Below, piece after piece: positions 1 through 64,000 of a stretch of DNA of 64,000 nucleotides (its first letter is position 1; every line of letters begins with the position of its first letter). The notes under the pieces were generated by a model, which saw nothing but the letters and a program-made list of their open reading frames with translations, made no database searches and was not told where the DNA came from. The DNA comes from an uncultured Gammaproteobacteria bacterium. Its GTDB lineage: Bacteria > Patescibacteriota > Microgenomatia > UBA8517. Location: the NCBI GenBank assembly GCA_965231135.1, contig OZ246419.1:321488-385487 (forward strand), read 5' to 3'. A program made the position numbers and the translations under genes.

Positions 1-282
1 GTTGCAAACGGAAACAAATTAATTATTAATGCGTTTTATTTGGGTGCAATTGTAATAGTTATGATTACAAATTATATTGTTTACAATAAAATTATTTGGA
101 GGACGAAGTCACTAAATTAGATAATTTTTGTGTTGGTTTTTGATCGATAGATTTATATTTTGTTTGAAGACTTATTTCTCCGTTTATGTAACGAACTCCT
201 TCGAGACGATATCTTTGAGAATTTAATCGCCAGTGGATAGGATTGTGGAATCTTTCTGACATGAAACTTATTATACCAGAGG

Positions 283-966
283 TTACAAATACAGAATATT
301 TCTTCTAGTTTTTTCTGCTAATTCTAAAATTTTGTTGCCATTTTCTGTGTGTGGAAAATTTTCATAATGCCGTTCTATAACTGGAATTAACGTATTTAGA
401 AAATCAAGATTAATATCCTGATCGTTCTGTAGTTTGTCTTTTAGTAACTCAGTAATGTTTCTATAAATATCATCAAATAGTTTATTGCCAGTTGGATGAC
501 TGTCAATTCCATAATAACAAAAGTAACTGATAAAAGGATTTTTATATGGATCGTTGTAAGAAATTGTGTTTGTCGATCTAGGGCGTCCACCTTTTGAGAT
601 TATAAAATGGTGGTCCCGATTAATTATTTTTTCCATAAGGAATGGTAATTGATTGTTTTGAACTCTATCTTTTATCAGCGATGAGGTAAATTCTTGTCTT
701 TCCTGTCTTAGTGCATCGTCAATATCTTTTGGGGAGATACTTTTGTGTTTAGTTGGTATGTGACTAAAAAGGAAACGATGTATAACTTGCTGTGTTTGTT
801 CTTTAAATTCGTTTGGCTTGTCTATTTTCCAAGATGGATTTAGAGAATGGATGTATTCGAACATAAGAGATTGAAGATATGGATCGCCCTGTGAGTGTTT
901 AAAAGAATGAAGCAATATTTCAGTGGCAGTGTTAGCGGTGAACTGTTCTGGAATATTATCGGTCAT
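283..966 (-). CDS. hypothetical protein (227 aa), no recognisable family
   Basis: Long ORF in the six-frame track with a non-repetitive, protein-like translation. No TM segments. No motif I can assign. It is not glycan-related by eye, unlike the rest of the window. Confidence 0.4.
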   Translation of the reverse strand: MTDNIPEQFTANTATEILLHSFKHSQGDPYLQSLMFEYIHSLNPSWKIDKPNEFKEQTQQVIHRFLFSHIPTKHKSISPKDIDDALRQERQEFTSSLIKDRVQNNQLPFLMEKIINRDHHFIISKGGRPRSTNTISYNDPYKNPFISYFCYYGIDSHPTGNKLFDDIYRNITELLKDKLQNDQDINLDFLNTLIPVIERHYENFPHTENGNKILELAEKTRRNILYL

Positions 967-2136
967 TTACAAGAGTGGGCCCCAGTTGCTGATTGGCATA
1001 GCATTGTTACTAATAAATGCTAAAGCAAAAAGAAAAGTTGGAATAATTAAAACAAGAAATGCTATTTTAAATTCTTTAGAACTTGCGTACTTTGCAAATG
1101 CAGCATATATAAAAGGAACGATTGGCAGAGCATAACGCATTAAATCGCGATGAGCGACAAATAAAAGAGTTGACCCAAAAATTCCAACAAAACATGCAAG
1201 AGTCCAATCTTTTTGTTTAATCAATCGCATAAAAGCAATGCTTGCAAATAAATAAATAAATAAAATTTCTTCCAACCAAAATGTGCCTACCCAAGGGGCG
1301 CTGTAATTAAAAATCTGAAAAGGAGGAAACATCAAATGAATATTGTCACCTGAATGAAAATATGCAAAAAAATCGTTAAATTGCAATTTATAAATATAAA
1401 AAATTACCAGAAGGGTAATTGGAATTAAAATTAATGGATATTTTTTGAGGTTTAAGGACTTGATCCAAGGACCAAATTTTGTTGTTGCGAAAGATTTAAA
1501 TCTTGGAAGAAAAGTGGCTGCAAAATAGGTAACAAATAACAAAATTCCTGGAGATTTTGTCAGAGTTGCAATAATTCCCCAAATTGCAGAAGCCCAGAAT
1601 TTTTTTTGATCATAATAATAAATTGATGCAATTATTGCGCCGATAAATAATGGTTCGGGAGATCCAACAGAACGGACGATTAGCCAGCGAGCTGGAAAAA
1701 TAGAAAAAACTGCAGTGAGCCATAATGCGTCTATTTCGTTTACATAAAGTTTCATTAATTTATTGAAAAAATAGAGAGCAATTAAAGAAGTGAATAATGT
1801 AATTGCGAGCATTGAATAAGGGAAATTTTTTGTAACTAATCCCAAACCTCTAATCAATAAAGGAAAAAGCGGAAAATGGGCTGCATAATATTGAACTGGC
1901 AAAGGAAACTCAAAATTGTTTTTAATTTGATTTGTGTTGTATAAAGTTTTTGCTACAACTAAATAAAGAGGGCCATCGTAGTTTGCAACTATTGTTTCAA
2001 GCCCGTTTTGAGGAAGTGGAATGTTATCTATTTGCGGAACTTTGAAATAAAAAATACCCCAAATGATTAATGGAGGAATAAGAGTTAGGAGAATAAGCGG
2101 GAAGATGTTTTTGATAGTTTTCATTGATATAATCAT
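967..2136 (-). CDS. polytopic membrane protein, GT-C-like, PIG-V/Mannos_trans_2-like (paralog of 41731-42891)
   Basis: 389 aa with many hydrophobic helices. The loop YLVVAKTLYN...FPLFPLLIRGL parallels DGEHYLSIAQNGYQPLEYFFFPLFPLLIRFL in ORF 41731-42891. The D-x-E-H-Y-L-x-I-A-x-x-G-Y...FFPLFP pattern is what I recall for GPI-mannosyltransferase-2-like (PF04188) proteins. Confidence 0.5.
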   Translation of the reverse strand: MIISMKTIKNIFPLILLTLIPPLIIWGIFYFKVPQIDNIPLPQNGLETIVANYDGPLYLVVAKTLYNTNQIKNNFEFPLPVQYYAAHFPLFPLLIRGLGLVTKNFPYSMLAITLFTSLIALYFFNKLMKLYVNEIDALWLTAVFSIFPARWLIVRSVGSPEPLFIGAIIASIYYYDQKKFWASAIWGIIATLTKSPGILLFVTYFAATFLPRFKSFATTKFGPWIKSLNLKKYPLILIPITLLVIFYIYKLQFNDFFAYFHSGDNIHLMFPPFQIFNYSAPWVGTFWLEEILFIYLFASIAFMRLIKQKDWTLACFVGIFGSTLLFVAHRDLMRYALPIVPFIYAAFAKYASSKEFKIAFLVLIIPTFLFALAFISNNAMPISNWGPLL

Positions 2137-2139
2137 ATC

Positions 2140-2853
2140 ATGAGTTATTTAATAGATGAACTTTCTGTCTTTTTTCCGTGTTATAACGAAGAAGCAAATA
2201 TAAAAGAAACTGTTAGTAAAGCTAAAAAAGTTTTAGAAAAAACAGCAAAAAAATGGGAAATAATTATTGTGAATGATGGAAGCAAAGATAATACTTCAGA
2301 GATTGCACACAAACTTGCCAAAGAAGATAAAAGAATTAAGGTGATTGATCAGGAAAATAGAGGATATGGGGGAGCCCTTCAAACTGGGCTTTATAATGCA
2401 AAATACAATTGGATAAGTTTTACAGATTCTGACGGACAATTTGATTTTGGCGAAATAAATAATTTTATTAATGAACAAAAAATTACAAAAGCAGATCTTG
2501 TAATTGGATATTATAAAAAAAGACAAGTATCGGACTTTGTAATTATGACCAGTAAAATTTGGGAAGTTGCCGTTTTTATTTTGTTTGGACTTCATGTAAC
2601 TGACATTGATTGTGGTTTTAAATTAATAAATAAAAAGGTAATAGAAAAGATTCCACATTTAACTGCTGAAAGAGGTGCGTTTATCTCCAGCGAATTGCTT
2701 ATAAAAGCTAAAAAAGAAAAATTTAAAATTGTAGAAATTCCAGTGACTCATTATCCAAGAAAAGGAGGAGCAGCAACTGGACGAAAAATAAATGTCATAA
2801 TAAAAAGCTTTGTTGATTTATTTAAATTATGGACAAAATTAAATCTTGGATAG
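2140..2853 (+). CDS. GT2 glycosyltransferase, Dpm1-like polyprenol-phosphate sugar synthase (soluble type)
   Basis: 237 aa. Has SVFFPCYNEE, IIIVNDGSKDNT and TDSDGQ (DxD) motifs and a CGFK motif, with no TM helix. Size and motifs match the Dpm1/Alg5-like GT2 clade. Confidence 0.8.
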   Translation: MSYLIDELSVFFPCYNEEANIKETVSKAKKVLEKTAKKWEIIIVNDGSKDNTSEIAHKLAKEDKRIKVIDQENRGYGGALQTGLYNAKYNWISFTDSDGQFDFGEINNFINEQKITKADLVIGYYKKRQVSDFVIMTSKIWEVAVFILFGLHVTDIDCGFKLINKKVIEKIPHLTAERGAFISSELLIKAKKEKFKIVEIPVTHYPRKGGAATGRKINVIIKSFVDLFKLWTKLNLG

Positions 2854-4355
2854 TAAATAATAAATTAGAATTTGTTTTATTATTAACAGTTTTATTGGTT
2901 GGCGCATTTGCGCGTCTTTATAAAATTGACCAATACATGACCTTTTTGGGTGATGAGGGACGTGATGTAATAATTGTCCGAAGAATTTTTACACAACTTC
3001 ACCCGCCTTTAATTGGGCCTGGAACTTCAATAGGAAATATGTATTTAGGACCAGCATATTACTATATGATGGCGCTTCCGCTTTTAATTTTTAATTTTAA
3101 TCCGGTAGGGCCTGCAATATTTATTGCAATTCTTGGTCTTATTACAATTTTGTTTTTATGGAAAGTGATAAGAGAATGGTTCCCTACAAAAAAAATAAAT
3201 TACGGCGCTTTAGTTGCGAGTTTTTTGTATGCAATTTCTCCTGTCATTATTATTTATTCGCGAAGTTCATGGAATCCAAATATAATGCCATTTTTTGCGC
3301 TTCTTACAGTTTATTCAATATGGAAAGTTTGGGTGACGAAAAATTTTAAATGGTTAATTATTACAGGAATATCGTATGCATGTTGTTTGCAATCTCATTA
3401 TCTTGGTTTACTTTTAGCACCTACAATTTTAGTAATCTGGTTTTTGGTTTTAATTAAAACTCCTATAAAAAAGAAATTTTTGGGCTATTCATTTGTTAGT
3501 TTGTTTTTGTTTTTACTCATTATGTCGCCGCTTGCAATTTTTGATTTTAGACACAACTTTATAAATTCCAAAGCAATTCTTGCCTTTTTTACAGACCGTC
3601 AAACGACAGTTTCAGTACTTCCTTGGAAAGCAATCCCAGGAATGTGGCCGATTTTGGCAAATATTACTGGAGATTTAGTGGGAGCAAAAACAAATATTGT
3701 TGGAGTTGTTGTTGCAGCACTTATTTTAATTGCCTTTGTATTTGTTTATCTAATAAGAAGAGAAAAATATAATTTTAAAAAGACAACTGTAACTTTGACA
3801 ATAACAATGTGGCTTTTCTTTGGCCTTATTGGACTTGCTCTTTATAAGCAACATATTTATGACCATTATTATGGATTTATTTTTGTAACTCCATTTATAA
3901 TGCTTGGAGCAATAATAAATAATTTAAAATACAAAATTGGATATTTATTAATTGCGATTTTAGTTTTGGGAATTGTTTTTGTTGATATACAAAATTCTCC
4001 TCTTGCCGCAGCTCCGAATATGCAAATGCAGCGAGCGAGATTTGTTGCTACAAAAGTTGAAGAGATTGCAAACGGAGAAAGATTTAATTTTGCCCTTATT
4101 GCTGACAGTAATTATGATAGTGCTTATCGATATTTTATGGATTTGGATAATGCAAAAGTAGTTGATATAAACCCCCAGGATACTAAAGATACAATTACAG
4201 ATCAATTAATTGTTGTTTGTGAGAGAGAAAAAGATAAATGTGATCCAACGCATAATCCAAAAGCAGAAGTTGCAGGATTTGGATGGACTAAAATTGTGGC
4301 AGAATATGATAATGTTTTTGGTGTTACAATATACAAACTTGCTCATACAAATTAA
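2829..4355 (+). CDS. GT-C-like polytopic membrane glycosyltransferase, paralog family B
   Basis: 508 aa, about 12 predicted TM helices. First loop reads LGDEGRDVIIVRR...LIGPGTSIGNMYLGPAYYYMMAP. This is shared with ORFs 5928, 7396 and 21656. The DE/DxD-type acidic loop after TM1 is typical of ArnT/PMT-type GT-C enzymes. Confidence 0.7.
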   Translation: MDKIKSWIVNNKLEFVLLLTVLLVGAFARLYKIDQYMTFLGDEGRDVIIVRRIFTQLHPPLIGPGTSIGNMYLGPAYYYMMALPLLIFNFNPVGPAIFIAILGLITILFLWKVIREWFPTKKINYGALVASFLYAISPVIIIYSRSSWNPNIMPFFALLTVYSIWKVWVTKNFKWLIITGISYACCLQSHYLGLLLAPTILVIWFLVLIKTPIKKKFLGYSFVSLFLFLLIMSPLAIFDFRHNFINSKAILAFFTDRQTTVSVLPWKAIPGMWPILANITGDLVGAKTNIVGVVVAALILIAFVFVYLIRREKYNFKKTTVTLTITMWLFFGLIGLALYKQHIYDHYYGFIFVTPFIMLGAIINNLKYKIGYLLIAILVLGIVFVDIQNSPLAAAPNMQMQRARFVATKVEEIANGERFNFALIADSNYDSAYRYFMDLDNAKVVDINPQDTKDTITDQLIVVCEREKDKCDPTHNPKAEVAGFGWTKIVAEYDNVFGVTIYKLAHTN

Positions 4356-4360
4356 ATAAA

Positions 4361-5356
4361 ATGAATTATCCTCAATCGGGCGAAATCTTAGAAGAGATTA
4401 AAAAAGCTAAAAAGATTTTAGTTAATCTTCACAGAGGGCCTGATCCTGATTCATATGCCTGCGCTTTTGCGCTTTATTATTTTTTAATTTCACAAAATAA
4501 AGACGTTACGATTGTTTTAACAAATACAAGCGAATTATCTAATCAGCTTAAAAAGTTTGATGATTCAGATAAAGTTAAATTAGTAGATTATTCAAAAATT
4601 GATTTTTCAAAATATGATTTATTTATAAGTCCTGATAGCGGAAGCTTACAGCAGATTGTTGATAATCCGGAAATAAAAGTTTTGGATATTAAAATTATTG
4701 TTATCGATCATCATGCAAGTAATGATAAATTTGGAAAAATTAATTTAATCGATTCATCTGCAGTATCTTGTTCACAAATTATCTATCTTATATTTAAGGA
4801 TTGGGATTTTTTTATAGATAGTAAAATGGCAAGCTTATTAATGTTTGGAATTATTGCAGATAGTGGAGTTTTTGCTTTTTCAAATGACAGTAAAGTTATG
4901 AAAATTGCAGGAGAGTTAATGGAACTTGGAGCGAATAAAGAAAAAATTATAAATGATTTTTTTAGAACAAAACCTTTTAGCTTAATAAAGTCTTTTGGTG
5001 AGTTTTTATCACGAATGGAATTTGATAAGGAGCATAAATTTGTATGGACGGCTATTTCTTATGAAGATTATTTAAAACTTAAAATTCCGCCAAAAGCTGC
5101 ATCTGTTTTTGCAACTGATTATGCAAGTATTGTTGATGGATCTGATTTTGGATTAATTATGTGTGAAGACGAGAAAAATAAATTAAAAATAAGTTTTAGG
5201 TCACGAAGCAATATTGATGTTTCAAAACTGGCGGAACAATTAAACGGAGGAGGTCATAAAAAGGCAGCCGGAGGACAAATAGAAGGAATGAAATTTGAAG
5301 AAGCGGTAAATAAGGTTTTGGAAGTAGCTAGGAAATTTGCTGACGAGTCCAAGTAA
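4361..5356 (+). CDS. DHH-family phosphoesterase (NrnA-like oligoribonuclease/pAp phosphatase), DHH+DHHA1
   Basis: 331 aa. DHH motifs HRGPDPDS and VIDHHASN are present. The C-terminal DHHA1 motif GGGHKKAAGG is present. Confidence 0.85.
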   Translation: MNYPQSGEILEEIKKAKKILVNLHRGPDPDSYACAFALYYFLISQNKDVTIVLTNTSELSNQLKKFDDSDKVKLVDYSKIDFSKYDLFISPDSGSLQQIVDNPEIKVLDIKIIVIDHHASNDKFGKINLIDSSAVSCSQIIYLIFKDWDFFIDSKMASLLMFGIIADSGVFAFSNDSKVMKIAGELMELGANKEKIINDFFRTKPFSLIKSFGEFLSRMEFDKEHKFVWTAISYEDYLKLKIPPKAASVFATDYASIVDGSDFGLIMCEDEKNKLKISFRSRSNIDVSKLAEQLNGGGHKKAAGGQIEGMKFEEAVNKVLEVARKFADESK

Positions 5357-5376
5357 TAGTTTCTGTTAATTCTTCG

Positions 5377-5900
5377 TCAAGAGAAGTTTTTGGAGTAAAA
5401 CTGAAACATCAGGAACTCTTCTTTAAGAGCTTGTAAAATAAATTTAGGAATTACATTTAGATATCTTTTATTAATTCCTCTTGGGCCATAGCAATTAAAA
5501 TATCTAACAATTGAAAATTTTAAACCTTCATCGTGAAGGCCAAATAAATATTCTTCTCCTAAAGCTTTCGCAAAACCATAAGACCATCTTGAAATAATTT
5601 GTGCTTTTCCCATAAACCTCAGATGAAGATGTAAAAAGAATTTTTTTGTTGTCACTTAATGCGATTTCTGCAACATTTCTAATTATTTTTTAAGTACTGT
5701 TTTATTTTGCACATCACCTTTTATAAATTTGAAGTTCTTGTTTTTTGAAAAACTTTTTAAATTACTTTTACTTCTAGCAAATAAATTATCAAAAGCAATT
5801 ACTTCATTGCCTTGTTCAAGCAACATTTCACAAAGATGAGAGCCGATAAAACCTGCACCGCCTGTAACTAAAATAATTTTCCCAGATATACTGATGAGAT
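5377..5900 (-). pseudogene. decayed NAD-dependent epimerase/dehydratase (UDP-Glc 4-epimerase/UXS-like) gene remnant
   Basis: Minus strand 5868-5836 encodes ...[27 protein letters not shown]... (Rossmann GxxGxxG). In-frame stops (TAA at 5683-5685, then another) follow. ORF 5377-5655 in the same frame then gives the C-terminal part: SYGFAKALGEE (YxxxK) ...IVRYFNCYGPRG...VIPKFI. About 80 aa between the two pieces are missing. Confidence 0.6.
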
Positions 5901-5927
5901 AATATCAGTTGTGTTAAAATTTATAAG

Positions 5928-7403
5928 GTGCTTAAGAAAAATTGGTTGATTATTTTAATTTTGGTGGCAGCTCTTTTTTTAAGAGTTTATAGAATACCTC
6001 AAGTTTTAGGGTTTTATTTTGATCAAGGAAGAGATGCTTTGGTAATTTGGGATTTGATTCATCTTCATAAGTTTTTTTTAATTGGGCCGACAACAGGGCT
6101 TGCTGGAATTTTTCGTGGACCTTATTATTATTATTTAATTGCACCATTTTATTTTTTGGGCGGCGGAAACCCAGTTGTTCCTGTTGATTTTCTTGCATTA
6201 ACTTCTGTAATTGCAATTTATTTAATGTATTTACTCGCAAGTAAGATACAGGATAAAACTTCTGGAATAATTGCTGCGGTAATTGCCGGTTTTTCTTTTT
6301 ATATAGTACTTGCAGGGAGATGGCTTTCAAACCCAACGCCGATGTTAATTTTATCTATGATTTTAGTATATTCAATGTTTCGTATTGCTAAAACAAATAA
6401 GAGAAAAGATGCGCAAATTTGGTGGGCGATAATATCTGCTGTTGCTGGACTATCTTTATTTAATTTTGGATCTTCCGGGGAATTTTTTTATTTTCCTGCA
6501 TTATTTATTTTTGTAATTTGGCAAAGAAGGAAATTTCCCACATTAAAATATTTATTAATTTCTGGTTTTGTTTTCTTTTTAACATTTGCACCACTTGTTT
6601 TATTTGACTTAAAGCATGATCATATTTTGCTTCATAATTTGTTTTCGACTTTTGGAGGAGATGGCGGAAGTTTTAAATTGCCAACGCAAAGTTTTATGGC
6701 TGAAAGAACAAGATCGTATTATGACATTTTTACAAATAAACTTTTTGATGCGAGGGAAAAACCTGAAATTATAGTAATGGTTATTGCTGCTATTTTCTTT
6801 TTAATTAATTTACCAAAACTAATTAAAAATGATGGATATAAAATAATAATTTTACTATTAATTTCTCCAATAATAGGACTTTATTTTTATCAAGGAAATT
6901 ATGGAGTTTTATATGATTATTATTTAACAGGATATTATTTGATTTTTATTTTATTTTACGGACTTATTTTTGGGAAAATTTGGAAAGCTAATATTGTTGG
7001 GAAATTATTTATAGTTTATTTCTTATATTTATTTTTTTCCGGGAACCTCCCAATTATCTGGTCGAAAATAAATGACAATTGTACGGGAAATGGAACTATT
7101 TGTTTTGCAAATGAAAAAACAGCAATTAATTGGATTTATGACAATTCTGCAGGGCAAAAGTTTAATGTAGATATTTATGTACCACCGCAAATTCCATATG
7201 CTTATAATTACATACTTACCTGGAGGTCAAATCCAAATAATGTAACTGAAAATGTTCCGCTTTTGTATACTCTTTATGAAGTTGACGATCAGCATCCGAG
7301 TATTCTTAATGATTGGCTAAAGAGACAAAATGGAATTGGTAAAATAGAAGCAGTTTATTCAACTGGAGGAATAACTGTACAGAGAAGGATTAGAAATGAT
7401 TAA
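5928..7403 (+). CDS. GT-C-like polytopic membrane glycosyltransferase, paralog family B
   Basis: 491 aa, multi-TM. Loop reads FYFDQGRDALVIWD...LIGPTTGLAGIFRGPYYYYLIAP, homologous to the loops of 2829, 7396 and 21656. Confidence 0.7.
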   Translation: MLKKNWLIILILVAALFLRVYRIPQVLGFYFDQGRDALVIWDLIHLHKFFLIGPTTGLAGIFRGPYYYYLIAPFYFLGGGNPVVPVDFLALTSVIAIYLMYLLASKIQDKTSGIIAAVIAGFSFYIVLAGRWLSNPTPMLILSMILVYSMFRIAKTNKRKDAQIWWAIISAVAGLSLFNFGSSGEFFYFPALFIFVIWQRRKFPTLKYLLISGFVFFLTFAPLVLFDLKHDHILLHNLFSTFGGDGGSFKLPTQSFMAERTRSYYDIFTNKLFDAREKPEIIVMVIAAIFFLINLPKLIKNDGYKIIILLLISPIIGLYFYQGNYGVLYDYYLTGYYLIFILFYGLIFGKIWKANIVGKLFIVYFLYLFFSGNLPIIWSKINDNCTGNGTICFANEKTAINWIYDNSAGQKFNVDIYVPPQIPYAYNYILTWRSNPNNVTENVPLLYTLYEVDDQHPSILNDWLKRQNGIGKIEAVYSTGGITVQRRIRND

Positions 7404-8880
7404 ATATTTAAAACAAAATAAAATTTTATTTTTAATTTTAATTTTGGGGCTCTTCTTAAGAGTTTATAAGCCATTAACTTTTTTTTATTTTGATCATGAT
7501 AGTGATCTTGCTGGATGGATTATGCGAGATATTTTGTTTAATCATCATCTAAGGCTTATTGGACAGGAAACTTCGTCACATGGAATTTTTATCGGGCCAT
7601 ATTTTTATTATTTACAAATTCCATTTTTTCTTTTAACAAAAATGGATCCTGCAGGAACATTACTGTTATCAATTATTTTGGGAATATTTTCTGTTTGGAG
7701 TGTCTATTTTGTTTTTACAAAGATGTTTAGCAAAAATGTTGGATTAATTGGATCTTTAATTTATGCGACATCGTCTTTGGTTGTGTTTACGGATCGCGAA
7801 GTTGTTCCAACGATGCCAGTAATGCTTTGGACAATATGGTTTTTATTTTCATTAAACCAAATTTTAAAAGGTAAAAAGTATGGTTATATAATTTTGGGAA
7901 TTTTAATTGGATTAGTTTGGAGTCTAAATTTGCAGCTTATTATTTTAATGCCACTTGTCATTTTGGCGCAAATATTTTCAAAAAAACAAATTAATTTTAA
8001 AGAATTGATTGTTGGATCAATAATTGCATTTTTGATGAATATTCCTTTTATTGCTTTTGAACTCCGCCATGGATTTCAACAAACAAAGGCTCTTTTTGCA
8101 TCTCTTACTACAAGTAAAGATTATATTTCTGGCACTTCGATGGGATTTTTTGCCAAACTAGACCGCACCATGCAATTGGTTTATAAAAATTCAACGAATA
8201 TTTTTGCATTAAACACAATAAATCTTGATACAAGAATAATGTTTTGGTTTTTTGTAGTTTTAATTCTCTGTTTTGTTTACAAAAAAATAATTTCAAAAAA
8301 TTTAGGAGTTATTTTTTTAATTTGGCTTTCAATTTATATTTTGTTTTTTTCGAAAATATCTTTAAATGTTTCAGAATATTATCTAAACGGTATGAATATT
8401 GTTTATATAATACTTGCTGCGATTGGAATTAATGAATTAATAAAAAATAAAAAAAGAAAACACTTTGGATTTTTATTAATTGGGATATTTTTAATTTTAA
8501 ATTTATACCAGTTTTTTACGAGACCTGTTAATGCTGATGGTTATATAGAAAGAAAAGCAATAATTTCTGCAATAAAGGAAGATGCAGATCTTCATAATTA
8601 TCCATGTGTTTCGTTGTCTTTTATAACAACACCTGGAAATGATTTGGGATACAGGTATTTTACTTGGGAGGAAAATTTAAAAACAAAACCAGTATCAAAT
8701 AATATTCCGGTTTACTCAATTGTTTTCCCGCTCTCTCTCGTTGATGGATTTGATAAAAGTTATGGAGCACTTGGACTTATAAAGCCAGACTATAAAAAGT
8801 ATAATCTGAAAACAATTGATACATCCTGTGAAGGAAAAGATTATAATTTAACTTATCCAATGTTTGGATTTACTAATTAA
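7396..8880 (+). CDS. GT-C-like polytopic membrane glycosyltransferase, paralog family B
   Basis: 494 aa, multi-TM. Loop reads FYFDHDSDLAGWIM...LIGQETSSHGIFIGPYFYYLQIP. Overlaps the previous gene by 8 nt. Confidence 0.7.
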   Translation: MIKYLKQNKILFLILILGLFLRVYKPLTFFYFDHDSDLAGWIMRDILFNHHLRLIGQETSSHGIFIGPYFYYLQIPFFLLTKMDPAGTLLLSIILGIFSVWSVYFVFTKMFSKNVGLIGSLIYATSSLVVFTDREVVPTMPVMLWTIWFLFSLNQILKGKKYGYIILGILIGLVWSLNLQLIILMPLVILAQIFSKKQINFKELIVGSIIAFLMNIPFIAFELRHGFQQTKALFASLTTSKDYISGTSMGFFAKLDRTMQLVYKNSTNIFALNTINLDTRIMFWFFVVLILCFVYKKIISKNLGVIFLIWLSIYILFFSKISLNVSEYYLNGMNIVYIILAAIGINELIKNKKRKHFGFLLIGIFLILNLYQFFTRPVNADGYIERKAIISAIKEDADLHNYPCVSLSFITTPGNDLGYRYFTWEENLKTKPVSNNIPVYSIVFPLSLVDGFDKSYGALGLIKPDYKKYNLKTIDTSCEGKDYNLTYPMFGFTN

Positions 8881-9643
8881 TATGCAAAAAATTTTTCTTT
8901 CAGTAATAATTCCTTGTTATAACGAAGAGAAAAATTTGCAAAGAAAAGTTTTAGACGAAGTTTATAAATATTTATCTAAAAAGGATTTTAATTTTGAGGT
9001 AATAATTTCCGATGATGGAAGTACAGATAATTCTAAAGAAATTATTGAAAAGCAAATTAAAACTCTAAAGAATTTTAAGTTATTAAAAAATGAACATGGA
9101 GGTAAACCATCAGCTCTTCTTTCGGGATTAAAACAAGCAAAAGGTGAATGGGTACTGTTTACAGATATGGATCAGTCAACTCCAATTGATCAACTTGATA
9201 AACTTTTGCCTTTTACAAAATATGCAGAAGTTGTAATTGGATCACGAGGATTTAATCGAAATAATTTTTCAATACTTCGAAGAATTGGATCGGTTGTATT
9301 TCTTACTTTTAGAAGGATTTTAATACTACCAGAAATTAAAGATACACAATGTGGATTTAAACTATTTAAAAGAACGGATATTGAGAAAGCTTTCCCAGAA
9401 CTTGAATTTTTTAAAACAAAACAGAGGACTTCTGGGTGGAAAGTTACATCTTATGATGTGGAACTACTTCATATTTTGAAAATTAATGGATGTAAAATTA
9501 AGGAAGTTGAAGTTTCGTGGCACGACCGTGATGTCAGCAATACTAAGGGGCATGGGTCAGGGCGTTATTTTCGGGAGAGTGAGGAAATGCTAATGCAAAT
9601 AATACGTGTAAAAATGAATGATATGAAAGGGCTGTATTCATGA
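8864..9643 (+). CDS. GT2 glycosyltransferase, Dpm1/Alg5-like polyprenol-phosphate sugar synthase (soluble type)
   Basis: 259 aa. Has LSVIIPCYNEE, VIISDDGSTDNS, FTDMDQS (DxD) and QCGFKLF motifs. No TM helix. Confidence 0.8.
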   Translation: MDLLINMQKIFLSVIIPCYNEEKNLQRKVLDEVYKYLSKKDFNFEVIISDDGSTDNSKEIIEKQIKTLKNFKLLKNEHGGKPSALLSGLKQAKGEWVLFTDMDQSTPIDQLDKLLPFTKYAEVVIGSRGFNRNNFSILRRIGSVVFLTFRRILILPEIKDTQCGFKLFKRTDIEKAFPELEFFKTKQRTSGWKVTSYDVELLHILKINGCKIKEVEVSWHDRDVSNTKGHGSGRYFRESEEMLMQIIRVKMNDMKGLYS

Positions 9644-18648: not shown

Positions 18649-19562
18649 CTAAGATCTTCATAATAGTTTTGAATTGGAATCAGCCAAAATTAACAATTGA
18701 GACATTTCAGAGTTTACAAAAACTAAAAGTAACAAAAGAATTTCAGGTGAAAATTATAATTGTTGATAACGGAAGCAATGATAATTCTGTTGCTGAATTT
18801 AGAAAGTTAAAGCCGGGAAAATTTTCTTTGGAAATAATGGAAGCAGGGCGGAATTTAGGATTTGCTGCAGGAAATAATTTAGGAATGAAATATGCAATCG
18901 ATAAAAATGCAGATTATGTGCTTCTCGTAAATAATGATGTAATTGTTGACTCAAATTTGCTTACGAATTTGCTAAAAAAAGCAGAAGAAAATAAAAATAA
19001 CGCGATAATCTCACCTAAGATTTATTTTGCTAAGGGATTTGAATTTCATAAGAAATACAAAAAAACAGAACTCGGGAAAGTTATTTGGTACGCCGGAGGA
19101 AAAATTGATTGGAAGAATATTTACGCGACAAATAATGGAGTTGATGAAATCGATAAAAAACAATACGACAAATCGAAAGAAATCGATTTTGCAACAGGAG
19201 CATGTATGTTGATTAACATAAAAGCTTTAAAAGAGGTTGGTCTTTTTGATGAGAAATATTTTATGTATTTAGAAGATGCAGATTTATCTGTACGTCTAGG
19301 AAAAAAAGGTTACAAAATAATTTATGAGCCAAGGGCATTTTTGTGGCACAAAGTAGCACAATCCTCTGGAATAGGAAGTGATCTAAATGATTATTTTATT
19401 TCCAGAAACAGACTTTTATTTGGATTTAAATATGCAAAGATGCGAGCAAAATTTGCATTATTCAGAGAATCTTTAAGATTATTTATAATGGGACGTCACT
19501 TCCAGGGAGTTGGAATACGAGATTTTTATTTAAGAAAATTTAGAAAAGGGAGTTGGGAATGA
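18645..19562 (+). CDS. GT2 glycosyltransferase (rhamnosyl/GalNAc-transferase-like, PF00535-type)
   Basis: 305 aa. FIIVLNWN, IIIVDNGSNDNS, GFAAGNNLG, LLVNNDV and GACMLI motifs are present. Confidence 0.85.
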   Translation: MTKIFIIVLNWNQPKLTIETFQSLQKLKVTKEFQVKIIIVDNGSNDNSVAEFRKLKPGKFSLEIMEAGRNLGFAAGNNLGMKYAIDKNADYVLLVNNDVIVDSNLLTNLLKKAEENKNNAIISPKIYFAKGFEFHKKYKKTELGKVIWYAGGKIDWKNIYATNNGVDEIDKKQYDKSKEIDFATGACMLINIKALKEVGLFDEKYFMYLEDADLSVRLGKKGYKIIYEPRAFLWHKVAQSSGIGSDLNDYFISRNRLLFGFKYAKMRAKFALFRESLRLFIMGRHFQGVGIRDFYLRKFRKGSWE

Positions 19563-20314
19563 TTAGTGCAATTATAATTACAAAAAATGAAGAGAAACAT
19601 ATTGAAGAATGTTTAAAATCAATTAGGTGGTGTGACGAAATTGTTGTAGTTGACACTGGAAATACTGACAAAACAAATGATATTGCAAAAAAATATCATA
19701 CAAAGATTATTAAATATTTGGGAAATGGAAGTTTTGATGCATGGCGCAACTTAGGAATTAAAAATGCAAAAAGTGACTGGGTATTTTATATTGATGCTGA
19801 TGAAAGATGTGCTGATAAACTTCAAAATGAAATCTTAGATAAACTTTCTGATATAAGATTTAACGGATTTGCAGTTCCCAGGCGCAATTTTATTTTTGGA
19901 AAAGAGTTTAAACATAGCGGACAATATCCAGATTATCAAAAGAGAATTTTTAGAAAAAGTGCTTTTAAGAAGTGGACAGGAGATGTTCACGAAGAACCTC
20001 AGTTTGAAGGAGAATTAGGACATATGGAAAATCCTATGATTCATAAAAAAAATATGACTTTGAGCGAGATGGTTGCTAAAACAAACAGTTGGTCTGAAAA
20101 AGAAGCGAAATTGATGTATGATGCAAAACATCCAAGAATGAATGTGCCAAGATTTTTTACAGCAATGGCGAGAGAATTTTGGAAAAGGATGATTTTGGAA
20201 ATGGCGTTTTTAGATGGGCCAGAAGGAATTATCTACGCGATTTATCAGGTATTTAGTAAGTTTACGAGTTATGCAAAACTTTATGAACTTCAAATTAAGA
20301 GCAGTGTTGGTTGA
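19553..20314 (+). CDS. GT2 glycosyltransferase (KdtX/WaaE-like subgroup)
   Basis: 253 aa. ISAIIITKNEEKHIEECLKSIRWCDEIVVVDTGNTD...YIDADE. Confidence 0.8.
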   Translation: MGMISAIIITKNEEKHIEECLKSIRWCDEIVVVDTGNTDKTNDIAKKYHTKIIKYLGNGSFDAWRNLGIKNAKSDWVFYIDADERCADKLQNEILDKLSDIRFNGFAVPRRNFIFGKEFKHSGQYPDYQKRIFRKSAFKKWTGDVHEEPQFEGELGHMENPMIHKKNMTLSEMVAKTNSWSEKEAKLMYDAKHPRMNVPRFFTAMAREFWKRMILEMAFLDGPEGIIYAIYQVFSKFTSYAKLYELQIKSSVG

Positions 20315-20596
20315 TTAATTCGGCTAAAAAAGTTTGGAATCTTAATATTAAACTAAATGTTTCAAAAACGAGAGATAAACATTCTTGTTTGTAATATTCT
20401 AATTGTTGGGAACTGGTCAGGTTTGGATTTTTACTAATATAAGATGTTGTGATTAAACTTATTGATGCAAGTGTAAACAAACTCTCAGATACTTTATTAG
20501 TTAATCGTATTACTTGTACTGGTTTAAAATCTATTTTATGTTCCAAATATTCTTTCATGTTAACAGTATTATATGTTATGCTTGGTTTAGGTTCAA

Positions 20597-21610
20597 ATGA
20601 AAGCTGCAATTTTTAATCCCTATTTAGATACTCTTGGCGGAGGAGAGAGATATACAATGGCGATTGCGACTGCACTTCTAAAAAATAATTATGTTGTTGA
20701 TGTTGAATGGAAAGACAACGAAATTAAAGAAAAGCTGGAAAAAAGATTTGGAATTGATTTAAAGAAAATTAATTTTGTAAAAGATATTAAAAGAGGAGAT
20801 GGGTATGATATTTGTTTTTGGGTCTCTGATGGGAGTGTACCAGCTCTTCGGGCACGGAAGAATTTCCTTCATTTTCAAGTACCGTTTCAAAGAGTAAATG
20901 GACAATCGCTTCTTAATAAATTTAAATTAATGCGTATTAATAAAATAATTGTAAATTCTAATTTTACAAAAAACATTATTGATAAGGAATTCGGAATAAA
21001 CTCCTTTGTTTTATATCCTCCAGTTGCTGTCGATGATTTTAAAGGAAAAAAGAAAGAAAATATAATTTTAAATGTTGCAAGATTTTCAAATTTAATGCAA
21101 AACAAAAGACAAGATGTTTTAATAAAAACTTTCGCAGCTTTTAGTAAAGCGAACGAAAGTTATAAACTTGTTTTGGCTGGAGGAATTGAAGTTGGCGCAG
21201 AAGAATATGTAAAAGAACTTACACTTCAAATTAAAGATTATCCTATTGAAATAATTAAAAGCCCAGACTTTAAAACACTTAAAGATTTATATTCAAAGGC
21301 AAAAATTTTCTGGTCTGCTAGCGGATTTGGCAGCGATACTCCGCAAAAGAAAGAGCATTTTGGAATTACTGTTGTTGAAGCAATGGCTGCTTCTTGTGTT
21401 CCTGTTATTTTTAATGATGGAGGACATCGGGAAATTGTTCAAAATACCGTAAATGGTTTTTTGTGGGATGATGCTCATGAGCTTTATAGATATACTAAAA
21501 AAATTTTGGATGATGAAAGTTTAAGAAAACAAATGGCTCTTTTTGCAAGTAAAACAGCACAAAATTTTTCTTATGAAGAGTTTGAGGAAAAGTTTAAACA
21601 ATTGATATAA
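20597..21610 (+). CDS. GT4 glycosyltransferase
   Basis: 337 aa. C-terminal EX7E-type motif EHFGITVVEAMAASCVPV...DGG. The N-terminal domain is typical of GT-B. Confidence 0.85.
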   Translation: MKAAIFNPYLDTLGGGERYTMAIATALLKNNYVVDVEWKDNEIKEKLEKRFGIDLKKINFVKDIKRGDGYDICFWVSDGSVPALRARKNFLHFQVPFQRVNGQSLLNKFKLMRINKIIVNSNFTKNIIDKEFGINSFVLYPPVAVDDFKGKKKENIILNVARFSNLMQNKRQDVLIKTFAAFSKANESYKLVLAGGIEVGAEEYVKELTLQIKDYPIEIIKSPDFKTLKDLYSKAKIFWSASGFGSDTPQKKEHFGITVVEAMAASCVPVIFNDGGHREIVQNTVNGFLWDDAHELYRYTKKILDDESLRKQMALFASKTAQNFSYEEFEEKFKQLI

Positions 21611-21655
21611 ATTTATATTGCTTCACTAACTTTTGGGATTTATACTTGAGTAGTT

Positions 21656-23182
21656 ATGAAACGGAGTGTTTTAGTTTTACTTTTTTTAATTTTTATTTTT
21701 GGATATTTCCTTCGTATAATGTTTTTGCATAATAACATTTTAACTTTTGGTTATGACCAGGCGCGAGATGCTGTCAATGCTTTGGAGATTGCACACGGAC
21801 ACTTGAAGATTTTTGGACCGCCGGCAAGCCAACCAGGTCTTTTTCATGGCGTATTTTATTATTATGTTTTAGCTCCATTTTATTTAATTGGAAGAGGAAG
21901 TCCTATCGTTGCAGCTTACGGAATTGCTCTTATAAATTCACTTACAATTTTAATTGTTTTTTATTTGACATTTTTGATGACTAAAAACATTAAGACTTCT
22001 TTGATTGCAGGTTTTCTCTATGCAATTTCTTTTGAAGCCACTCAATATGCAACTTGGCTTTCAAATCCAACACTTGGGATTGTAACGGTTCCATTAATGT
22101 ATCTGGGGCTTTGGGAATGGATTAATCGTAAAGAAAAATATTGGCTTATTATTGCTGCCCTTGGATTAGGACTCTCGATACAATCAGAAATATTTCTGGC
22201 ATATCATATCGTTCCCTTAGTGATTTGGCTTTATATTGGACGAAAAAATGTAACAAGAAAGCAATTGATGACTTTTGGCGGAGTTTTAATTTTAACTTTA
22301 TTAACTATGTTTTTGGCGCAATTAAAATTTGGAATTGTACCAACAATTAACGCTGTTAAAAGCTTGGCAAATGGAGATAACGGAAACTTGGCATATGAAA
22401 AATCGATTGGTGATTATTTAATTCTATATTTGAATCAAACTGGAAGAATATTTTCATTTAATTCCTACCCGGGAAATGTGGGATGGAGTTTTGTATTAGT
22501 AATTGCAATGGCAATTACAGGAATTATAAAACATGATAGAAAAATATTATTTCTAGATACTTGGCTTTTTTCTCATTTGTCGGTTGTTACAGTTGGAGGA
22601 ACTTCTACTCCATTTTTAATGGTGGGAATTGGTCCCGCTGTTTCAATTTTGATTGCAAGTTTTATTGGAACATGGATAAATAAAAAATATTACATACTTG
22701 CTTTTGCTGTTTTGATTATTTTAATCTATGGAAATATTTCGATGACTATTTCTCAAAATAAAAACGCTGCTACACTTTTTTCAATTCAAAAAGATATGGT
22801 TTTAAATAAAGAAATTTCTGCAGTTGATTATACATATAGTAATGCAAATGGAAAACCTTTTAGTGTTAATACTCTTACATCTCCTCTTTGGGTAAATATT
22901 GTCTGGTCATATTTATATAAATGGTATGGGCAGGATAAGTATAATTACATTCCAACTTGGCACGGGAGAGGGCAGGAAGGACAAGTGATTGCACTTAATG
23001 ATGATAATAACAAATGGAATCTGGGATTTTCAATTATTGAACCGCAAGACGGAATACCGCCACAGTATTTGCCAGAATTTATGGGTCAAGAGAATTCCTA
23101 TTCAAAGATAGTTGGCGAAAAAAGTTTTGGCGCAATTTTGGTACAAGAAAGAGATAAACAGAACTTGAAAATTCTACCTTGA
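21656..23182 (+). CDS. GT-C-like polytopic membrane glycosyltransferase, paralog family B
   Basis: 508 aa, multi-TM. Loop reads FGYDQARDAVNALE...IFGPPASQPGLFHGVFYYYVLAP. Confidence 0.7.
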   Translation: MKRSVLVLLFLIFIFGYFLRIMFLHNNILTFGYDQARDAVNALEIAHGHLKIFGPPASQPGLFHGVFYYYVLAPFYLIGRGSPIVAAYGIALINSLTILIVFYLTFLMTKNIKTSLIAGFLYAISFEATQYATWLSNPTLGIVTVPLMYLGLWEWINRKEKYWLIIAALGLGLSIQSEIFLAYHIVPLVIWLYIGRKNVTRKQLMTFGGVLILTLLTMFLAQLKFGIVPTINAVKSLANGDNGNLAYEKSIGDYLILYLNQTGRIFSFNSYPGNVGWSFVLVIAMAITGIIKHDRKILFLDTWLFSHLSVVTVGGTSTPFLMVGIGPAVSILIASFIGTWINKKYYILAFAVLIILIYGNISMTISQNKNAATLFSIQKDMVLNKEISAVDYTYSNANGKPFSVNTLTSPLWVNIVWSYLYKWYGQDKYNYIPTWHGRGQEGQVIALNDDNNKWNLGFSIIEPQDGIPPQYLPEFMGQENSYSKIVGEKSFGAILVQERDKQNLKILP

Positions 23183-23223
23183 AAGTTATAGGAATGTTAA
23201 AATTAATAAATAAAAGTATATAA

Positions 23224-24111
23224 ATGAATATTACAATTGTAATACCAAACTTTAACGGAAAAGAATTGCTTTCTAAGAATTTACCTTTTGTTTTGGATGC
23301 TAAAAATAATAAGAAAAATAATATTAAAGAAATTATCATTTCTGATGATGCTTCAACAGATGATTCCATCGAATTTTTAGAAAAAAATTATGAAAAAAAA
23401 GTTAGAATAATTTCTCATGAAAAAAATGGCGGATTTGCAGCAAATGTTAACGATGCTGTTACAAAAGCAAAGAGAGAATTGGTTTGTTTGTTGAATAGCG
23501 ATGTTGTGGTGGGTAAAAATTTTTTGGAAACTATTCAAAAAGATTTTGAAGATAATCAAGTCTTTGCTGTATCTTTACATGAAAAAGGATTTGGCTACGC
23601 AAAAGGAATTTTTAAAGATGGTTTTATAATTCATGAAGGTCAATCAGAAAGAAATGGTGTATTTGAAAGTTTTTGGGCAAGTGGAGGAAGCGCTGTTTTT
23701 AGGAAAGATGTTTGGGACGAACTTAATGGTTTTGATTCAGAACTTTTCCCATTTTATTTTGAAGATTTGGACTTGTCTTATAGAGCACAAAAAAGAGGTT
23801 ATAAAATTCTCTGGGATTCAAAGACCAATGTGATACATAAACATGAATCAACTTATAAATTATTGGATCAAAATTATGTAAAGAGAATGCGCGAAAGAAA
23901 TTATTTACTTTTTAACTGGAAAAACATAACGAGCAATAATTTATCACGAAAACATTTTACTGCTTTGGTGAAAAAAATATTTATGCATCCTGGATATTTA
24001 AGAATAGTGTTTATGGCAATGGCGAAAAGAAAGGAATTACATAAATCAAGAAGTATTGAACTTAAAAATTCTAAGGTTAGTGATGAAGCAATTTTTGCAA
24101 AATGGAATTAA
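23224..24111 (+). CDS. GT2 glycosyltransferase
   Basis: 295 aa. ITIVIPNFN, IIISDDASTDDS, NGGFAANVN, LLNSDV and SGGSAVF motifs are present. Confidence 0.85.
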   Translation: MNITIVIPNFNGKELLSKNLPFVLDAKNNKKNNIKEIIISDDASTDDSIEFLEKNYEKKVRIISHEKNGGFAANVNDAVTKAKRELVCLLNSDVVVGKNFLETIQKDFEDNQVFAVSLHEKGFGYAKGIFKDGFIIHEGQSERNGVFESFWASGGSAVFRKDVWDELNGFDSELFPFYFEDLDLSYRAQKRGYKILWDSKTNVIHKHESTYKLLDQNYVKRMRERNYLLFNWKNITSNNLSRKHFTALVKKIFMHPGYLRIVFMAMAKRKELHKSRSIELKNSKVSDEAIFAKWN

Positions 24112-24830
24112 GCATAATTATTGTTAATTTTAAAACGGATAAATTGGTTGCTGATTGTGTTGCCTCAATCAAAAAAAATACAAAAGTGAAACATGAAGTG
24201 ATTGTTATTGATAACAGTATTGATAATAAAGGGTTTGCAAAGGCAAATAATATCGGAATTGATAAAGCAAAAGGGAAATATGTTTTGCTTTTGAACTCTG
24301 ATACTGTTGTTAAAAAAAATGCGATTGATAAACTTCTAGAGTTTGCAAAAACAAAAGATGATGCCGGAGTTATTGCTCCAAAACTTTTAAATAAAGACGG
24401 AAGTGTTCAAGATTCTGTTTTTTATTTCCCAACAATAGTCAATGCAATAAAAGAATTTTGGTTTGGCCAGAAAGGACTATTTGGTTTGTATGTTCCAAAA
24501 GTTAATGAACCAATTGAAGTTGATGCAGTTGTTGGTGCTGCCTTTTTAATTACACCAAAAGCACTTGAGAAAGTTGGTAAATTAAATGAAAAATATTTTT
24601 TTTATTATGAGGATTTAGATTATTGTAGGGAAATTTGGAAAAGCGGACTTAAAGTTTACTATTTGCCTGATGCCGAAGTAATTCATTTGAAAGGTGCAAG
24701 CGGAAAAAGTTTGGCTAATGAAGATCAGCAATGGAAAAGATTAATTCCTTCAAGTAAAATTTATAATGGATTAGTTAAATATTATATTTTGTTTTTTATT
24801 ATGTGGATTGGACAAAAGATAGGAAAATGA
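24102..24830 (+). CDS. GT2 glycosyltransferase
   Basis: 242 aa. LSIIIVNFK, VIVIDNS, GFAKANNIG, LLNSDT, GAAFLI and YEDLDY motifs are present. Confidence 0.85.
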   Translation: MELSIIIVNFKTDKLVADCVASIKKNTKVKHEVIVIDNSIDNKGFAKANNIGIDKAKGKYVLLLNSDTVVKKNAIDKLLEFAKTKDDAGVIAPKLLNKDGSVQDSVFYFPTIVNAIKEFWFGQKGLFGLYVPKVNEPIEVDAVVGAAFLITPKALEKVGKLNEKYFFYYEDLDYCREIWKSGLKVYYLPDAEVIHLKGASGKSLANEDQQWKRLIPSSKIYNGLVKYYILFFIMWIGQKIGK

Positions 24831-25387
24831 AAAATGCACTAATTATTCATGGAGTTTGTGACGAAGAAGAATATTTTAATGAAAAATATCCATCTCTTTC
24901 TAATTCTCATTGGTTTCCTTGGCTGCAAAAACAATTATTAATAAAAAATATTTTTACCCAAACTCCGGAAATGCTAGAGCCTTGGAAATTAGATTATTCA
25001 AAATGGAAAGAAGTATTTGAGAAGTTCGACGTAAATGAAAATTCTATTTTGATAGGTCATAGTTGTGGTGCAGGATTTTTAGTTAGATGGCTTTCTGAAA
25101 ATAAAAAATATATAGATAAGTTAATTCTGGTTGCACCTTGGATAGATCCAAACCAGAAATGGTCAAAAGATTTTTTTAATTTTGATATAGATCTTGGTAT
25201 GACCGATCGTGTAAATATAATTCATATTTTATTTTCTAAAGACGATGATCAAGATATATTAAAATCATTTGAGATAATAAATAAAGTCTTAATAAATGCG
25301 AAAATACATGAATTTAAAGATAAAGGCCATTTTACATTGGAGGATATGAAAACAGATAAATTTCCAGAGCTTTTAGAATTAATATGA
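24803..25387 (+). CDS. small alpha/beta serine hydrolase (YdeN/RBBP9-like)
   Basis: 194 aa. GHSCG nucleophile elbow (ILIGHSCGAGFL). Size and layout match the roughly 190-aa Ser_hydrolase family. Confidence 0.55.
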   Translation: MDWTKDRKMKNALIIHGVCDEEEYFNEKYPSLSNSHWFPWLQKQLLIKNIFTQTPEMLEPWKLDYSKWKEVFEKFDVNENSILIGHSCGAGFLVRWLSENKKYIDKLILVAPWIDPNQKWSKDFFNFDIDLGMTDRVNIIHILFSKDDDQDILKSFEIINKVLINAKIHEFKDKGHFTLEDMKTDKFPELLELI

Positions 25388-27075
25388 AAATATTTAAAAA
25401 TTCAAAATTAATTTTAGTTGGAGTATTAATAATTGCTTTTATTTTAAGAATTTATCAAATAGATAAAGTTCCTGTAAGTCTTTTTGGGGATGAACTTGAT
25501 TTGGGTTATCAGGCATATTCAATCTTGCATACTGGCAAAGATTATTATGGAAACTCATGGCCTCTACAATTTCATTCGATTGCTGAATATCGAACGCCCC
25601 TTTATTTATATTCTGCTGTGCCGACAGTTGCAATTTTTGGAATTTCTCCGCTTGGAGTAAGACTTCCGGCTGTAATTTTTGGATTGCTGGGAATTTGGGC
25701 CCTTTATTTATTAACTAAAGAATTAACAAAACGAGAAGACCTAGCGTTAGTTGCTGCAGCAGTCTTAACTTTTTCTCCATGGGATTTACAATATTCAAGA
25801 GCTGGTTTTGAAGTTACAGAATTACTTTTCTTTTTGATAATTGGACTTTACTTTTTCTTTAAGGCAATTAATGGCAAAGGGAAATATTTATGGATTAGTG
25901 TAATCTGTTTTATTATTTGTCCCTGGATTTATAGTACAGCAAAACTTTTTATCCCGATTTTGTTTGTGTTTTTATTTGTTGTTTATTTTAAAGAAATTTT
26001 TAAATTAAATCGAAAATATATTATTTATACAATTATTGCAGGACTTTTGATGGGATTGCCTCTTACTTATTCAATTTTAAAAACTCCACAAAGATTTGAT
26101 TATATCAGCGTTTTTAGTGATTCAACAATGCAGGGAAATATCGGAACTTTGAGAGAGCGAGATCTTGCGATGGGAGAAAGCAGTTTTGTTGCAAAGATTT
26201 TTGAAAATAAATTTACATATTTGGGGAAAGAAGTTCTAGAGCATTATGGACAAACTTTGTCTGCTGATTTTTTCTTTAACCAAGGAGATCCAAATTTGAG
26301 ACAGTCGCCAACTGGAATGGGGGAGTTTTATAAAATTGAAGCAGTTTCAATGATTGCAGGAATTGTTTTATTTTTTGCGCTATACAAAGACAAAAAGGCA
26401 AAACTGTTAATTGGATTTTGGGTAGTTGTTGGAGTTCTTCCGTCTGCATTAACTCGTGACGGAGGAAATCATGCAACAAGACTTATTTTAATTTTGCCGC
26501 CATTAACGTTTTTAATTGCTTATGGAATTGTTGAAGGCATTAAATTATTCAAAGGAAATTACAAGAAACTGGCTCTGATTTTTTATGTAGGAGGTTTTTT
26601 GCTTTGTTTTGCAATGTATATTCATAATTATTACGTGCATTATCCCTGGGATAGCGAGATTTGGTGGCATGCTGGATACCAAGAAGCGATAACTGATGTA
26701 AAAAATTTACAAAAAAATTATAAAACTGTTGTTATTTCGACAGCGAACGAACCGCCTTGGATATTTTTTGCCGCTTGGTATCCTTATCCGCCAGCAGACT
26801 GGCAAAAGAATTTTCCAATTGGAAATGATGTCGAATTAAAGGGTTTTGGAAAAGTTTCTCATATTGATAAGTTTTATTTTGGAACACCAGAAGATTCTGG
26901 AATTTATAACATTGGTAAAGATCTTAGTCCACAAACTTTATATCTTGCTGATGCAAAAGAAAGCAATGTCGATTTTATAAAAGAACCAAATCGTGTACCG
27001 AAAGATTTAGTACTTCTAAAAGCAATTGCATATCCATCTGGAGAACCTGCGTTTTACATTTTTACTGGGAAATGA
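25384..27075 (+). CDS. ArnT/PMT-like GT-C membrane glycosyltransferase, paralog family A
   Basis: 563 aa. Loop reads LFGDELDLGYQAYSILHTGKDYYGNSWPL...RLPAVIFG. About 11 TM helices and a C-terminal soluble domain. Confidence 0.75.
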   Translation: MKIFKNSKLILVGVLIIAFILRIYQIDKVPVSLFGDELDLGYQAYSILHTGKDYYGNSWPLQFHSIAEYRTPLYLYSAVPTVAIFGISPLGVRLPAVIFGLLGIWALYLLTKELTKREDLALVAAAVLTFSPWDLQYSRAGFEVTELLFFLIIGLYFFFKAINGKGKYLWISVICFIICPWIYSTAKLFIPILFVFLFVVYFKEIFKLNRKYIIYTIIAGLLMGLPLTYSILKTPQRFDYISVFSDSTMQGNIGTLRERDLAMGESSFVAKIFENKFTYLGKEVLEHYGQTLSADFFFNQGDPNLRQSPTGMGEFYKIEAVSMIAGIVLFFALYKDKKAKLLIGFWVVVGVLPSALTRDGGNHATRLILILPPLTFLIAYGIVEGIKLFKGNYKKLALIFYVGGFLLCFAMYIHNYYVHYPWDSEIWWHAGYQEAITDVKNLQKNYKTVVISTANEPPWIFFAAWYPYPPADWQKNFPIGNDVELKGFGKVSHIDKFYFGTPEDSGIYNIGKDLSPQTLYLADAKESNVDFIKEPNRVPKDLVLLKAIAYPSGEPAFYIFTGK

Positions 27076-27449
27076 AATTGGGGAATAAAAATAAGTTTGT
27101 AAAAGGAAATATAAAAGATAATTCTGTAAAAGGTTATTTTGTTGGGAGATTTTTGGATGATAAAGGATTTCCATTACAGGAAACAGATGAAGTAGAAATT
27201 GCATGGAAAAAGTTAGGACCAGAAGATAGTTATGTTGAAGGCCATTATCATAAAGGCGGAGTTGAAATTAATATAGTTATTGACGGCAGTTGTTCGATGG
27301 TTGTAAATAAAATAAAAGTTGAGCTAGTAAGAGGAGAATTCTTAATTGTATACCCGGAATCCATTTTGAGTAATTTTGAGGTTAAAGAAAGTGTTGAAAT
27401 GATTGTGGTGAAAGCTCCTAGTGTTTTTGATGATAAATTTAGTGTTTAA
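27072..27449 (+). CDS. small cupin-fold protein (possibly FdtA/WxcM-like sugar isomerase)
   Basis: 125 aa. EGHYHKGGVEINIVIDGS...LVRGEFLIVYPES two-motif cupin pattern. The size matches single-domain cupins. Confidence 0.45.
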   Translation: MKLGNKNKFVKGNIKDNSVKGYFVGRFLDDKGFPLQETDEVEIAWKKLGPEDSYVEGHYHKGGVEINIVIDGSCSMVVNKIKVELVRGEFLIVYPESILSNFEVKESVEMIVVKAPSVFDDKFSV

Positions 27450-29208
27450 GAGTTTTTGGATTAGTTTCTACAATTCTTAAATCAACATCTCCATCTGGAT
27501 AGTTTATTTGTTTTATTAAAGTTAAATTGTGTTCTTTGATTTGTTGCAAGGAAATTGCAAGTTCATCTCCAATTAGATATTGTTTAACTAATAAATCATG
27601 TTGCCAATCAATCGGACGAGTTGTTATTTTATTTCCATTTGGAACTTCTATAATTTTGTTTTTATTTCTTGTCATATTTGTATAATATTCGTTTAATGGT
27701 ACTTCGAAATTTTCTTTTTGATAAATTACTGGATCTGCTTTTAAGAAAAATGCTAATTGAATATATGGTTCGTTTCGAGAATTATCTACAACTATTGGTA
27801 AATTTTGAGAGTAACCATCGCTTTGCGATGTAAAAGTTTTGATGATATTTGTTGCTTGTTGCCATCCATAATCCCAATCTTCTCCTCTGTAATGTTCATT
27901 TAAGATAATTACTGAACTATATAATTTTAGTAGAGAGTAAATAATTACAAAGATAAAAGTTAGCCAAAAAATAAATTTATAATTTTTATTTTTCACGGAC
28001 GAAGTCCCGCAAGCTTTGCTTATTTTGTTATAAATTTCTACAATGCTTAGTGCTATTAAAATATTTAATGGAATTACCATTTGCAATGATCGGATTGTTG
28101 AATAAGGATCTCGAGTTAGTGCAGCAGGGATTGGCGCGATTAATAAAAATGATATGACAAAAAATCTTAGTTCCTTTAATTCTTTTTTCTTTACTATTAA
28201 ATATAATCCATAAATATAAAAAGGAAATTGCCAGACAAAAAAAGTTGCAAGCTCTGGAAAAGAACTCCTTGGGCCAGAATCACCAAGAATAAACATTTCT
28301 CGAGGAGAAAAATAAGAAACATATAAAGAACCAAATTCCTGTAATGATAGAAAGATTTTGGAATTTATTATAAAGCCAAATGGTCCTTTGTAGTTTTCAA
28401 TAAACCCTGCGGATTCTTTGACAGTAAAAATATTTAAACCACCCGCTCTTGCTAGAAAACCAGGAGTTGTGGCGATGGATAAAGTTGGTAAGGTAATAAT
28501 GAAGCCAATAGTTCCAGCAATTATTATATATTTAAAATATTTTTTAGAAAACAAAGTTTTTCTGAAACGAATAATAAGAATTAAAATCATTAGAGGGGTA
28601 ACGATTCTTTGTGCATGATATGCAGGAAGCGCAATTGCGAAAAAAAGCGCTGATAAAATTAATAATTTGGGACGATGTGATTTGTAAGCAGAGCTTGTCT
28701 TGCCTATGGCAAGATAAAAAAATAAACAGCCAGTCAAAAAGAAAAATAATGCTACATTGCATTCAAAATTGGTGCGGCCAAACAAAATGTGCCAGGGAGA
28801 AATTGCTAAAAGCAAACAAGTAATTGATGAAAGCAAAAAATGAGTTTTCTTTTCCTTTTGTGGAATTAATTCTTCAAGTAGCAAATACAAAACTGGAAAA
28901 GTGAGCATACTAAAAAAGAAGGAAGGAAAACGGACAGTAAAAGTTGTTAAACCAAAAATTGGGATTAATGGAACTATTAAATATATATAAACTGGAGTTT
29001 TAAAATCTGTGAAACTTCTAAAAACTATCGGAAAAGATCTGCCAAATTCATCTTTGCCTGTTTTTAAAATAGAATATGCCGAGTAGCCTTGACCTGCCTC
29101 ATCAAGATAAAGCCCTGCTGGTGCTTTTCCTAATAAATAAAATCTTGTAATAAACGCAAGTAAAATTGCGAGACTAAAAATTAAGAATGGTAAATATTTC
29201 TTTATCAT
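27439..29208 (-). CDS. ArnT/PMT-like GT-C membrane glycosyltransferase, paralog family A (inverted copy)
   Basis: 589 aa. LDEAGQGYSAYSILKTGKDEFGRSFPI...RFPSFFF, multi-TM with a C-terminal soluble domain. Confidence 0.75.
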   Translation of the reverse strand: MIKKYLPFLIFSLAILLAFITRFYLLGKAPAGLYLDEAGQGYSAYSILKTGKDEFGRSFPIVFRSFTDFKTPVYIYLIVPLIPIFGLTTFTVRFPSFFFSMLTFPVLYLLLEELIPQKEKKTHFLLSSITCLLLAISPWHILFGRTNFECNVALFFFLTGCLFFYLAIGKTSSAYKSHRPKLLILSALFFAIALPAYHAQRIVTPLMILILIIRFRKTLFSKKYFKYIIIAGTIGFIITLPTLSIATTPGFLARAGGLNIFTVKESAGFIENYKGPFGFIINSKIFLSLQEFGSLYVSYFSPREMFILGDSGPRSSFPELATFFVWQFPFYIYGLYLIVKKKELKELRFFVISFLLIAPIPAALTRDPYSTIRSLQMVIPLNILIALSIVEIYNKISKACGTSSVKNKNYKFIFWLTFIFVIIYSLLKLYSSVIILNEHYRGEDWDYGWQQATNIIKTFTSQSDGYSQNLPIVVDNSRNEPYIQLAFFLKADPVIYQKENFEVPLNEYYTNMTRNKNKIIEVPNGNKITTRPIDWQHDLLVKQYLIGDELAISLQQIKEHNLTLIKQINYPDGDVDLRIVETNPKTLKH

Positions 29209-29924
29209 TTAAGTAAGATAATTCGTGTTATTTCAAAACAGGCAAATACAATGAAAATAATTTGGTAATATTTTGCATATTTAAAATTTTTATCAAAAAC
29301 ACTTAATCCATAAATAATTATTATTGATAATGGTAGCCATAAAATAAAATCGTTTCTATCGAAATTTGTTACTAAACTAAGATTAATAATTGCAGCAAAT
29401 AAAAATGAGAGTAGTATTTTTTTGTGTTTAAAATTTTTTATGAAATATAATCCCACTAATAAAAATAGCAATGAAAGAAACGGAAATTTTTTTAGATTTT
29501 GATTGTCTAATGATATTTGCCTTGGCGCGAAACCAAAAAAATAATTATTTGGGTCGATTAATGCAAAAAAGTTATTTTCAAATTTTGTGACTGGAATTTG
29601 TAGTTTGTTTTGGAATAATCTTGCTGTAAAAATATTTGGATATAATTTTTGTTCTTGTAAAATCTTCTGCTGACTTTGGTAATCAAAAGTAAAAATTGAC
29701 TGACCGAAAAATGGTCTAAAAAATATTATTAAAGGGATTAAAGAAATCAAAAGTAGTTTCGGTTTTTTGAATTGGAAATATATTAATACAAATAAAAGAG
29801 GCAAAATTGCGAATTTTGGATCAAGAGGTAGTAAATAATGAGTAAAATCTTTGAAAGTATTATTTACAAATAAGAAGAGTGGCCAAGTAATTAAAATTAA
29901 AAAGATACCAATTTTTCGTAGCAT
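29205..29924 (-). CDS. small polytopic membrane protein, unknown function
   Basis: 239 aa with about 6 hydrophobic helices. Overlaps upstream gene 27439-29208 by 4 nt on the same strand. Confidence 0.45.
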   Translation of the reverse strand: MLRKIGIFLILITWPLFLFVNNTFKDFTHYLLPLDPKFAILPLLFVLIYFQFKKPKLLLISLIPLIIFFRPFFGQSIFTFDYQSQQKILQEQKLYPNIFTARLFQNKLQIPVTKFENNFFALIDPNNYFFGFAPRQISLDNQNLKKFPFLSLLFLLVGLYFIKNFKHKKILLSFLFAAIINLSLVTNFDRNDFILWLPLSIIIIYGLSVFDKNFKYAKYYQIIFIVFACFEITRIILLK

Positions 29925-29948
29925 TAGTGATACAATTTTATCAGAGAT

Positions 29949-31163
29949 ATGATTAAAAAGCTGAGCTTGATATTTTTACTTGCTTTAATAATTAGGTTGG
30001 TACTTATCTCTGTAGCATTTCATGGAGATTTGTATAACAACTTATCCTGGGGGCAGATGGCATTAAAAGGTCTAAATGGGTTTTACGAAAGAAAAGGCTT
30101 TGCATATTCCATTCCCAATCAGCCGCCATTGTACATTTTACTTTTTGGATTTACGTCTTTTATATATCAAACAATTTATAATTTAAGCTGGTATTTAAAT
30201 AATCATTTTGGATTTTTCCCATCAGCTTTCATATGGTTTTGGCAACAAAATGGAAATGTCATTTTACTTAAACTTCCTGGAATTTTTGCTGATTTGGGAA
30301 TCGGTTTTCTAATTTACAAATTTACAAAAAAAATATATTTGACTTGTCTTTGGCTTTTTAATCCAATTAGTTTTTATAACTCTGCAATTTGGGGGCAAAC
30401 TGACTCGGTTGTAAATTTATTCGGACTTATTTCTATTTTTTATTTATTCAAAAAAGATTTGGTTAAATCAGTTTTGTTTTTTGTAATTTCTATTTTATTT
30501 AAAGGATCTTTGACAATATTTTTGCCAGTATTAATAGTTGTTTGGATTTTGCAGAAACATAAAATTAACGATTGGATGAAAGCAATTATAATTTCTGGAA
30601 TATTTACAGTAATTGTTTCTATATGGTTTCACCCAGAAATTAATTTGCCAATTTGGTTACTTAATTTATATACACAAAGATTTTTTCCTGGCGAAATTGG
30701 GTACTTAACTGCAAATGCATTTAATTTATGGTATTTAGTAAATCCAGGAAAAATTTTAGATAATACTAAATATTTTGGTGTTACGGCCCATGTAATTGGA
30801 TATTTAATAAGTTTAATTTTGGGAATTATTTTAATTTATAAAAAGAGAAAAAGTTTATTAAAAGAAAAAACGATTTTAATAATGCTTGCAATCAGTGCTT
30901 TAATTTCATTTTTGTTCTTTACAAGAATTCACGAGAGATATCTATATCCACTTTTTCCGATTGCAACTATTTTGGTTGGATTAATTCCTGAATTTATAAT
31001 TCCTTATGTGATTTTGTCGTTTGTGTTTTTACTTAATATGTATAATCTTTTTTGGGTTCCATCAATTCCTTTTTTGCAAAATATTATGATGACATCTCAA
31101 TTGCCAACTATATTGAGTGCTGTTAATTTAATTATTTTTATTGGAGTGTTTGTTTACGTATAA
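29949..31163 (+). CDS. polytopic membrane protein, GT-C-like (ALG6/ALG8-like first-loop motif)
   Basis: 404 aa. Loop FHGDLYNNLSWGQMALKGLNGFYERKGFAYSIPNQPPLYILLF resembles the GDxEAxRxW...W.LDYPPL loop of ALG6/ALG8-type GT-C enzymes. About 11 TM helices. Confidence 0.5.
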   Translation: MIKKLSLIFLLALIIRLVLISVAFHGDLYNNLSWGQMALKGLNGFYERKGFAYSIPNQPPLYILLFGFTSFIYQTIYNLSWYLNNHFGFFPSAFIWFWQQNGNVILLKLPGIFADLGIGFLIYKFTKKIYLTCLWLFNPISFYNSAIWGQTDSVVNLFGLISIFYLFKKDLVKSVLFFVISILFKGSLTIFLPVLIVVWILQKHKINDWMKAIIISGIFTVIVSIWFHPEINLPIWLLNLYTQRFFPGEIGYLTANAFNLWYLVNPGKILDNTKYFGVTAHVIGYLISLILGIILIYKKRKSLLKEKTILIMLAISALISFLFFTRIHERYLYPLFPIATILVGLIPEFIIPYVILSFVFLLNMYNLFWVPSIPFLQNIMMTSQLPTILSAVNLIIFIGVFVYV

Positions 31164-31196
31164 GCGAAGCTTGTAAATTTCATTTATAATTAATTA

Positions 31197-32798
31197 ATGT
31201 GGAAATGGTTTTTAGTTGTAATATTTTTATTGGGATTTTTGTTTCGCGTTATTGGGATTTCTAATCACCCTGCTGGGTTTACTCCTGATGAGGCTTCTTT
31301 TGGATATGATGCCTATTCAATTTTAAAAACTGGTAAAGATCAGTGGGGGAATACTTTACCTTTGGTTTTTAAGTCTTTTGGAGACGACAAATTACCAGCT
31401 TATGTTTATTTAACAATTCCAAGTGTTGCAGTTTTTGGCCTTAATGAGTTTGCTGTCAGGCTTCCAAATGCGATTTTGGGAACGCTAGCAATCCTTGTTG
31501 TTTATTTACTTGTTGAAGAAATTTTTAAAGATAAAAGATTATCATTGCTTTCTGCTCTTTTATTTGCAATATCTCCGTGGAGTATTATGCTCTCGCGAGG
31601 TGCTTTTGAAGCAAATTTGACAACGTTTTTTCTGCCACTTGGAATTTTGTTTTTCTTAAAATCTTTAAAGAATAGACGATATTTGTTATTATCGTTTTTA
31701 GTTTTTTTAGTTAATATTTTTACTTATCATACTGCTAGAATTTTAACTCCATTAATATTTTTCTCCTTACTTTTTATTTATAAAAACGAATTAAAAGACA
31801 AAAAGATATTCAATATTAGCTTAGTTTTGTCTAATATAGTTTTATTTGTTGCTGCGGCTGGTTTTTTAATTGGTGGAAGTAGAGTTGCGAGTTCTTCAAT
31901 TGCGGATATTAATTTTGCAGATGATAGATATTTTGCTCAAGTTGTTGGAGAACCATCTATAATTTCAAAAGTTTTTTACAATAAACCGATTTATGTTTCT
32001 ATCCAATTTGTAAAAAATTATTTATCTTATTTTTCACCACAATTTTTATTTACAAATGGGCCTGCGGAAGGAACATATGGTATGGTTCCTGGAATTGGGG
32101 TTTTGTATTTTGTAGAAGTATTATTTTTAACTGGATTTGTTTGGAGCTTTTTCAAAGAAGGGCAGAAAAAGGAAATTTTATTTTTATTATTTTGGATTTT
32201 AATATCTCCAATTCCAGCTGCATTAACTAAAGGTCCTGGATATGCGGCAAATAGATCTGAATTTGTAATGCCGGCCATCCAGATAGTTTTAGCAATTGGT
32301 GGCTTTTATATTTATGAAAATTTGAAGAATAAAAAATGGAAAAATTATTTTATTTATGGAATGACTATTTTGTTTTTGATTAACTTTATTTATGTGTTTG
32401 AAAAATATTGGATTGGACAAACTGTCAATCAGGCATCTGACATGATTTATGGTACATCGCAAATTGTAAACAATTTGAAAAGTACAAACGCAAAACAAAT
32501 AATGGTTGCAAAGGATATTTCTGAACCGCAAATTTACTTTGCGTTTTATACAAAAATGGACCCAAGGATTTACCAACAGTTTTCTAAGAATTGGCAATTA
32601 ATTAATGGCTGGGTGGACCAACAAGGAAGTTACAAATTGGCAAATTATACTTTTAGAGATATTAATTATAATGTTGATAAAAATTTACAAAATACAATTT
32701 TGATTGGCAAACCAAATGACTTTCCAGCTGACAGTAAACCAACTTTGCAAATAAATTATCCAAATTTAAAACCAGCATATTATATTTTTAATGAATAA
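31197..32798 (+). CDS. ArnT/PMT-like GT-C membrane glycosyltransferase, paralog family A
   Basis: 533 aa. PDEASFGYDAYSILKTGKDQWGNTLPL...RLPNAILG. Confidence 0.75.
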   Translation: MWKWFLVVIFLLGFLFRVIGISNHPAGFTPDEASFGYDAYSILKTGKDQWGNTLPLVFKSFGDDKLPAYVYLTIPSVAVFGLNEFAVRLPNAILGTLAILVVYLLVEEIFKDKRLSLLSALLFAISPWSIMLSRGAFEANLTTFFLPLGILFFLKSLKNRRYLLLSFLVFLVNIFTYHTARILTPLIFFSLLFIYKNELKDKKIFNISLVLSNIVLFVAAAGFLIGGSRVASSSIADINFADDRYFAQVVGEPSIISKVFYNKPIYVSIQFVKNYLSYFSPQFLFTNGPAEGTYGMVPGIGVLYFVEVLFLTGFVWSFFKEGQKKEILFLLFWILISPIPAALTKGPGYAANRSEFVMPAIQIVLAIGGFYIYENLKNKKWKNYFIYGMTILFLINFIYVFEKYWIGQTVNQASDMIYGTSQIVNNLKSTNAKQIMVAKDISEPQIYFAFYTKMDPRIYQQFSKNWQLINGWVDQQGSYKLANYTFRDINYNVDKNLQNTILIGKPNDFPADSKPTLQINYPNLKPAYYIFNE

Positions 32799-34314
32799 AC
32801 TTCTAAAGAGAAATTCTATTATAATTCTACTTCTTATAATCTTATTTATTCCAACTTTTTATCAAATGCTTCGTTTCGGAATGTTTTCGACCCAGGATTT
32901 TCATATTTTTAGACTTATAGAATTTGATAAATGCATACAATCTTTGCAAATTCCTTGCAGATGGGCACCTGATAGTGGGGCTGGATTTGGAGAACCGCTG
33001 TTTAATTTTTATGGACAATTTGTATATGTGGCAGGAGAGATTATACATAAACTGACATTTTCGTTTATAGATTCAATAAAAATTACTTTCATTTTGTCAT
33101 TAGTTCTCTCTGGAATTGGAATGTTTTTTTTAGCCAAAAAAATTTGGGGAAATAATTTGTCAGCATTAGTTTCTTCAATAATATATCTATATGCTCCTTA
33201 TCGAGCAGTTGATGTTTGGGTGCGAGGGGCGCTTCCTGAAGCTTTTGCCTTTGTATTTTTCCCTCTTATTATTTTGGAAATCGAAAATTATTTAGAAAAA
33301 AATAGAACAAAAGATTTGTTAATTTTTAGTTTATTGTTTTCATTTTTAATTATTACTCATAATTTATCAGTAATTTTATTTGCACCATTTTTGATTGTTT
33401 GGATAATATTTAGATTTTTGCAAATTAGAAAGATTAAACCATTTATTTATTTGTTTATTGCTGGAATTTTTAGTGGAATTTTATCAGCATTTTATTTGTT
33501 ACCGGTTGCGACTGAAAGTAAGTTTATAAATCTTAATGCAACAACTACCGGAATTTATGATTGGAGAGCAAATTTTGTCACGATCTATCAATTGTTTATT
33601 TCTAGATTTTGGGGATATGGAGGGTCTACCTGGGGACCAAACGACGGACTTTCATTGTCTGTTGGACAAATACAATGGATTGTACCAGCAATTACTGGAG
33701 TAATTATCTTAATAAAACAAAAAACAAAGTTTACAAAAGATAATTTAGTTTTTACTGTTTTGGTTTTAATAGGAATTTTTGCATTATTTATGACACATAA
33801 TAAATCGACCTTTATCTGGAACATTTTACCGTTTATGAAATATATTCAGTTTCCTTGGAGATTCTTGTCTACAGCAACTTTTTCATTTGCACTTGCGAGC
33901 GGCTTAATAATTAAGCAATTTGAAATTGTAAGGTTACAATTTTTGTCTGTGATTATTGTCGTAGTAGTAACAATTTTATTGAATTTTAGTTTTTTTAAAC
34001 CTGATATTTGGTACTCTAAAGGAGATAGTTATTATTTGACTGGATCTTTTTGGAATGAAGAACAGTTTTCTTCACTTCCTGATTATTGGCCTAATTTTGG
34101 ACATAAGTTTCCTGATAAAATCTCTGATGGAAAGTATATTAATTACTTTCCAGGTTGGAATTATAAACCTGACAAGAATGGGCTTATTTCATCAGAAGGA
34201 GCAGTATTTGGTAATACATCAACGAGAACGATTGGAAATTATACAAGTTTATTTGCAATTTTGGTTTGGATAATTTTATTTGTAAAATTTAAATATGTTA
34301 GCAAAGATTCTTAA
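32791..34314 (+). CDS. large polytopic membrane protein, putative GT-C-like, paralog family C
   Basis: 507 aa. QIPCRWAPDSGAGFGEPLFNFYGQFVY loop, homologous to ORF 12517-14271. Confidence 0.6.
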   Translation: MNKLLKRNSIIILLLIILFIPTFYQMLRFGMFSTQDFHIFRLIEFDKCIQSLQIPCRWAPDSGAGFGEPLFNFYGQFVYVAGEIIHKLTFSFIDSIKITFILSLVLSGIGMFFLAKKIWGNNLSALVSSIIYLYAPYRAVDVWVRGALPEAFAFVFFPLIILEIENYLEKNRTKDLLIFSLLFSFLIITHNLSVILFAPFLIVWIIFRFLQIRKIKPFIYLFIAGIFSGILSAFYLLPVATESKFINLNATTTGIYDWRANFVTIYQLFISRFWGYGGSTWGPNDGLSLSVGQIQWIVPAITGVIILIKQKTKFTKDNLVFTVLVLIGIFALFMTHNKSTFIWNILPFMKYIQFPWRFLSTATFSFALASGLIIKQFEIVRLQFLSVIIVVVVTILLNFSFFKPDIWYSKGDSYYLTGSFWNEEQFSSLPDYWPNFGHKFPDKISDGKYINYFPGWNYKPDKNGLISSEGAVFGNTSTRTIGNYTSLFAILVWIILFVKFKYVSKDS

Positions 34315-35980
34315 CATTAAGTTTTTAATAATAATTGTTTTGTTTGGAGCATTTTTGAGATTTACATCTTTAAATCAAATGCCTCCTGCTCTTAATTGGG
34401 ATGAAATTTCTCACGGATATAATGCTTATTCTATTTTGAAGACAGGAAAAGACCAATGGGGACAACTATTTCCGATTGCAAATTTTAGAGCCTATGGAGA
34501 TTACCCACTTCCTCTTAATCTTTACTTAACTATTCCTTTTGAAATTGTTTTTGGACTTTCCCAGACTTCAATTCGCTTACCGCAGGCGTTACTCGGAACA
34601 CTGACAATTGTTTCGGTTTATTTTTTGGCTGAAGGAATATCTAAAAATAAAAAAATATCATTACTTGCAGCTTTTTTAACAGCAATAGATCCATGGTTTT
34701 TATTTCCATCGCGTGCTGTTTTCCAATCTAACTTGTCCGTATTTTTTTTGATAACTGCATTATCGTTTTTCTTTAATCGAGAAAAGAATAAATGGTTTAT
34801 TGTTTTTACTCATTTGTGTTTAGGTCTCACACTTTATTCTTATCATTCAACTAGAATTTTCACTCCAATATTGATTGTTATTTTGTTATTTATTTATAAG
34901 GAAGAATTTATAAATCATTTAAAAAACATTTTTAAAAAGCGAGAAATTCTGATTTCTTGTTTATTATTTATGATTTTTTTCTTACCACTTCCTTTTATCT
35001 TGCTTAGTCCGTCGGCGAGGGCTCGTAGCGGTGTTGTTTTTATTATTGATCAAGGAGCTGTGAATAATATAAATAATTTAAGAAATTCTTCTACTTCTCC
35101 TTTTCGAAAATTAATTTATAACAAAGTTACATATTTTACAGTTACATTTGCAAAAAACTATGTTAATTATTTCTCTCCACAATTTTTATTTACTAATGGG
35201 GGAACTCAATATCAATTTAGCGTTCCAAATCAAGGAATACTTTATCTTGTTACATTGCCGTTTTTGTATTTTGGATTTTTTATTCTAATAGTTCGTGCTT
35301 TTAGAAATAGAGATTATTTGTTTTTACTTTTGTGGCTTCTTTTAGCACCAATTCCTGCTGCAATTACAGTCGATGCATCAGCAGTAATTAGAGCGACAAC
35401 AATGCTTCCAATTCCTGAAATATTAATTGCAATTGGGTTTTATGAATTTATTAATAAATTTAAGAAGTATGAGTTTATTTTAAGTTTTGGTTTTATTATA
35501 GTTTTACTTTTTTCCCTTGAGAATTATTTAAATATTTATGCAAATAGCTATCGGACAAATTATTCTTGGGCTTGGCAATATGGATACGAACAGGCAGTAG
35601 ATTATGTAAAAGCAAATTATCATAATTATGATCAGATTATTACTACAAAAGCTTACGGAGAGCCTCATGAATTTTTCTTATTTTATTTACAATATGATCC
35701 GCAAAAATATTTAAGTGATCCAAATAAAATTACTTTTTATCAATCAAATTGGTATTGGGTGGATCATTTTGATAAATTCTGGTTTGTAAATGATTGGCAA
35801 GTTACGCAATTTGCAAATAAAAATCAATTTATAACTGAAAGCAAACATGTTACTGATTGTTCAAGTCAGAGATGTCTACTGATAACAACACCAAACAATC
35901 ATCCTGGGAACTGGAAATTAATTGATACTATAAAATTCTTGGATGGGAAGACTGCTTTTGAGATATATTCTAATACATAA
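34295..35980 (+). CDS. ArnT/PMT-like GT-C membrane glycosyltransferase, paralog family A
   Basis: 561 aa. WDEISHGYNAYSILKTGKDQWGQLFPI...RLPQALLG. Confidence 0.75.
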   Translation: MLAKILNIKFLIIIVLFGAFLRFTSLNQMPPALNWDEISHGYNAYSILKTGKDQWGQLFPIANFRAYGDYPLPLNLYLTIPFEIVFGLSQTSIRLPQALLGTLTIVSVYFLAEGISKNKKISLLAAFLTAIDPWFLFPSRAVFQSNLSVFFLITALSFFFNREKNKWFIVFTHLCLGLTLYSYHSTRIFTPILIVILLFIYKEEFINHLKNIFKKREILISCLLFMIFFLPLPFILLSPSARARSGVVFIIDQGAVNNINNLRNSSTSPFRKLIYNKVTYFTVTFAKNYVNYFSPQFLFTNGGTQYQFSVPNQGILYLVTLPFLYFGFFILIVRAFRNRDYLFLLLWLLLAPIPAAITVDASAVIRATTMLPIPEILIAIGFYEFINKFKKYEFILSFGFIIVLLFSLENYLNIYANSYRTNYSWAWQYGYEQAVDYVKANYHNYDQIITTKAYGEPHEFFLFYLQYDPQKYLSDPNKITFYQSNWYWVDHFDKFWFVNDWQVTQFANKNQFITESKHVTDCSSQRCLLITTPNNHPGNWKLIDTIKFLDGKTAFEIYSNT

Positions 35981-36614
35981 AAGGAATTAAAGATTTAACT
36001 TTTTTCTTGTAACTTGGATACGTTTTTGGGAAATGTTTTTGTAATAATTTTTCTTCTTCTTTTAGTTTATAAATACAAAAGATTGTCATAAATATTAAAA
36101 ACAATAAGCTTGCTAAATTTCTTGCTGCAAGAAAAGTTCCAGTACACATCGTAATAATTCCTGTATAAATTGGATTTCTAATAATTCCATAAACCCCTGA
36201 AGTTATGAGTTCGTGATTCTTTTTTATTTCAATATTGCCGCTCCAGTTTTTGGATAAAGTATTTCTTGCAATGATTGCAATTACTAGACCAATAAAGACA
36301 GTAACGGAACTCGCAAAAATAAAAGAATTGGATACTAAAAATAATTCATTGGATAAAAAGGGGATAGCTCCTGAAAAACTAATTATAAAAAGTGCGATAA
36401 AAAATATTCTTCCTGCCCAGAGCCAACCTTTTGTGAAAGATTGTTTCATTTCTTTGGTTGGTTTTACATTTTGTGCGCTTAATTTCCAATATAGAAGAAA
36501 AATAATCCAATAAAGAGTTATTAGTTTTCCACTTATCATATGAAAAATTATAGCAGATAGAATATACTTAAATATGCCTAAAAAATGGGTTTTGATTATT
36601 GTTGTTTTAGCCAC
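35970..36614 (-). CDS. ICMT/PEMT-family membrane methyltransferase (isoprenylcysteine carboxyl / phospholipid methyltransferase-like)
   Basis: 214 aa, 4-5 TM. C-terminal LITSGVYGIIRNPIYTGIITMCTGTFLA matches the ICMT/PEMT SAM-binding region. The annotated start overlaps divergent gene 36574 by 41 nt. An internal Met at about 36539 is a more likely start. Confidence 0.7.
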   Translation of the reverse strand: MAKTTIIKTHFLGIFKYILSAIIFHMISGKLITLYWIIFLLYWKLSAQNVKPTKEMKQSFTKGWLWAGRIFFIALFIISFSGAIPFLSNELFLVSNSFIFASSVTVFIGLVIAIIARNTLSKNWSGNIEIKKNHELITSGVYGIIRNPIYTGIITMCTGTFLAARNLASLLFLIFMTIFCIYKLKEEEKLLQKHFPKTYPSYKKKVKSLIPFMY

Positions 36615-38211
36615 TGCTTTGTTTTTGAGGCTTTATAAAATTAATACAAACCCTCCGGGATTAACTCCTGATGAGGCCGCACTTAGTTATAATGCTTATT
36701 CAATTTTAAAAACTGGCAAAGACGAATATGGAACTTTTTTGCCAATTATTTTTAAATCGTTTGGGGATTACAAACCCGGGCTTTATGTATATTTAGATAT
36801 TCCTTTTGTTGCGACTTTGGGACTCAACGAAACCTCTGCAAGATTGCCATCTGTAGTCGCAGGAATTTTTACCGTCTATTTGGTTTATTTAATTACTGAA
36901 GAATTGTTTAAAGATAAGAGACTTGCTTTTATTTCTTTGGTTGTTGCTGCAACCAATCCCTGGCTTATTTATTTTTCAAGAGGAGCTTGGGAAGTAAATG
37001 TTTGTTTAACACTAACACTTGCTGGGATTTATTTTTTCTTAAAAGCGTTAAATAAAAATCAAAAATATTTTATCGTATCTGCGATATTTTTTGCATTAAC
37101 TCTAATAGATTATCAGGGAGCAAAATTATCGACTGCAATAGTTTTGTTTATTTTGGGAATCTTATATTGGAAACAAGTTTTAAAATTAAAATTTAAGTAT
37201 TTAACTATAGCTTTTATTTTAGGGCTCATTATTTCGTTACCTGTAATTTTAAGTTTGTTTAATGGCCAAAGCGGAAGGCTTGCAGTTTTCAGTGTATTTT
37301 CATACCCGCGCCCGGCAGATTATTTGCAAGCGTTTTTGAGTGAGGCAAATGTTAAGAAGGGGAGTATAACTTATGATCTTTTTTATAATGAGCCGCTTAA
37401 TTTTGCTAGAGGAATTTTAGGAAGATTTTTCAATCATTTTTCCGGACGATTCTTGTTTTTTGAAGGGGATTGGGCAAACCCAAGGCATACTCCCCCAAAC
37501 CAGGGAGTACTGGTTGTTGGAGATATAATGTTTCTCGCGATTGGGGCAATTGCGTTTCTGAAAAACAAAGTACAAAAAGAAACTATATTTATAGTTTTAT
37601 GGTTAATACTTGCACCACTCCCATCAATACTTTCCCGCGATCAAGTGCACGCGCTTCGTTCTTTAAATCTTGCAATACCGTTTGTAATAATTATTACTTT
37701 TGGAATTTATTTTGCGATTAATAATTTAAGAAAAGTATTTTTATTTTTGTTAATTCCGATTTATATTGCAACTTATATTTATTTTTTGGATGCTTATTTT
37801 GTACATCAACCTGCACATAATTCGCAATATTGGGAATATGGATATAAACAAATGGTATCGGATGTTACAGCAATTCAAAACAACTACAAACAGGTAATTA
37901 TTCAGCAATCATATGATCAGCCGTATATTTATTTTCTTTTTTATAATAAATATAATCCTGCAAAATGGCAAAAGCAGGCAAAACTTATACAGGATGCTGG
38001 AGCTGATGTTGGGCATGTGGATCATATGGATAATATTTGTTTTTGTGCAATTGATTGGTCGCGGGACCGTGGAGATCATGGAGATTTAGTTGTTGGAGAT
38101 ATTTCTGTAATTCCGCCACTGGACTCCAATGATCCAAAAGAATTTACTTTAATTGATGAGATAAAATATTTAAATGGACAAACTGCTTGGAGGCTTTTGG
38201 GAGTGAAATGA
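36574..38211 (+). CDS. ArnT/PMT-like GT-C membrane glycosyltransferase, paralog family A
   Basis: 545 aa. PDEAALSYNAYSILKTGKDEYGTFLPI...RLPSVVAG. Confidence 0.75.
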   Translation: MPKKWVLIIVVLATALFLRLYKINTNPPGLTPDEAALSYNAYSILKTGKDEYGTFLPIIFKSFGDYKPGLYVYLDIPFVATLGLNETSARLPSVVAGIFTVYLVYLITEELFKDKRLAFISLVVAATNPWLIYFSRGAWEVNVCLTLTLAGIYFFLKALNKNQKYFIVSAIFFALTLIDYQGAKLSTAIVLFILGILYWKQVLKLKFKYLTIAFILGLIISLPVILSLFNGQSGRLAVFSVFSYPRPADYLQAFLSEANVKKGSITYDLFYNEPLNFARGILGRFFNHFSGRFLFFEGDWANPRHTPPNQGVLVVGDIMFLAIGAIAFLKNKVQKETIFIVLWLILAPLPSILSRDQVHALRSLNLAIPFVIIITFGIYFAINNLRKVFLFLLIPIYIATYIYFLDAYFVHQPAHNSQYWEYGYKQMVSDVTAIQNNYKQVIIQQSYDQPYIYFLFYNKYNPAKWQKQAKLIQDAGADVGHVDHMDNICFCAIDWSRDRGDHGDLVVGDISVIPPLDSNDPKEFTLIDEIKYLNGQTAWRLLGVK

Positions 38212-39860
38212 TTAAAAAATACAAAAATTTAATTTTAGTTGCAATTATTGTTTTAGCTTTTGTACTTAGATTTTGGCAACTAAACAATTATCCAGCGCTT
38301 AATGCTGATGAAGCATCCAATGGATATGATGCGTATTCATTACTTCTTACAGGAAAAGATCAACATGGAAACAGTTGGCCAATTGATTTTCAATCATTTA
38401 ATGATTATAAACCTGGGCTTTATGTTTATTTAATAATGCCTTTTGTCAAGATATTGGGACTTAACGAATGGGCAGTAAGGATTCCTGGAGCTTTTGTTGG
38501 AGTAATTTCTGTTTATTTAATTTATTTACTAGTGAAAGAATTATTTAAAAGAGATGGTGTAGCTCTAGTTTCTGCTTTCTTTCTGTCGATTTCTCCGTGG
38601 CATATTCAGTTTTCAAGAGGCGGTTGGGAAGTAAATGTTGCAACATTTTTGATAACCGCTGGAGTTTTATTTTGGCTTAAATATTTTAATGGTAATCAAA
38701 GAAAACTCTGGCAATTAATTTTAAGTATAATTCTTTTTGTTTTATCAATGTACTGTTATCAGGCAACAAGAGTTGTGACGCCGCTTGTTGGAATTGGTTT
38801 GGTAGTTATTTATTGGAAACAAATTTGGAAAAATTTATCACATGTGATGACTGTGATTGTTTTGGGAATTGTTTTACTTTTGCCTCTTCTTTTAGATTTT
38901 ACACATGGAGGAGTTTTAAATAGAGCTGCAGGAGTTGGACTTTTTGCAGACCCAGGGCCCAGAAGCCGTGTTGAAGAACAACGAGGAGAACATGGAGCAG
39001 ACAGTAATAGTTTTATTGTCAAGGCGTTACATAATAAAGTTGTAAATTATACTCTTGCTTTTGCAGAAAACTGGATGAGTCATTTCCACGGCGAATTTTT
39101 ATTCCTTTCCGGAGATTCAGTGACGCGTAATAAAGTTCCTGAAACTGGAGAATTTTATTTAACTGATATTGTTTTTTTAACAATTGGTGGAGTAATTATC
39201 TTGCGAACTTTAAAGAAAAAGGAAACACAGATTCTAGTTATGTGGATTATTGTTGGGCCGATTGCTTCTGCTCTTACTTTTCAGGCACCGTCTGCGCTTC
39301 GGGCTGAAAATATTGTAATACCACTAGTAATTATCAGCGCTCAAGGCGCTATTGGCTTAGGTATTTACTTGTACAAATTACTGCAAAATAAAATCTTATT
39401 TAAGATTAGTATTTTATTTATATTCGCACTTGTGATTTGGGGATTTGCAAGATATGAACAGATGTATTGGAACCACATGAGTAAAGAATATCCTTACTCA
39501 TCTCAGTATGGAGTGAAAGAACTTGTGAGTTATATAGAGCAAAGTCAGGATAAATACTCTAAAATATTAGTCACAGACCGATATGATCAGCCGTATATTT
39601 TATTTTTATTCTATATGAAATATCCGCCGGCAAAGTTTCAACCACAAAGCACACTTGGGCCAAAGGACCAATATGGATTTTCGACAGTTAACCATTTTGA
39701 TAAATATTATTTTGCAAGTATTGATTTTGAAAAAGCAAAAACAGAAAATCCAAATAGTTTGATTGCAGGAACAGCTGACGAAATTCCAAAAGAAGCAAAT
39801 ATTGTAAAAGATGTTTATGGAACAAATGGATTTTTGTATTTTAGAGTGGTAGCTAATTAA
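38187..39860 (+). CDS. ArnT/PMT-like GT-C membrane glycosyltransferase, paralog family A
   Basis: 557 aa. ADEASNGYDAYSLLLTGKDQHGNSWPI...RIPGAFVG. Overlaps the previous gene by 25 nt. Confidence 0.75.
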   Translation: MEAFGSEMIKKYKNLILVAIIVLAFVLRFWQLNNYPALNADEASNGYDAYSLLLTGKDQHGNSWPIDFQSFNDYKPGLYVYLIMPFVKILGLNEWAVRIPGAFVGVISVYLIYLLVKELFKRDGVALVSAFFLSISPWHIQFSRGGWEVNVATFLITAGVLFWLKYFNGNQRKLWQLILSIILFVLSMYCYQATRVVTPLVGIGLVVIYWKQIWKNLSHVMTVIVLGIVLLLPLLLDFTHGGVLNRAAGVGLFADPGPRSRVEEQRGEHGADSNSFIVKALHNKVVNYTLAFAENWMSHFHGEFLFLSGDSVTRNKVPETGEFYLTDIVFLTIGGVIILRTLKKKETQILVMWIIVGPIASALTFQAPSALRAENIVIPLVIISAQGAIGLGIYLYKLLQNKILFKISILFIFALVIWGFARYEQMYWNHMSKEYPYSSQYGVKELVSYIEQSQDKYSKILVTDRYDQPYILFLFYMKYPPAKFQPQSTLGPKDQYGFSTVNHFDKYYFASIDFEKAKTENPNSLIAGTADEIPKEANIVKDVYGTNGFLYFRVVAN

Positions 39861-39861
39861 T

Positions 39862-40758
39862 ATGGATAAAATGAAATTAAGTGTTGTACTTGCTGTCAGA
39901 AATGAAGAGGCAAACTTGGCTAATTGCTTAGAATCTATAAAGGCAATTGCAGATGAGATTGTAATTGTTGATGAACATTCGACTGATAAAACTGTTGAAA
40001 TTGCCAAAAAATTTAAAGCACGAGTTTATGAAGAGCCTCACCATGAAATATTTCATATAACAAAGCAAAAAGCTTTAGATTATGCAAAAGGAGAATGGAT
40101 TTTGCAGCTTGATGCTGATGAAATAATAACTTCTGAACTTCGCGAAGAAATAGAAAAGATAATTAAAGCTGATAATTTGGAGTTAGATGAAAAAACTGAA
40201 GCAAAATTTAATGATCCTAAAAATAGTAAAAAAGCTAAATTATTTTTGAGACATCAACGTATACTTGAACAAAGAGATGGTTCAGTTGATGTAATGAACG
40301 GCGAAATTGCCGCATTTTTTATTCCTAGAGTAAATTTATTCCTCGGTAAGCCATTAATACATGCCGGAGTTTATCCAGATCCTGCGATTAGATTAGTAAG
40401 AAAAGGTAAGGCTCATTTTGGATTAAAGTCTGTTCATGACATAATGCAAATTGATGGGAGAGTTTCTTGGCTTTTTAATGATATGCTTCATAATGATTCT
40501 CCAACTTTGAATAAATATGTAATGAGGTTAAATCGTTATACAGATTTGCATGCAGAAGAATTAAAAGAAAAACATGCACCTAAAAATTTACTCTATTTGG
40601 CTTACTATTCTTTTTACAATTTCGTCATAAAGTTTTCAACTTTGTGGCTTCGCCATAAAGGATATGAGGATGGGATAAGAGGGTTTTTGTGGAGTATGTT
40701 TTCTGCTTGGCATTTTCCAATTGCCTATTTTAAATATTGGACTGGAGATAATTTATGA
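39862..40758 (+). CDS. GT2 glycosyltransferase (KdtX/WaaE-like subgroup)
   Basis: 298 aa. LSVVLAVRNEEANLANCLESIKAIADEIVIVDEHSTD...QLDADE. Confidence 0.8.
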   Translation: MDKMKLSVVLAVRNEEANLANCLESIKAIADEIVIVDEHSTDKTVEIAKKFKARVYEEPHHEIFHITKQKALDYAKGEWILQLDADEIITSELREEIEKIIKADNLELDEKTEAKFNDPKNSKKAKLFLRHQRILEQRDGSVDVMNGEIAAFFIPRVNLFLGKPLIHAGVYPDPAIRLVRKGKAHFGLKSVHDIMQIDGRVSWLFNDMLHNDSPTLNKYVMRLNRYTDLHAEELKEKHAPKNLLYLAYYSFYNFVIKFSTLWLRHKGYEDGIRGFLWSMFSAWHFPIAYFKYWTGDNL

Positions 40759-41768
40759 GGGTAGCGATTGACAGTGGACCACTAACTGGAGGAGATGCAA
40801 TTCGAGGAATTGGATTTCATACAAAAGAATTATTAAAGGAATTGGAAAAATTACAGAACAAAGATTTTCAAATTGAAGCGGTGGATTTTAAAAATGCAGA
40901 TTTAAGTAAATATGATGTTATTCATTACCCATATTTTATTCCACATGCTTTGACACTTCCGTTTGTTAAGCCATCTAAAAAAGTTATTGTTACAATACAT
41001 GATTTAATTAGGTTAATTTATCCTGAAAACTATCCACCTGGAATTAAAGGGCAACTAAAATTTTTAATTCAAAAATTTAATTTAAGAAATGTGGATTCAA
41101 TAATTACAATTTCGGAAACTTCAAAAAAAGATATTGTTAGATTTTTGAATATTAATCCAGAAAAAATTTTTGTGACATATCTTGCGCCACAAACAAAAAT
41201 GAAAACTAAATCAGAACAAAAATTGAATTTACCAAAGGATTTTGTTTTATATGTAGGGGATGTTAATTTTAATAAAAATTTATTAAATCTCGCAAAGGCT
41301 ATTAAAATTGCAAAACTCAAATTAGTTATCGTTGGAAAGCAGGCTGTTAATGAGAATGTAGATGACAATATTGAAAATAAACCTTGGAGAGAATTCTTGA
41401 GATTATATAAAAATGACCCAGATATTATTCGATTAGGATTTGTTGAAGATCTGGATGATGTATTTAAAAAAGCGACGCTTTATTGTCAGCCCTCTTTTTA
41501 TGAAGGATTTGGACTTCCTATTTTGGAGGCGTTTGAGAGAAATGTTCCAGTTGTTGCGAGTAGAACTCAAGCTTTAGTTGAAGTAGGCGATAATTCATGT
41601 GTCTATTTTGACCCAAAAAATCCGGATGATATAGCAGAAAAATTGTTAGAAGTTTTTAAAGATAAAAAACTTCAGGATGAGTTGATTAAAAAAGGAAGAA
41701 ACCGACTAAAAAAGTTTAGTTGGGAAAAATGTGCAAGAGCAACTCTTTCTGTTTATGAAACGATCTGA
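40755..41768 (+). CDS. GT4 glycosyltransferase
   Basis: 337 aa. C-terminal YEGFGLPILEAFERNVPVVAS (EX7E) motif. Confidence 0.85.
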   Translation: MRVAIDSGPLTGGDAIRGIGFHTKELLKELEKLQNKDFQIEAVDFKNADLSKYDVIHYPYFIPHALTLPFVKPSKKVIVTIHDLIRLIYPENYPPGIKGQLKFLIQKFNLRNVDSIITISETSKKDIVRFLNINPEKIFVTYLAPQTKMKTKSEQKLNLPKDFVLYVGDVNFNKNLLNLAKAIKIAKLKLVIVGKQAVNENVDDNIENKPWREFLRLYKNDPDIIRLGFVEDLDDVFKKATLYCQPSFYEGFGLPILEAFERNVPVVASRTQALVEVGDNSCVYFDPKNPDDIAEKLLEVFKDKKLQDELIKKGRNRLKKFSWEKCARATLSVYETI

Positions 41769-42891
41769 AATATTATTTATAATTTCTTCTTTTCTGGTTT
41801 GGAGAGTTTTTATTTTAGTAGTAGCAATCTTTTCTATTAAATATCTTCCACTTTTTAGCCAAAATTATTTTGGCGGTGGATATTCTAACTATATTTCCAA
41901 TCCAATTTTCTGGGGTCATGGAAATTTTGATGGCGAACATTATTTATCAATTGCTCAAAACGGTTATCAACCTCTTGAATACTTTTTCTTTCCTCTTTTT
42001 CCGTTACTAATTAGATTTTTAACAATTAGTAAGAGTTTAATTAATTTTGCTTGGACTGGAATTATAATTTCAAATTTATTTTTCTTAATTTCATTATTTT
42101 TTTTATACAAATTAGTAAAGATTGATTACTCAGATAAAATTGCAAAACCTGTAATGCTTTTGCTTTTACTTTTCCCGACATCTTTTTATTTTGGAAATAT
42201 ATATACAGAGAGCTTGTTTTTTTTGCTTGCTATCTTATCGTTTTATTTTGCGCGGAAGAAAAATTATTTAGTTGCAGCTTTCTTTGTAGCATTAGCGTCA
42301 GCAACAAGAGTTATTGGTATTTTTCTACTTCCAGTTATTTTTGTCGAATGGTTTTTTGAAAGAAGACACAATTATTTAGAATTCTTAGAAATATTAATTA
42401 TTTCTCCAATTGGGCTTCTTTATTATATGTATTTTTTATTGAAGGAAACTCACGACCCACTTATCTTTGTGCATCAGGTCTCTATTTTTGGACAACAGAG
42501 ATCTTCAAGTTTGGTAATTTTGCCACAAGTAATTTATAGATATATTTTTGAAATTTTTCCACATGTTTCTTACCTTTATTTTCCAAATGTTTTTACAACT
42601 TATTTGGAATTTAGTTTTGCAATTTTATTTTTAGCACTTATTATTTTTGGAGTTTTCAAACTTAGACTTTCGTATTCGCTTTATGCTGCAGTTGCTTTTA
42701 TTATTCCAACTTTGGCTGGAAGTTTTTCTTCAATGCCAAGATATATTTTAGTTATATTTCCTGTTTTTATTCTTGTTGGAGTTTATTTAGCCAAACTTCC
42801 TAAGATTTACACATATGTTTTGTTTTTTGTTATGATTGTTTTATTTGTTATTGCAGAGTCATTTTTTTGGAGAGGATACTGGGTTTCATGA
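41731..42891 (+). CDS. polytopic membrane protein, GT-C-like, PIG-V/Mannos_trans_2-like (paralog of 967-2136)
   Basis: 386 aa. HGNFDGEHYLSIAQNGYQPLEYFFFPLFPLLIRFL. About 9 TM helices. Confidence 0.55.
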   Translation: MQEQLFLFMKRSEILFIISSFLVWRVFILVVAIFSIKYLPLFSQNYFGGGYSNYISNPIFWGHGNFDGEHYLSIAQNGYQPLEYFFFPLFPLLIRFLTISKSLINFAWTGIIISNLFFLISLFFLYKLVKIDYSDKIAKPVMLLLLLFPTSFYFGNIYTESLFFLLAILSFYFARKKNYLVAAFFVALASATRVIGIFLLPVIFVEWFFERRHNYLEFLEILIISPIGLLYYMYFLLKETHDPLIFVHQVSIFGQQRSSSLVILPQVIYRYIFEIFPHVSYLYFPNVFTTYLEFSFAILFLALIIFGVFKLRLSYSLYAAVAFIIPTLAGSFSSMPRYILVIFPVFILVGVYLAKLPKIYTYVLFFVMIVLFVIAESFFWRGYWVS

Positions 42892-44144
42892 TAAATTTTA
42901 AAAAGATTTTGAAACATCCGCTTTTTTCAGGAAGCATTTTAATGATTGGTGGAAATATGTTTGCTAATGTTATCAACTATCTTTATCAGGTAATTATGAA
43001 AAGGAATCTTGGCCTGGTAGGTTATGGTGAACTTTCGAGTATTTTTGCTATTTTTTATATAGCAACTATTGTTCCTATTTCGGCAAGCCCTTCGATAATT
43101 AAGTTTATCTCATCAAGCAAAAATCGTAGCGAGTCGGTTTTTATTTATAAAAAAATAAACGAAGTTATTGTTAAAGTGTCTCTTGTTTTGGGGATTTTTG
43201 TCTTAATTTTGTCACCTTTTTTAGCAGATTTTTTACATGTGCATTTAACAAATGTTCTGATTATCGCTCCGGTCGTCTTTTTTAGTTTAATTACTGTTAC
43301 TAATCAATCTTTATTGCAGGGAGTTTTAAATTTTTGGGGAAATGTGGGACCAAATATATTATCCAGCGCCAGCAAACTTATTTTTGGAATTATTTTTGTA
43401 TTTATTGGCTGGAAAGTTTTTGGTGCGGTTGCCGGTGTTTTTTGTGGAACACTGCTTGCTTATTTATATTCTTATTATCTGGCAAAAGGTTTTTTAAAAA
43501 ATGTTAAAGCTAAGGGCAAATTTGATTTCAAAAAATTCCTGAAATACTCTTTGCCGGTACTCATTTTTTCGTTTGCATTTACTTCTTTTTTTACAATGGA
43601 TGTTGTTTTGGTCAAACATTTTTTTAGCGATTTGGATGCCGGAATATATGCAACTCTTTCAATACTTGGAAAAATAATTTATTTTGCAGCTAGCCCAATT
43701 GCAGGTGTAATGTTTCCTATTGTTGCTGGAAAACATTCAAAAGGAGAACGATATTTTGAATTACTTTTGATTTCGCTTTTGATCACAATTTTTATGTCAT
43801 TAGGAATCGTTGCTGTATATGCGCTTTTCCCACATTTCATAATTGGGTTTTTTGGAAGTGGTAGTAATCTGATTCCAGTTTATGATTTAATCTGGATGGG
43901 ACTTTTTATATGTTTTTATACAGTTTCTTTTTTTATGATGAATTTTTTTCTTTCGATTGATAAAACAAAACTGGTTATTTTGCCGTTAGTTTTTGCAACA
44001 TTGCAAATCGTTTTAATTTGCATGTTTCATTCAAGTTTACTAACTGTGATTCAGATTTCATTTTCGCTAATGTTAGTTATGTTTTTGATTTTATTTTCTT
44101 ATTTGGTTTACAATCGCTTTGAATATGCAAAAAAAAGAACTTAA
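42867..44144 (+). CDS. MOP-superfamily polysaccharide biosynthesis protein / Wzx-like flippase
   Basis: 425 aa with about 12 TM helices. Has a Polysacc_synt-like N-terminus (LFSGSILMIGGNMFANVINYLYQVIMKRNLG). Confidence 0.7.
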   Translation: MERILGFMINFKKILKHPLFSGSILMIGGNMFANVINYLYQVIMKRNLGLVGYGELSSIFAIFYIATIVPISASPSIIKFISSSKNRSESVFIYKKINEVIVKVSLVLGIFVLILSPFLADFLHVHLTNVLIIAPVVFFSLITVTNQSLLQGVLNFWGNVGPNILSSASKLIFGIIFVFIGWKVFGAVAGVFCGTLLAYLYSYYLAKGFLKNVKAKGKFDFKKFLKYSLPVLIFSFAFTSFFTMDVVLVKHFFSDLDAGIYATLSILGKIIYFAASPIAGVMFPIVAGKHSKGERYFELLLISLLITIFMSLGIVAVYALFPHFIIGFFGSGSNLIPVYDLIWMGLFICFYTVSFFMMNFFLSIDKTKLVILPLVFATLQIVLICMFHSSLLTVIQISFSLMLVMFLILFSYLVYNRFEYAKKRT

Positions 44145-44898
44145 TTTTTTATCGCTTGTGGTACCTGCTTATAAACAGGAAAAAACAATAAAAGATGATC
44201 TTGAAAATATAGATAAAACTTTGAATGATGGCCTTCCTGTTAATTTTGATTATGAGATTATTTGTGTGGTCGACGGGTTTTTAGATAAAACTTATGAAAA
44301 CGCTAAAAAGGTTAAATCAAAAAAAATTAAGGTTTTAGGCTATGAAAAAAATCAAGGGAAGGGCCATGCTGTGCGAATGGGAATGGGAATGGCGAAAGGT
44401 GATTTGATTTCATTTTTGGATGCCGGGCGAGACATTTCACCAAAGGGAATAATGATGCTTATTTCACACATGGAATGGTATTCTGCTGATATTATTGTTG
44501 GCAGCAAAAGACATCCTGTTTCGATGGTTAATTATCCATTTGTAAGAAGAATTTTAAGCGTTGGGTATCATGGTGGAGTTAAGATTTTATTTGGTCTTCC
44601 GCTTACAGATACACAATCCGGTTTAAAAATATTTAAGAAAGATGTTGTTGATGCAATTTTGCCGAGGCTTTTGGTGAAGCGCTATGCAATGGATATTGAG
44701 ATGCTTGCTGTCGCCAAATATTTAGGGTTTGATAGGATTTATGAAGCACCAATAGAAGTAAAATTTGACAAAAAGACAAGCAACGTGAAATGGACAACTG
44801 TTTTTAAGATGTTGCAAGATACTGCTGCGGTTTTTTATAGACTCAAAATTCTTCATTATTACGATGATGCAAACTGGAAAAATTGGATTAGCAACTAA
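44119..44898 (+). CDS. GT2 glycosyltransferase, Dpm1-like polyprenol-phosphate sugar synthase (soluble type)
   Basis: 259 aa. LSLVVPAYKQE, IICVVDG, FLDAGRD (DxD position) and TQSGLKIF motifs. No TM helix. Confidence 0.75.
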   Translation: MNMQKKELNFLSLVVPAYKQEKTIKDDLENIDKTLNDGLPVNFDYEIICVVDGFLDKTYENAKKVKSKKIKVLGYEKNQGKGHAVRMGMGMAKGDLISFLDAGRDISPKGIMMLISHMEWYSADIIVGSKRHPVSMVNYPFVRRILSVGYHGGVKILFGLPLTDTQSGLKIFKKDVVDAILPRLLVKRYAMDIEMLAVAKYLGFDRIYEAPIEVKFDKKTSNVKWTTVFKMLQDTAAVFYRLKILHYYDDANWKNWISN

Positions 44899-45752
44899 GA
44901 ATTCACAATATTTTTTATACTTTTGACAATTTTTGCGTGGGCTTCAATTAATTTTGAGGGTGTTGCAATGATACCTTTTTTTCCTAAAACTTTCATAATG
45001 CTATCTGCAGGAATTTCTGTTACCACTGGAATTTTTGTTTCTGATGTTTTCTCTAGTGTGGCTATATATTTGAGAATGGTTACAATATTTGTTTTATTAT
45101 CACCAGTATATAAATCTATTAATTCTGCCATTGAATCAAAAGCACCTTCAAAGTCTGATCTGCCCACTCCGAGGTGAATTTCATCTGTATATGGAAGTAA
45201 GGTGTCAATTATAGCTTTCCAGCCTTCCTGAGCGTGCGAACCGTTTTTAACTGAGAATCTTCTGATATTAAACAAATCTAAACAGATTTTATATCCTTCG
45301 GTTTTGCTTTTTCTAAAAAGGCAGAGATATTTTGTGTATTCCAAACCTGCATCAAGTCGGTATTGGGTTGAATAATTTTATTTTTGATATTATCGAATGC
45401 TAATGTTTTAGTCTCGGGGTAAACGATGGCTGGCATATTTGGTTTCATTTTTTGTAAAATTACAATGTCTTGAAGAGAATGATTGATCTCTCATTCCCAG
45501 AACACTGGGAAATTTTCCATTTCCCCAAGTTTGATGAGCTGAGTCTATATTGGTTATTTCTGTTGCATTGTTAAAGCGAAGTTGCCAACTTGGAATTTGG
45601 AATGCAAAATATTCGAGACGATCATAACCGGCGTCTATTGCAACTTTCGCATGAAGTTGGATTGGCCACGATGAGCCAAATAATCCCATGACAGCTGAAG
45701 GCTCTATTTGGACACTGTTTGTCATTTGATATCTAATTTTGCGTTCCATCAT
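44895..45752 (-). pseudogene. frameshift-split xylose-isomerase-like TIM-barrel sugar-phosphate isomerase/epimerase
   Basis: Two adjacent minus-strand ORFs (45408-45752 and 44895-45344) together span about 286 codons. The upstream piece has VAIDAGYDRLEYF...ITNIDSAH, then degenerates into non-protein-like sequence. The downstream piece has KICLDLFN...EIHLGVGRSDFEGAFDSMAELIDLYTGD, like the HxxD...idf...L...gYdG C-terminal half of AP_endonuc_2 proteins. Confidence 0.4.
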
Positions 45753-45792
45753 TTTGGAGATTATAACTTTTTTATTATAATTATCAAAACGT

Positions 45793-46914
45793 ATGAATAT
45801 TTTGGTTATGAGTTGGAGAGATCCTAAGCACCCTCTTGCTGGAGGAGCTGAACAAGTTGATCATGAGCATCACAAAGGATGGATCGCTGCAGGAAATAAA
45901 GTGACTCTTTTTTCTTCATCTTTTACTAATGCAAAGAAAATTGAAGAGATTGATGGCGTAAAAATAATTAGAAAAGGAAACCAGATTTTAGGAGTTCAAT
46001 TGCAAGCCTTATTTTGGTATTTATTTGAGAGAAAAGAAAAATTTGATTTAGTTGTTGATGAATTTCATGGAATTCCATTTTTTACGCCTTTGTATATTTG
46101 GGGGCCAAAAATGGCGGTTTTGCAGGAAGTTGCACGAGACGTGTGGTTAAAAAACGATCTTCATTATCCTCTCAATGTAATTGTGGGCAACATTGGTTAT
46201 TATTTTGAGCCACTTGTGTATTTGTTGTATAGGCAAATTATTTTTATGGTTGGATCGCAGTCAGCAAAAAAAGAATTACATGAGATGAAAATTTCTAACG
46301 AAAATATAAAAGTAGTTCCACATGGTGTTATTTTAGATTTACCAAAGAATAAACTCGAAAAAGAAAAAATAAAAACTGTAATTTTCCTTGGTGCTCTTGC
46401 TAAGGATAAAGGAATTGAAGATGCCATAAAAACGTTTGCAATTTTAAACAAAAAAAGCGATTACCAATTCTGGATTGTTGGTAAGGGGGGAGAAGATTAT
46501 TTAAGTTATCTTAAAGGTCTTTGTAAAAAATTAGCAATTGAGAATAAAGTTATTTTTTGGGGTTTTGTAAGTCAGAAGAAAAAATTTGAACTTTTAACAA
46601 GAGCTCATATTATGCTTAATCCATCTCTTTTAGAGGGGTTTGGACTAGTAAATATTGAGGCAAATGCATGTGCAACTCCGGTTGTGGCTTATAACTGTCC
46701 TGGGTTAGTTGATTCTGTAGAGAATAATCAAAGTGGGAAGATAATTGAAAAAAATATACCAGCCGAGATGGCGAAAGAAATTGATGGAATTTTAAAAAAT
46801 AAGAATGAGTATAAGAAACTACAAAATGGAGCATTAGAATGGAGCCAAAGATTTAGTTGGGAAGCTTCACGTAAATTAAGTCTTGATTTGGTAGAAAGTT
46901 TGGGAATAAAATAG
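45793..46914 (+). CDS. GT4 glycosyltransferase
   Basis: 373 aa. LEGFGLVNIEANACATPVVAYN (EX7E) motif. N-terminal GT-B domain. Confidence 0.85.
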   Translation: MNILVMSWRDPKHPLAGGAEQVDHEHHKGWIAAGNKVTLFSSSFTNAKKIEEIDGVKIIRKGNQILGVQLQALFWYLFERKEKFDLVVDEFHGIPFFTPLYIWGPKMAVLQEVARDVWLKNDLHYPLNVIVGNIGYYFEPLVYLLYRQIIFMVGSQSAKKELHEMKISNENIKVVPHGVILDLPKNKLEKEKIKTVIFLGALAKDKGIEDAIKTFAILNKKSDYQFWIVGKGGEDYLSYLKGLCKKLAIENKVIFWGFVSQKKKFELLTRAHIMLNPSLLEGFGLVNIEANACATPVVAYNCPGLVDSVENNQSGKIIEKNIPAEMAKEIDGILKNKNEYKKLQNGALEWSQRFSWEASRKLSLDLVESLGIK

Positions 46915-46922
46915 CTATTAAG

Positions 46923-47465
46923 ATGTTTAAGCGTCTTTTTATATTAATTTTGAGCCTTGTCTTTATAATTGGAGCTGGAAATGCTGTTTTTGCTAAAGCA
47001 ACCCCGAAGCCTACCTCTTCTCCTAAACCAACGGCAACTCCAGTTGATTCGTTTGCTCTTTTTTGGCCTATGTCTGCAGGTAAAACAATGCAAAGTAAAG
47101 TTTATTTTCTAAAAATTTTAAAGGAAGATGCTCGAGGATTTTTCATTTTTGGATCTGCACAAAAGGCTGATTACGATATTTTTTTGACAATAAAGCGAAT
47201 GCTTGAAGCGGAAGCGCTTATGGGAGGAAATGTTTCTGATTTAGCGAATAAAACATTAGATGCAGCTGGCAGTGATCTGGATAAAGTAAACAGTTCTTTA
47301 ACTGATGCTAAGAATTCTGGGGATATTGATCAGAATACAAAAAATGAGATTAATATCAGAACTACAAATTTAAAGGCTTTTACAAGTTCTTTGATGAATC
47401 AATATCCTGCATATAATGATAAATTACAAAGTATCCAAGATAAGCTAAACTCCATTAGTATTTAG
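46923..47465 (+). CDS. secreted protein with signal peptide and Pro/Thr/Ser-rich linker, unknown function
   Basis: 180 aa. N-terminal MFKRLFILILSLVFIIGAGNAVFA (signal peptide-like), then KATPKPTSSPKPTATP, then a mostly polar/helical domain. Confidence 0.55.
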   Translation: MFKRLFILILSLVFIIGAGNAVFAKATPKPTSSPKPTATPVDSFALFWPMSAGKTMQSKVYFLKILKEDARGFFIFGSAQKADYDIFLTIKRMLEAEALMGGNVSDLANKTLDAAGSDLDKVNSSLTDAKNSGDIDQNTKNEINIRTTNLKAFTSSLMNQYPAYNDKLQSIQDKLNSISI

Positions 47466-48210
47466 TTGCTACGACTAGATAATCAAGCGGAAAGTAATTT
47501 GGAAAATTTAAATTAATGTTTTTGGAAACTGAAAATAAAATATTTGTGAAAATTACAATTTCTGGAGTGATTAATAAAAGAAAAATTAAATAGATTGTCA
47601 ATAAAATATTTTTTTTAGATTTTAGAATATCGAAAATTCTTTTTACTAAAAAAGCATTTAGTGATTGAAACCAAAACCCTAGAAAATTTCCATTTGCTTT
47701 TATTTTTTTAATTTTAAATTTATTATTTTTTAGTAAAAGTTTTAGCTCTGATTCACTAAATCGATATCGATCATACGGAACATCATGAAGAGGATACATA
47801 AAAGGTATAGTGAGAATCAGGATTCCGTTTTGTTTTAAAATTCTATTAATTTCAGAGAAAGTTTTTGATGGATTTTCTAGGTATTCAAAAACTTCAAGGC
47901 AAATGGCGATGTCGAAAGATTTGTTTGGAACGGGAATCTCTTTTGAAATATCGGCCAGGATGTCTGGCTTGTTTTGTGGATTGTATAGCAATGAAACTTT
48001 TGGATGATCGACGCCTATATACTTTTTTAGTTTTGTTTGAAGAATCTCACGGTATTCCATTCTGCCACATCCAAGATCGATTAATTTTTTATTTTTAGAG
48101 TATTTTAGTATTTCTACTAGTGCTTCTCTTGTATACGAAAGCATTATAAATTGGGGATGAAGAATTGTGTTTCCAAATTGGTCTGTAAATTTATTCCAGA
48201 AATTTTTCAT
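47455..48210 (-). CDS. class I SAM-dependent methyltransferase
   Basis: 251 aa. Motif I LIDLGCGRMEY. Motif II-like DIAICLEVFEYL is present. The NGILILT motif is present. Confidence 0.75.
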   Translation of the reverse strand: MKNFWNKFTDQFGNTILHPQFIMLSYTREALVEILKYSKNKKLIDLGCGRMEYREILQTKLKKYIGVDHPKVSLLYNPQNKPDILADISKEIPVPNKSFDIAICLEVFEYLENPSKTFSEINRILKQNGILILTIPFMYPLHDVPYDRYRFSESELKLLLKNNKFKIKKIKANGNFLGFWFQSLNAFLVKRIFDILKSKKNILLTIYLIFLLLITPEIVIFTNILFSVSKNINLNFPNYFPLDYLVVATKY

Positions 48211-48971
48211 TTATAAGACCTGGATATTTGTTCCATTGTTAGAATTTGTATTTTTTTTTCGTTTCTTTTTTTGTTTGCATATTTTAATATTTTTTCCAAC
48301 TCGTTAAGTAAATTTTCGCTGTCGTCTACTAGGTCTATTGGATGAAACCATATATGAAAAATTTCATGATTTTTAATTGCTTTGTTAATGCCTAACACAG
48401 ATTTTATATAACGAAGATTTTTAAAAATTATAAATTTTCGTATTCCTCTCGCTGAAACAAAGTACATTGATGATGGAATTTCAATAAGGTTAGAATTTTT
48501 TTTGGGATTTTGAGTTGGTGGAATTCTGGGAAGAATTAATTCAAATTCTGATTTGTCTTTACCTCTAAAGTCTATAAAATTGTGCTTTTTCAATAAACTT
48601 AGATATTTTATTTTATTTCTAGGGTAAACGAATGATTTTGCTTTATTTTTTTTGATTTCTTGATTTGCTTTTTTTGATGGAATTAAATTAAATATTTCGT
48701 GAGAATATGAATGGCTTCCCAACTCGTGAATCTTTTCTTTTTTGATCCAGGAAATAATATCTTTTCCTGACCAAAGAGGGTCATTACCTTCGTAAAGTTT
48801 ACCCACGATTGCCCAAGTTACTGAAATATTGTATTTATTGAAAAGTTTAAGTAGTTTTTTTATAACTTCTCTTTCCTTTTTTACTTTTTTGGTAAATTTT
48901 TGAATATCTAAATCTTTTCTTCCCCACAGAAGTTCTGTGTCGATTGAAATACAAAATGTTCCTTTTGTCAT
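48207..48971 (-). CDS. polysaccharide deacetylase-like (CE4-related) protein
   Basis: 254 aa. N-terminal FCISIDTELLWG...NISVTWAIVGKLYEG resembles the DTE-type polysaccharide deacetylase subfamily. HSYSHE is present. Confidence 0.5.
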   Translation of the reverse strand: MTKGTFCISIDTELLWGRKDLDIQKFTKKVKKEREVIKKLLKLFNKYNISVTWAIVGKLYEGNDPLWSGKDIISWIKKEKIHELGSHSYSHEIFNLIPSKKANQEIKKNKAKSFVYPRNKIKYLSLLKKHNFIDFRGKDKSEFELILPRIPPTQNPKKNSNLIEIPSSMYFVSARGIRKFIIFKNLRYIKSVLGINKAIKNHEIFHIWFHPIDLVDDSENLLNELEKILKYANKKRNEKKIQILTMEQISRSYK

Positions 48972-48998
48972 TTTATGATTATATAATACTAGAGGTTT

Positions 48999-50150
48999 AT
49001 GCGAATTGGAATTTTAACTCACAATTATCCGAGAAATTCTAGAGAACAAATTGGTGCAGAGGTTTTTGTTTACAGTTTTGCGAGACTCCTAAAAAAAGAG
49101 GGGCATGAAGTATTTGTATTTTGTCCTAGTTATTCAGGAAAAAAAGAGAAGTATAAGGATGTACCAGTGACATGGTTTTACTGGCATGATGACAACAAGA
49201 AAATGGGAGATCTTTCCTTAGCTAATATTTCTTCTCTGTTTTGGATTTCTATCATGGTACTAAAGGGTGGTTTTGAAGTTTTAAAGTTTATACAAACAAA
49301 TGATATTGATGTGATTATATCAATGTGGGCTTTTCCGGCTGGATTCTGGGCCATGATTGGAAAATTTTTTGCTGGTAAACCTTCTGTTATTATATCAATG
49401 GGTTCTGATATTTTTGTTTATCCAAAAATATTGCCAATAAAATGGTTAACGGGGTTTATTTTAATGATGGGTGATTTGGTTTATGGCAATGGTTATAAAA
49501 TTTGTAGAAGGATTAAGGAAATATCGGGAAGGAAGGCTTTGTTCTTTCCGATAACTGCTTCAAATTTGCCATTTAAATATGCAATGAAAATCAAAATGGA
49601 TACAAAAAAATTCAACTTTATATATGTGGGAAGACTTGAGCCGGTTAAAGGACCTGATGTTTTGTTTGAAGCCACGAAAAAATTAAGAAGAAAGGTCGAT
49701 AACTTTGTTGTTTATCTGGCAGGACCTGGAACAATGTTTGAGGACTTAAAAGTTAAAGTTAAGAAAGATAGACTAGATGAGAACTTTAAGCTTCTAGGAC
49801 CGGTTTATGATAGAAAAAAAGTTGCCGGACTGTTTTTGCAGGCAGACAGTTTGGTTATGGCCTCAAGAAGCGAAAGTACCCCCTTCACTGTGATTGAGGC
49901 AATTAATGCGAAATTGCCAATTGTTGTTACAGATGTAGGGGATATGGGGAAAATTGCCAGTGATTTTAAGATTGGTTTTGTTGCACCTGCAGAAGATGCA
50001 ACTGCTTTGGCTGACGAAATGTTTAAAATAATAAAAAAAGGGAAAGGTTTCAAGAAAAAAATTGCCAAAAACTTCAAAAAACCCAAAGAAATTTATGATA
50101 CTTATAAATCTACAAAAAAAATGTTATTAAAAGTAGAAGAATTGTTATGA
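48999..50150 (+). CDS. GT4 glycosyltransferase
   Basis: 383 aa. RSESTPFTVIEAINAKLPIVVTDVGDMG (EX7E). Confidence 0.8.
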   Translation: MRIGILTHNYPRNSREQIGAEVFVYSFARLLKKEGHEVFVFCPSYSGKKEKYKDVPVTWFYWHDDNKKMGDLSLANISSLFWISIMVLKGGFEVLKFIQTNDIDVIISMWAFPAGFWAMIGKFFAGKPSVIISMGSDIFVYPKILPIKWLTGFILMMGDLVYGNGYKICRRIKEISGRKALFFPITASNLPFKYAMKIKMDTKKFNFIYVGRLEPVKGPDVLFEATKKLRRKVDNFVVYLAGPGTMFEDLKVKVKKDRLDENFKLLGPVYDRKKVAGLFLQADSLVMASRSESTPFTVIEAINAKLPIVVTDVGDMGKIASDFKIGFVAPAEDATALADEMFKIIKKGKGFKKKIAKNFKKPKEIYDTYKSTKKMLLKVEELL

Positions 50151-52216
50151 AAAAAATTGCTTTTATTTTTGCTTTTATTTTTTTTATTGCTGGACTTTTT
50201 ACTTTAAAAGATTACGGAATTAATTGGGATGTTATTAATCATCTTCCGCGAGGACAGGCATATTTAAATTATTATTTGACAGGTAAAAAAGATTATTCTA
50301 ATTTGCAGGATTTTTTTTCTGGTTGGCAAACATTGGGCCAATGGTATTATCAAAACCCTACAAGCCTTTTTATTAATGCAGATATACCTTTGTCTAAAGT
50401 CCCAACCCGAAGTCTTTATCAAAATAGTGATCTTAACTTTAGCTATTTTATGTCGAATGATGGATATGGTCATCCGCCGCTTTCGGATATATTGTCGTCT
50501 TTATTTAATGTAGTTTTATTTCAGAAACTAAGAATTATTGATGATATTGACGCTTATCATGTTTATGGAGTTTTGCTTGCGAGTGTTTTGGTTGGGCTGA
50601 TATTTTATTGGGTCTCTAGAGTTTACGGAAAAATTGCTGGTTCGTTAGCAAGTTTGTCACTTGCATCTTACCCGCTTTTTTGGAGTGAAATGCATTTTAA
50701 TACGGAAAAAGATGTGCCGGAGACTGTTTATTGGAGTATTTTTATTTTTTTTGTATGGAAGGGGATTGTAACAAAAAAAGCGAAGTGGATATTTGTTTCT
50801 GGAATATTTTTTGGTTTAGCCCTTGGCACAAAATTTAATATTTTGTTTGCAGTTTTTGTAATAGTTCCTTGGACTTTATCGTATTTTATTTTTGAAAAGC
50901 AAAAGCTATTATCAAAAATTAATTTTAAGATTTTGTTTGCCGCAATTTTTGCATTTGCGATTGGCATTTTAATCTTTGTTGTTTTTTGGCCTTATCTTTG
51001 GCCGGATCCGATTGGAAGAGTGCAAAATGTAATTCAATTTTATAAAGATATTGGAATTGCAACTGGACCTGTTGATCCAAGATTTTCTGGTCCACTTGGA
51101 ATAAATTATTATCCTGTTTTTTGGATAATAACTACCACACCGCCGATTGTTTTAATTTTTTCTGGTGCTGGAGTTATTTTTGGAATTATAAATTTTAAAA
51201 AACATAAAGAGATTTCTATTTTATTTTTGTTGTGGTTTTTAGTTCCTATACTTAGAGTTACGTGGCATGGGGCAAATATTTATGGCGGAATAAGACAGTT
51301 GATGGAATATGTGCCTGCACTTTGTGCATTTGCTGGGATTGGCGGAAGTTATTTGTTTAATAAATTAAGAAGGTTTAGAAATAATCTTTTTGTAAAGAGT
51401 GTGTTTGTGGCGGTTGTATTTTTAGTTTTGCTTGTTCCTATTATCGGGACACATCCTGTTGAGGATGTGTATTTTAATTTTCTTGTTGGCGGACTTGCTG
51501 GGGCAAAGGCGATGGATATTCCAGCATGGGGAAACAGTTTTGGTTCGGCATATAGGCAGGCAATTGACTGGATTGATGTAAATGTGCCAAAAAACTCCAA
51601 ACTGGTTTATGCGTATGAACTTATTCCTAATGTTCCAAGAATTTGGATAAGACAAGATATTGATCTTGATAACGCGAATCGTAGCGGATATTTGCGCAAC
51701 GGAGAGTATGCAATGACATTAAATTACGAAGGAACCGACACAAGAAGTTATTACGATATGTATTTGACTACTTTTCTAAACCCAGTGTATCAGGAAAAAA
51801 TTGATGGTGTGCCTGTTGTGACTGTTTGGAAAAATGACGATGCACATTTAAAGAATCCATGGATTGAGAAAAAAGTTCCAAAGGTTAATGTGATAAAAAC
51901 AGAAAATAGTTTGAAGTTTGATTTGAATGATGAATATAAAATCTCAAGACTTGATATGACATATAATCAAAATAAATGCAGTAATTTGACGAGTGGATAT
52001 TTTGAAATTTCAAACGATAATGTTAGTTGGACGAGATTGCCTGGAGTTTTACCAGATGATTGGGCAATATCAGTTTTGAAACAACAACCAGACAAAGGGA
52101 AGTTTACAGAACCATTTGTGGGGCAAAATGTAAGATTTATAAAATTTAATATGTTGCCTGAAAATACTTGTTTATTGAAAAATTATAGAAGTTTTAGTTT
52201 TTATTACTTACAATAA
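50147..52216 (+). CDS. GT-C-like membrane glycosyltransferase with C-terminal discoidin (F5/8 type C)-like carbohydrate-binding domain
   Basis: 689 aa. N-terminal TM, loop KDYGINWDVINHLPRG, about 11 TM helices. The roughly 230-aa C-terminal soluble region ends ...ISRLDMTYNQNKCSNLTSGYFEISNDNVSWTRL...VGQNVRFIKFNML, resembling discoidin-domain signatures. Confidence 0.6.
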   Translation: MKKIAFIFAFIFFIAGLFTLKDYGINWDVINHLPRGQAYLNYYLTGKKDYSNLQDFFSGWQTLGQWYYQNPTSLFINADIPLSKVPTRSLYQNSDLNFSYFMSNDGYGHPPLSDILSSLFNVVLFQKLRIIDDIDAYHVYGVLLASVLVGLIFYWVSRVYGKIAGSLASLSLASYPLFWSEMHFNTEKDVPETVYWSIFIFFVWKGIVTKKAKWIFVSGIFFGLALGTKFNILFAVFVIVPWTLSYFIFEKQKLLSKINFKILFAAIFAFAIGILIFVVFWPYLWPDPIGRVQNVIQFYKDIGIATGPVDPRFSGPLGINYYPVFWIITTTPPIVLIFSGAGVIFGIINFKKHKEISILFLLWFLVPILRVTWHGANIYGGIRQLMEYVPALCAFAGIGGSYLFNKLRRFRNNLFVKSVFVAVVFLVLLVPIIGTHPVEDVYFNFLVGGLAGAKAMDIPAWGNSFGSAYRQAIDWIDVNVPKNSKLVYAYELIPNVPRIWIRQDIDLDNANRSGYLRNGEYAMTLNYEGTDTRSYYDMYLTTFLNPVYQEKIDGVPVVTVWKNDDAHLKNPWIEKKVPKVNVIKTENSLKFDLNDEYKISRLDMTYNQNKCSNLTSGYFEISNDNVSWTRLPGVLPDDWAISVLKQQPDKGKFTEPFVGQNVRFIKFNMLPENTCLLKNYRSFSFYYLQ

Positions 52217-53129
52217 TATTTTGATAATTTTGCTTTCCTTCAAAATGAATAATCATCTCTGCCAGAAGACCTGTCATTAATAAATTAACTCCTAAAATAA
52301 TTAACATTACTCCCAAGAAAAGAAGCGGATAGTGAAATTGAATACTGCCGGTTGTTATTTCAAGAAAACTGATATAAAAACCGATAATTGTTCCGATTAT
52401 AATCATTACAAGTCCGATAAATCCAAAAAAATGCCCCGGTCTGCGCAAATATCTAACTAAGAAAAAAACGGTTAACAAATCAAGCCATCCGCTTAATAAT
52501 CTTTTTATTCCGTATTTTGATTTACCATACTTGCGGCGTCGATGAGAAACGATTACCTCATCAACTTTGAAGTTTTGTTTTTGTGCAATTATTGGAATAA
52601 AACGATAAAGATCTCCATGCAAATTTAAATCTTTGACAACATCTTTTTTGTAAGCTTTGAAACCGCAATTCATGTCGTGTATTTTGAGGCCAGTTAAAAG
52701 CCTAACAAGAGAATTCATAACTTTAGATGGAATAGTTTTACTAATAGGGTCTTTTCTTCTTTTTTTCCAACCTGAAACCAAATCGTTTCCTTCATTAATT
52801 TTTTTAATAAAACTAGGTATATCCTTTGGATTGTCTTGAAGGTCTGCATCAAGAGTAAAAACAATATCCCCTGAAGCCTTCTCAAAACCAATTGATAGCG
52901 CCACTGATTTTCCCCAATTACCTCTAAGTTTAATAACGGAAATATTTTTATCTTTTTTTCTTAATTTTTCAAAGATATTAAAAGTTCGATCTGTTGATCC
53001 GTCATCAATAAAAATTATTTCATATTTTGTTTTTAACTTTTTAACTTCGTTAATTAATTCCTTATACAAAATTTCTATGGAGTCTTCTTCATTTTTAGCT
53101 GGGATAATGAATGAAAGTTTTTTTATCAT
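52194..53129 (-). CDS. GT2 polyprenol-phosphate glycosyltransferase, GtrB/ArnC/Dpm1-like with two C-terminal TM helices
   Basis: 311 aa. LSFIIPAKNEE, IIFIDDGSTDRT, TLDADLQD and NCGFKAY motifs. The C-terminal ...FFGFIGLVMIIIGTIIGF...LLFLGVMLIILGVNLLMTGLLAEMI is typical of GtrB/ArnC. Confidence 0.8.
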   Translation of the reverse strand: MIKKLSFIIPAKNEEDSIEILYKELINEVKKLKTKYEIIFIDDGSTDRTFNIFEKLRKKDKNISVIKLRGNWGKSVALSIGFEKASGDIVFTLDADLQDNPKDIPSFIKKINEGNDLVSGWKKRRKDPISKTIPSKVMNSLVRLLTGLKIHDMNCGFKAYKKDVVKDLNLHGDLYRFIPIIAQKQNFKVDEVIVSHRRRKYGKSKYGIKRLLSGWLDLLTVFFLVRYLRRPGHFFGFIGLVMIIIGTIIGFYISFLEITTGSIQFHYPLLFLGVMLIILGVNLLMTGLLAEMIIHFEGKQNYQNIIVSNKN

Positions 53130-53175
53130 GGCTTTGATTTAAATTTGGCAATATCATATCATAATAAAGTCAACA

Positions 53176-53982
53176 ATGAAAAAAGATCTAGTTTCAATAG
53201 TTATTCCAGCACGAAACGAAGAAAAAAACATCGGAAGGTTGTTGGATAGTATCAAAAAACAGTCTTATAAAAGAATTGAGACAATTGTGGTCGATGATGG
53301 TTCTTCTGATAAAACAATCAATATTTCAAAACAGAAAGGTGCAAAGGTTTTTCAAAGAGCGCATTTAGAAAGGAGCGCGCAGAGGAATTTTGGAGCGTCG
53401 AAGGCAAAAGGAAAATATCTAATTTTCTTAGATGCTGATATGGAACTTACAAAAAAAGTTGTGGAAGATTGTGTTTCTACCGTTTTTGGAAAATATAAAT
53501 TACTAGTTATTCCGGAAAAAACTGTTGGAAATAATTTTATTGCCAGGATTCGTAATTTTGAACGAGAGATGTACATGGGTGACTTTTCAATTGAGGTAGC
53601 AAGGTTTTTTGAAAAGAAAATTTTTGAGGAATATGGAGGATATGATTTAGAGCTTACAGGGCCTGAAGATTATGATTTACCATATCGTATTGGTAAACAA
53701 TATGAAATCGGCAGAAGTGGTGAATATATATTGCATCACGAAGAAGGGGTGACACTTTATAGACTTTTGAAGAAAAAATATTATTACGGGAGAAACGGTG
53801 CAAAATATGCAAAAAAACACCCTGAGCTAATTGCAACTCAAGGAAATCTACTATTTCGTAAAGCCTATTTCAGAAATTGGAAAAAATTTGTCAATGATCC
53901 TGTGCTTGGATTTTCATTTGTTATTGTTAGAACTTTGGAAGCAACCTGGGCTGTTGCTGGGTATTTAAGTTCATTTATATGA
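53176..53982 (+). CDS. GT2 glycosyltransferase (KdtX/WaaE-like subgroup)
   Basis: 268 aa. VSIVIPARNEEKNIGRLLDSIKKQSY...IVVDDGSSDKT...FLDADME. Confidence 0.8.
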   Translation: MKKDLVSIVIPARNEEKNIGRLLDSIKKQSYKRIETIVVDDGSSDKTINISKQKGAKVFQRAHLERSAQRNFGASKAKGKYLIFLDADMELTKKVVEDCVSTVFGKYKLLVIPEKTVGNNFIARIRNFEREMYMGDFSIEVARFFEKKIFEEYGGYDLELTGPEDYDLPYRIGKQYEIGRSGEYILHHEEGVTLYRLLKKKYYYGRNGAKYAKKHPELIATQGNLLFRKAYFRNWKKFVNDPVLGFSFVIVRTLEATWAVAGYLSSFI

Positions 53983-54968
53983 AACCAAAAGTCTCAATTA
54001 TAATTGTCAATTTTAATGGAGGAGAAGTTTTTGAAAATTGTTTGCAAAGTATTAAAAAACTTGATTATACGAATTACGAAACAATTGTTTTTGATAATGG
54101 AAGTAGAGATGGAACGCAGAAGTATGCAAGTTTAAAATCAAAGAAAAATATTGGATTTGTAGGTGGAAATAATGAGGCACTAAAAATTGCAAAAGGAAAA
54201 TATATACTGCTTCTCAATAACGACACTCTTGTGAAGAAAGATTTGTTAGATGTGATGGTTAATAAGATGGAAAGTGATGAAACAATTGGTGTAATTCAGC
54301 CAAAAATATATTTGATGGATAAAAAAGATTATCTAGATAACGCTGGAAGTTTTTGGACAAATATTGGTTTTTTGGATCATTGGGGATTTAATCAAAAAGA
54401 TTCTAAAGAATATGATAGCGAACGCGAAATTTTTTCTGCTAAAGGAGCCTGTATGATGATTCGTAAGGATTTAATAAAAAAAATTGGATTGTTTGATGAA
54501 GATTATTTTGCATATTTTGAGGAAAGTGACTTTTGTTTTAGGGTGTGGATAGCAGGCAAACGAGTTGTTTATTTTCCGAAAACCTCAATACAACACAAAG
54601 TTGGCTTTACAACCAAAAGAAGTAATGTTAGTTTTTTGAACTATTTATATTATCGGAATCGTATACAATGTTTAATTAAAAATTTGGAAGTTAAAGATTT
54701 AATTTCTGTTTTATCGGCGCATTTTTTTGTTTCGCTAGGAATAGCATTTGTCTTTTTGATTAGAGGGAGCATCGAAAATTTTTTTCTTGTAATGAGAGCA
54801 ATTAAATGGAATTTTGTTAATTTAAATGCTACTTTGAAAAAGAGAAAAAATGTGCAAAACTATCGTGTTTATAAAGATGAAGAAATATTTGCAAGAGTTG
54901 GCCATAAAGTTAATTGGAGTAAATTTTTTGGTGACTTCAAAAGAATTGAAAAGGATTTGGCAAAATAA
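53979..54968 (+). CDS. GT2 glycosyltransferase
   Basis: 329 aa. VSIIIVNFNGGE, VFDNGSRDGT, GFVGGNNEA, LLNNDT, GACMMI and YFEESDF motifs are present. Confidence 0.85.
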   Translation: MKPKVSIIIVNFNGGEVFENCLQSIKKLDYTNYETIVFDNGSRDGTQKYASLKSKKNIGFVGGNNEALKIAKGKYILLLNNDTLVKKDLLDVMVNKMESDETIGVIQPKIYLMDKKDYLDNAGSFWTNIGFLDHWGFNQKDSKEYDSEREIFSAKGACMMIRKDLIKKIGLFDEDYFAYFEESDFCFRVWIAGKRVVYFPKTSIQHKVGFTTKRSNVSFLNYLYYRNRIQCLIKNLEVKDLISVLSAHFFVSLGIAFVFLIRGSIENFFLVMRAIKWNFVNLNATLKKRKNVQNYRVYKDEEIFARVGHKVNWSKFFGDFKRIEKDLAK

Positions 54969-54983
54969 TGGTTTTTTCTTCAG

Positions 54984-56264
54984 ATGAAAATTGGAATAAT
55001 TGGCGCTGGATTTACTGGACTTTCCGCGGGATATGAGCTTTCTAAAAAAGGACATGATGTGACGATTTTTGAGGCTAGTAAAATTCCTGGTGGACTAGCA
55101 ACTGGATTTAAAAATAAAAAATGGAAATGGGAATTAGAATCACATTACCATCATCTTTTTAAGACAGACTATGAAATACAGAGATTGGCAAAAGAAGTAG
55201 ATCATAAAATAATTTTTGTTAGACCAAAAACTTCAACTTTTTATAAAGATGTCATAATGCAAATAGATTCTCCTTTGTCTTTAATGAAGTTTAAACATCT
55301 TAGTTTACAAAGTAGAATAAGAACTGGAACTGTTTTGGCGTATTTAAAAATTACAAATAATTGGAAGCCGTTAGAGAAAATTACAGCAAAAAAATTTTTA
55401 ATTAAAACAATGGGGGAGGATTCTTGGAAAGTTTTATGGCAACCGCTTTTAGAAAAAAAATTTGGTCAATATTCCACTCAAATTCCAGCTTCTTGGTTTT
55501 GGGCTAGAGTGAAATCCCGTACAGCAGTTCTAGGTTATCCTGAGGGAGGTTTTGATAAATTTGCACAAAAAATATGTCAGGAAATTAAAAAAAATAAAGG
55601 AGAAGTTTTATTTGAGAAAAAAGTTTTAAAAATTCTTAATAAAAAGAAAAAAATTTATATAAAAATTGGAGGAGGAGAAAGATATGCATTCGATAAAGTC
55701 ATATGTACTTTGCCAACTAATTTGTTTACAAAAATAACTTCTGGCTTACCAGATAACTATTTAAGATCCGCAGCAAGATTTAGTGGAATAGGCGCGACTA
55801 ATTTAGTATTAGTTTTGAGTAAAAGTTTTTTAGATGATGGAACATATTGGTTGAATATTAATGAAGCAAAATATCCGTTTCTTGCAATTGTTGAGCATAC
55901 AAATTTTATGAATAGTAAAAATTATGGTAAAGAAAAAATTATTTATATTGGCAATTATCTTGAAAATAATAATAAATATTTTCTTATGAGTGACAAAGAG
56001 CTTTTGAAAGAATATTTACCTTATTTGAAAAAAATTAATAAACGGTTTAGTAAATCATGGATAAAACGTATATATTTAGCAAAAGCTTTTTTTGCTCAAC
56101 CGATCATTGTTAAGAATTATTCCAAAAAAGTATTACCTTTTAAGACTCCAATTAAAAATCTTTTCCTAGCAAATATTCAACAAGTTTATCCCTGGGATCG
56201 CGGAACAAATTATGCTGTAGAATTAGGAAGACGAGTTGCGAAGGAAGTTTTACTAAATGATTGA
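54984..56264 (+). CDS. FAD/NAD(P)-binding oxidoreductase (amine-oxidase / protoporphyrinogen-oxidase / phytoene-desaturase-like fold)
   Basis: 426 aa. N-terminal KIGIIGAGFTGLSAGYELSKKGHDVTIFE...PGG (GxGxxG dinucleotide-binding beta-alpha-beta). Confidence 0.65.
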   Translation: MKIGIIGAGFTGLSAGYELSKKGHDVTIFEASKIPGGLATGFKNKKWKWELESHYHHLFKTDYEIQRLAKEVDHKIIFVRPKTSTFYKDVIMQIDSPLSLMKFKHLSLQSRIRTGTVLAYLKITNNWKPLEKITAKKFLIKTMGEDSWKVLWQPLLEKKFGQYSTQIPASWFWARVKSRTAVLGYPEGGFDKFAQKICQEIKKNKGEVLFEKKVLKILNKKKKIYIKIGGGERYAFDKVICTLPTNLFTKITSGLPDNYLRSAARFSGIGATNLVLVLSKSFLDDGTYWLNINEAKYPFLAIVEHTNFMNSKNYGKEKIIYIGNYLENNNKYFLMSDKELLKEYLPYLKKINKRFSKSWIKRIYLAKAFFAQPIIVKNYSKKVLPFKTPIKNLFLANIQQVYPWDRGTNYAVELGRRVAKEVLLND

Positions 56265-56982
56265 AATCTTGCAAAAAATAATTGCTATTTTTATGGATTA
56301 TATTGTTGGTGAATCGTTTGTTCAAAAAAAACTGAAAAATAAAAATGTGAAGAAGATTATTGATTTATATGCGAAAACTGATTACACAAAAAGTTTTGTA
56401 AAATTTAGGTTTTGGTTTGGACCACTCTATGAGGTAAATAATTTAACTCCAAAATTTGGAACTATTTTAGATATTGGTTCAGGTGAGGGAATACTTGCAA
56501 ATTTTTTAGCTTTAAATAATGTAAAAAGAAAAGTAGTTGGTGTTGAAATAAATAAAGACAGAATAAAAGAAGCAAATAAAGGATTAAAAAATACAAAATT
56601 TATAGCAAAAAGCGCGTTTAGTGCAACACTTCCAAAAGCCGATGCAATTGTAGTAAGTCATGTGATGCACCATTTAGGAAGCATGAAACTTCAAGAGAAA
56701 CTTCTGGATGTTGTTTACAAAAAGTTAAAGAAAAACGGGAAGTTTATCTTAGCTGAAGTTGATAGAGAATTTTCTTTAAGATATTTATTTGGTTTTTTTG
56801 CTGATACTGTTCCAATTCCTATTTTTTTCGAAAAAAAACTTTTTGATTTTAAGATTTATCACAGGAGTAAAAAGGATTGGACTAAACTTCTAAAAAAACA
56901 TGGATTTAAAATAGTTTATCAAAAGAACACTGAAGATAGAGCTTACCCCGAGGTTATTTTTGTTGCTATAAAAAATGACTAA
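56257..56982 (+). CDS. class I SAM-dependent methyltransferase
   Basis: 241 aa. ILDIGSGEGILANFL (motif I), VVGVEIN motif present, DAIVVSHVMHHL motif present. Confidence 0.75.
   Translation: MIEILQKIIAIFMDYIVGESFVQKKLKNKNVKKIIDLYAKTDYTKSFVKFRFWFGPLYEVNNLTPKFGTILDIGSGEGILANFLALNNVKRKVVGVEINKDRIKEANKGLKNTKFIAKSAFSATLPKADAIVVSHVMHHLGSMKLQEKLLDVVYKKLKKNGKFILAEVDREFSLRYLFGFFADTVPIPIFFEKKLFDFKIYHRSKKDWTKLLKKHGFKIVYQKNTEDRAYPEVIFVAIKND

Positions 56983-64000: not shown

Follow-up and report, generated by a model that had tools for sequence, protein, structure and literature searches.

Six ancient GT-C paralogs in a conserved, probable surface-glycan gene cluster of an uncultured Patescibacteria bacterium

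In an uncultured and tiny member of the Patescibacteria (contig OZ246419.1; the window, the whole stretch of DNA that we analysed, is 64,000 nucleotides long), we identified six related GT-C paralog genes, A1-A6, within a large, probable surface-glycan gene cluster. We consider it probable (about 0.6) that A1-A6 are ancient, individually conserved paralogs that perform distinct extracytoplasmic steps toward one surface glycan. They belong to a large uncharacterised GT-C subfamily (class A, ArnT/PMT/STT3-like) of Microgenomates-group Patescibacteria. The cluster is conserved over at least 30 kb and tightly packed, with adjacent genes overlapping or at most 33 nt apart. It also carries GT2 and GT4 genes, a Wzx-type flippase and three further GT-C types (ALG6/ALG3-like, PTPS-related and PIG-V-like).

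All six ORFs that a sequence-only reading had placed at 25384, 27439(-), 31197, 34295, 36574 and 38187 were present at full length. Their products (563, 589, 533, 561, 545 and 557 aa for A1-A6) fell within the proposed 530-590 aa (observed range 533-589 aa). A1 (25384..27075), A3 (31197..32798), A4 (34295..35980), A5 (36574..38211) and A6 (38208..39860) lie on the plus strand, and A2 (27439..29208, -) is the single inverted copy that had been described. Each exceeded the Pfam PMT_2 gathering score (26.1 bits), at 37.8, 30.9, 49.9, 42.6, 51.8 and 47.1 bits for A1-A6. The true start of A6 is most likely ATG 38208 (550 aa), not TTG 38187: GGAG lies 5 nt upstream, the ATG overlaps the stop codon of A5 by 4 nt (ATGA), and the same start is called in L001. 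The A5 protein is a 100% match to the NCBI entry 'glycosyltransferase family 39 protein [Patescibacteria group bacterium]'. A 5.6-kb contig from SRR12170514 is identical to the A5/A6 segment.

In pairwise BLASTP among A1-A6, about 490-600 residues aligned at 28-36% identity (E 1e-49 to 1e-109), so the homology spans the whole protein and lies far above chance. Alignment thus showed full-length homology instead of a coincidental motif on non-homologous cores. A profile built from A1-A6 matched exactly these six ORFs in the window at 690-790 bits (runner-up ORFs, 45 bits or less). The first extracytoplasmic loop reads DE-x4-Y-x-AYS-x-L-x-TGKD in 6/6 paralogs (nt 25489-25542, 29050-29103(-), 31287-31340, 34400-34453, 36670-36723 and 38307-38360 for A1-A6), and the six strings originally quoted for it match the letters exactly. 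An acidic pair in EL1 is described as the GT-C active-site motif in PMC7801869. Farther downstream, a proposed R[LFI]P...G element was borne out for R[LFI]P in all six; its G stands seven residues on in five, and A2 has S. At the DNA level, the block at 31311 matched that at 36694 at 31 of 38 positions (roughly 30 had been counted), and similar blocks lie at 34418 and 38325 (63-75% over 60 nt). This resemblance arises because the loop peptide is strongly constrained and the genome is AT-rich.

Mean paralog identity was 0.25-0.26 in each of three regions (long loop, C-terminal TM half, C-terminal domain) but 0.55 in loop 1, which upholds the earlier description of a conserved catalytic loop in otherwise divergent proteins. 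Across the orthogroups with at least four members (A3-A6), 40 positions were conserved, 12 of them in loop 1 (0.28 per residue vs 0.07 overall). They include D33, E34, D50 and D65 and the basic residues R90, R136, R235 and R362. Identity within orthogroups was 0.57 for the long extracytoplasmic loop and 0.53 for the C-terminal domain, compared to 0.25 between orthogroups for both. The within/between ratio was above 2 for these two regions and 1.5 for loop 1 and TM2-7. This region-wise divergence fits specialisation, and is compatible with the suggested duplication with specificity diversification. The loop-1 signature typifies a huge uncharacterised family (more than 6,000 clusters at 50% identity), and the motif was seen in 103-124 of the best 150 family representatives worldwide.

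The AF2 model of A5, the structure-modelled member, showed a GT-C fold (pLDDT 89.1, pTM 0.90), and its probability-1.0 structural matches were GT-C enzymes only. ArnT ranked first (TM 0.55, 12% identity), followed by AglB, STT3, PglB, ALG9, DPY19, EmbC, Pmt4 and AftA. BLASTP, PMT_2 and the A5 fold therefore agree with the original assignment to homologous ArnT/PMT-like GT-C proteins with a conserved catalytic-type DE loop. ArnT of Cupriavidus metallidurans (GT83; PDB 5EZM/5F15) was the best full-length match (TM 0.54-0.56, probability 1.0). It resembles A1-A6 in its size (about 540-580 aa), N-terminal multi-helix membrane core, acidic loop 1 and small soluble C-terminal domain. Counted crudely from hydropathy, the TM segments numbered 9-12; it is fold likeness to ArnT and the oligosaccharyltransferases, not a direct prediction, that would place the C-terminal domain on the outside.

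We compared ten related loci (L002-L007, L009, L010, L012 and L014), including Woesebacteria and Blackburnbacteria, which are distinct candidate phyla per NCBI taxonomy. A1 and A3-A6 had 1:1 orthologs (41-78% identity) in unchanged order wherever the position was covered. Orthologs of A1 occurred in L002, L004, L005, L009 and L014 (46-78%) and those of A3 in 9/9 loci covering its position (42-70%); A4 (41-71%), A5 and A6 (49-70%) were present in 10/10. Each of these five orthogroups was monophyletic (100/100 bootstraps). Orthologs resembled each other far more than paralogs did, and even relatives at 63-78% identity kept the order of the genes. Judged by these comparisons, the A1/A3-A6 duplications are older than the Woesebacteria-Blackburnbacteria split, and the genes are stable copies, not the product of the recent repeated expansion that had been envisaged.

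Variation among loci was deep-evolutionary and lay at the 5' end of the array, where the A2 module varies in presence and orientation, paralogs are added and one fusion occurs; A3-A6 were present where covered. In L002 and L009 the A2 module runs in direct orientation; it is inverted here and, it appears, in L010, and L004 and L014 lack it. A2 is the least conserved of the six, and its closest counterparts (33-36% identical, + strand) were in L002 and L009 only. L010 has a minus-strand PMT_2 gene running off the locus end at the A2-equivalent place, assigned by position, not sequence. For A2 there was no clear 1:1 ortholog, and the gene could be expendable. L005 carries an additional paralog and a PTPS_related-A4 (X-A4) fusion, and L015 has a seven-member array that lacks 1:1 orthology. 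In L010 and L012, a gene of 198-199 aa lies between A5 and A6.

Four copies had been described as being in direct tandem; A5 and A6 do abut, but A3/A4 and A4/A5 are each split by another gene. Between A3 and A4 is a PTPS_related GT-C gene (PF10131; 32791..34314, +; 507 aa; 33.8 bits vs cutoff 26.4) unrelated to the A family. Its orthologs occur in L002, L005 (as the A4 fusion), L006, L007, L009, L010 and L014, and are missing from L003 and L004. Between A4 and A5 is a PEMT/ICMT-like membrane methyltransferase gene (35970..36614, -; PF04191, 47.4 bits; 214 aa as listed), whose true start is probably further in. It is a lineage-specific insertion outside the conserved array: we found no counterpart at the A4-A5 position in the related loci. 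A second GT-C type, ALG6/ALG3/GPI-mannosyltransferase-like (29949..31163, +; 404 aa), is a conserved array member, with clear counterparts (33-67%) in nine loci and a partial match (26%) in L007. Pfam and NCBIfam searches with this protein gave no match; its homologs carry the JGI name 'Gpi18-like mannosyltransferase' and, in some, PF03155. Its AF2 model (pLDDT 91.8) matched ALG6 (TM 0.67) and ALG3 (TM 0.63) in Foldseek. The inverted module of A2 has one other gene, upstream of A2, for a small membrane protein (29205..29924, -; 239 aa). This protein has remote homology to the family's central loop and next TM helices (residues about 210-400; hhalign 94%; hmmsearch with a 42-sequence family profile, 23.8 bits, E 1.8e-9), with catalytic loop 1 missing. 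Counterparts adjoin A2-type genes in L010, L009 and L002.

Flanking blocks were assigned by Pfam, with synteny in L014 and L004 upstream and weak NCBIfam similarities downstream. The upstream block (15690..25387, +) comprises, syntenic in L014, a 561-aa membrane protein without known family (15690), GT2 genes at 17749, 18645, 19553, 23224 and 24102, and a GT4 gene (20597). Two genes within it were found in this genome only: one distantly PMT_2-like (21656), the other for a serine hydrolase (24803). The conserved downstream block (39862..47465, +) encodes a GT2 (39862-40758), a GT4 (40755-41768), a PIG-V-like GT-C (41731-42891; PIG-V Pfam model match), the Wzx-type flippase (42867-44144), a GT2 of the polyprenyl-phosphate-sugar-synthase type (44119-44898), a second GT4 (45793-46914) and a DUF5667 protein (46923-47465), with two small minus-strand ORFs inside it (44895-45752). 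Its gene order was kept in L002, L003, L005, L007, L009, L010 and L012. ArnC/DPM1/AglJ-like GT2s occur in the island at 2140-2853 and at 52194-53129, the latter a full-length match of 175 bits. Counting against the pathway model set out below, every GT2 similarity to polyprenyl-phosphate sugar synthases was under the NCBIfam cut-off, and Pfam/NCBIfam-type profile searches of the window detected neither an initiating phosphoglycosyl transferase nor a ligase/polymerase nor a small flippase of the GtrA type.

In the model that we favour, cytoplasmic GT2/GT4 enzymes would make a lipid-linked precursor that the Wzx-type flippase then exports. Nine GT-C proteins (A1-A6 and the ALG6/ALG3-like, PTPS-related and PIG-V-like ones) would extend it step by step, to yield a single complex glycan or glycoconjugate of the cell surface. 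Each paralog would transfer a sugar from a polyprenyl-phosphate-linked donor at the outer face of the cytoplasmic membrane; the donor of ArnT is a polyprenyl-phosphate sugar. Catalysis would proceed via the invariant Asp-Glu opening extracytoplasmic loop 1, and the long loop and the C-terminal alpha/beta domain, which differ from paralog to paralog, would choose the acceptor. It follows from such stepwise elaboration that A1-A6 would be non-redundant steps differing in linkage or acceptor. As a counterpoint to a single glycan, several steps could serve separate products.

The ER-lumen lipid-linked oligosaccharide pathway (ALG3/9/12/6/8/10, RFT1, DPM1/ALG5) and the GPI mannosyltransferases have the same logic as the cluster, leading from cytoplasmic GT4/GT2-type enzymes through a MOP/Wzx-superfamily flippase to a GT-C series on polyprenyl-phosphate sugars. 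The likeness extends to the ALG6/ALG3 match of 29949-31163, the PIG-V match of 41731-42891 and A5, which also matches ALG9. Unlike the ER pathway, the cluster is a bacterial operon and A1-A6 are class-A (ArnT/STT3-like), not ALG-type. We saw no sequence-level orthology to the ER-pathway enzymes (structural-match identities 11-17%) and identified no STT3/PglB-type oligosaccharyltransferase in the window. Multiple GT-C paralogs also characterise mycobacterial/corynebacterial arabinogalactan and LM/LAM synthesis (the EmbC-EmbA-EmbB tandem, AftA-D, MptA/B and PimE), where they take distinct extracytoplasmic steps with polyprenyl-phosphate sugar donors, a parallel that we propose for A1-A6. EmbC, EmbA/B and AftA are among the A5 structural matches (10-14% identity, TM 0.35-0.42), and a passage of PMC3044687 describes the EmbC C-terminal domain as a carbohydrate-binding module engaging the acceptor. 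However, Emb proteins reach about 1,050 aa and carry large periplasmic domains, come from another phylum and have no orthology to A1-A6.

The array had also been read as a substrate for homologous recombination, and a recent recombination-prone direct-repeat array could yield strain copy-number or chimera variants and surface-glycan variation. Five same-orientation copies do lie within 14.5 kb, and the 5' part varies between genomes, as in the A2 module, L005 and L015. However, paralog DNA identity among A1-A6 was 45-53%, and the longest identical runs between paralogs were at most 20 nt, not above codon-column permutations after 15-test correction (P ≥ 0.014, 15 paralog pairs). We observed no gene-conversion signal between A1-A6 paralogs, no chimeric paralog copies among the compared loci and no homopolymer tracts above 8 nt. 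Together with the closeness of orthologs and the kept gene order, these data largely refute this reading, to which we give very little credence. Similarly improbable is that A1-A6 are true ArnT-type lipid modifiers (aminoarabinose or similar on a membrane lipid) acting in cationic-peptide resistance, even though ArnT tops the full-length matches of A5, JGI labels homologs '4-amino-4-deoxy-L-arabinose transferase-like' and the GT2 at 52194-53129 is ArnC-like. The NCBIfam ArnT equivalog model gave 21.9 bits vs a cutoff of 567, and a PDB-sequence profile search reached E = 1 at best. ArnT is one gene in the arn operon, whereas six conserved paralogs without arn context fit poorly with one lipid modification; no ArnA/ArnB/ArnD-type genes were seen within the window. 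Lipid A cannot be assumed to be the acceptor of A1-A6.

A PMT-type (GT39) role, in which each paralog would O-glycosylate its own set of secreted or surface proteins (e.g. pilins, S-layer), is unlikely but deserves more weight. PF02366 (PMT) exceeded its cutoff of 22.7 in A3, A4 and A6 (30.5, 26.3 and 39.0 bits), NCBI names A5 as a family 39 protein, A5 matches Pmt1/2 and Pmt4 structures at probability 1.0, and a DE pair in loop 1 is the catalytic motif of PMT enzymes too (PMC7801869 contains a reference to it). Yet A1, A2 and A5 fell under that cutoff, and PMT structures overlapped A5 over only about 270-300 columns (TM 0.29-0.31), whereas ArnT aligned at full length (TM 0.55). We detected no MIR domain in A1-A6; Pfam hits above cutoff were GT-C-clan models only. 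The conserved tight linkage to the Wzx flippase, GT4/GT2 and ALG6/PIG-V-like GT-C genes points to a lipid-linked oligosaccharide pathway and glycan assembly, not protein secretion. Somewhat less likely still, the paralogs could be obligate hetero-oligomers (cf. Pmt1-Pmt2 and EmbA-EmbB, both among the A5 structural matches) that catalyse fewer than six reactions, with some copies chiefly scaffolds. A5 and A6 were listed as neighbours in every locus and are translationally coupled here through ATGA, and the 29205-29924 protein, which resembles the family's non-catalytic centre alone, pairs with A2-type genes. Against this, the 198-199-aa gene interrupts A5-A6 in L010 and L012, and none of the six looks like a pseudo-enzyme: every universally conserved residue, D-E included, was kept in 6/6 paralogs.

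The stepwise assembly proposed for A1-A6 differs from three-component (Gtr-type) extracytoplasmic glycosylation, which combines a GT2 polyprenyl-phosphate glycosyltransferase, a small flippase and a GT-C (PMC11127046): the array does not have one GT2 per GT-C, and the GtrA-type flippase went undetected, as above. Seven further, more distant PMT_2-type genes lie elsewhere in the window, beyond the range of the sequence-only reading. As in the three-component systems, GT-C genes with DPM1/ArnC/GtrB-like GT2 neighbours do occur elsewhere in the window, in the pairs 2140-2853 with 2829-4355, 7396-8880 with 8864-9643 and 50147-52216 with 52194-53129.

We recovered all six membrane glycosyltransferase ORFs that the sequence-only reading had described, with matching coordinates and sizes: A1 (25384-27075, +), A2 (27439-29208, −), A3 (31197-32798, +), A4 (34295-35980, +), A5 (36574-38211, +) and A6 (38187-39860 as an ORF, +), encoding 533-589 aa each. 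The six peptides reported for loop 1, the first extracytoplasmic loop, were exact, and A2 is indeed the one inverted copy. The most likely start of A6 is ATG 38208, because it has GGAG upstream and an ATGA overlapping the A5 stop. The proteins are homologous over nearly their full length (28-36% identity, E 1e-49 to 1e-109, BLASTP), and a six-paralog profile scored A1-A6 at 690-790 bits against ≤45 bits for the next ORFs of the window. These data bear out the claimed paralogy and confirm the observation as a whole. Two further details needed correction. Four copies had been placed in direct tandem, but only A5 and A6 abut; A3 and A4 flank a PTPS_related GT-C gene (32791-34314), and A4 and A5 a PEMT/ICMT-like gene (35970-36614, −). 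The R[LFI]P...G element assigned to all six lacks the G in A2. The DNA similarity between A3 and A5 (31311/36694) is real but modest (31/38 matching), and DNA around the loop-1 motif is 60-75% identical between paralogs over 60-164 nt.

We searched the six-paralog profile against 1.84 billion cluster representatives and observed matches to 6,142 clusters at E ≤1e-30 and to 32,180 at E ≤1e-3. Among the best 150 family representatives, the loop-1 motif was present in 103 (strict) or 124 (relaxed). The "invariant loop" therefore marks a very large, uncharacterised family and did not arise by local concerted evolution. To our knowledge, no member of this family (>6,000 clusters at 50% identity) has been characterised, and no closely related structure has been solved. 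An NCBI protein encoded on an 810,692-bp contig matches A5 at 100% identity, and the window has a GC content of ~30%. A contig identical to the A5/A6 segment was also recovered from SRR12170514.

All six paralogs passed the gathering threshold of Pfam PMT_2 (PF13231; 26.1 bits), at 37.8 (A1), 30.9 (A2), 49.9 (A3), 42.6 (A4), 51.8 (A5) and 47.1 bits (A6). For PF02366 (PMT; threshold 22.7), A3 (30.5), A4 (26.3) and A6 (39.0) were above threshold, A5 (22.1) and A1 (17.0) were below, and A2 had no match. Neither the paralogs nor the genes next to them reached the cutoff of any NCBIfam model. A single-sequence search of the PDB found nothing, and the six-sequence profile gave marginal matches only (STT3, E 0.018; ArnT, E 1). 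An AlphaFold2 model of A5 built on 60 sequences (pLDDT 89.1, pTM 0.90) had 33 Foldseek matches in the PDB at probability ≥0.91, every one of them GT-C. The best full-length fit was ArnT (TM 0.55, 12% identity), followed by AglB, STT3, PglB, ALG9, DPY19, EmbC, Pmt4 and AftA. The D-E pair opening loop 1 (D33/E34 in A5) is invariant in A1-A6 and conserved in the four orthogroups analysed (A3-A6). It corresponds to the active-site motif of the GT-C clan, an acidic pair in the first extracytoplasmic loop (PMC7801869), and these residues are predicted to be catalytic in A1-A6. From the GT-C superfamily fold (CL0111), the D-E loop and the profile scores, we therefore conclude that A1-A6 are GT-C class-A glycosyltransferases, and neither ArnT nor PMT orthologs. 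As enzymes they belong to a known superfamily and are already generically annotated in public databases.

We compared orthology across ten related loci. Scanning a genome collection supplied six of them (one MAG each from Woesebacteria and Blackburnbacteria, and four whose record titles read "uncultured Gammaproteobacteria" or "uncultured bacterium"), and the other four were contigs encoding close or representative homologs; an eleventh locus (L015) was handled separately. A1 and A3-A6 each had one clear ortholog wherever a locus covers the position, at 41-57% identity in distant genomes and 62-78% in close ones (L009, L010, L012). Orthogroups A1, A3, A4, A5 and A6 were each monophyletic (100/100 bootstraps, neighbour-joining). 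The shared gene order runs A1, the A2 module (A2 with a small membrane-protein gene), 29949, A3, 32791, A4, A5 and A6, continuing with GT2, GT4, PIG-V-like, Wzx, GT2, GT4 and DUF5667 genes. The NCBI taxonomy treats Woesebacteria and Blackburnbacteria as two distinct candidate phyla of the Microgenomates group. The 1:1 orthologs and full monophyly across both therefore place the paralog duplications before the split between them.

The direct repeats had been proposed to make the array prone to recombination. We observed that paralog DNA is 45-53% identical, with a longest identical run of 20 nt, and that orthologs are closer to each other than paralogs are. Third codon positions at identical amino acids had 0.50-0.67 identity against 0.34 expected from composition. 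Codon-column permutation gave p ≥0.014 over 15 pairs and therefore no gene-conversion signal after multiple-test correction. The array DNA contained no homopolymer tract >8 nt. The low identity, short runs and missing conversion signal remove the basis for a recombination-prone array; the six genes are an ordinary case of old paralogy, not a repeat locus in flux. Paralogy and specialisation thus stand from the earlier interpretation; recency and instability do not.

Between paralogs, identity was 0.55 in loop 1 and 0.25-0.26 in the long loop (A5 231-315), in the membrane half towards the C terminus and in the C-terminal alpha/beta domain (421-545). The proposed contrast of a conserved catalytic loop with a divergent remainder thus holds between paralogs, but within orthogroups the long loop (0.57) and the C-terminal domain (0.53) are conserved as well. 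The within/between ratio was >2 in these two regions and ~1.5 in loop 1 and TM2-7. With high identity within and low identity between orthogroups, the variable parts are therefore not drifting but conserved in a paralog-specific form. This would be expected if they set acceptor or linkage specificity. A possible analogue is EmbC, whose C-terminal domain is a carbohydrate-binding module (PMC3044687).

The window is a glycosylation island over its entire 64 kb, ~8% of its 810-kb source contig. Of its 17 GT-C-type genes, 13 are PMT_2-type (the six included), 32791 and its paralog 12517 are PTPS-related, 41731 is PIG-V-like and 29949 is ALG6/ALG3-like. The window also encodes 14 GT2 and 4 GT4 enzymes, two Wzx-type flippases (14240-15733 and 42867-44144), several methyltransferases, a polysaccharide deacetylase and an RmlD-GT2 fusion. 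For 12517 and 29949 the assignment drew on alignments of orthologs, a search for homologs and a structural model. Gene 29949 (29949-31163, 404 aa) has no Pfam or NCBIfam match; its homologs are named "Gpi18-like mannosyltransferase" in JGI, and its AF2 model (pLDDT 91.8) fits ALG6 (TM 0.67) and ALG3 (TM 0.63). Two further large membrane proteins have no Pfam match: 12517-14271 (584 aa) and 15690-17375 (561 aa), the latter syntenic in L014. Array junctions overlap or have gaps ≤33 nt, and synteny in L014 reaches upstream to the 15690-type gene; the conserved block is therefore at least 30 kb. A promoter/terminator scan was at or below shuffle expectation and so says nothing on operon structure, and the window had no tRNA genes or Rfam matches.

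Two GT2s are plausible polyprenyl-phosphate sugar synthases that would supply the GT-C donors, as judged from alignments below equivalog cutoffs: 52194-53129 (full-length to ArnC, PgfS and AglJ) and 2140-2853 (ArnC, dolichyl-phosphate hexose transferase, AglJ and PpgS). The paralogs are putative users of polyprenyl-phosphate or -diphosphate sugar donors, with contextual support from ArnC/DPM1/AglJ-like GT2 genes of the island that all score below NCBIfam cutoffs. Three-component Gtr-type systems encode a polyprenyl-phosphate GT2, a GtrA-type flippase and a GT-C together; in the window, GT2 and GT-C genes stand side by side at three sites, and no Pfam scan gave a GtrA-family match. A phosphoglycosyl transferase or ligase was likewise not found in the window.

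Six ancient GT-C paralogs thus combine a conserved acidic loop with paralog-specific conserved outer regions, in a conserved cluster that also encodes cytoplasmic GTs, a flippase and GT-C enzymes of three further types. We infer that each paralog would move a sugar from a polyprenyl-phosphate donor onto a distinct position of a growing glycan on the outer face of the membrane, the glycan being flipped and lipid-linked or already anchored. The logic of such stepwise extension resembles mycobacterial LM/LAM/arabinogalactan assembly and LLO extension in the ER lumen. More tentatively (probability about 0.35), we propose that the six are the core of an undescribed, deeply conserved and lineage-defining extracytoplasmic glycan assembly line in Microgenomates-group Patescibacteria. 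Nine GT-C enzymes of four types are encoded in its operon-like block, alongside Wzx, GT2 and GT4 genes. ArnT-like lipid modification would agree with the best structural fit of the A5 model, but NCBIfam PRK13279 gave A5 21.9 bits against a cutoff of 567 and A6 no match. ArnT (GT83) identity was rejected, as was an arn operon context: Pfam scans of the 57 ORFs covering the window contained no ArnA/ArnB/ArnD-type genes, and the sole ArnC-like GT2 counted is 12 kb away. Protein O-glycosylation is a further alternative, with different protein substrates for each paralog; Pmt1, Pmt2 and Pmt4 aligned with the A5 model over 265-300 columns (TM 0.29-0.31), short of a full-length correspondence, and the Pmt4 homodimer entry 9i5k gave TM 0.40. 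The paralogs might also be obligate hetero-oligomers. A dynamic array, the remaining rival, is contradicted by the lack of long identical tracts and of gene conversion, and by the ancient gene order.

Patescibacteria have tiny genomes and mostly uncharted cell surfaces, and presumably live attached to other cells. The assembly line, if real, would build an envelope glycopolymer or glycoconjugate and take up a large share of a ~0.8-Mb genome; within a genome this small, a 64-kb stretch is almost wholly glycosylation genes. Retention of the paralog set gene-for-gene across candidate phyla argues for a complex, conserved surface glycan that is important to these organisms. The conserved array offers biochemistry a defined candidate enzyme set in which catalytic residues are predicted and regions specific to each paralog are marked out. 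Within the library searched, no paper describes such a conserved multi-GT-C array in Patescibacteria, which is absence of evidence only.

Variation between loci is deep and lies at the array 5' end. The A2 module has inverted orientation in the window and apparently also in L010 (from Pfam and position only); L002 and L009 carry it in direct orientation, and L004 and L014 lack it. The small membrane-protein partner of A2 (window 29205-29924, −; L010 252-1049, −; L009 1128-1775; L002 1414-2100) has 215-265 aa, lacks the catalytic loop 1 and has remote homology only to the family's central loop and following TM helices. An extra paralog is present in L005, where a single 1,118-aa ORF (6612-9968) fuses a PTPS_related GT-C (N-terminal half, 45% identical to 32791-type) to an A4 ortholog (C-terminal half, 51%); the window 32791 and A4 genes overlap by 20 nt. 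The 32791-type gene is missing from L003 and L004. The 29949-type gene is a conserved member of the array, with a duplication in L004, and 12517 orthologs are inserted in the array in L006 and L007. In another lineage, L015 (5787-19665) carries a run of seven family members in one direction, 30-36% identical to the window six and with no 1:1 orthology; a YfhO-type GT-C is nearby.

Mutually unrelated genes of ~200 aa are inserted between array members, at junctions that differ from genome to genome (L009 7706-8377 and 13223-13843; L010 6235-6846 and 11648-12247; L012 3523-4119). These lineage-specific insertions include the PEMT/ICMT-like gene of the window. A mobile element as their source was ruled out because the genes are mutually unrelated. 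The split of the A1 ortholog into two ORFs in L004 (1998-3756) and the truncated A5 and A6 orthologs in L006 (10357-12897) reflect either pseudogenes or MAG assembly errors. Three loci (L002, L005, L006) come from MAGs titled 'uncultured Gammaproteobacteria bacterium', yet have a Microgenomates-type cluster at 34-41% GC, with DUF5667 in those of L002 and L005; their labels look wrong. A metagenome scan seeded with A3 peptides returned a single irrelevant locus (L008).

One exact 20-nt match, CTTATTCAATTTTAAAAACT, links A1 (26066-26085) and A5 (36695-36714), with an estimated chance expectation of ~2e-3 for the region. It encodes the loop-1 YSILKT in A5 and, in A1, a second, out-of-register YSILKT at ~aa 229-234 that is not A1's own loop-1 motif. 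Elsewhere in the window, a 689-aa GT-C (PMT_2; 50147-52216) with a C-terminal F5/8 type C (discoidin, lectin-like) domain adjoins the ArnC/GtrB-like GT2 at 52194-53129 on the opposite strand. The RmlD-GT2 fusion (59101-60984, 627 aa) joins an RmlD-type dTDP-4-dehydrorhamnose reductase domain to a GT2 domain.

Follow-up and report, generated by a model that had tools for sequence, protein, structure and literature searches.

A PMT_2-type GT-C glycosyltransferase with a C-terminal discoidin/CBM32-fold domain from Patescibacteria

Based on Pfam searches, AF2 models and Foldseek comparisons, one gene in the 64-kb stretch of DNA analyzed here (hereafter, the window), which is given almost entirely to glycan-assembly genes, encodes a PMT_2-type GT-C glycosyltransferase that carries a domain of the discoidin/CBM32 fold at its C-terminus. 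We lean, with modest confidence, toward an extracytoplasmic enzyme that uses a lipid-linked sugar and whose tail helps to hold the acceptor glycan. An earlier reading made from the DNA alone (the sequence-only reading) had delimited the gene, and the same 689-codon frame was recovered here with exactly the same ends (Table 1). An NCBI record named 'glycosyltransferase family 39 protein [Patescibacteria group bacterium]' has the same sequence as the product (100% identity) and already carries precomputed matches to PF00754 and PF13231. An NCBIfam scan of the 689-aa protein and of its tail gave no match. The AF2 model of the full-length protein has a pLDDT of 94.3 and a pTM of 0.93.

Table 1. 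Features of the GT-C gene and its neighbors in the window (nucleotide positions counted from the first letter of the window)
Feature	Position	Strand	Remarks
GT4 glycosyltransferase (cytoplasmic)	48999..50150	+	PF00534, PF13692; directly upstream of the GT-C gene
GT-C gene, whole	50147..52216	+	689 aa; ATG start; stop codon 52214..52216
Membrane domain, aa 1-435	50147..51451	+	11 TM helices, N-terminus inside; PF13231 (PMT_2) at aa 132-271
First extracytoplasmic loop (EL1), aa 21-135	50207..50551	+	Invariant columns from the 120-sequence homolog alignment: D28, H32, R35, G108-H-P-P111, D114, D133, D135
Alpha/beta subdomain, aa 436-565	51452..51841	+	AF2 secondary structure; extracytoplasmic (predicted); H-P-N-E-N motif at 436-440
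Discoidin / F5-8 type C / CBM32-fold beta-sandwich, aa 566-689	51842..52213	+	Pfam, PDB profile, Foldseek
C611 (51977..51979) to C675 (52169..52171) span	51977..52171	+	Only two Cys of the tail; putative disulfide
Convergent GT2, ArnC/GtrB/DPMS type	52194..53129	-	311 aa; PF00535; PDB phmmer; two C-terminal TM helices
Two GT2 genes	53176..54968	+	268 aa and 329 aa; Pfam, NCBIfam; recur beside the GT-C/GT2 pair in related loci

Membrane domain and first outer loop

The AF2 helices and hydropathy together define 11 TM segments, the last of which ends near residue 434, and the earlier estimate of about 11 was accurate. The protein matches PF13231 (PMT_2) with an E-value of 7.5e-11 (42.9 bits; cut-off 26.1), and Foldseek with the full-length model retrieved STT3, ArnT (5f15 and 5ezm), ALG9/12, PglB, Emb and AftA/AftD (E = 1.8e-8 to 5e-4). 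Judged from this profile match and from the fold matches to solved GT-Cs, the product is, as had been suggested, a GT-C-type enzyme of the PMT_2 (GT39/GT83-like) superfamily.

Two narrower identities were considered and rejected. The profile of PMT proper (PF02366) reached 11 bits (E = 0.31), below its cut-off of 22.7, and the loop motif is W-D-V/T and not D-E, which speaks against a GT39 protein O-mannosyltransferase proper; so the 'family 39' of the NCBI name is nominal. An ArnT (GT83) identity was discarded because no NCBIfam model matched and a PDB search with the family profile retrieved no ArnT chain; the likeness to 5f15 and 5ezm is at the level of fold only. PDB searches with the full-length single sequence or with the family profile found no GT-C chain, just weak CBM32 matches. 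Since sequence profiles detect no solved GT-C, the catalytic residues are assigned from fold and position only.

By that assignment, which draws on knowledge of the GT-C families, Asp28 is the presumed catalytic Asp. It belongs to an N-W-D motif (codon 50228..50230), is invariant in 120 homologs and sits 8-10 residues past TM1, at the place where the paralogs in the window have DE; the residue that follows it in the homologs is V or T, not E. The sequence-only reading had pointed out that this loop (GINWDVINH, residues 24-32) departs from the DE consensus. The departure is real but not unique, since among the 12 other PMT_2 paralogs of the window nine have DE and three lack the E.

Soluble tail and its beta-sandwich

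After TM11 there follows a soluble tail, made up of the alpha/beta subdomain and the beta-sandwich. A soluble C-terminus of about 230 aa had been read from the sequence; the tail exists, but it is 255 aa long, and only its last ~124 aa are discoidin-like. The 11-TM, N-in/C-out arrangement obeys the positive-inside rule, with inner loops that are net-positive across 120 homologs. Because of this rule and of a nearly invariant Cys pair, the tail is predicted to be extracytoplasmic, which agrees with the periplasmic side, and not the cytoplasmic one, that had been expected. Exactly two Cys are found in the tails of 120 of 120 homologs, and C611 and C675 are conserved at 97-98% across both identity tiers of the family, the close and the distant. 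The tails of relatives without the sandwich contain no Cys, the pair occurring only where a C-terminal tail follows the alpha/beta subdomain. These two residues probably form an intradomain disulfide that staples the sandwich.

Sequence profiles and models agree on the fold of the C-terminal module. PF00754 matches residues 587-665 (nt 51905..52141), with 27.0 bits (E = 5.5e-6) on the whole protein, against a gathering cut-off of 28.2, and with 29.6-31.3 bits on the isolated tail; the match is partial, covering positions 35-111 of the 127 in the profile and leaving the first ~34 unmatched. In a 30-sequence tail alignment, 13 members matched PF00754 independently (E<=0.01) and nine matched PF22633. 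A PDB profile search with the family returned 4a42 (E = 0.036) and 4txw. The tail model (pLDDT 86.8) gave 56 PDB matches at E<=1e-3 in Foldseek, nearly all of them CBM32 or F5-8C domains, with 4a42 the best (E = 7.6e-7) and neuropilin b1b2, lectinolysin and the NanJ CBM32 among the others, and the full-length model agrees. The core motif S622-x-D624-x-x-x-W628, together with F657, is conserved across both tiers. By these profile scores and models the similarity to F5/8 type C domains is beyond chance, and the module is a beta-sandwich of the discoidin/CBM32 fold. The discoidin-like domain supposed from the segment ISRLDMTYNQNKCSNLTSGYFEISNDNVSWTRLPGV...FVGQNVRFIKFNML (residues 599-669) is thus modeled as a CBM32-type sandwich, and not as some other fold.

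Genes related to this one were found in Microgenomates-type Patescibacteria. The family is ~50-70% identical across Woesebacteria, Daviesbacteria and Blackburnbacteria, an unusually high conservation for CPR proteins, and among its 135 representative clusters at E<=1e-30 the tail is C-terminal in the near-full-length ones. Of 68 complete relatives, 61 have the sandwich (26 of 26 close and 35 of 42 distant ones), and from this distribution it appears to be a functional module under selection. Four relatives are without it, so catalysis in the family at large does not depend on it. The alpha/beta subdomain is kept in all relatives, including these four, and is the better conserved half of the tail, at 50-68% identity versus 26-46% for the sandwich in the close loci.

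Within the window, the module occurs on only one of the 13 PMT_2-type GT-C genes. The tail profile matched no other ORF of the window, the other PMT_2 GT-C proteins there have no CBM or discoidin match in Pfam, and neither BLAST nor profile searches found a second such protein or a second copy of the tail; a lectin module as a general trait of these paralogs was therefore rejected. The idea that such modules would allow ordered assembly by many paralogs, which the sequence-only reading had put forward, does not hold, because a module on one gene in 13 cannot explain it.

Gene neighborhood and proposed pathway

The GT-C gene is flanked by glycosyltransferase genes on both sides. Its 3' end overlaps that of the convergent GT2 gene by 23 nt. 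In a phmmer search of the PDB, this GT2 was most similar to ArnC (9hwj, E = 2e-42, aa 2-293), GtrB (5eke, 1e-29, to aa 293) and DPMS (5mlz, 7e-20); by this similarity it is presumed to be a polyprenyl-phosphate sugar synthase, the maker of the lipid-linked donor. A convergent downstream GT2 is found in 36 of 53 related loci (20 of 23 close and 16 of 30 distant), and a homolog of the GT2 with at least 40% identity in 42 of 71 loci. At the 5' end, the stop codon of the GT4 gene overlaps the GT-C start codon (ATGA), which makes co-transcription and translational coupling of the two genes probable; a GT4 gene also lies upstream of the homologs in four related loci (L001-L004), directly so in L001-L003. 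Homologs of the 268-aa and 329-aa GT2s at the same identity level were recognized in 26 and 19 of the 71 loci, respectively, and L004 has the same gene order.

Among the ORFs scanned near the GT-C gene, no flippase of the GtrA or ArnE/F type was found, and the small ORFs at 44895..45344 and 45408..45752 had no Pfam match. The flippases of the window are of the Wzx type only and lie far off, at 14240..15733 and 42867..44144. A PF01522 gene at 48207..48971 prompted us to consider an Arn pathway, consisting of ArnC, an ArnD-like deacetylase and an ArnT-like GT-C, but it was rejected as a conserved feature because the deacetylase gene is present in just 10 of 71 related loci and the GT2 neighbor scores 175 bits against the ArnC equivalog of NCBIfam, far below the cut-off of 529 bits. 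Nor was an RmlD-GT2 fusion at 59101..60984 supported as a possible polyprenyl-phosphate rhamnose synthase, its GT2 half resembling 6yv7 and not GtrB or ArnC.

In the pathway that we propose, the ArnC/GtrB-type GT2 would work on the inner side of the membrane and transfer a sugar from its nucleotide-activated form to polyprenyl phosphate. The lipid-linked sugar would then be flipped to the outer face, and the GT-C, with Asp28 in its first outer loop, would transfer it to an acceptor there. Outside the cell, the sandwich that follows the alpha/beta subdomain, probably stapled by a C611-C675 disulfide, would position the acceptor glycan. An extracytoplasmic scheme consisting of a GT2 and a GT-C is established (PMC11127046).

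Possible roles of the sandwich and comparison with known systems

Most likely, the sandwich would bind and position the acceptor glycan, in the manner of EmbC with its CBM-like subdomain. The residues of the sandwich that are conserved across both tiers are only the core motif and the Cys pair, no candidate binding-site residue conserved across both was found in it, and the conservation of W639, Q647 and other putative surface residues is confined to the close tier. The closest solved relative, 4a42 (22-25% identity), is CpGH89 CBM32-6, which has been reported to be without carbohydrate-binding function (PMC3313936).

These observations would fit a structural, non-lectin module, namely a cap or stabilizer of the alpha/beta domain or a spacer, comparable to the non-binding CBM32-1 and CBM32-6 of CpGH89 or to the 'structural beta-sandwich' of AftD. 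Recognition of the acceptor would then fall to the alpha/beta subdomain, together with the loops on the outer side of the membrane domain. The stronger conservation of the alpha/beta subdomain and the complete absence of the sandwich from four relatives point the same way, as does AftD, in which one beta-sandwich is purely structural and one CBM binds weakly or not at all. However, the sandwich is kept in most complete relatives, its loop block L-P-x-D-W...G-E-Q-P is at least 90% conserved within the close tier, which suggests a functional surface, and most of the tabulated Foldseek neighbors besides 4a42 are sugar-binding, several with a bound ligand. We regard a purely structural role as rather improbable.

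It is doubtful that the module is a disulfide-stapled true lectin that reads a specific epitope of the Microgenomates cell-surface glycan or glycoprotein. If it were, the conserved pair of GT-C and ArnC-like enzyme would set the specificity of a core envelope pathway in ultra-small bacteria. The close and the distant tier, whose tail loops differ, would each recognize an epitope of their own, and the domain would open a first way into the surface chemistry of Patescibacteria cells.

A protein acceptor is a quite unlikely alternative. The enzyme would be a PMT/GT39-like protein O-glycosyltransferase, and the discoidin fold would recognize a surface-layer protein, a pilin or another secreted protein. 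The NCBI name and the membership of PF13231 in the PMT clan are consistent with this; F5/8 type C domains elsewhere bind proteins or peptides (neuropilin b1b2 with a peptide or chlorotoxin is among the Foldseek neighbors), and a small DUF5667 protein, predicted to have a single hydrophobic helix at its N-terminus, is found repeatedly in the vicinity. But the sub-threshold PF02366 score, the loss of the DE motif of PMTs and the lack of any NCBIfam match argue against it, as do the best fold neighbors, which are glycan-binding CBM32s, and the neighborhood, in which GT2 and GT4 enzymes of the kind usual in polysaccharide assembly predominate. The C2 domains of coagulation factors V and VIII bind membrane lipid head groups, and it is very improbable that the sandwich does the same to anchor the outer domain or to help present the polyprenyl-phosphate sugar donor: although the fold (PF00754) is common to such domains and the host is a membrane enzyme with a presumed lipid-linked donor, the nearest neighbors are bacterial CBM32s and not C2 domains, the domain lies at the far C-terminus, past the alpha/beta subdomain, and no hydrophobic 'spike' motif is evident among the conserved residues.

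The genomes of Patescibacteria (CPR) are tiny, yet this one devotes nearly the whole 64-kb window to glycan assembly. The GT-C is well conserved, has its presumed donor synthase in close linkage and includes a compact soluble domain that could be expressed, and thus offers a practical entry to the surface display of Patescibacteria. A literature search for discoidin domains with GT-Cs, or for GT-C expansions in CPR, found nothing directly relevant.

The pairing of a GT-C with a polyprenyl-phosphate-sugar GT2 is shared with the GtrA/GtrB/Gtr(type) and ArnC/ArnE-F/ArnT systems (PMC11127046). The neighbor of the present GT-C is a full-length homolog of ArnC and GtrB, and ArnT is among the best fold matches of its membrane part. 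This situation is different from those systems in that they include GtrA or ArnE/F-type flippases, the neighbor falls far short of the ArnC equivalog and no ArnT model matches the GT-C; to our knowledge, moreover, the Gtr and ArnT enzymes have no CBM. With the CBM32 modules of Clostridium perfringens glycoside hydrolases (4a42, 4lpl, 4lqr and 2v72) the sandwich shares the fold (Foldseek E = 7.6e-7 to 2e-4; TM-score about 0.45-0.55 relative to the target chain) and the motifs 'FDL...IS.DG..W...ARYI'. Those modules, however, are appended to secreted glycoside hydrolases, whereas this one is fused to a membrane glycosyltransferase, lacks the first part of the Pfam profile and has a family-specific Cys pair.

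The closest parallels in design are mycobacterial. The C-terminal CBM-like subdomain of EmbC binds the acceptor arabinan, as demonstrated by mutagenesis and ligand-binding assays (PMC3044687). EmbC is, like the present protein, a polytopic GT-C that uses a polyprenyl-phosphate sugar (for the present protein, the donor is the proposed one) and that has an outer C-terminal domain consisting of an alpha/beta subdomain and a beta-sandwich, and in Foldseek the membrane part also matched Emb structures. Emb proteins, however, have 15 TM helices and solved chains of about 1,040-1,060 residues, and their sandwich resembles CBM6/CBM36 with a Ca2+ site, whereas the Patescibacteria protein is a shorter PMT_2-type enzyme with a CBM32 / F5-8C sandwich; no similarity between the two was detected at the sequence level. 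AftD, also among the Foldseek matches, is a GT-C with beta-sandwich CBMs in its soluble outer part, whose presumed task is to hold a complex glycan acceptor. It has three CBMs, for which acceptor binding was proposed with glycan-array support for the whole protein, and its calcium-binding CBM1 and CBM3 were compared with 1UYY and with 4A45, a CBM32 (bioRxiv 10.1101/2019.12.22.885152). Its solved chains of ~1,250 residues, 16 TM helices, several CBMs and bound acyl carrier protein set it apart from the present enzyme, in which one CBM32-like module forms the very end of the chain. In short, a GT-C with a built-in CBM is already known from EmbC and AftD, and the Patescibacteria protein, while not new in idea and establishing no new principle, extends this design to another GT-C lineage and another phylum.

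Predicted fold and topology of the encoded protein

The open reading frame noticed in the sequence-only reading is real, and its start overlaps the stop codon of the upstream GT4 gene (ATGA), while its last 23 nt (52194..52216) are shared with the 3' end of the GT2 gene that converges on it. The Pfam domain content of the product is already on record: NCBI holds the exact protein as 'glycosyltransferase family 39 protein [Patescibacteria group bacterium]', with PF00754 and PF13231 both precomputed. In our scan, PMT_2 (PF13231) matched aa 132-271 with 42.9 bits (cut-off, 26.1); PF02366, PMT proper, gave no significant match to the protein, and no NCBIfam model matched it. The AlphaFold2 (AF2) model, based on 120 homologs, is very confident (pLDDT 94.3, pTM 0.93), and its membrane part resembles STT3, ArnT, ALG9/ALG12, PglB, Emb and AftA/AftD in the PDB (E = 1.8e-8 to about 5e-4 by model comparison). 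Because a PDB search with the sequence profile of the family detected no solved GT-C, this kinship is one of superfamily and fold level.

The AF2 helices and hydropathy together give 11 transmembrane (TM) helices. With the N-terminus inside, all short inner loops are net positive in the 120 homologs (+0.97 to +2.28) and those on the outer side vary between -0.98 and +1.0. This pattern predicts that the C-terminal tail is outside the cell, as had been expected, and not in the cytoplasm, and the same holds for the long first loop (aa 21-135). The first loop contains the invariant residues D28, H32, R35, GHPP108-111, D114, D133 and D135. Of the other PMT_2 paralogs in the window, 12 in number, nine have D-E at the position of D28, where the present family reads W-D-(T/V). 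The initial remark that this loop departs from the DE consensus was thus correct, yet the departure is not distinctive, because the three remaining paralogs likewise lack the E.

After TM11 follow 255 soluble residues, which are modeled as an alpha/beta subdomain (aa 436-565) and an all-beta part (aa 566-689). F5/8 type C (PF00754) matches aa 587-665, covering positions 35-111 of the 127 in the profile, with 27.0 bits for the whole protein and 29.6-31.3 bits for the isolated tail (cut-off, 28.2); PF22633 is concordant and weaker. When the tails of 30 family members were matched individually, 13 hit PF00754 and nine hit PF22633. The tail family profile retrieved the CBM32 modules 4a42 (E = 0.036) and 4txw (E = 1.3) from the PDB. 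A Foldseek search with the tail-only model (pLDDT 86.8) gave 56 matches at E<=1e-3, nearly all of them CBM32 or F5/8C modules (4a42, 4lqr, 4lpl, NanJ 2v72, lectinolysin, AlyQ, chitosan-binding modules and neuropilin b1b2), and the full-length model retrieved the same set. Based on the Pfam match, the PDB profile search, Foldseek and the topology, both the discoidin-type beta-sandwich first suspected from the sequence and its location outside the cell are supported.

Distribution of the family and of the sandwich

At least 120 full-length homologs exist at 49-69% identity. In species-representative genomes, the scan yielded 71 related loci, which by their record titles belong essentially all to Microgenomates-type Patescibacteria (Woesebacteria, Daviesbacteria, Blackburnbacteria, Levybacteria, Gottesmanbacteria, Shapirobacteria and Roizmanbacteria). 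Two tiers can be distinguished, one closer (44-54% identity) and one more distant (30-41%), the latter co-occurring with the former in some genomes. When run against 1.84 billion representative proteins, the profile of the tail matched 135 clusters at E<=1e-30, and the near-full-length matches (about 530-930 aa) have an N-terminal part of about 400-490 residues followed by the tail.

The beta-sandwich is present in all 26 complete close genes and in 35 of the 42 distant ones. Three distant genes have a diverged tail of about 120 residues that retains two Cys, and four (in loci L065, L066, L067 and L071) end 1-41 residues past the alpha/beta subdomain, with no Cys there, which marks the sandwich as a discrete module. 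These four are natural sandwich-less versions and useful comparators for the function of the discoidin-fold module. All 120 homologs have exactly two Cys in the tail (C611 and C675), and the confinement of the pair to genes with a C-terminal tail would fit a putative intradomain disulfide. Conservation of >=80% across both tiers is confined, within the sandwich, to the canonical core motif S622-x-D624-x-x-x-W628, to F657 and to the two Cys. In the close tier only, there is also conservation of candidate surface residues, W639 and Q647 among them, within a loop block (L634-P-x-D-W639...G645-x-Q647-P648); this pattern is compatible with a tier-specific specificity and fits a structural role just as well.

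The surrounding glycan-assembly region

Genes for glycan assembly fill nearly all of the window (about 30% G+C), among them 13 PMT_2-type GT-C genes and numerous genes of the GT2, GT4 and methyltransferase types. The longest contig recorded for the cluster of the protein is 0.81 Mb, and so this 64-kb region makes up an unusually large share of a probably very small genome.

Features of the window around the discoidin-bearing GT-C gene
Feature	Position	Strand	Remarks
GT-C with discoidin-fold tail	50147..52216	+	689 aa, ATG start
ArnC-like GT2, convergent	52194..53129	-	full-length alignment: ArnC E=2e-42, GtrB 1e-29, DPMS 7e-20
DUF5667 protein, small	46923..47465	+	one predicted N-terminal hydrophobic helix
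Polysaccharide deacetylase	48207..48971	-	PF01522; near ArnC-like GT2 and ArnT-like GT-C
PRK07233-type FAD/NAD(P)-binding oxidoreductase	54984..56264	+	E=1e-128
Second long GT-C	56975..59086	+	703 aa; PF02366 and PF13231
RmlD-GT2 fusion	59101..60984	+	627 aa; directly downstream of 703-aa GT-C
Wzx-type flippase	14240..15733		
Wzx-type flippase	42867..44144		
PIG-V-like membrane protein	41731..42891		PF04188 match
Second PIG-V-like membrane protein	967..2136	-	BLAST-level paralog of 41731..42891
PTPS_related-type membrane protein	32791..34314		PF10131 match
Second PTPS_related-type membrane protein	12517..14271		paralog of 32791..34314

The ArnC/GtrB/DPMS family loads sugars onto polyprenyl phosphate. 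The ArnC-like GT2 is the best-conserved neighbor (median identity, 58%; at least 40% in 42 of 71 loci). Among the loci with enough flank, 20 of 23 in the close tier and 16 of 30 in the distant one have its homolog downstream and on the opposite strand, and none has it in another orientation. Of the 36 related loci in which the two genes are paired, about 15 show an overlap or a gap of <80 nt at the 3' ends. Such converging ends leave no room for separate terminators, which makes antisense or transcriptional interference between the partner genes a possibility. Two further GT2 genes and GT4 genes recur near the homologs less often, and no GtrA-type flippase was found among the scanned ORFs of the window. 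The DUF5667 protein, which recurs near homologs of the GT-C (at 2228..2794 of locus L001 and 8154..8654 of L004, and by tblastn in 11 of 71 loci), might serve as an accessory factor or be an acceptor.

The deacetylase, by its place near the ArnC-like GT2 and the ArnT-like GT-C, recalls ArnD of the lipid A Ara4N pathway, but it occurs in only 10 of 71 loci and is therefore no conserved part of the module. The oxidoreductase, situated between GT2 genes and a methyltransferase gene with the 703-aa GT-C, is rarely beside the homologs (2 of 71 loci) and may carry out redox modification of sugars or lipids. In the 703-aa GT-C, the last predicted TM helix ends at aa 387, followed by about 316 residues with no Pfam match and no relation to the discoidin-bearing tail at the BLAST or profile level. 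The fusion combines an RmlD-type dTDP-4-dehydrorhamnose reductase (aa 7-298) with a membrane-anchored GT2 (aa 310-582) that has C-terminal TM helices. A role for it as a polyprenyl-phosphate rhamnose synthase is unsupported, because the GT2 half resembles 6yv7 (E = 4e-6) and not GtrB or ArnC.

Proposed role and known counterparts

The best-supported reading is that the protein fits the established extracytoplasmic scheme of GT2, flipping and GT-C (PMC11127046): the GT2 would form a polyprenyl-phosphate sugar at the inner face, the lipid-linked sugar would be flipped, and the GT-C would pass it to an acceptor outside the membrane. Of the sequence-only reading, the observation holds and the interpretation is borne out in part; ordered assembly by many paralogs is not, since no other ORF in the window carries the discoidin module, which thus cannot underlie such a process. 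The closest solved relative of the sandwich, 4a42 (CpGH89 CBM32-6), was judged by its authors to be non-functional as a CBM (PMC3313936). In EmbC, mutagenesis and ligand-binding assays showed that a CBM-like subdomain binds the acceptor arabinan (PMC3044687), and AftD has three CBMs, of which the calcium-binding ones were compared with 1UYY and with 4A45, a CBM32 (bioRxiv 10.1101/2019.12.22.885152). Given these precedents, binding of the acceptor glycan would be the most parsimonious function of the discoidin-fold domain. Should the domain prove to be a specific lectin for the surface glycan of Patescibacteria, this modest finding would gain in significance. In short, the protein is an uncharacterized, Patescibacteria-restricted example of a design known already, in which a GT-C carries a CBM-type module at its C-terminus.
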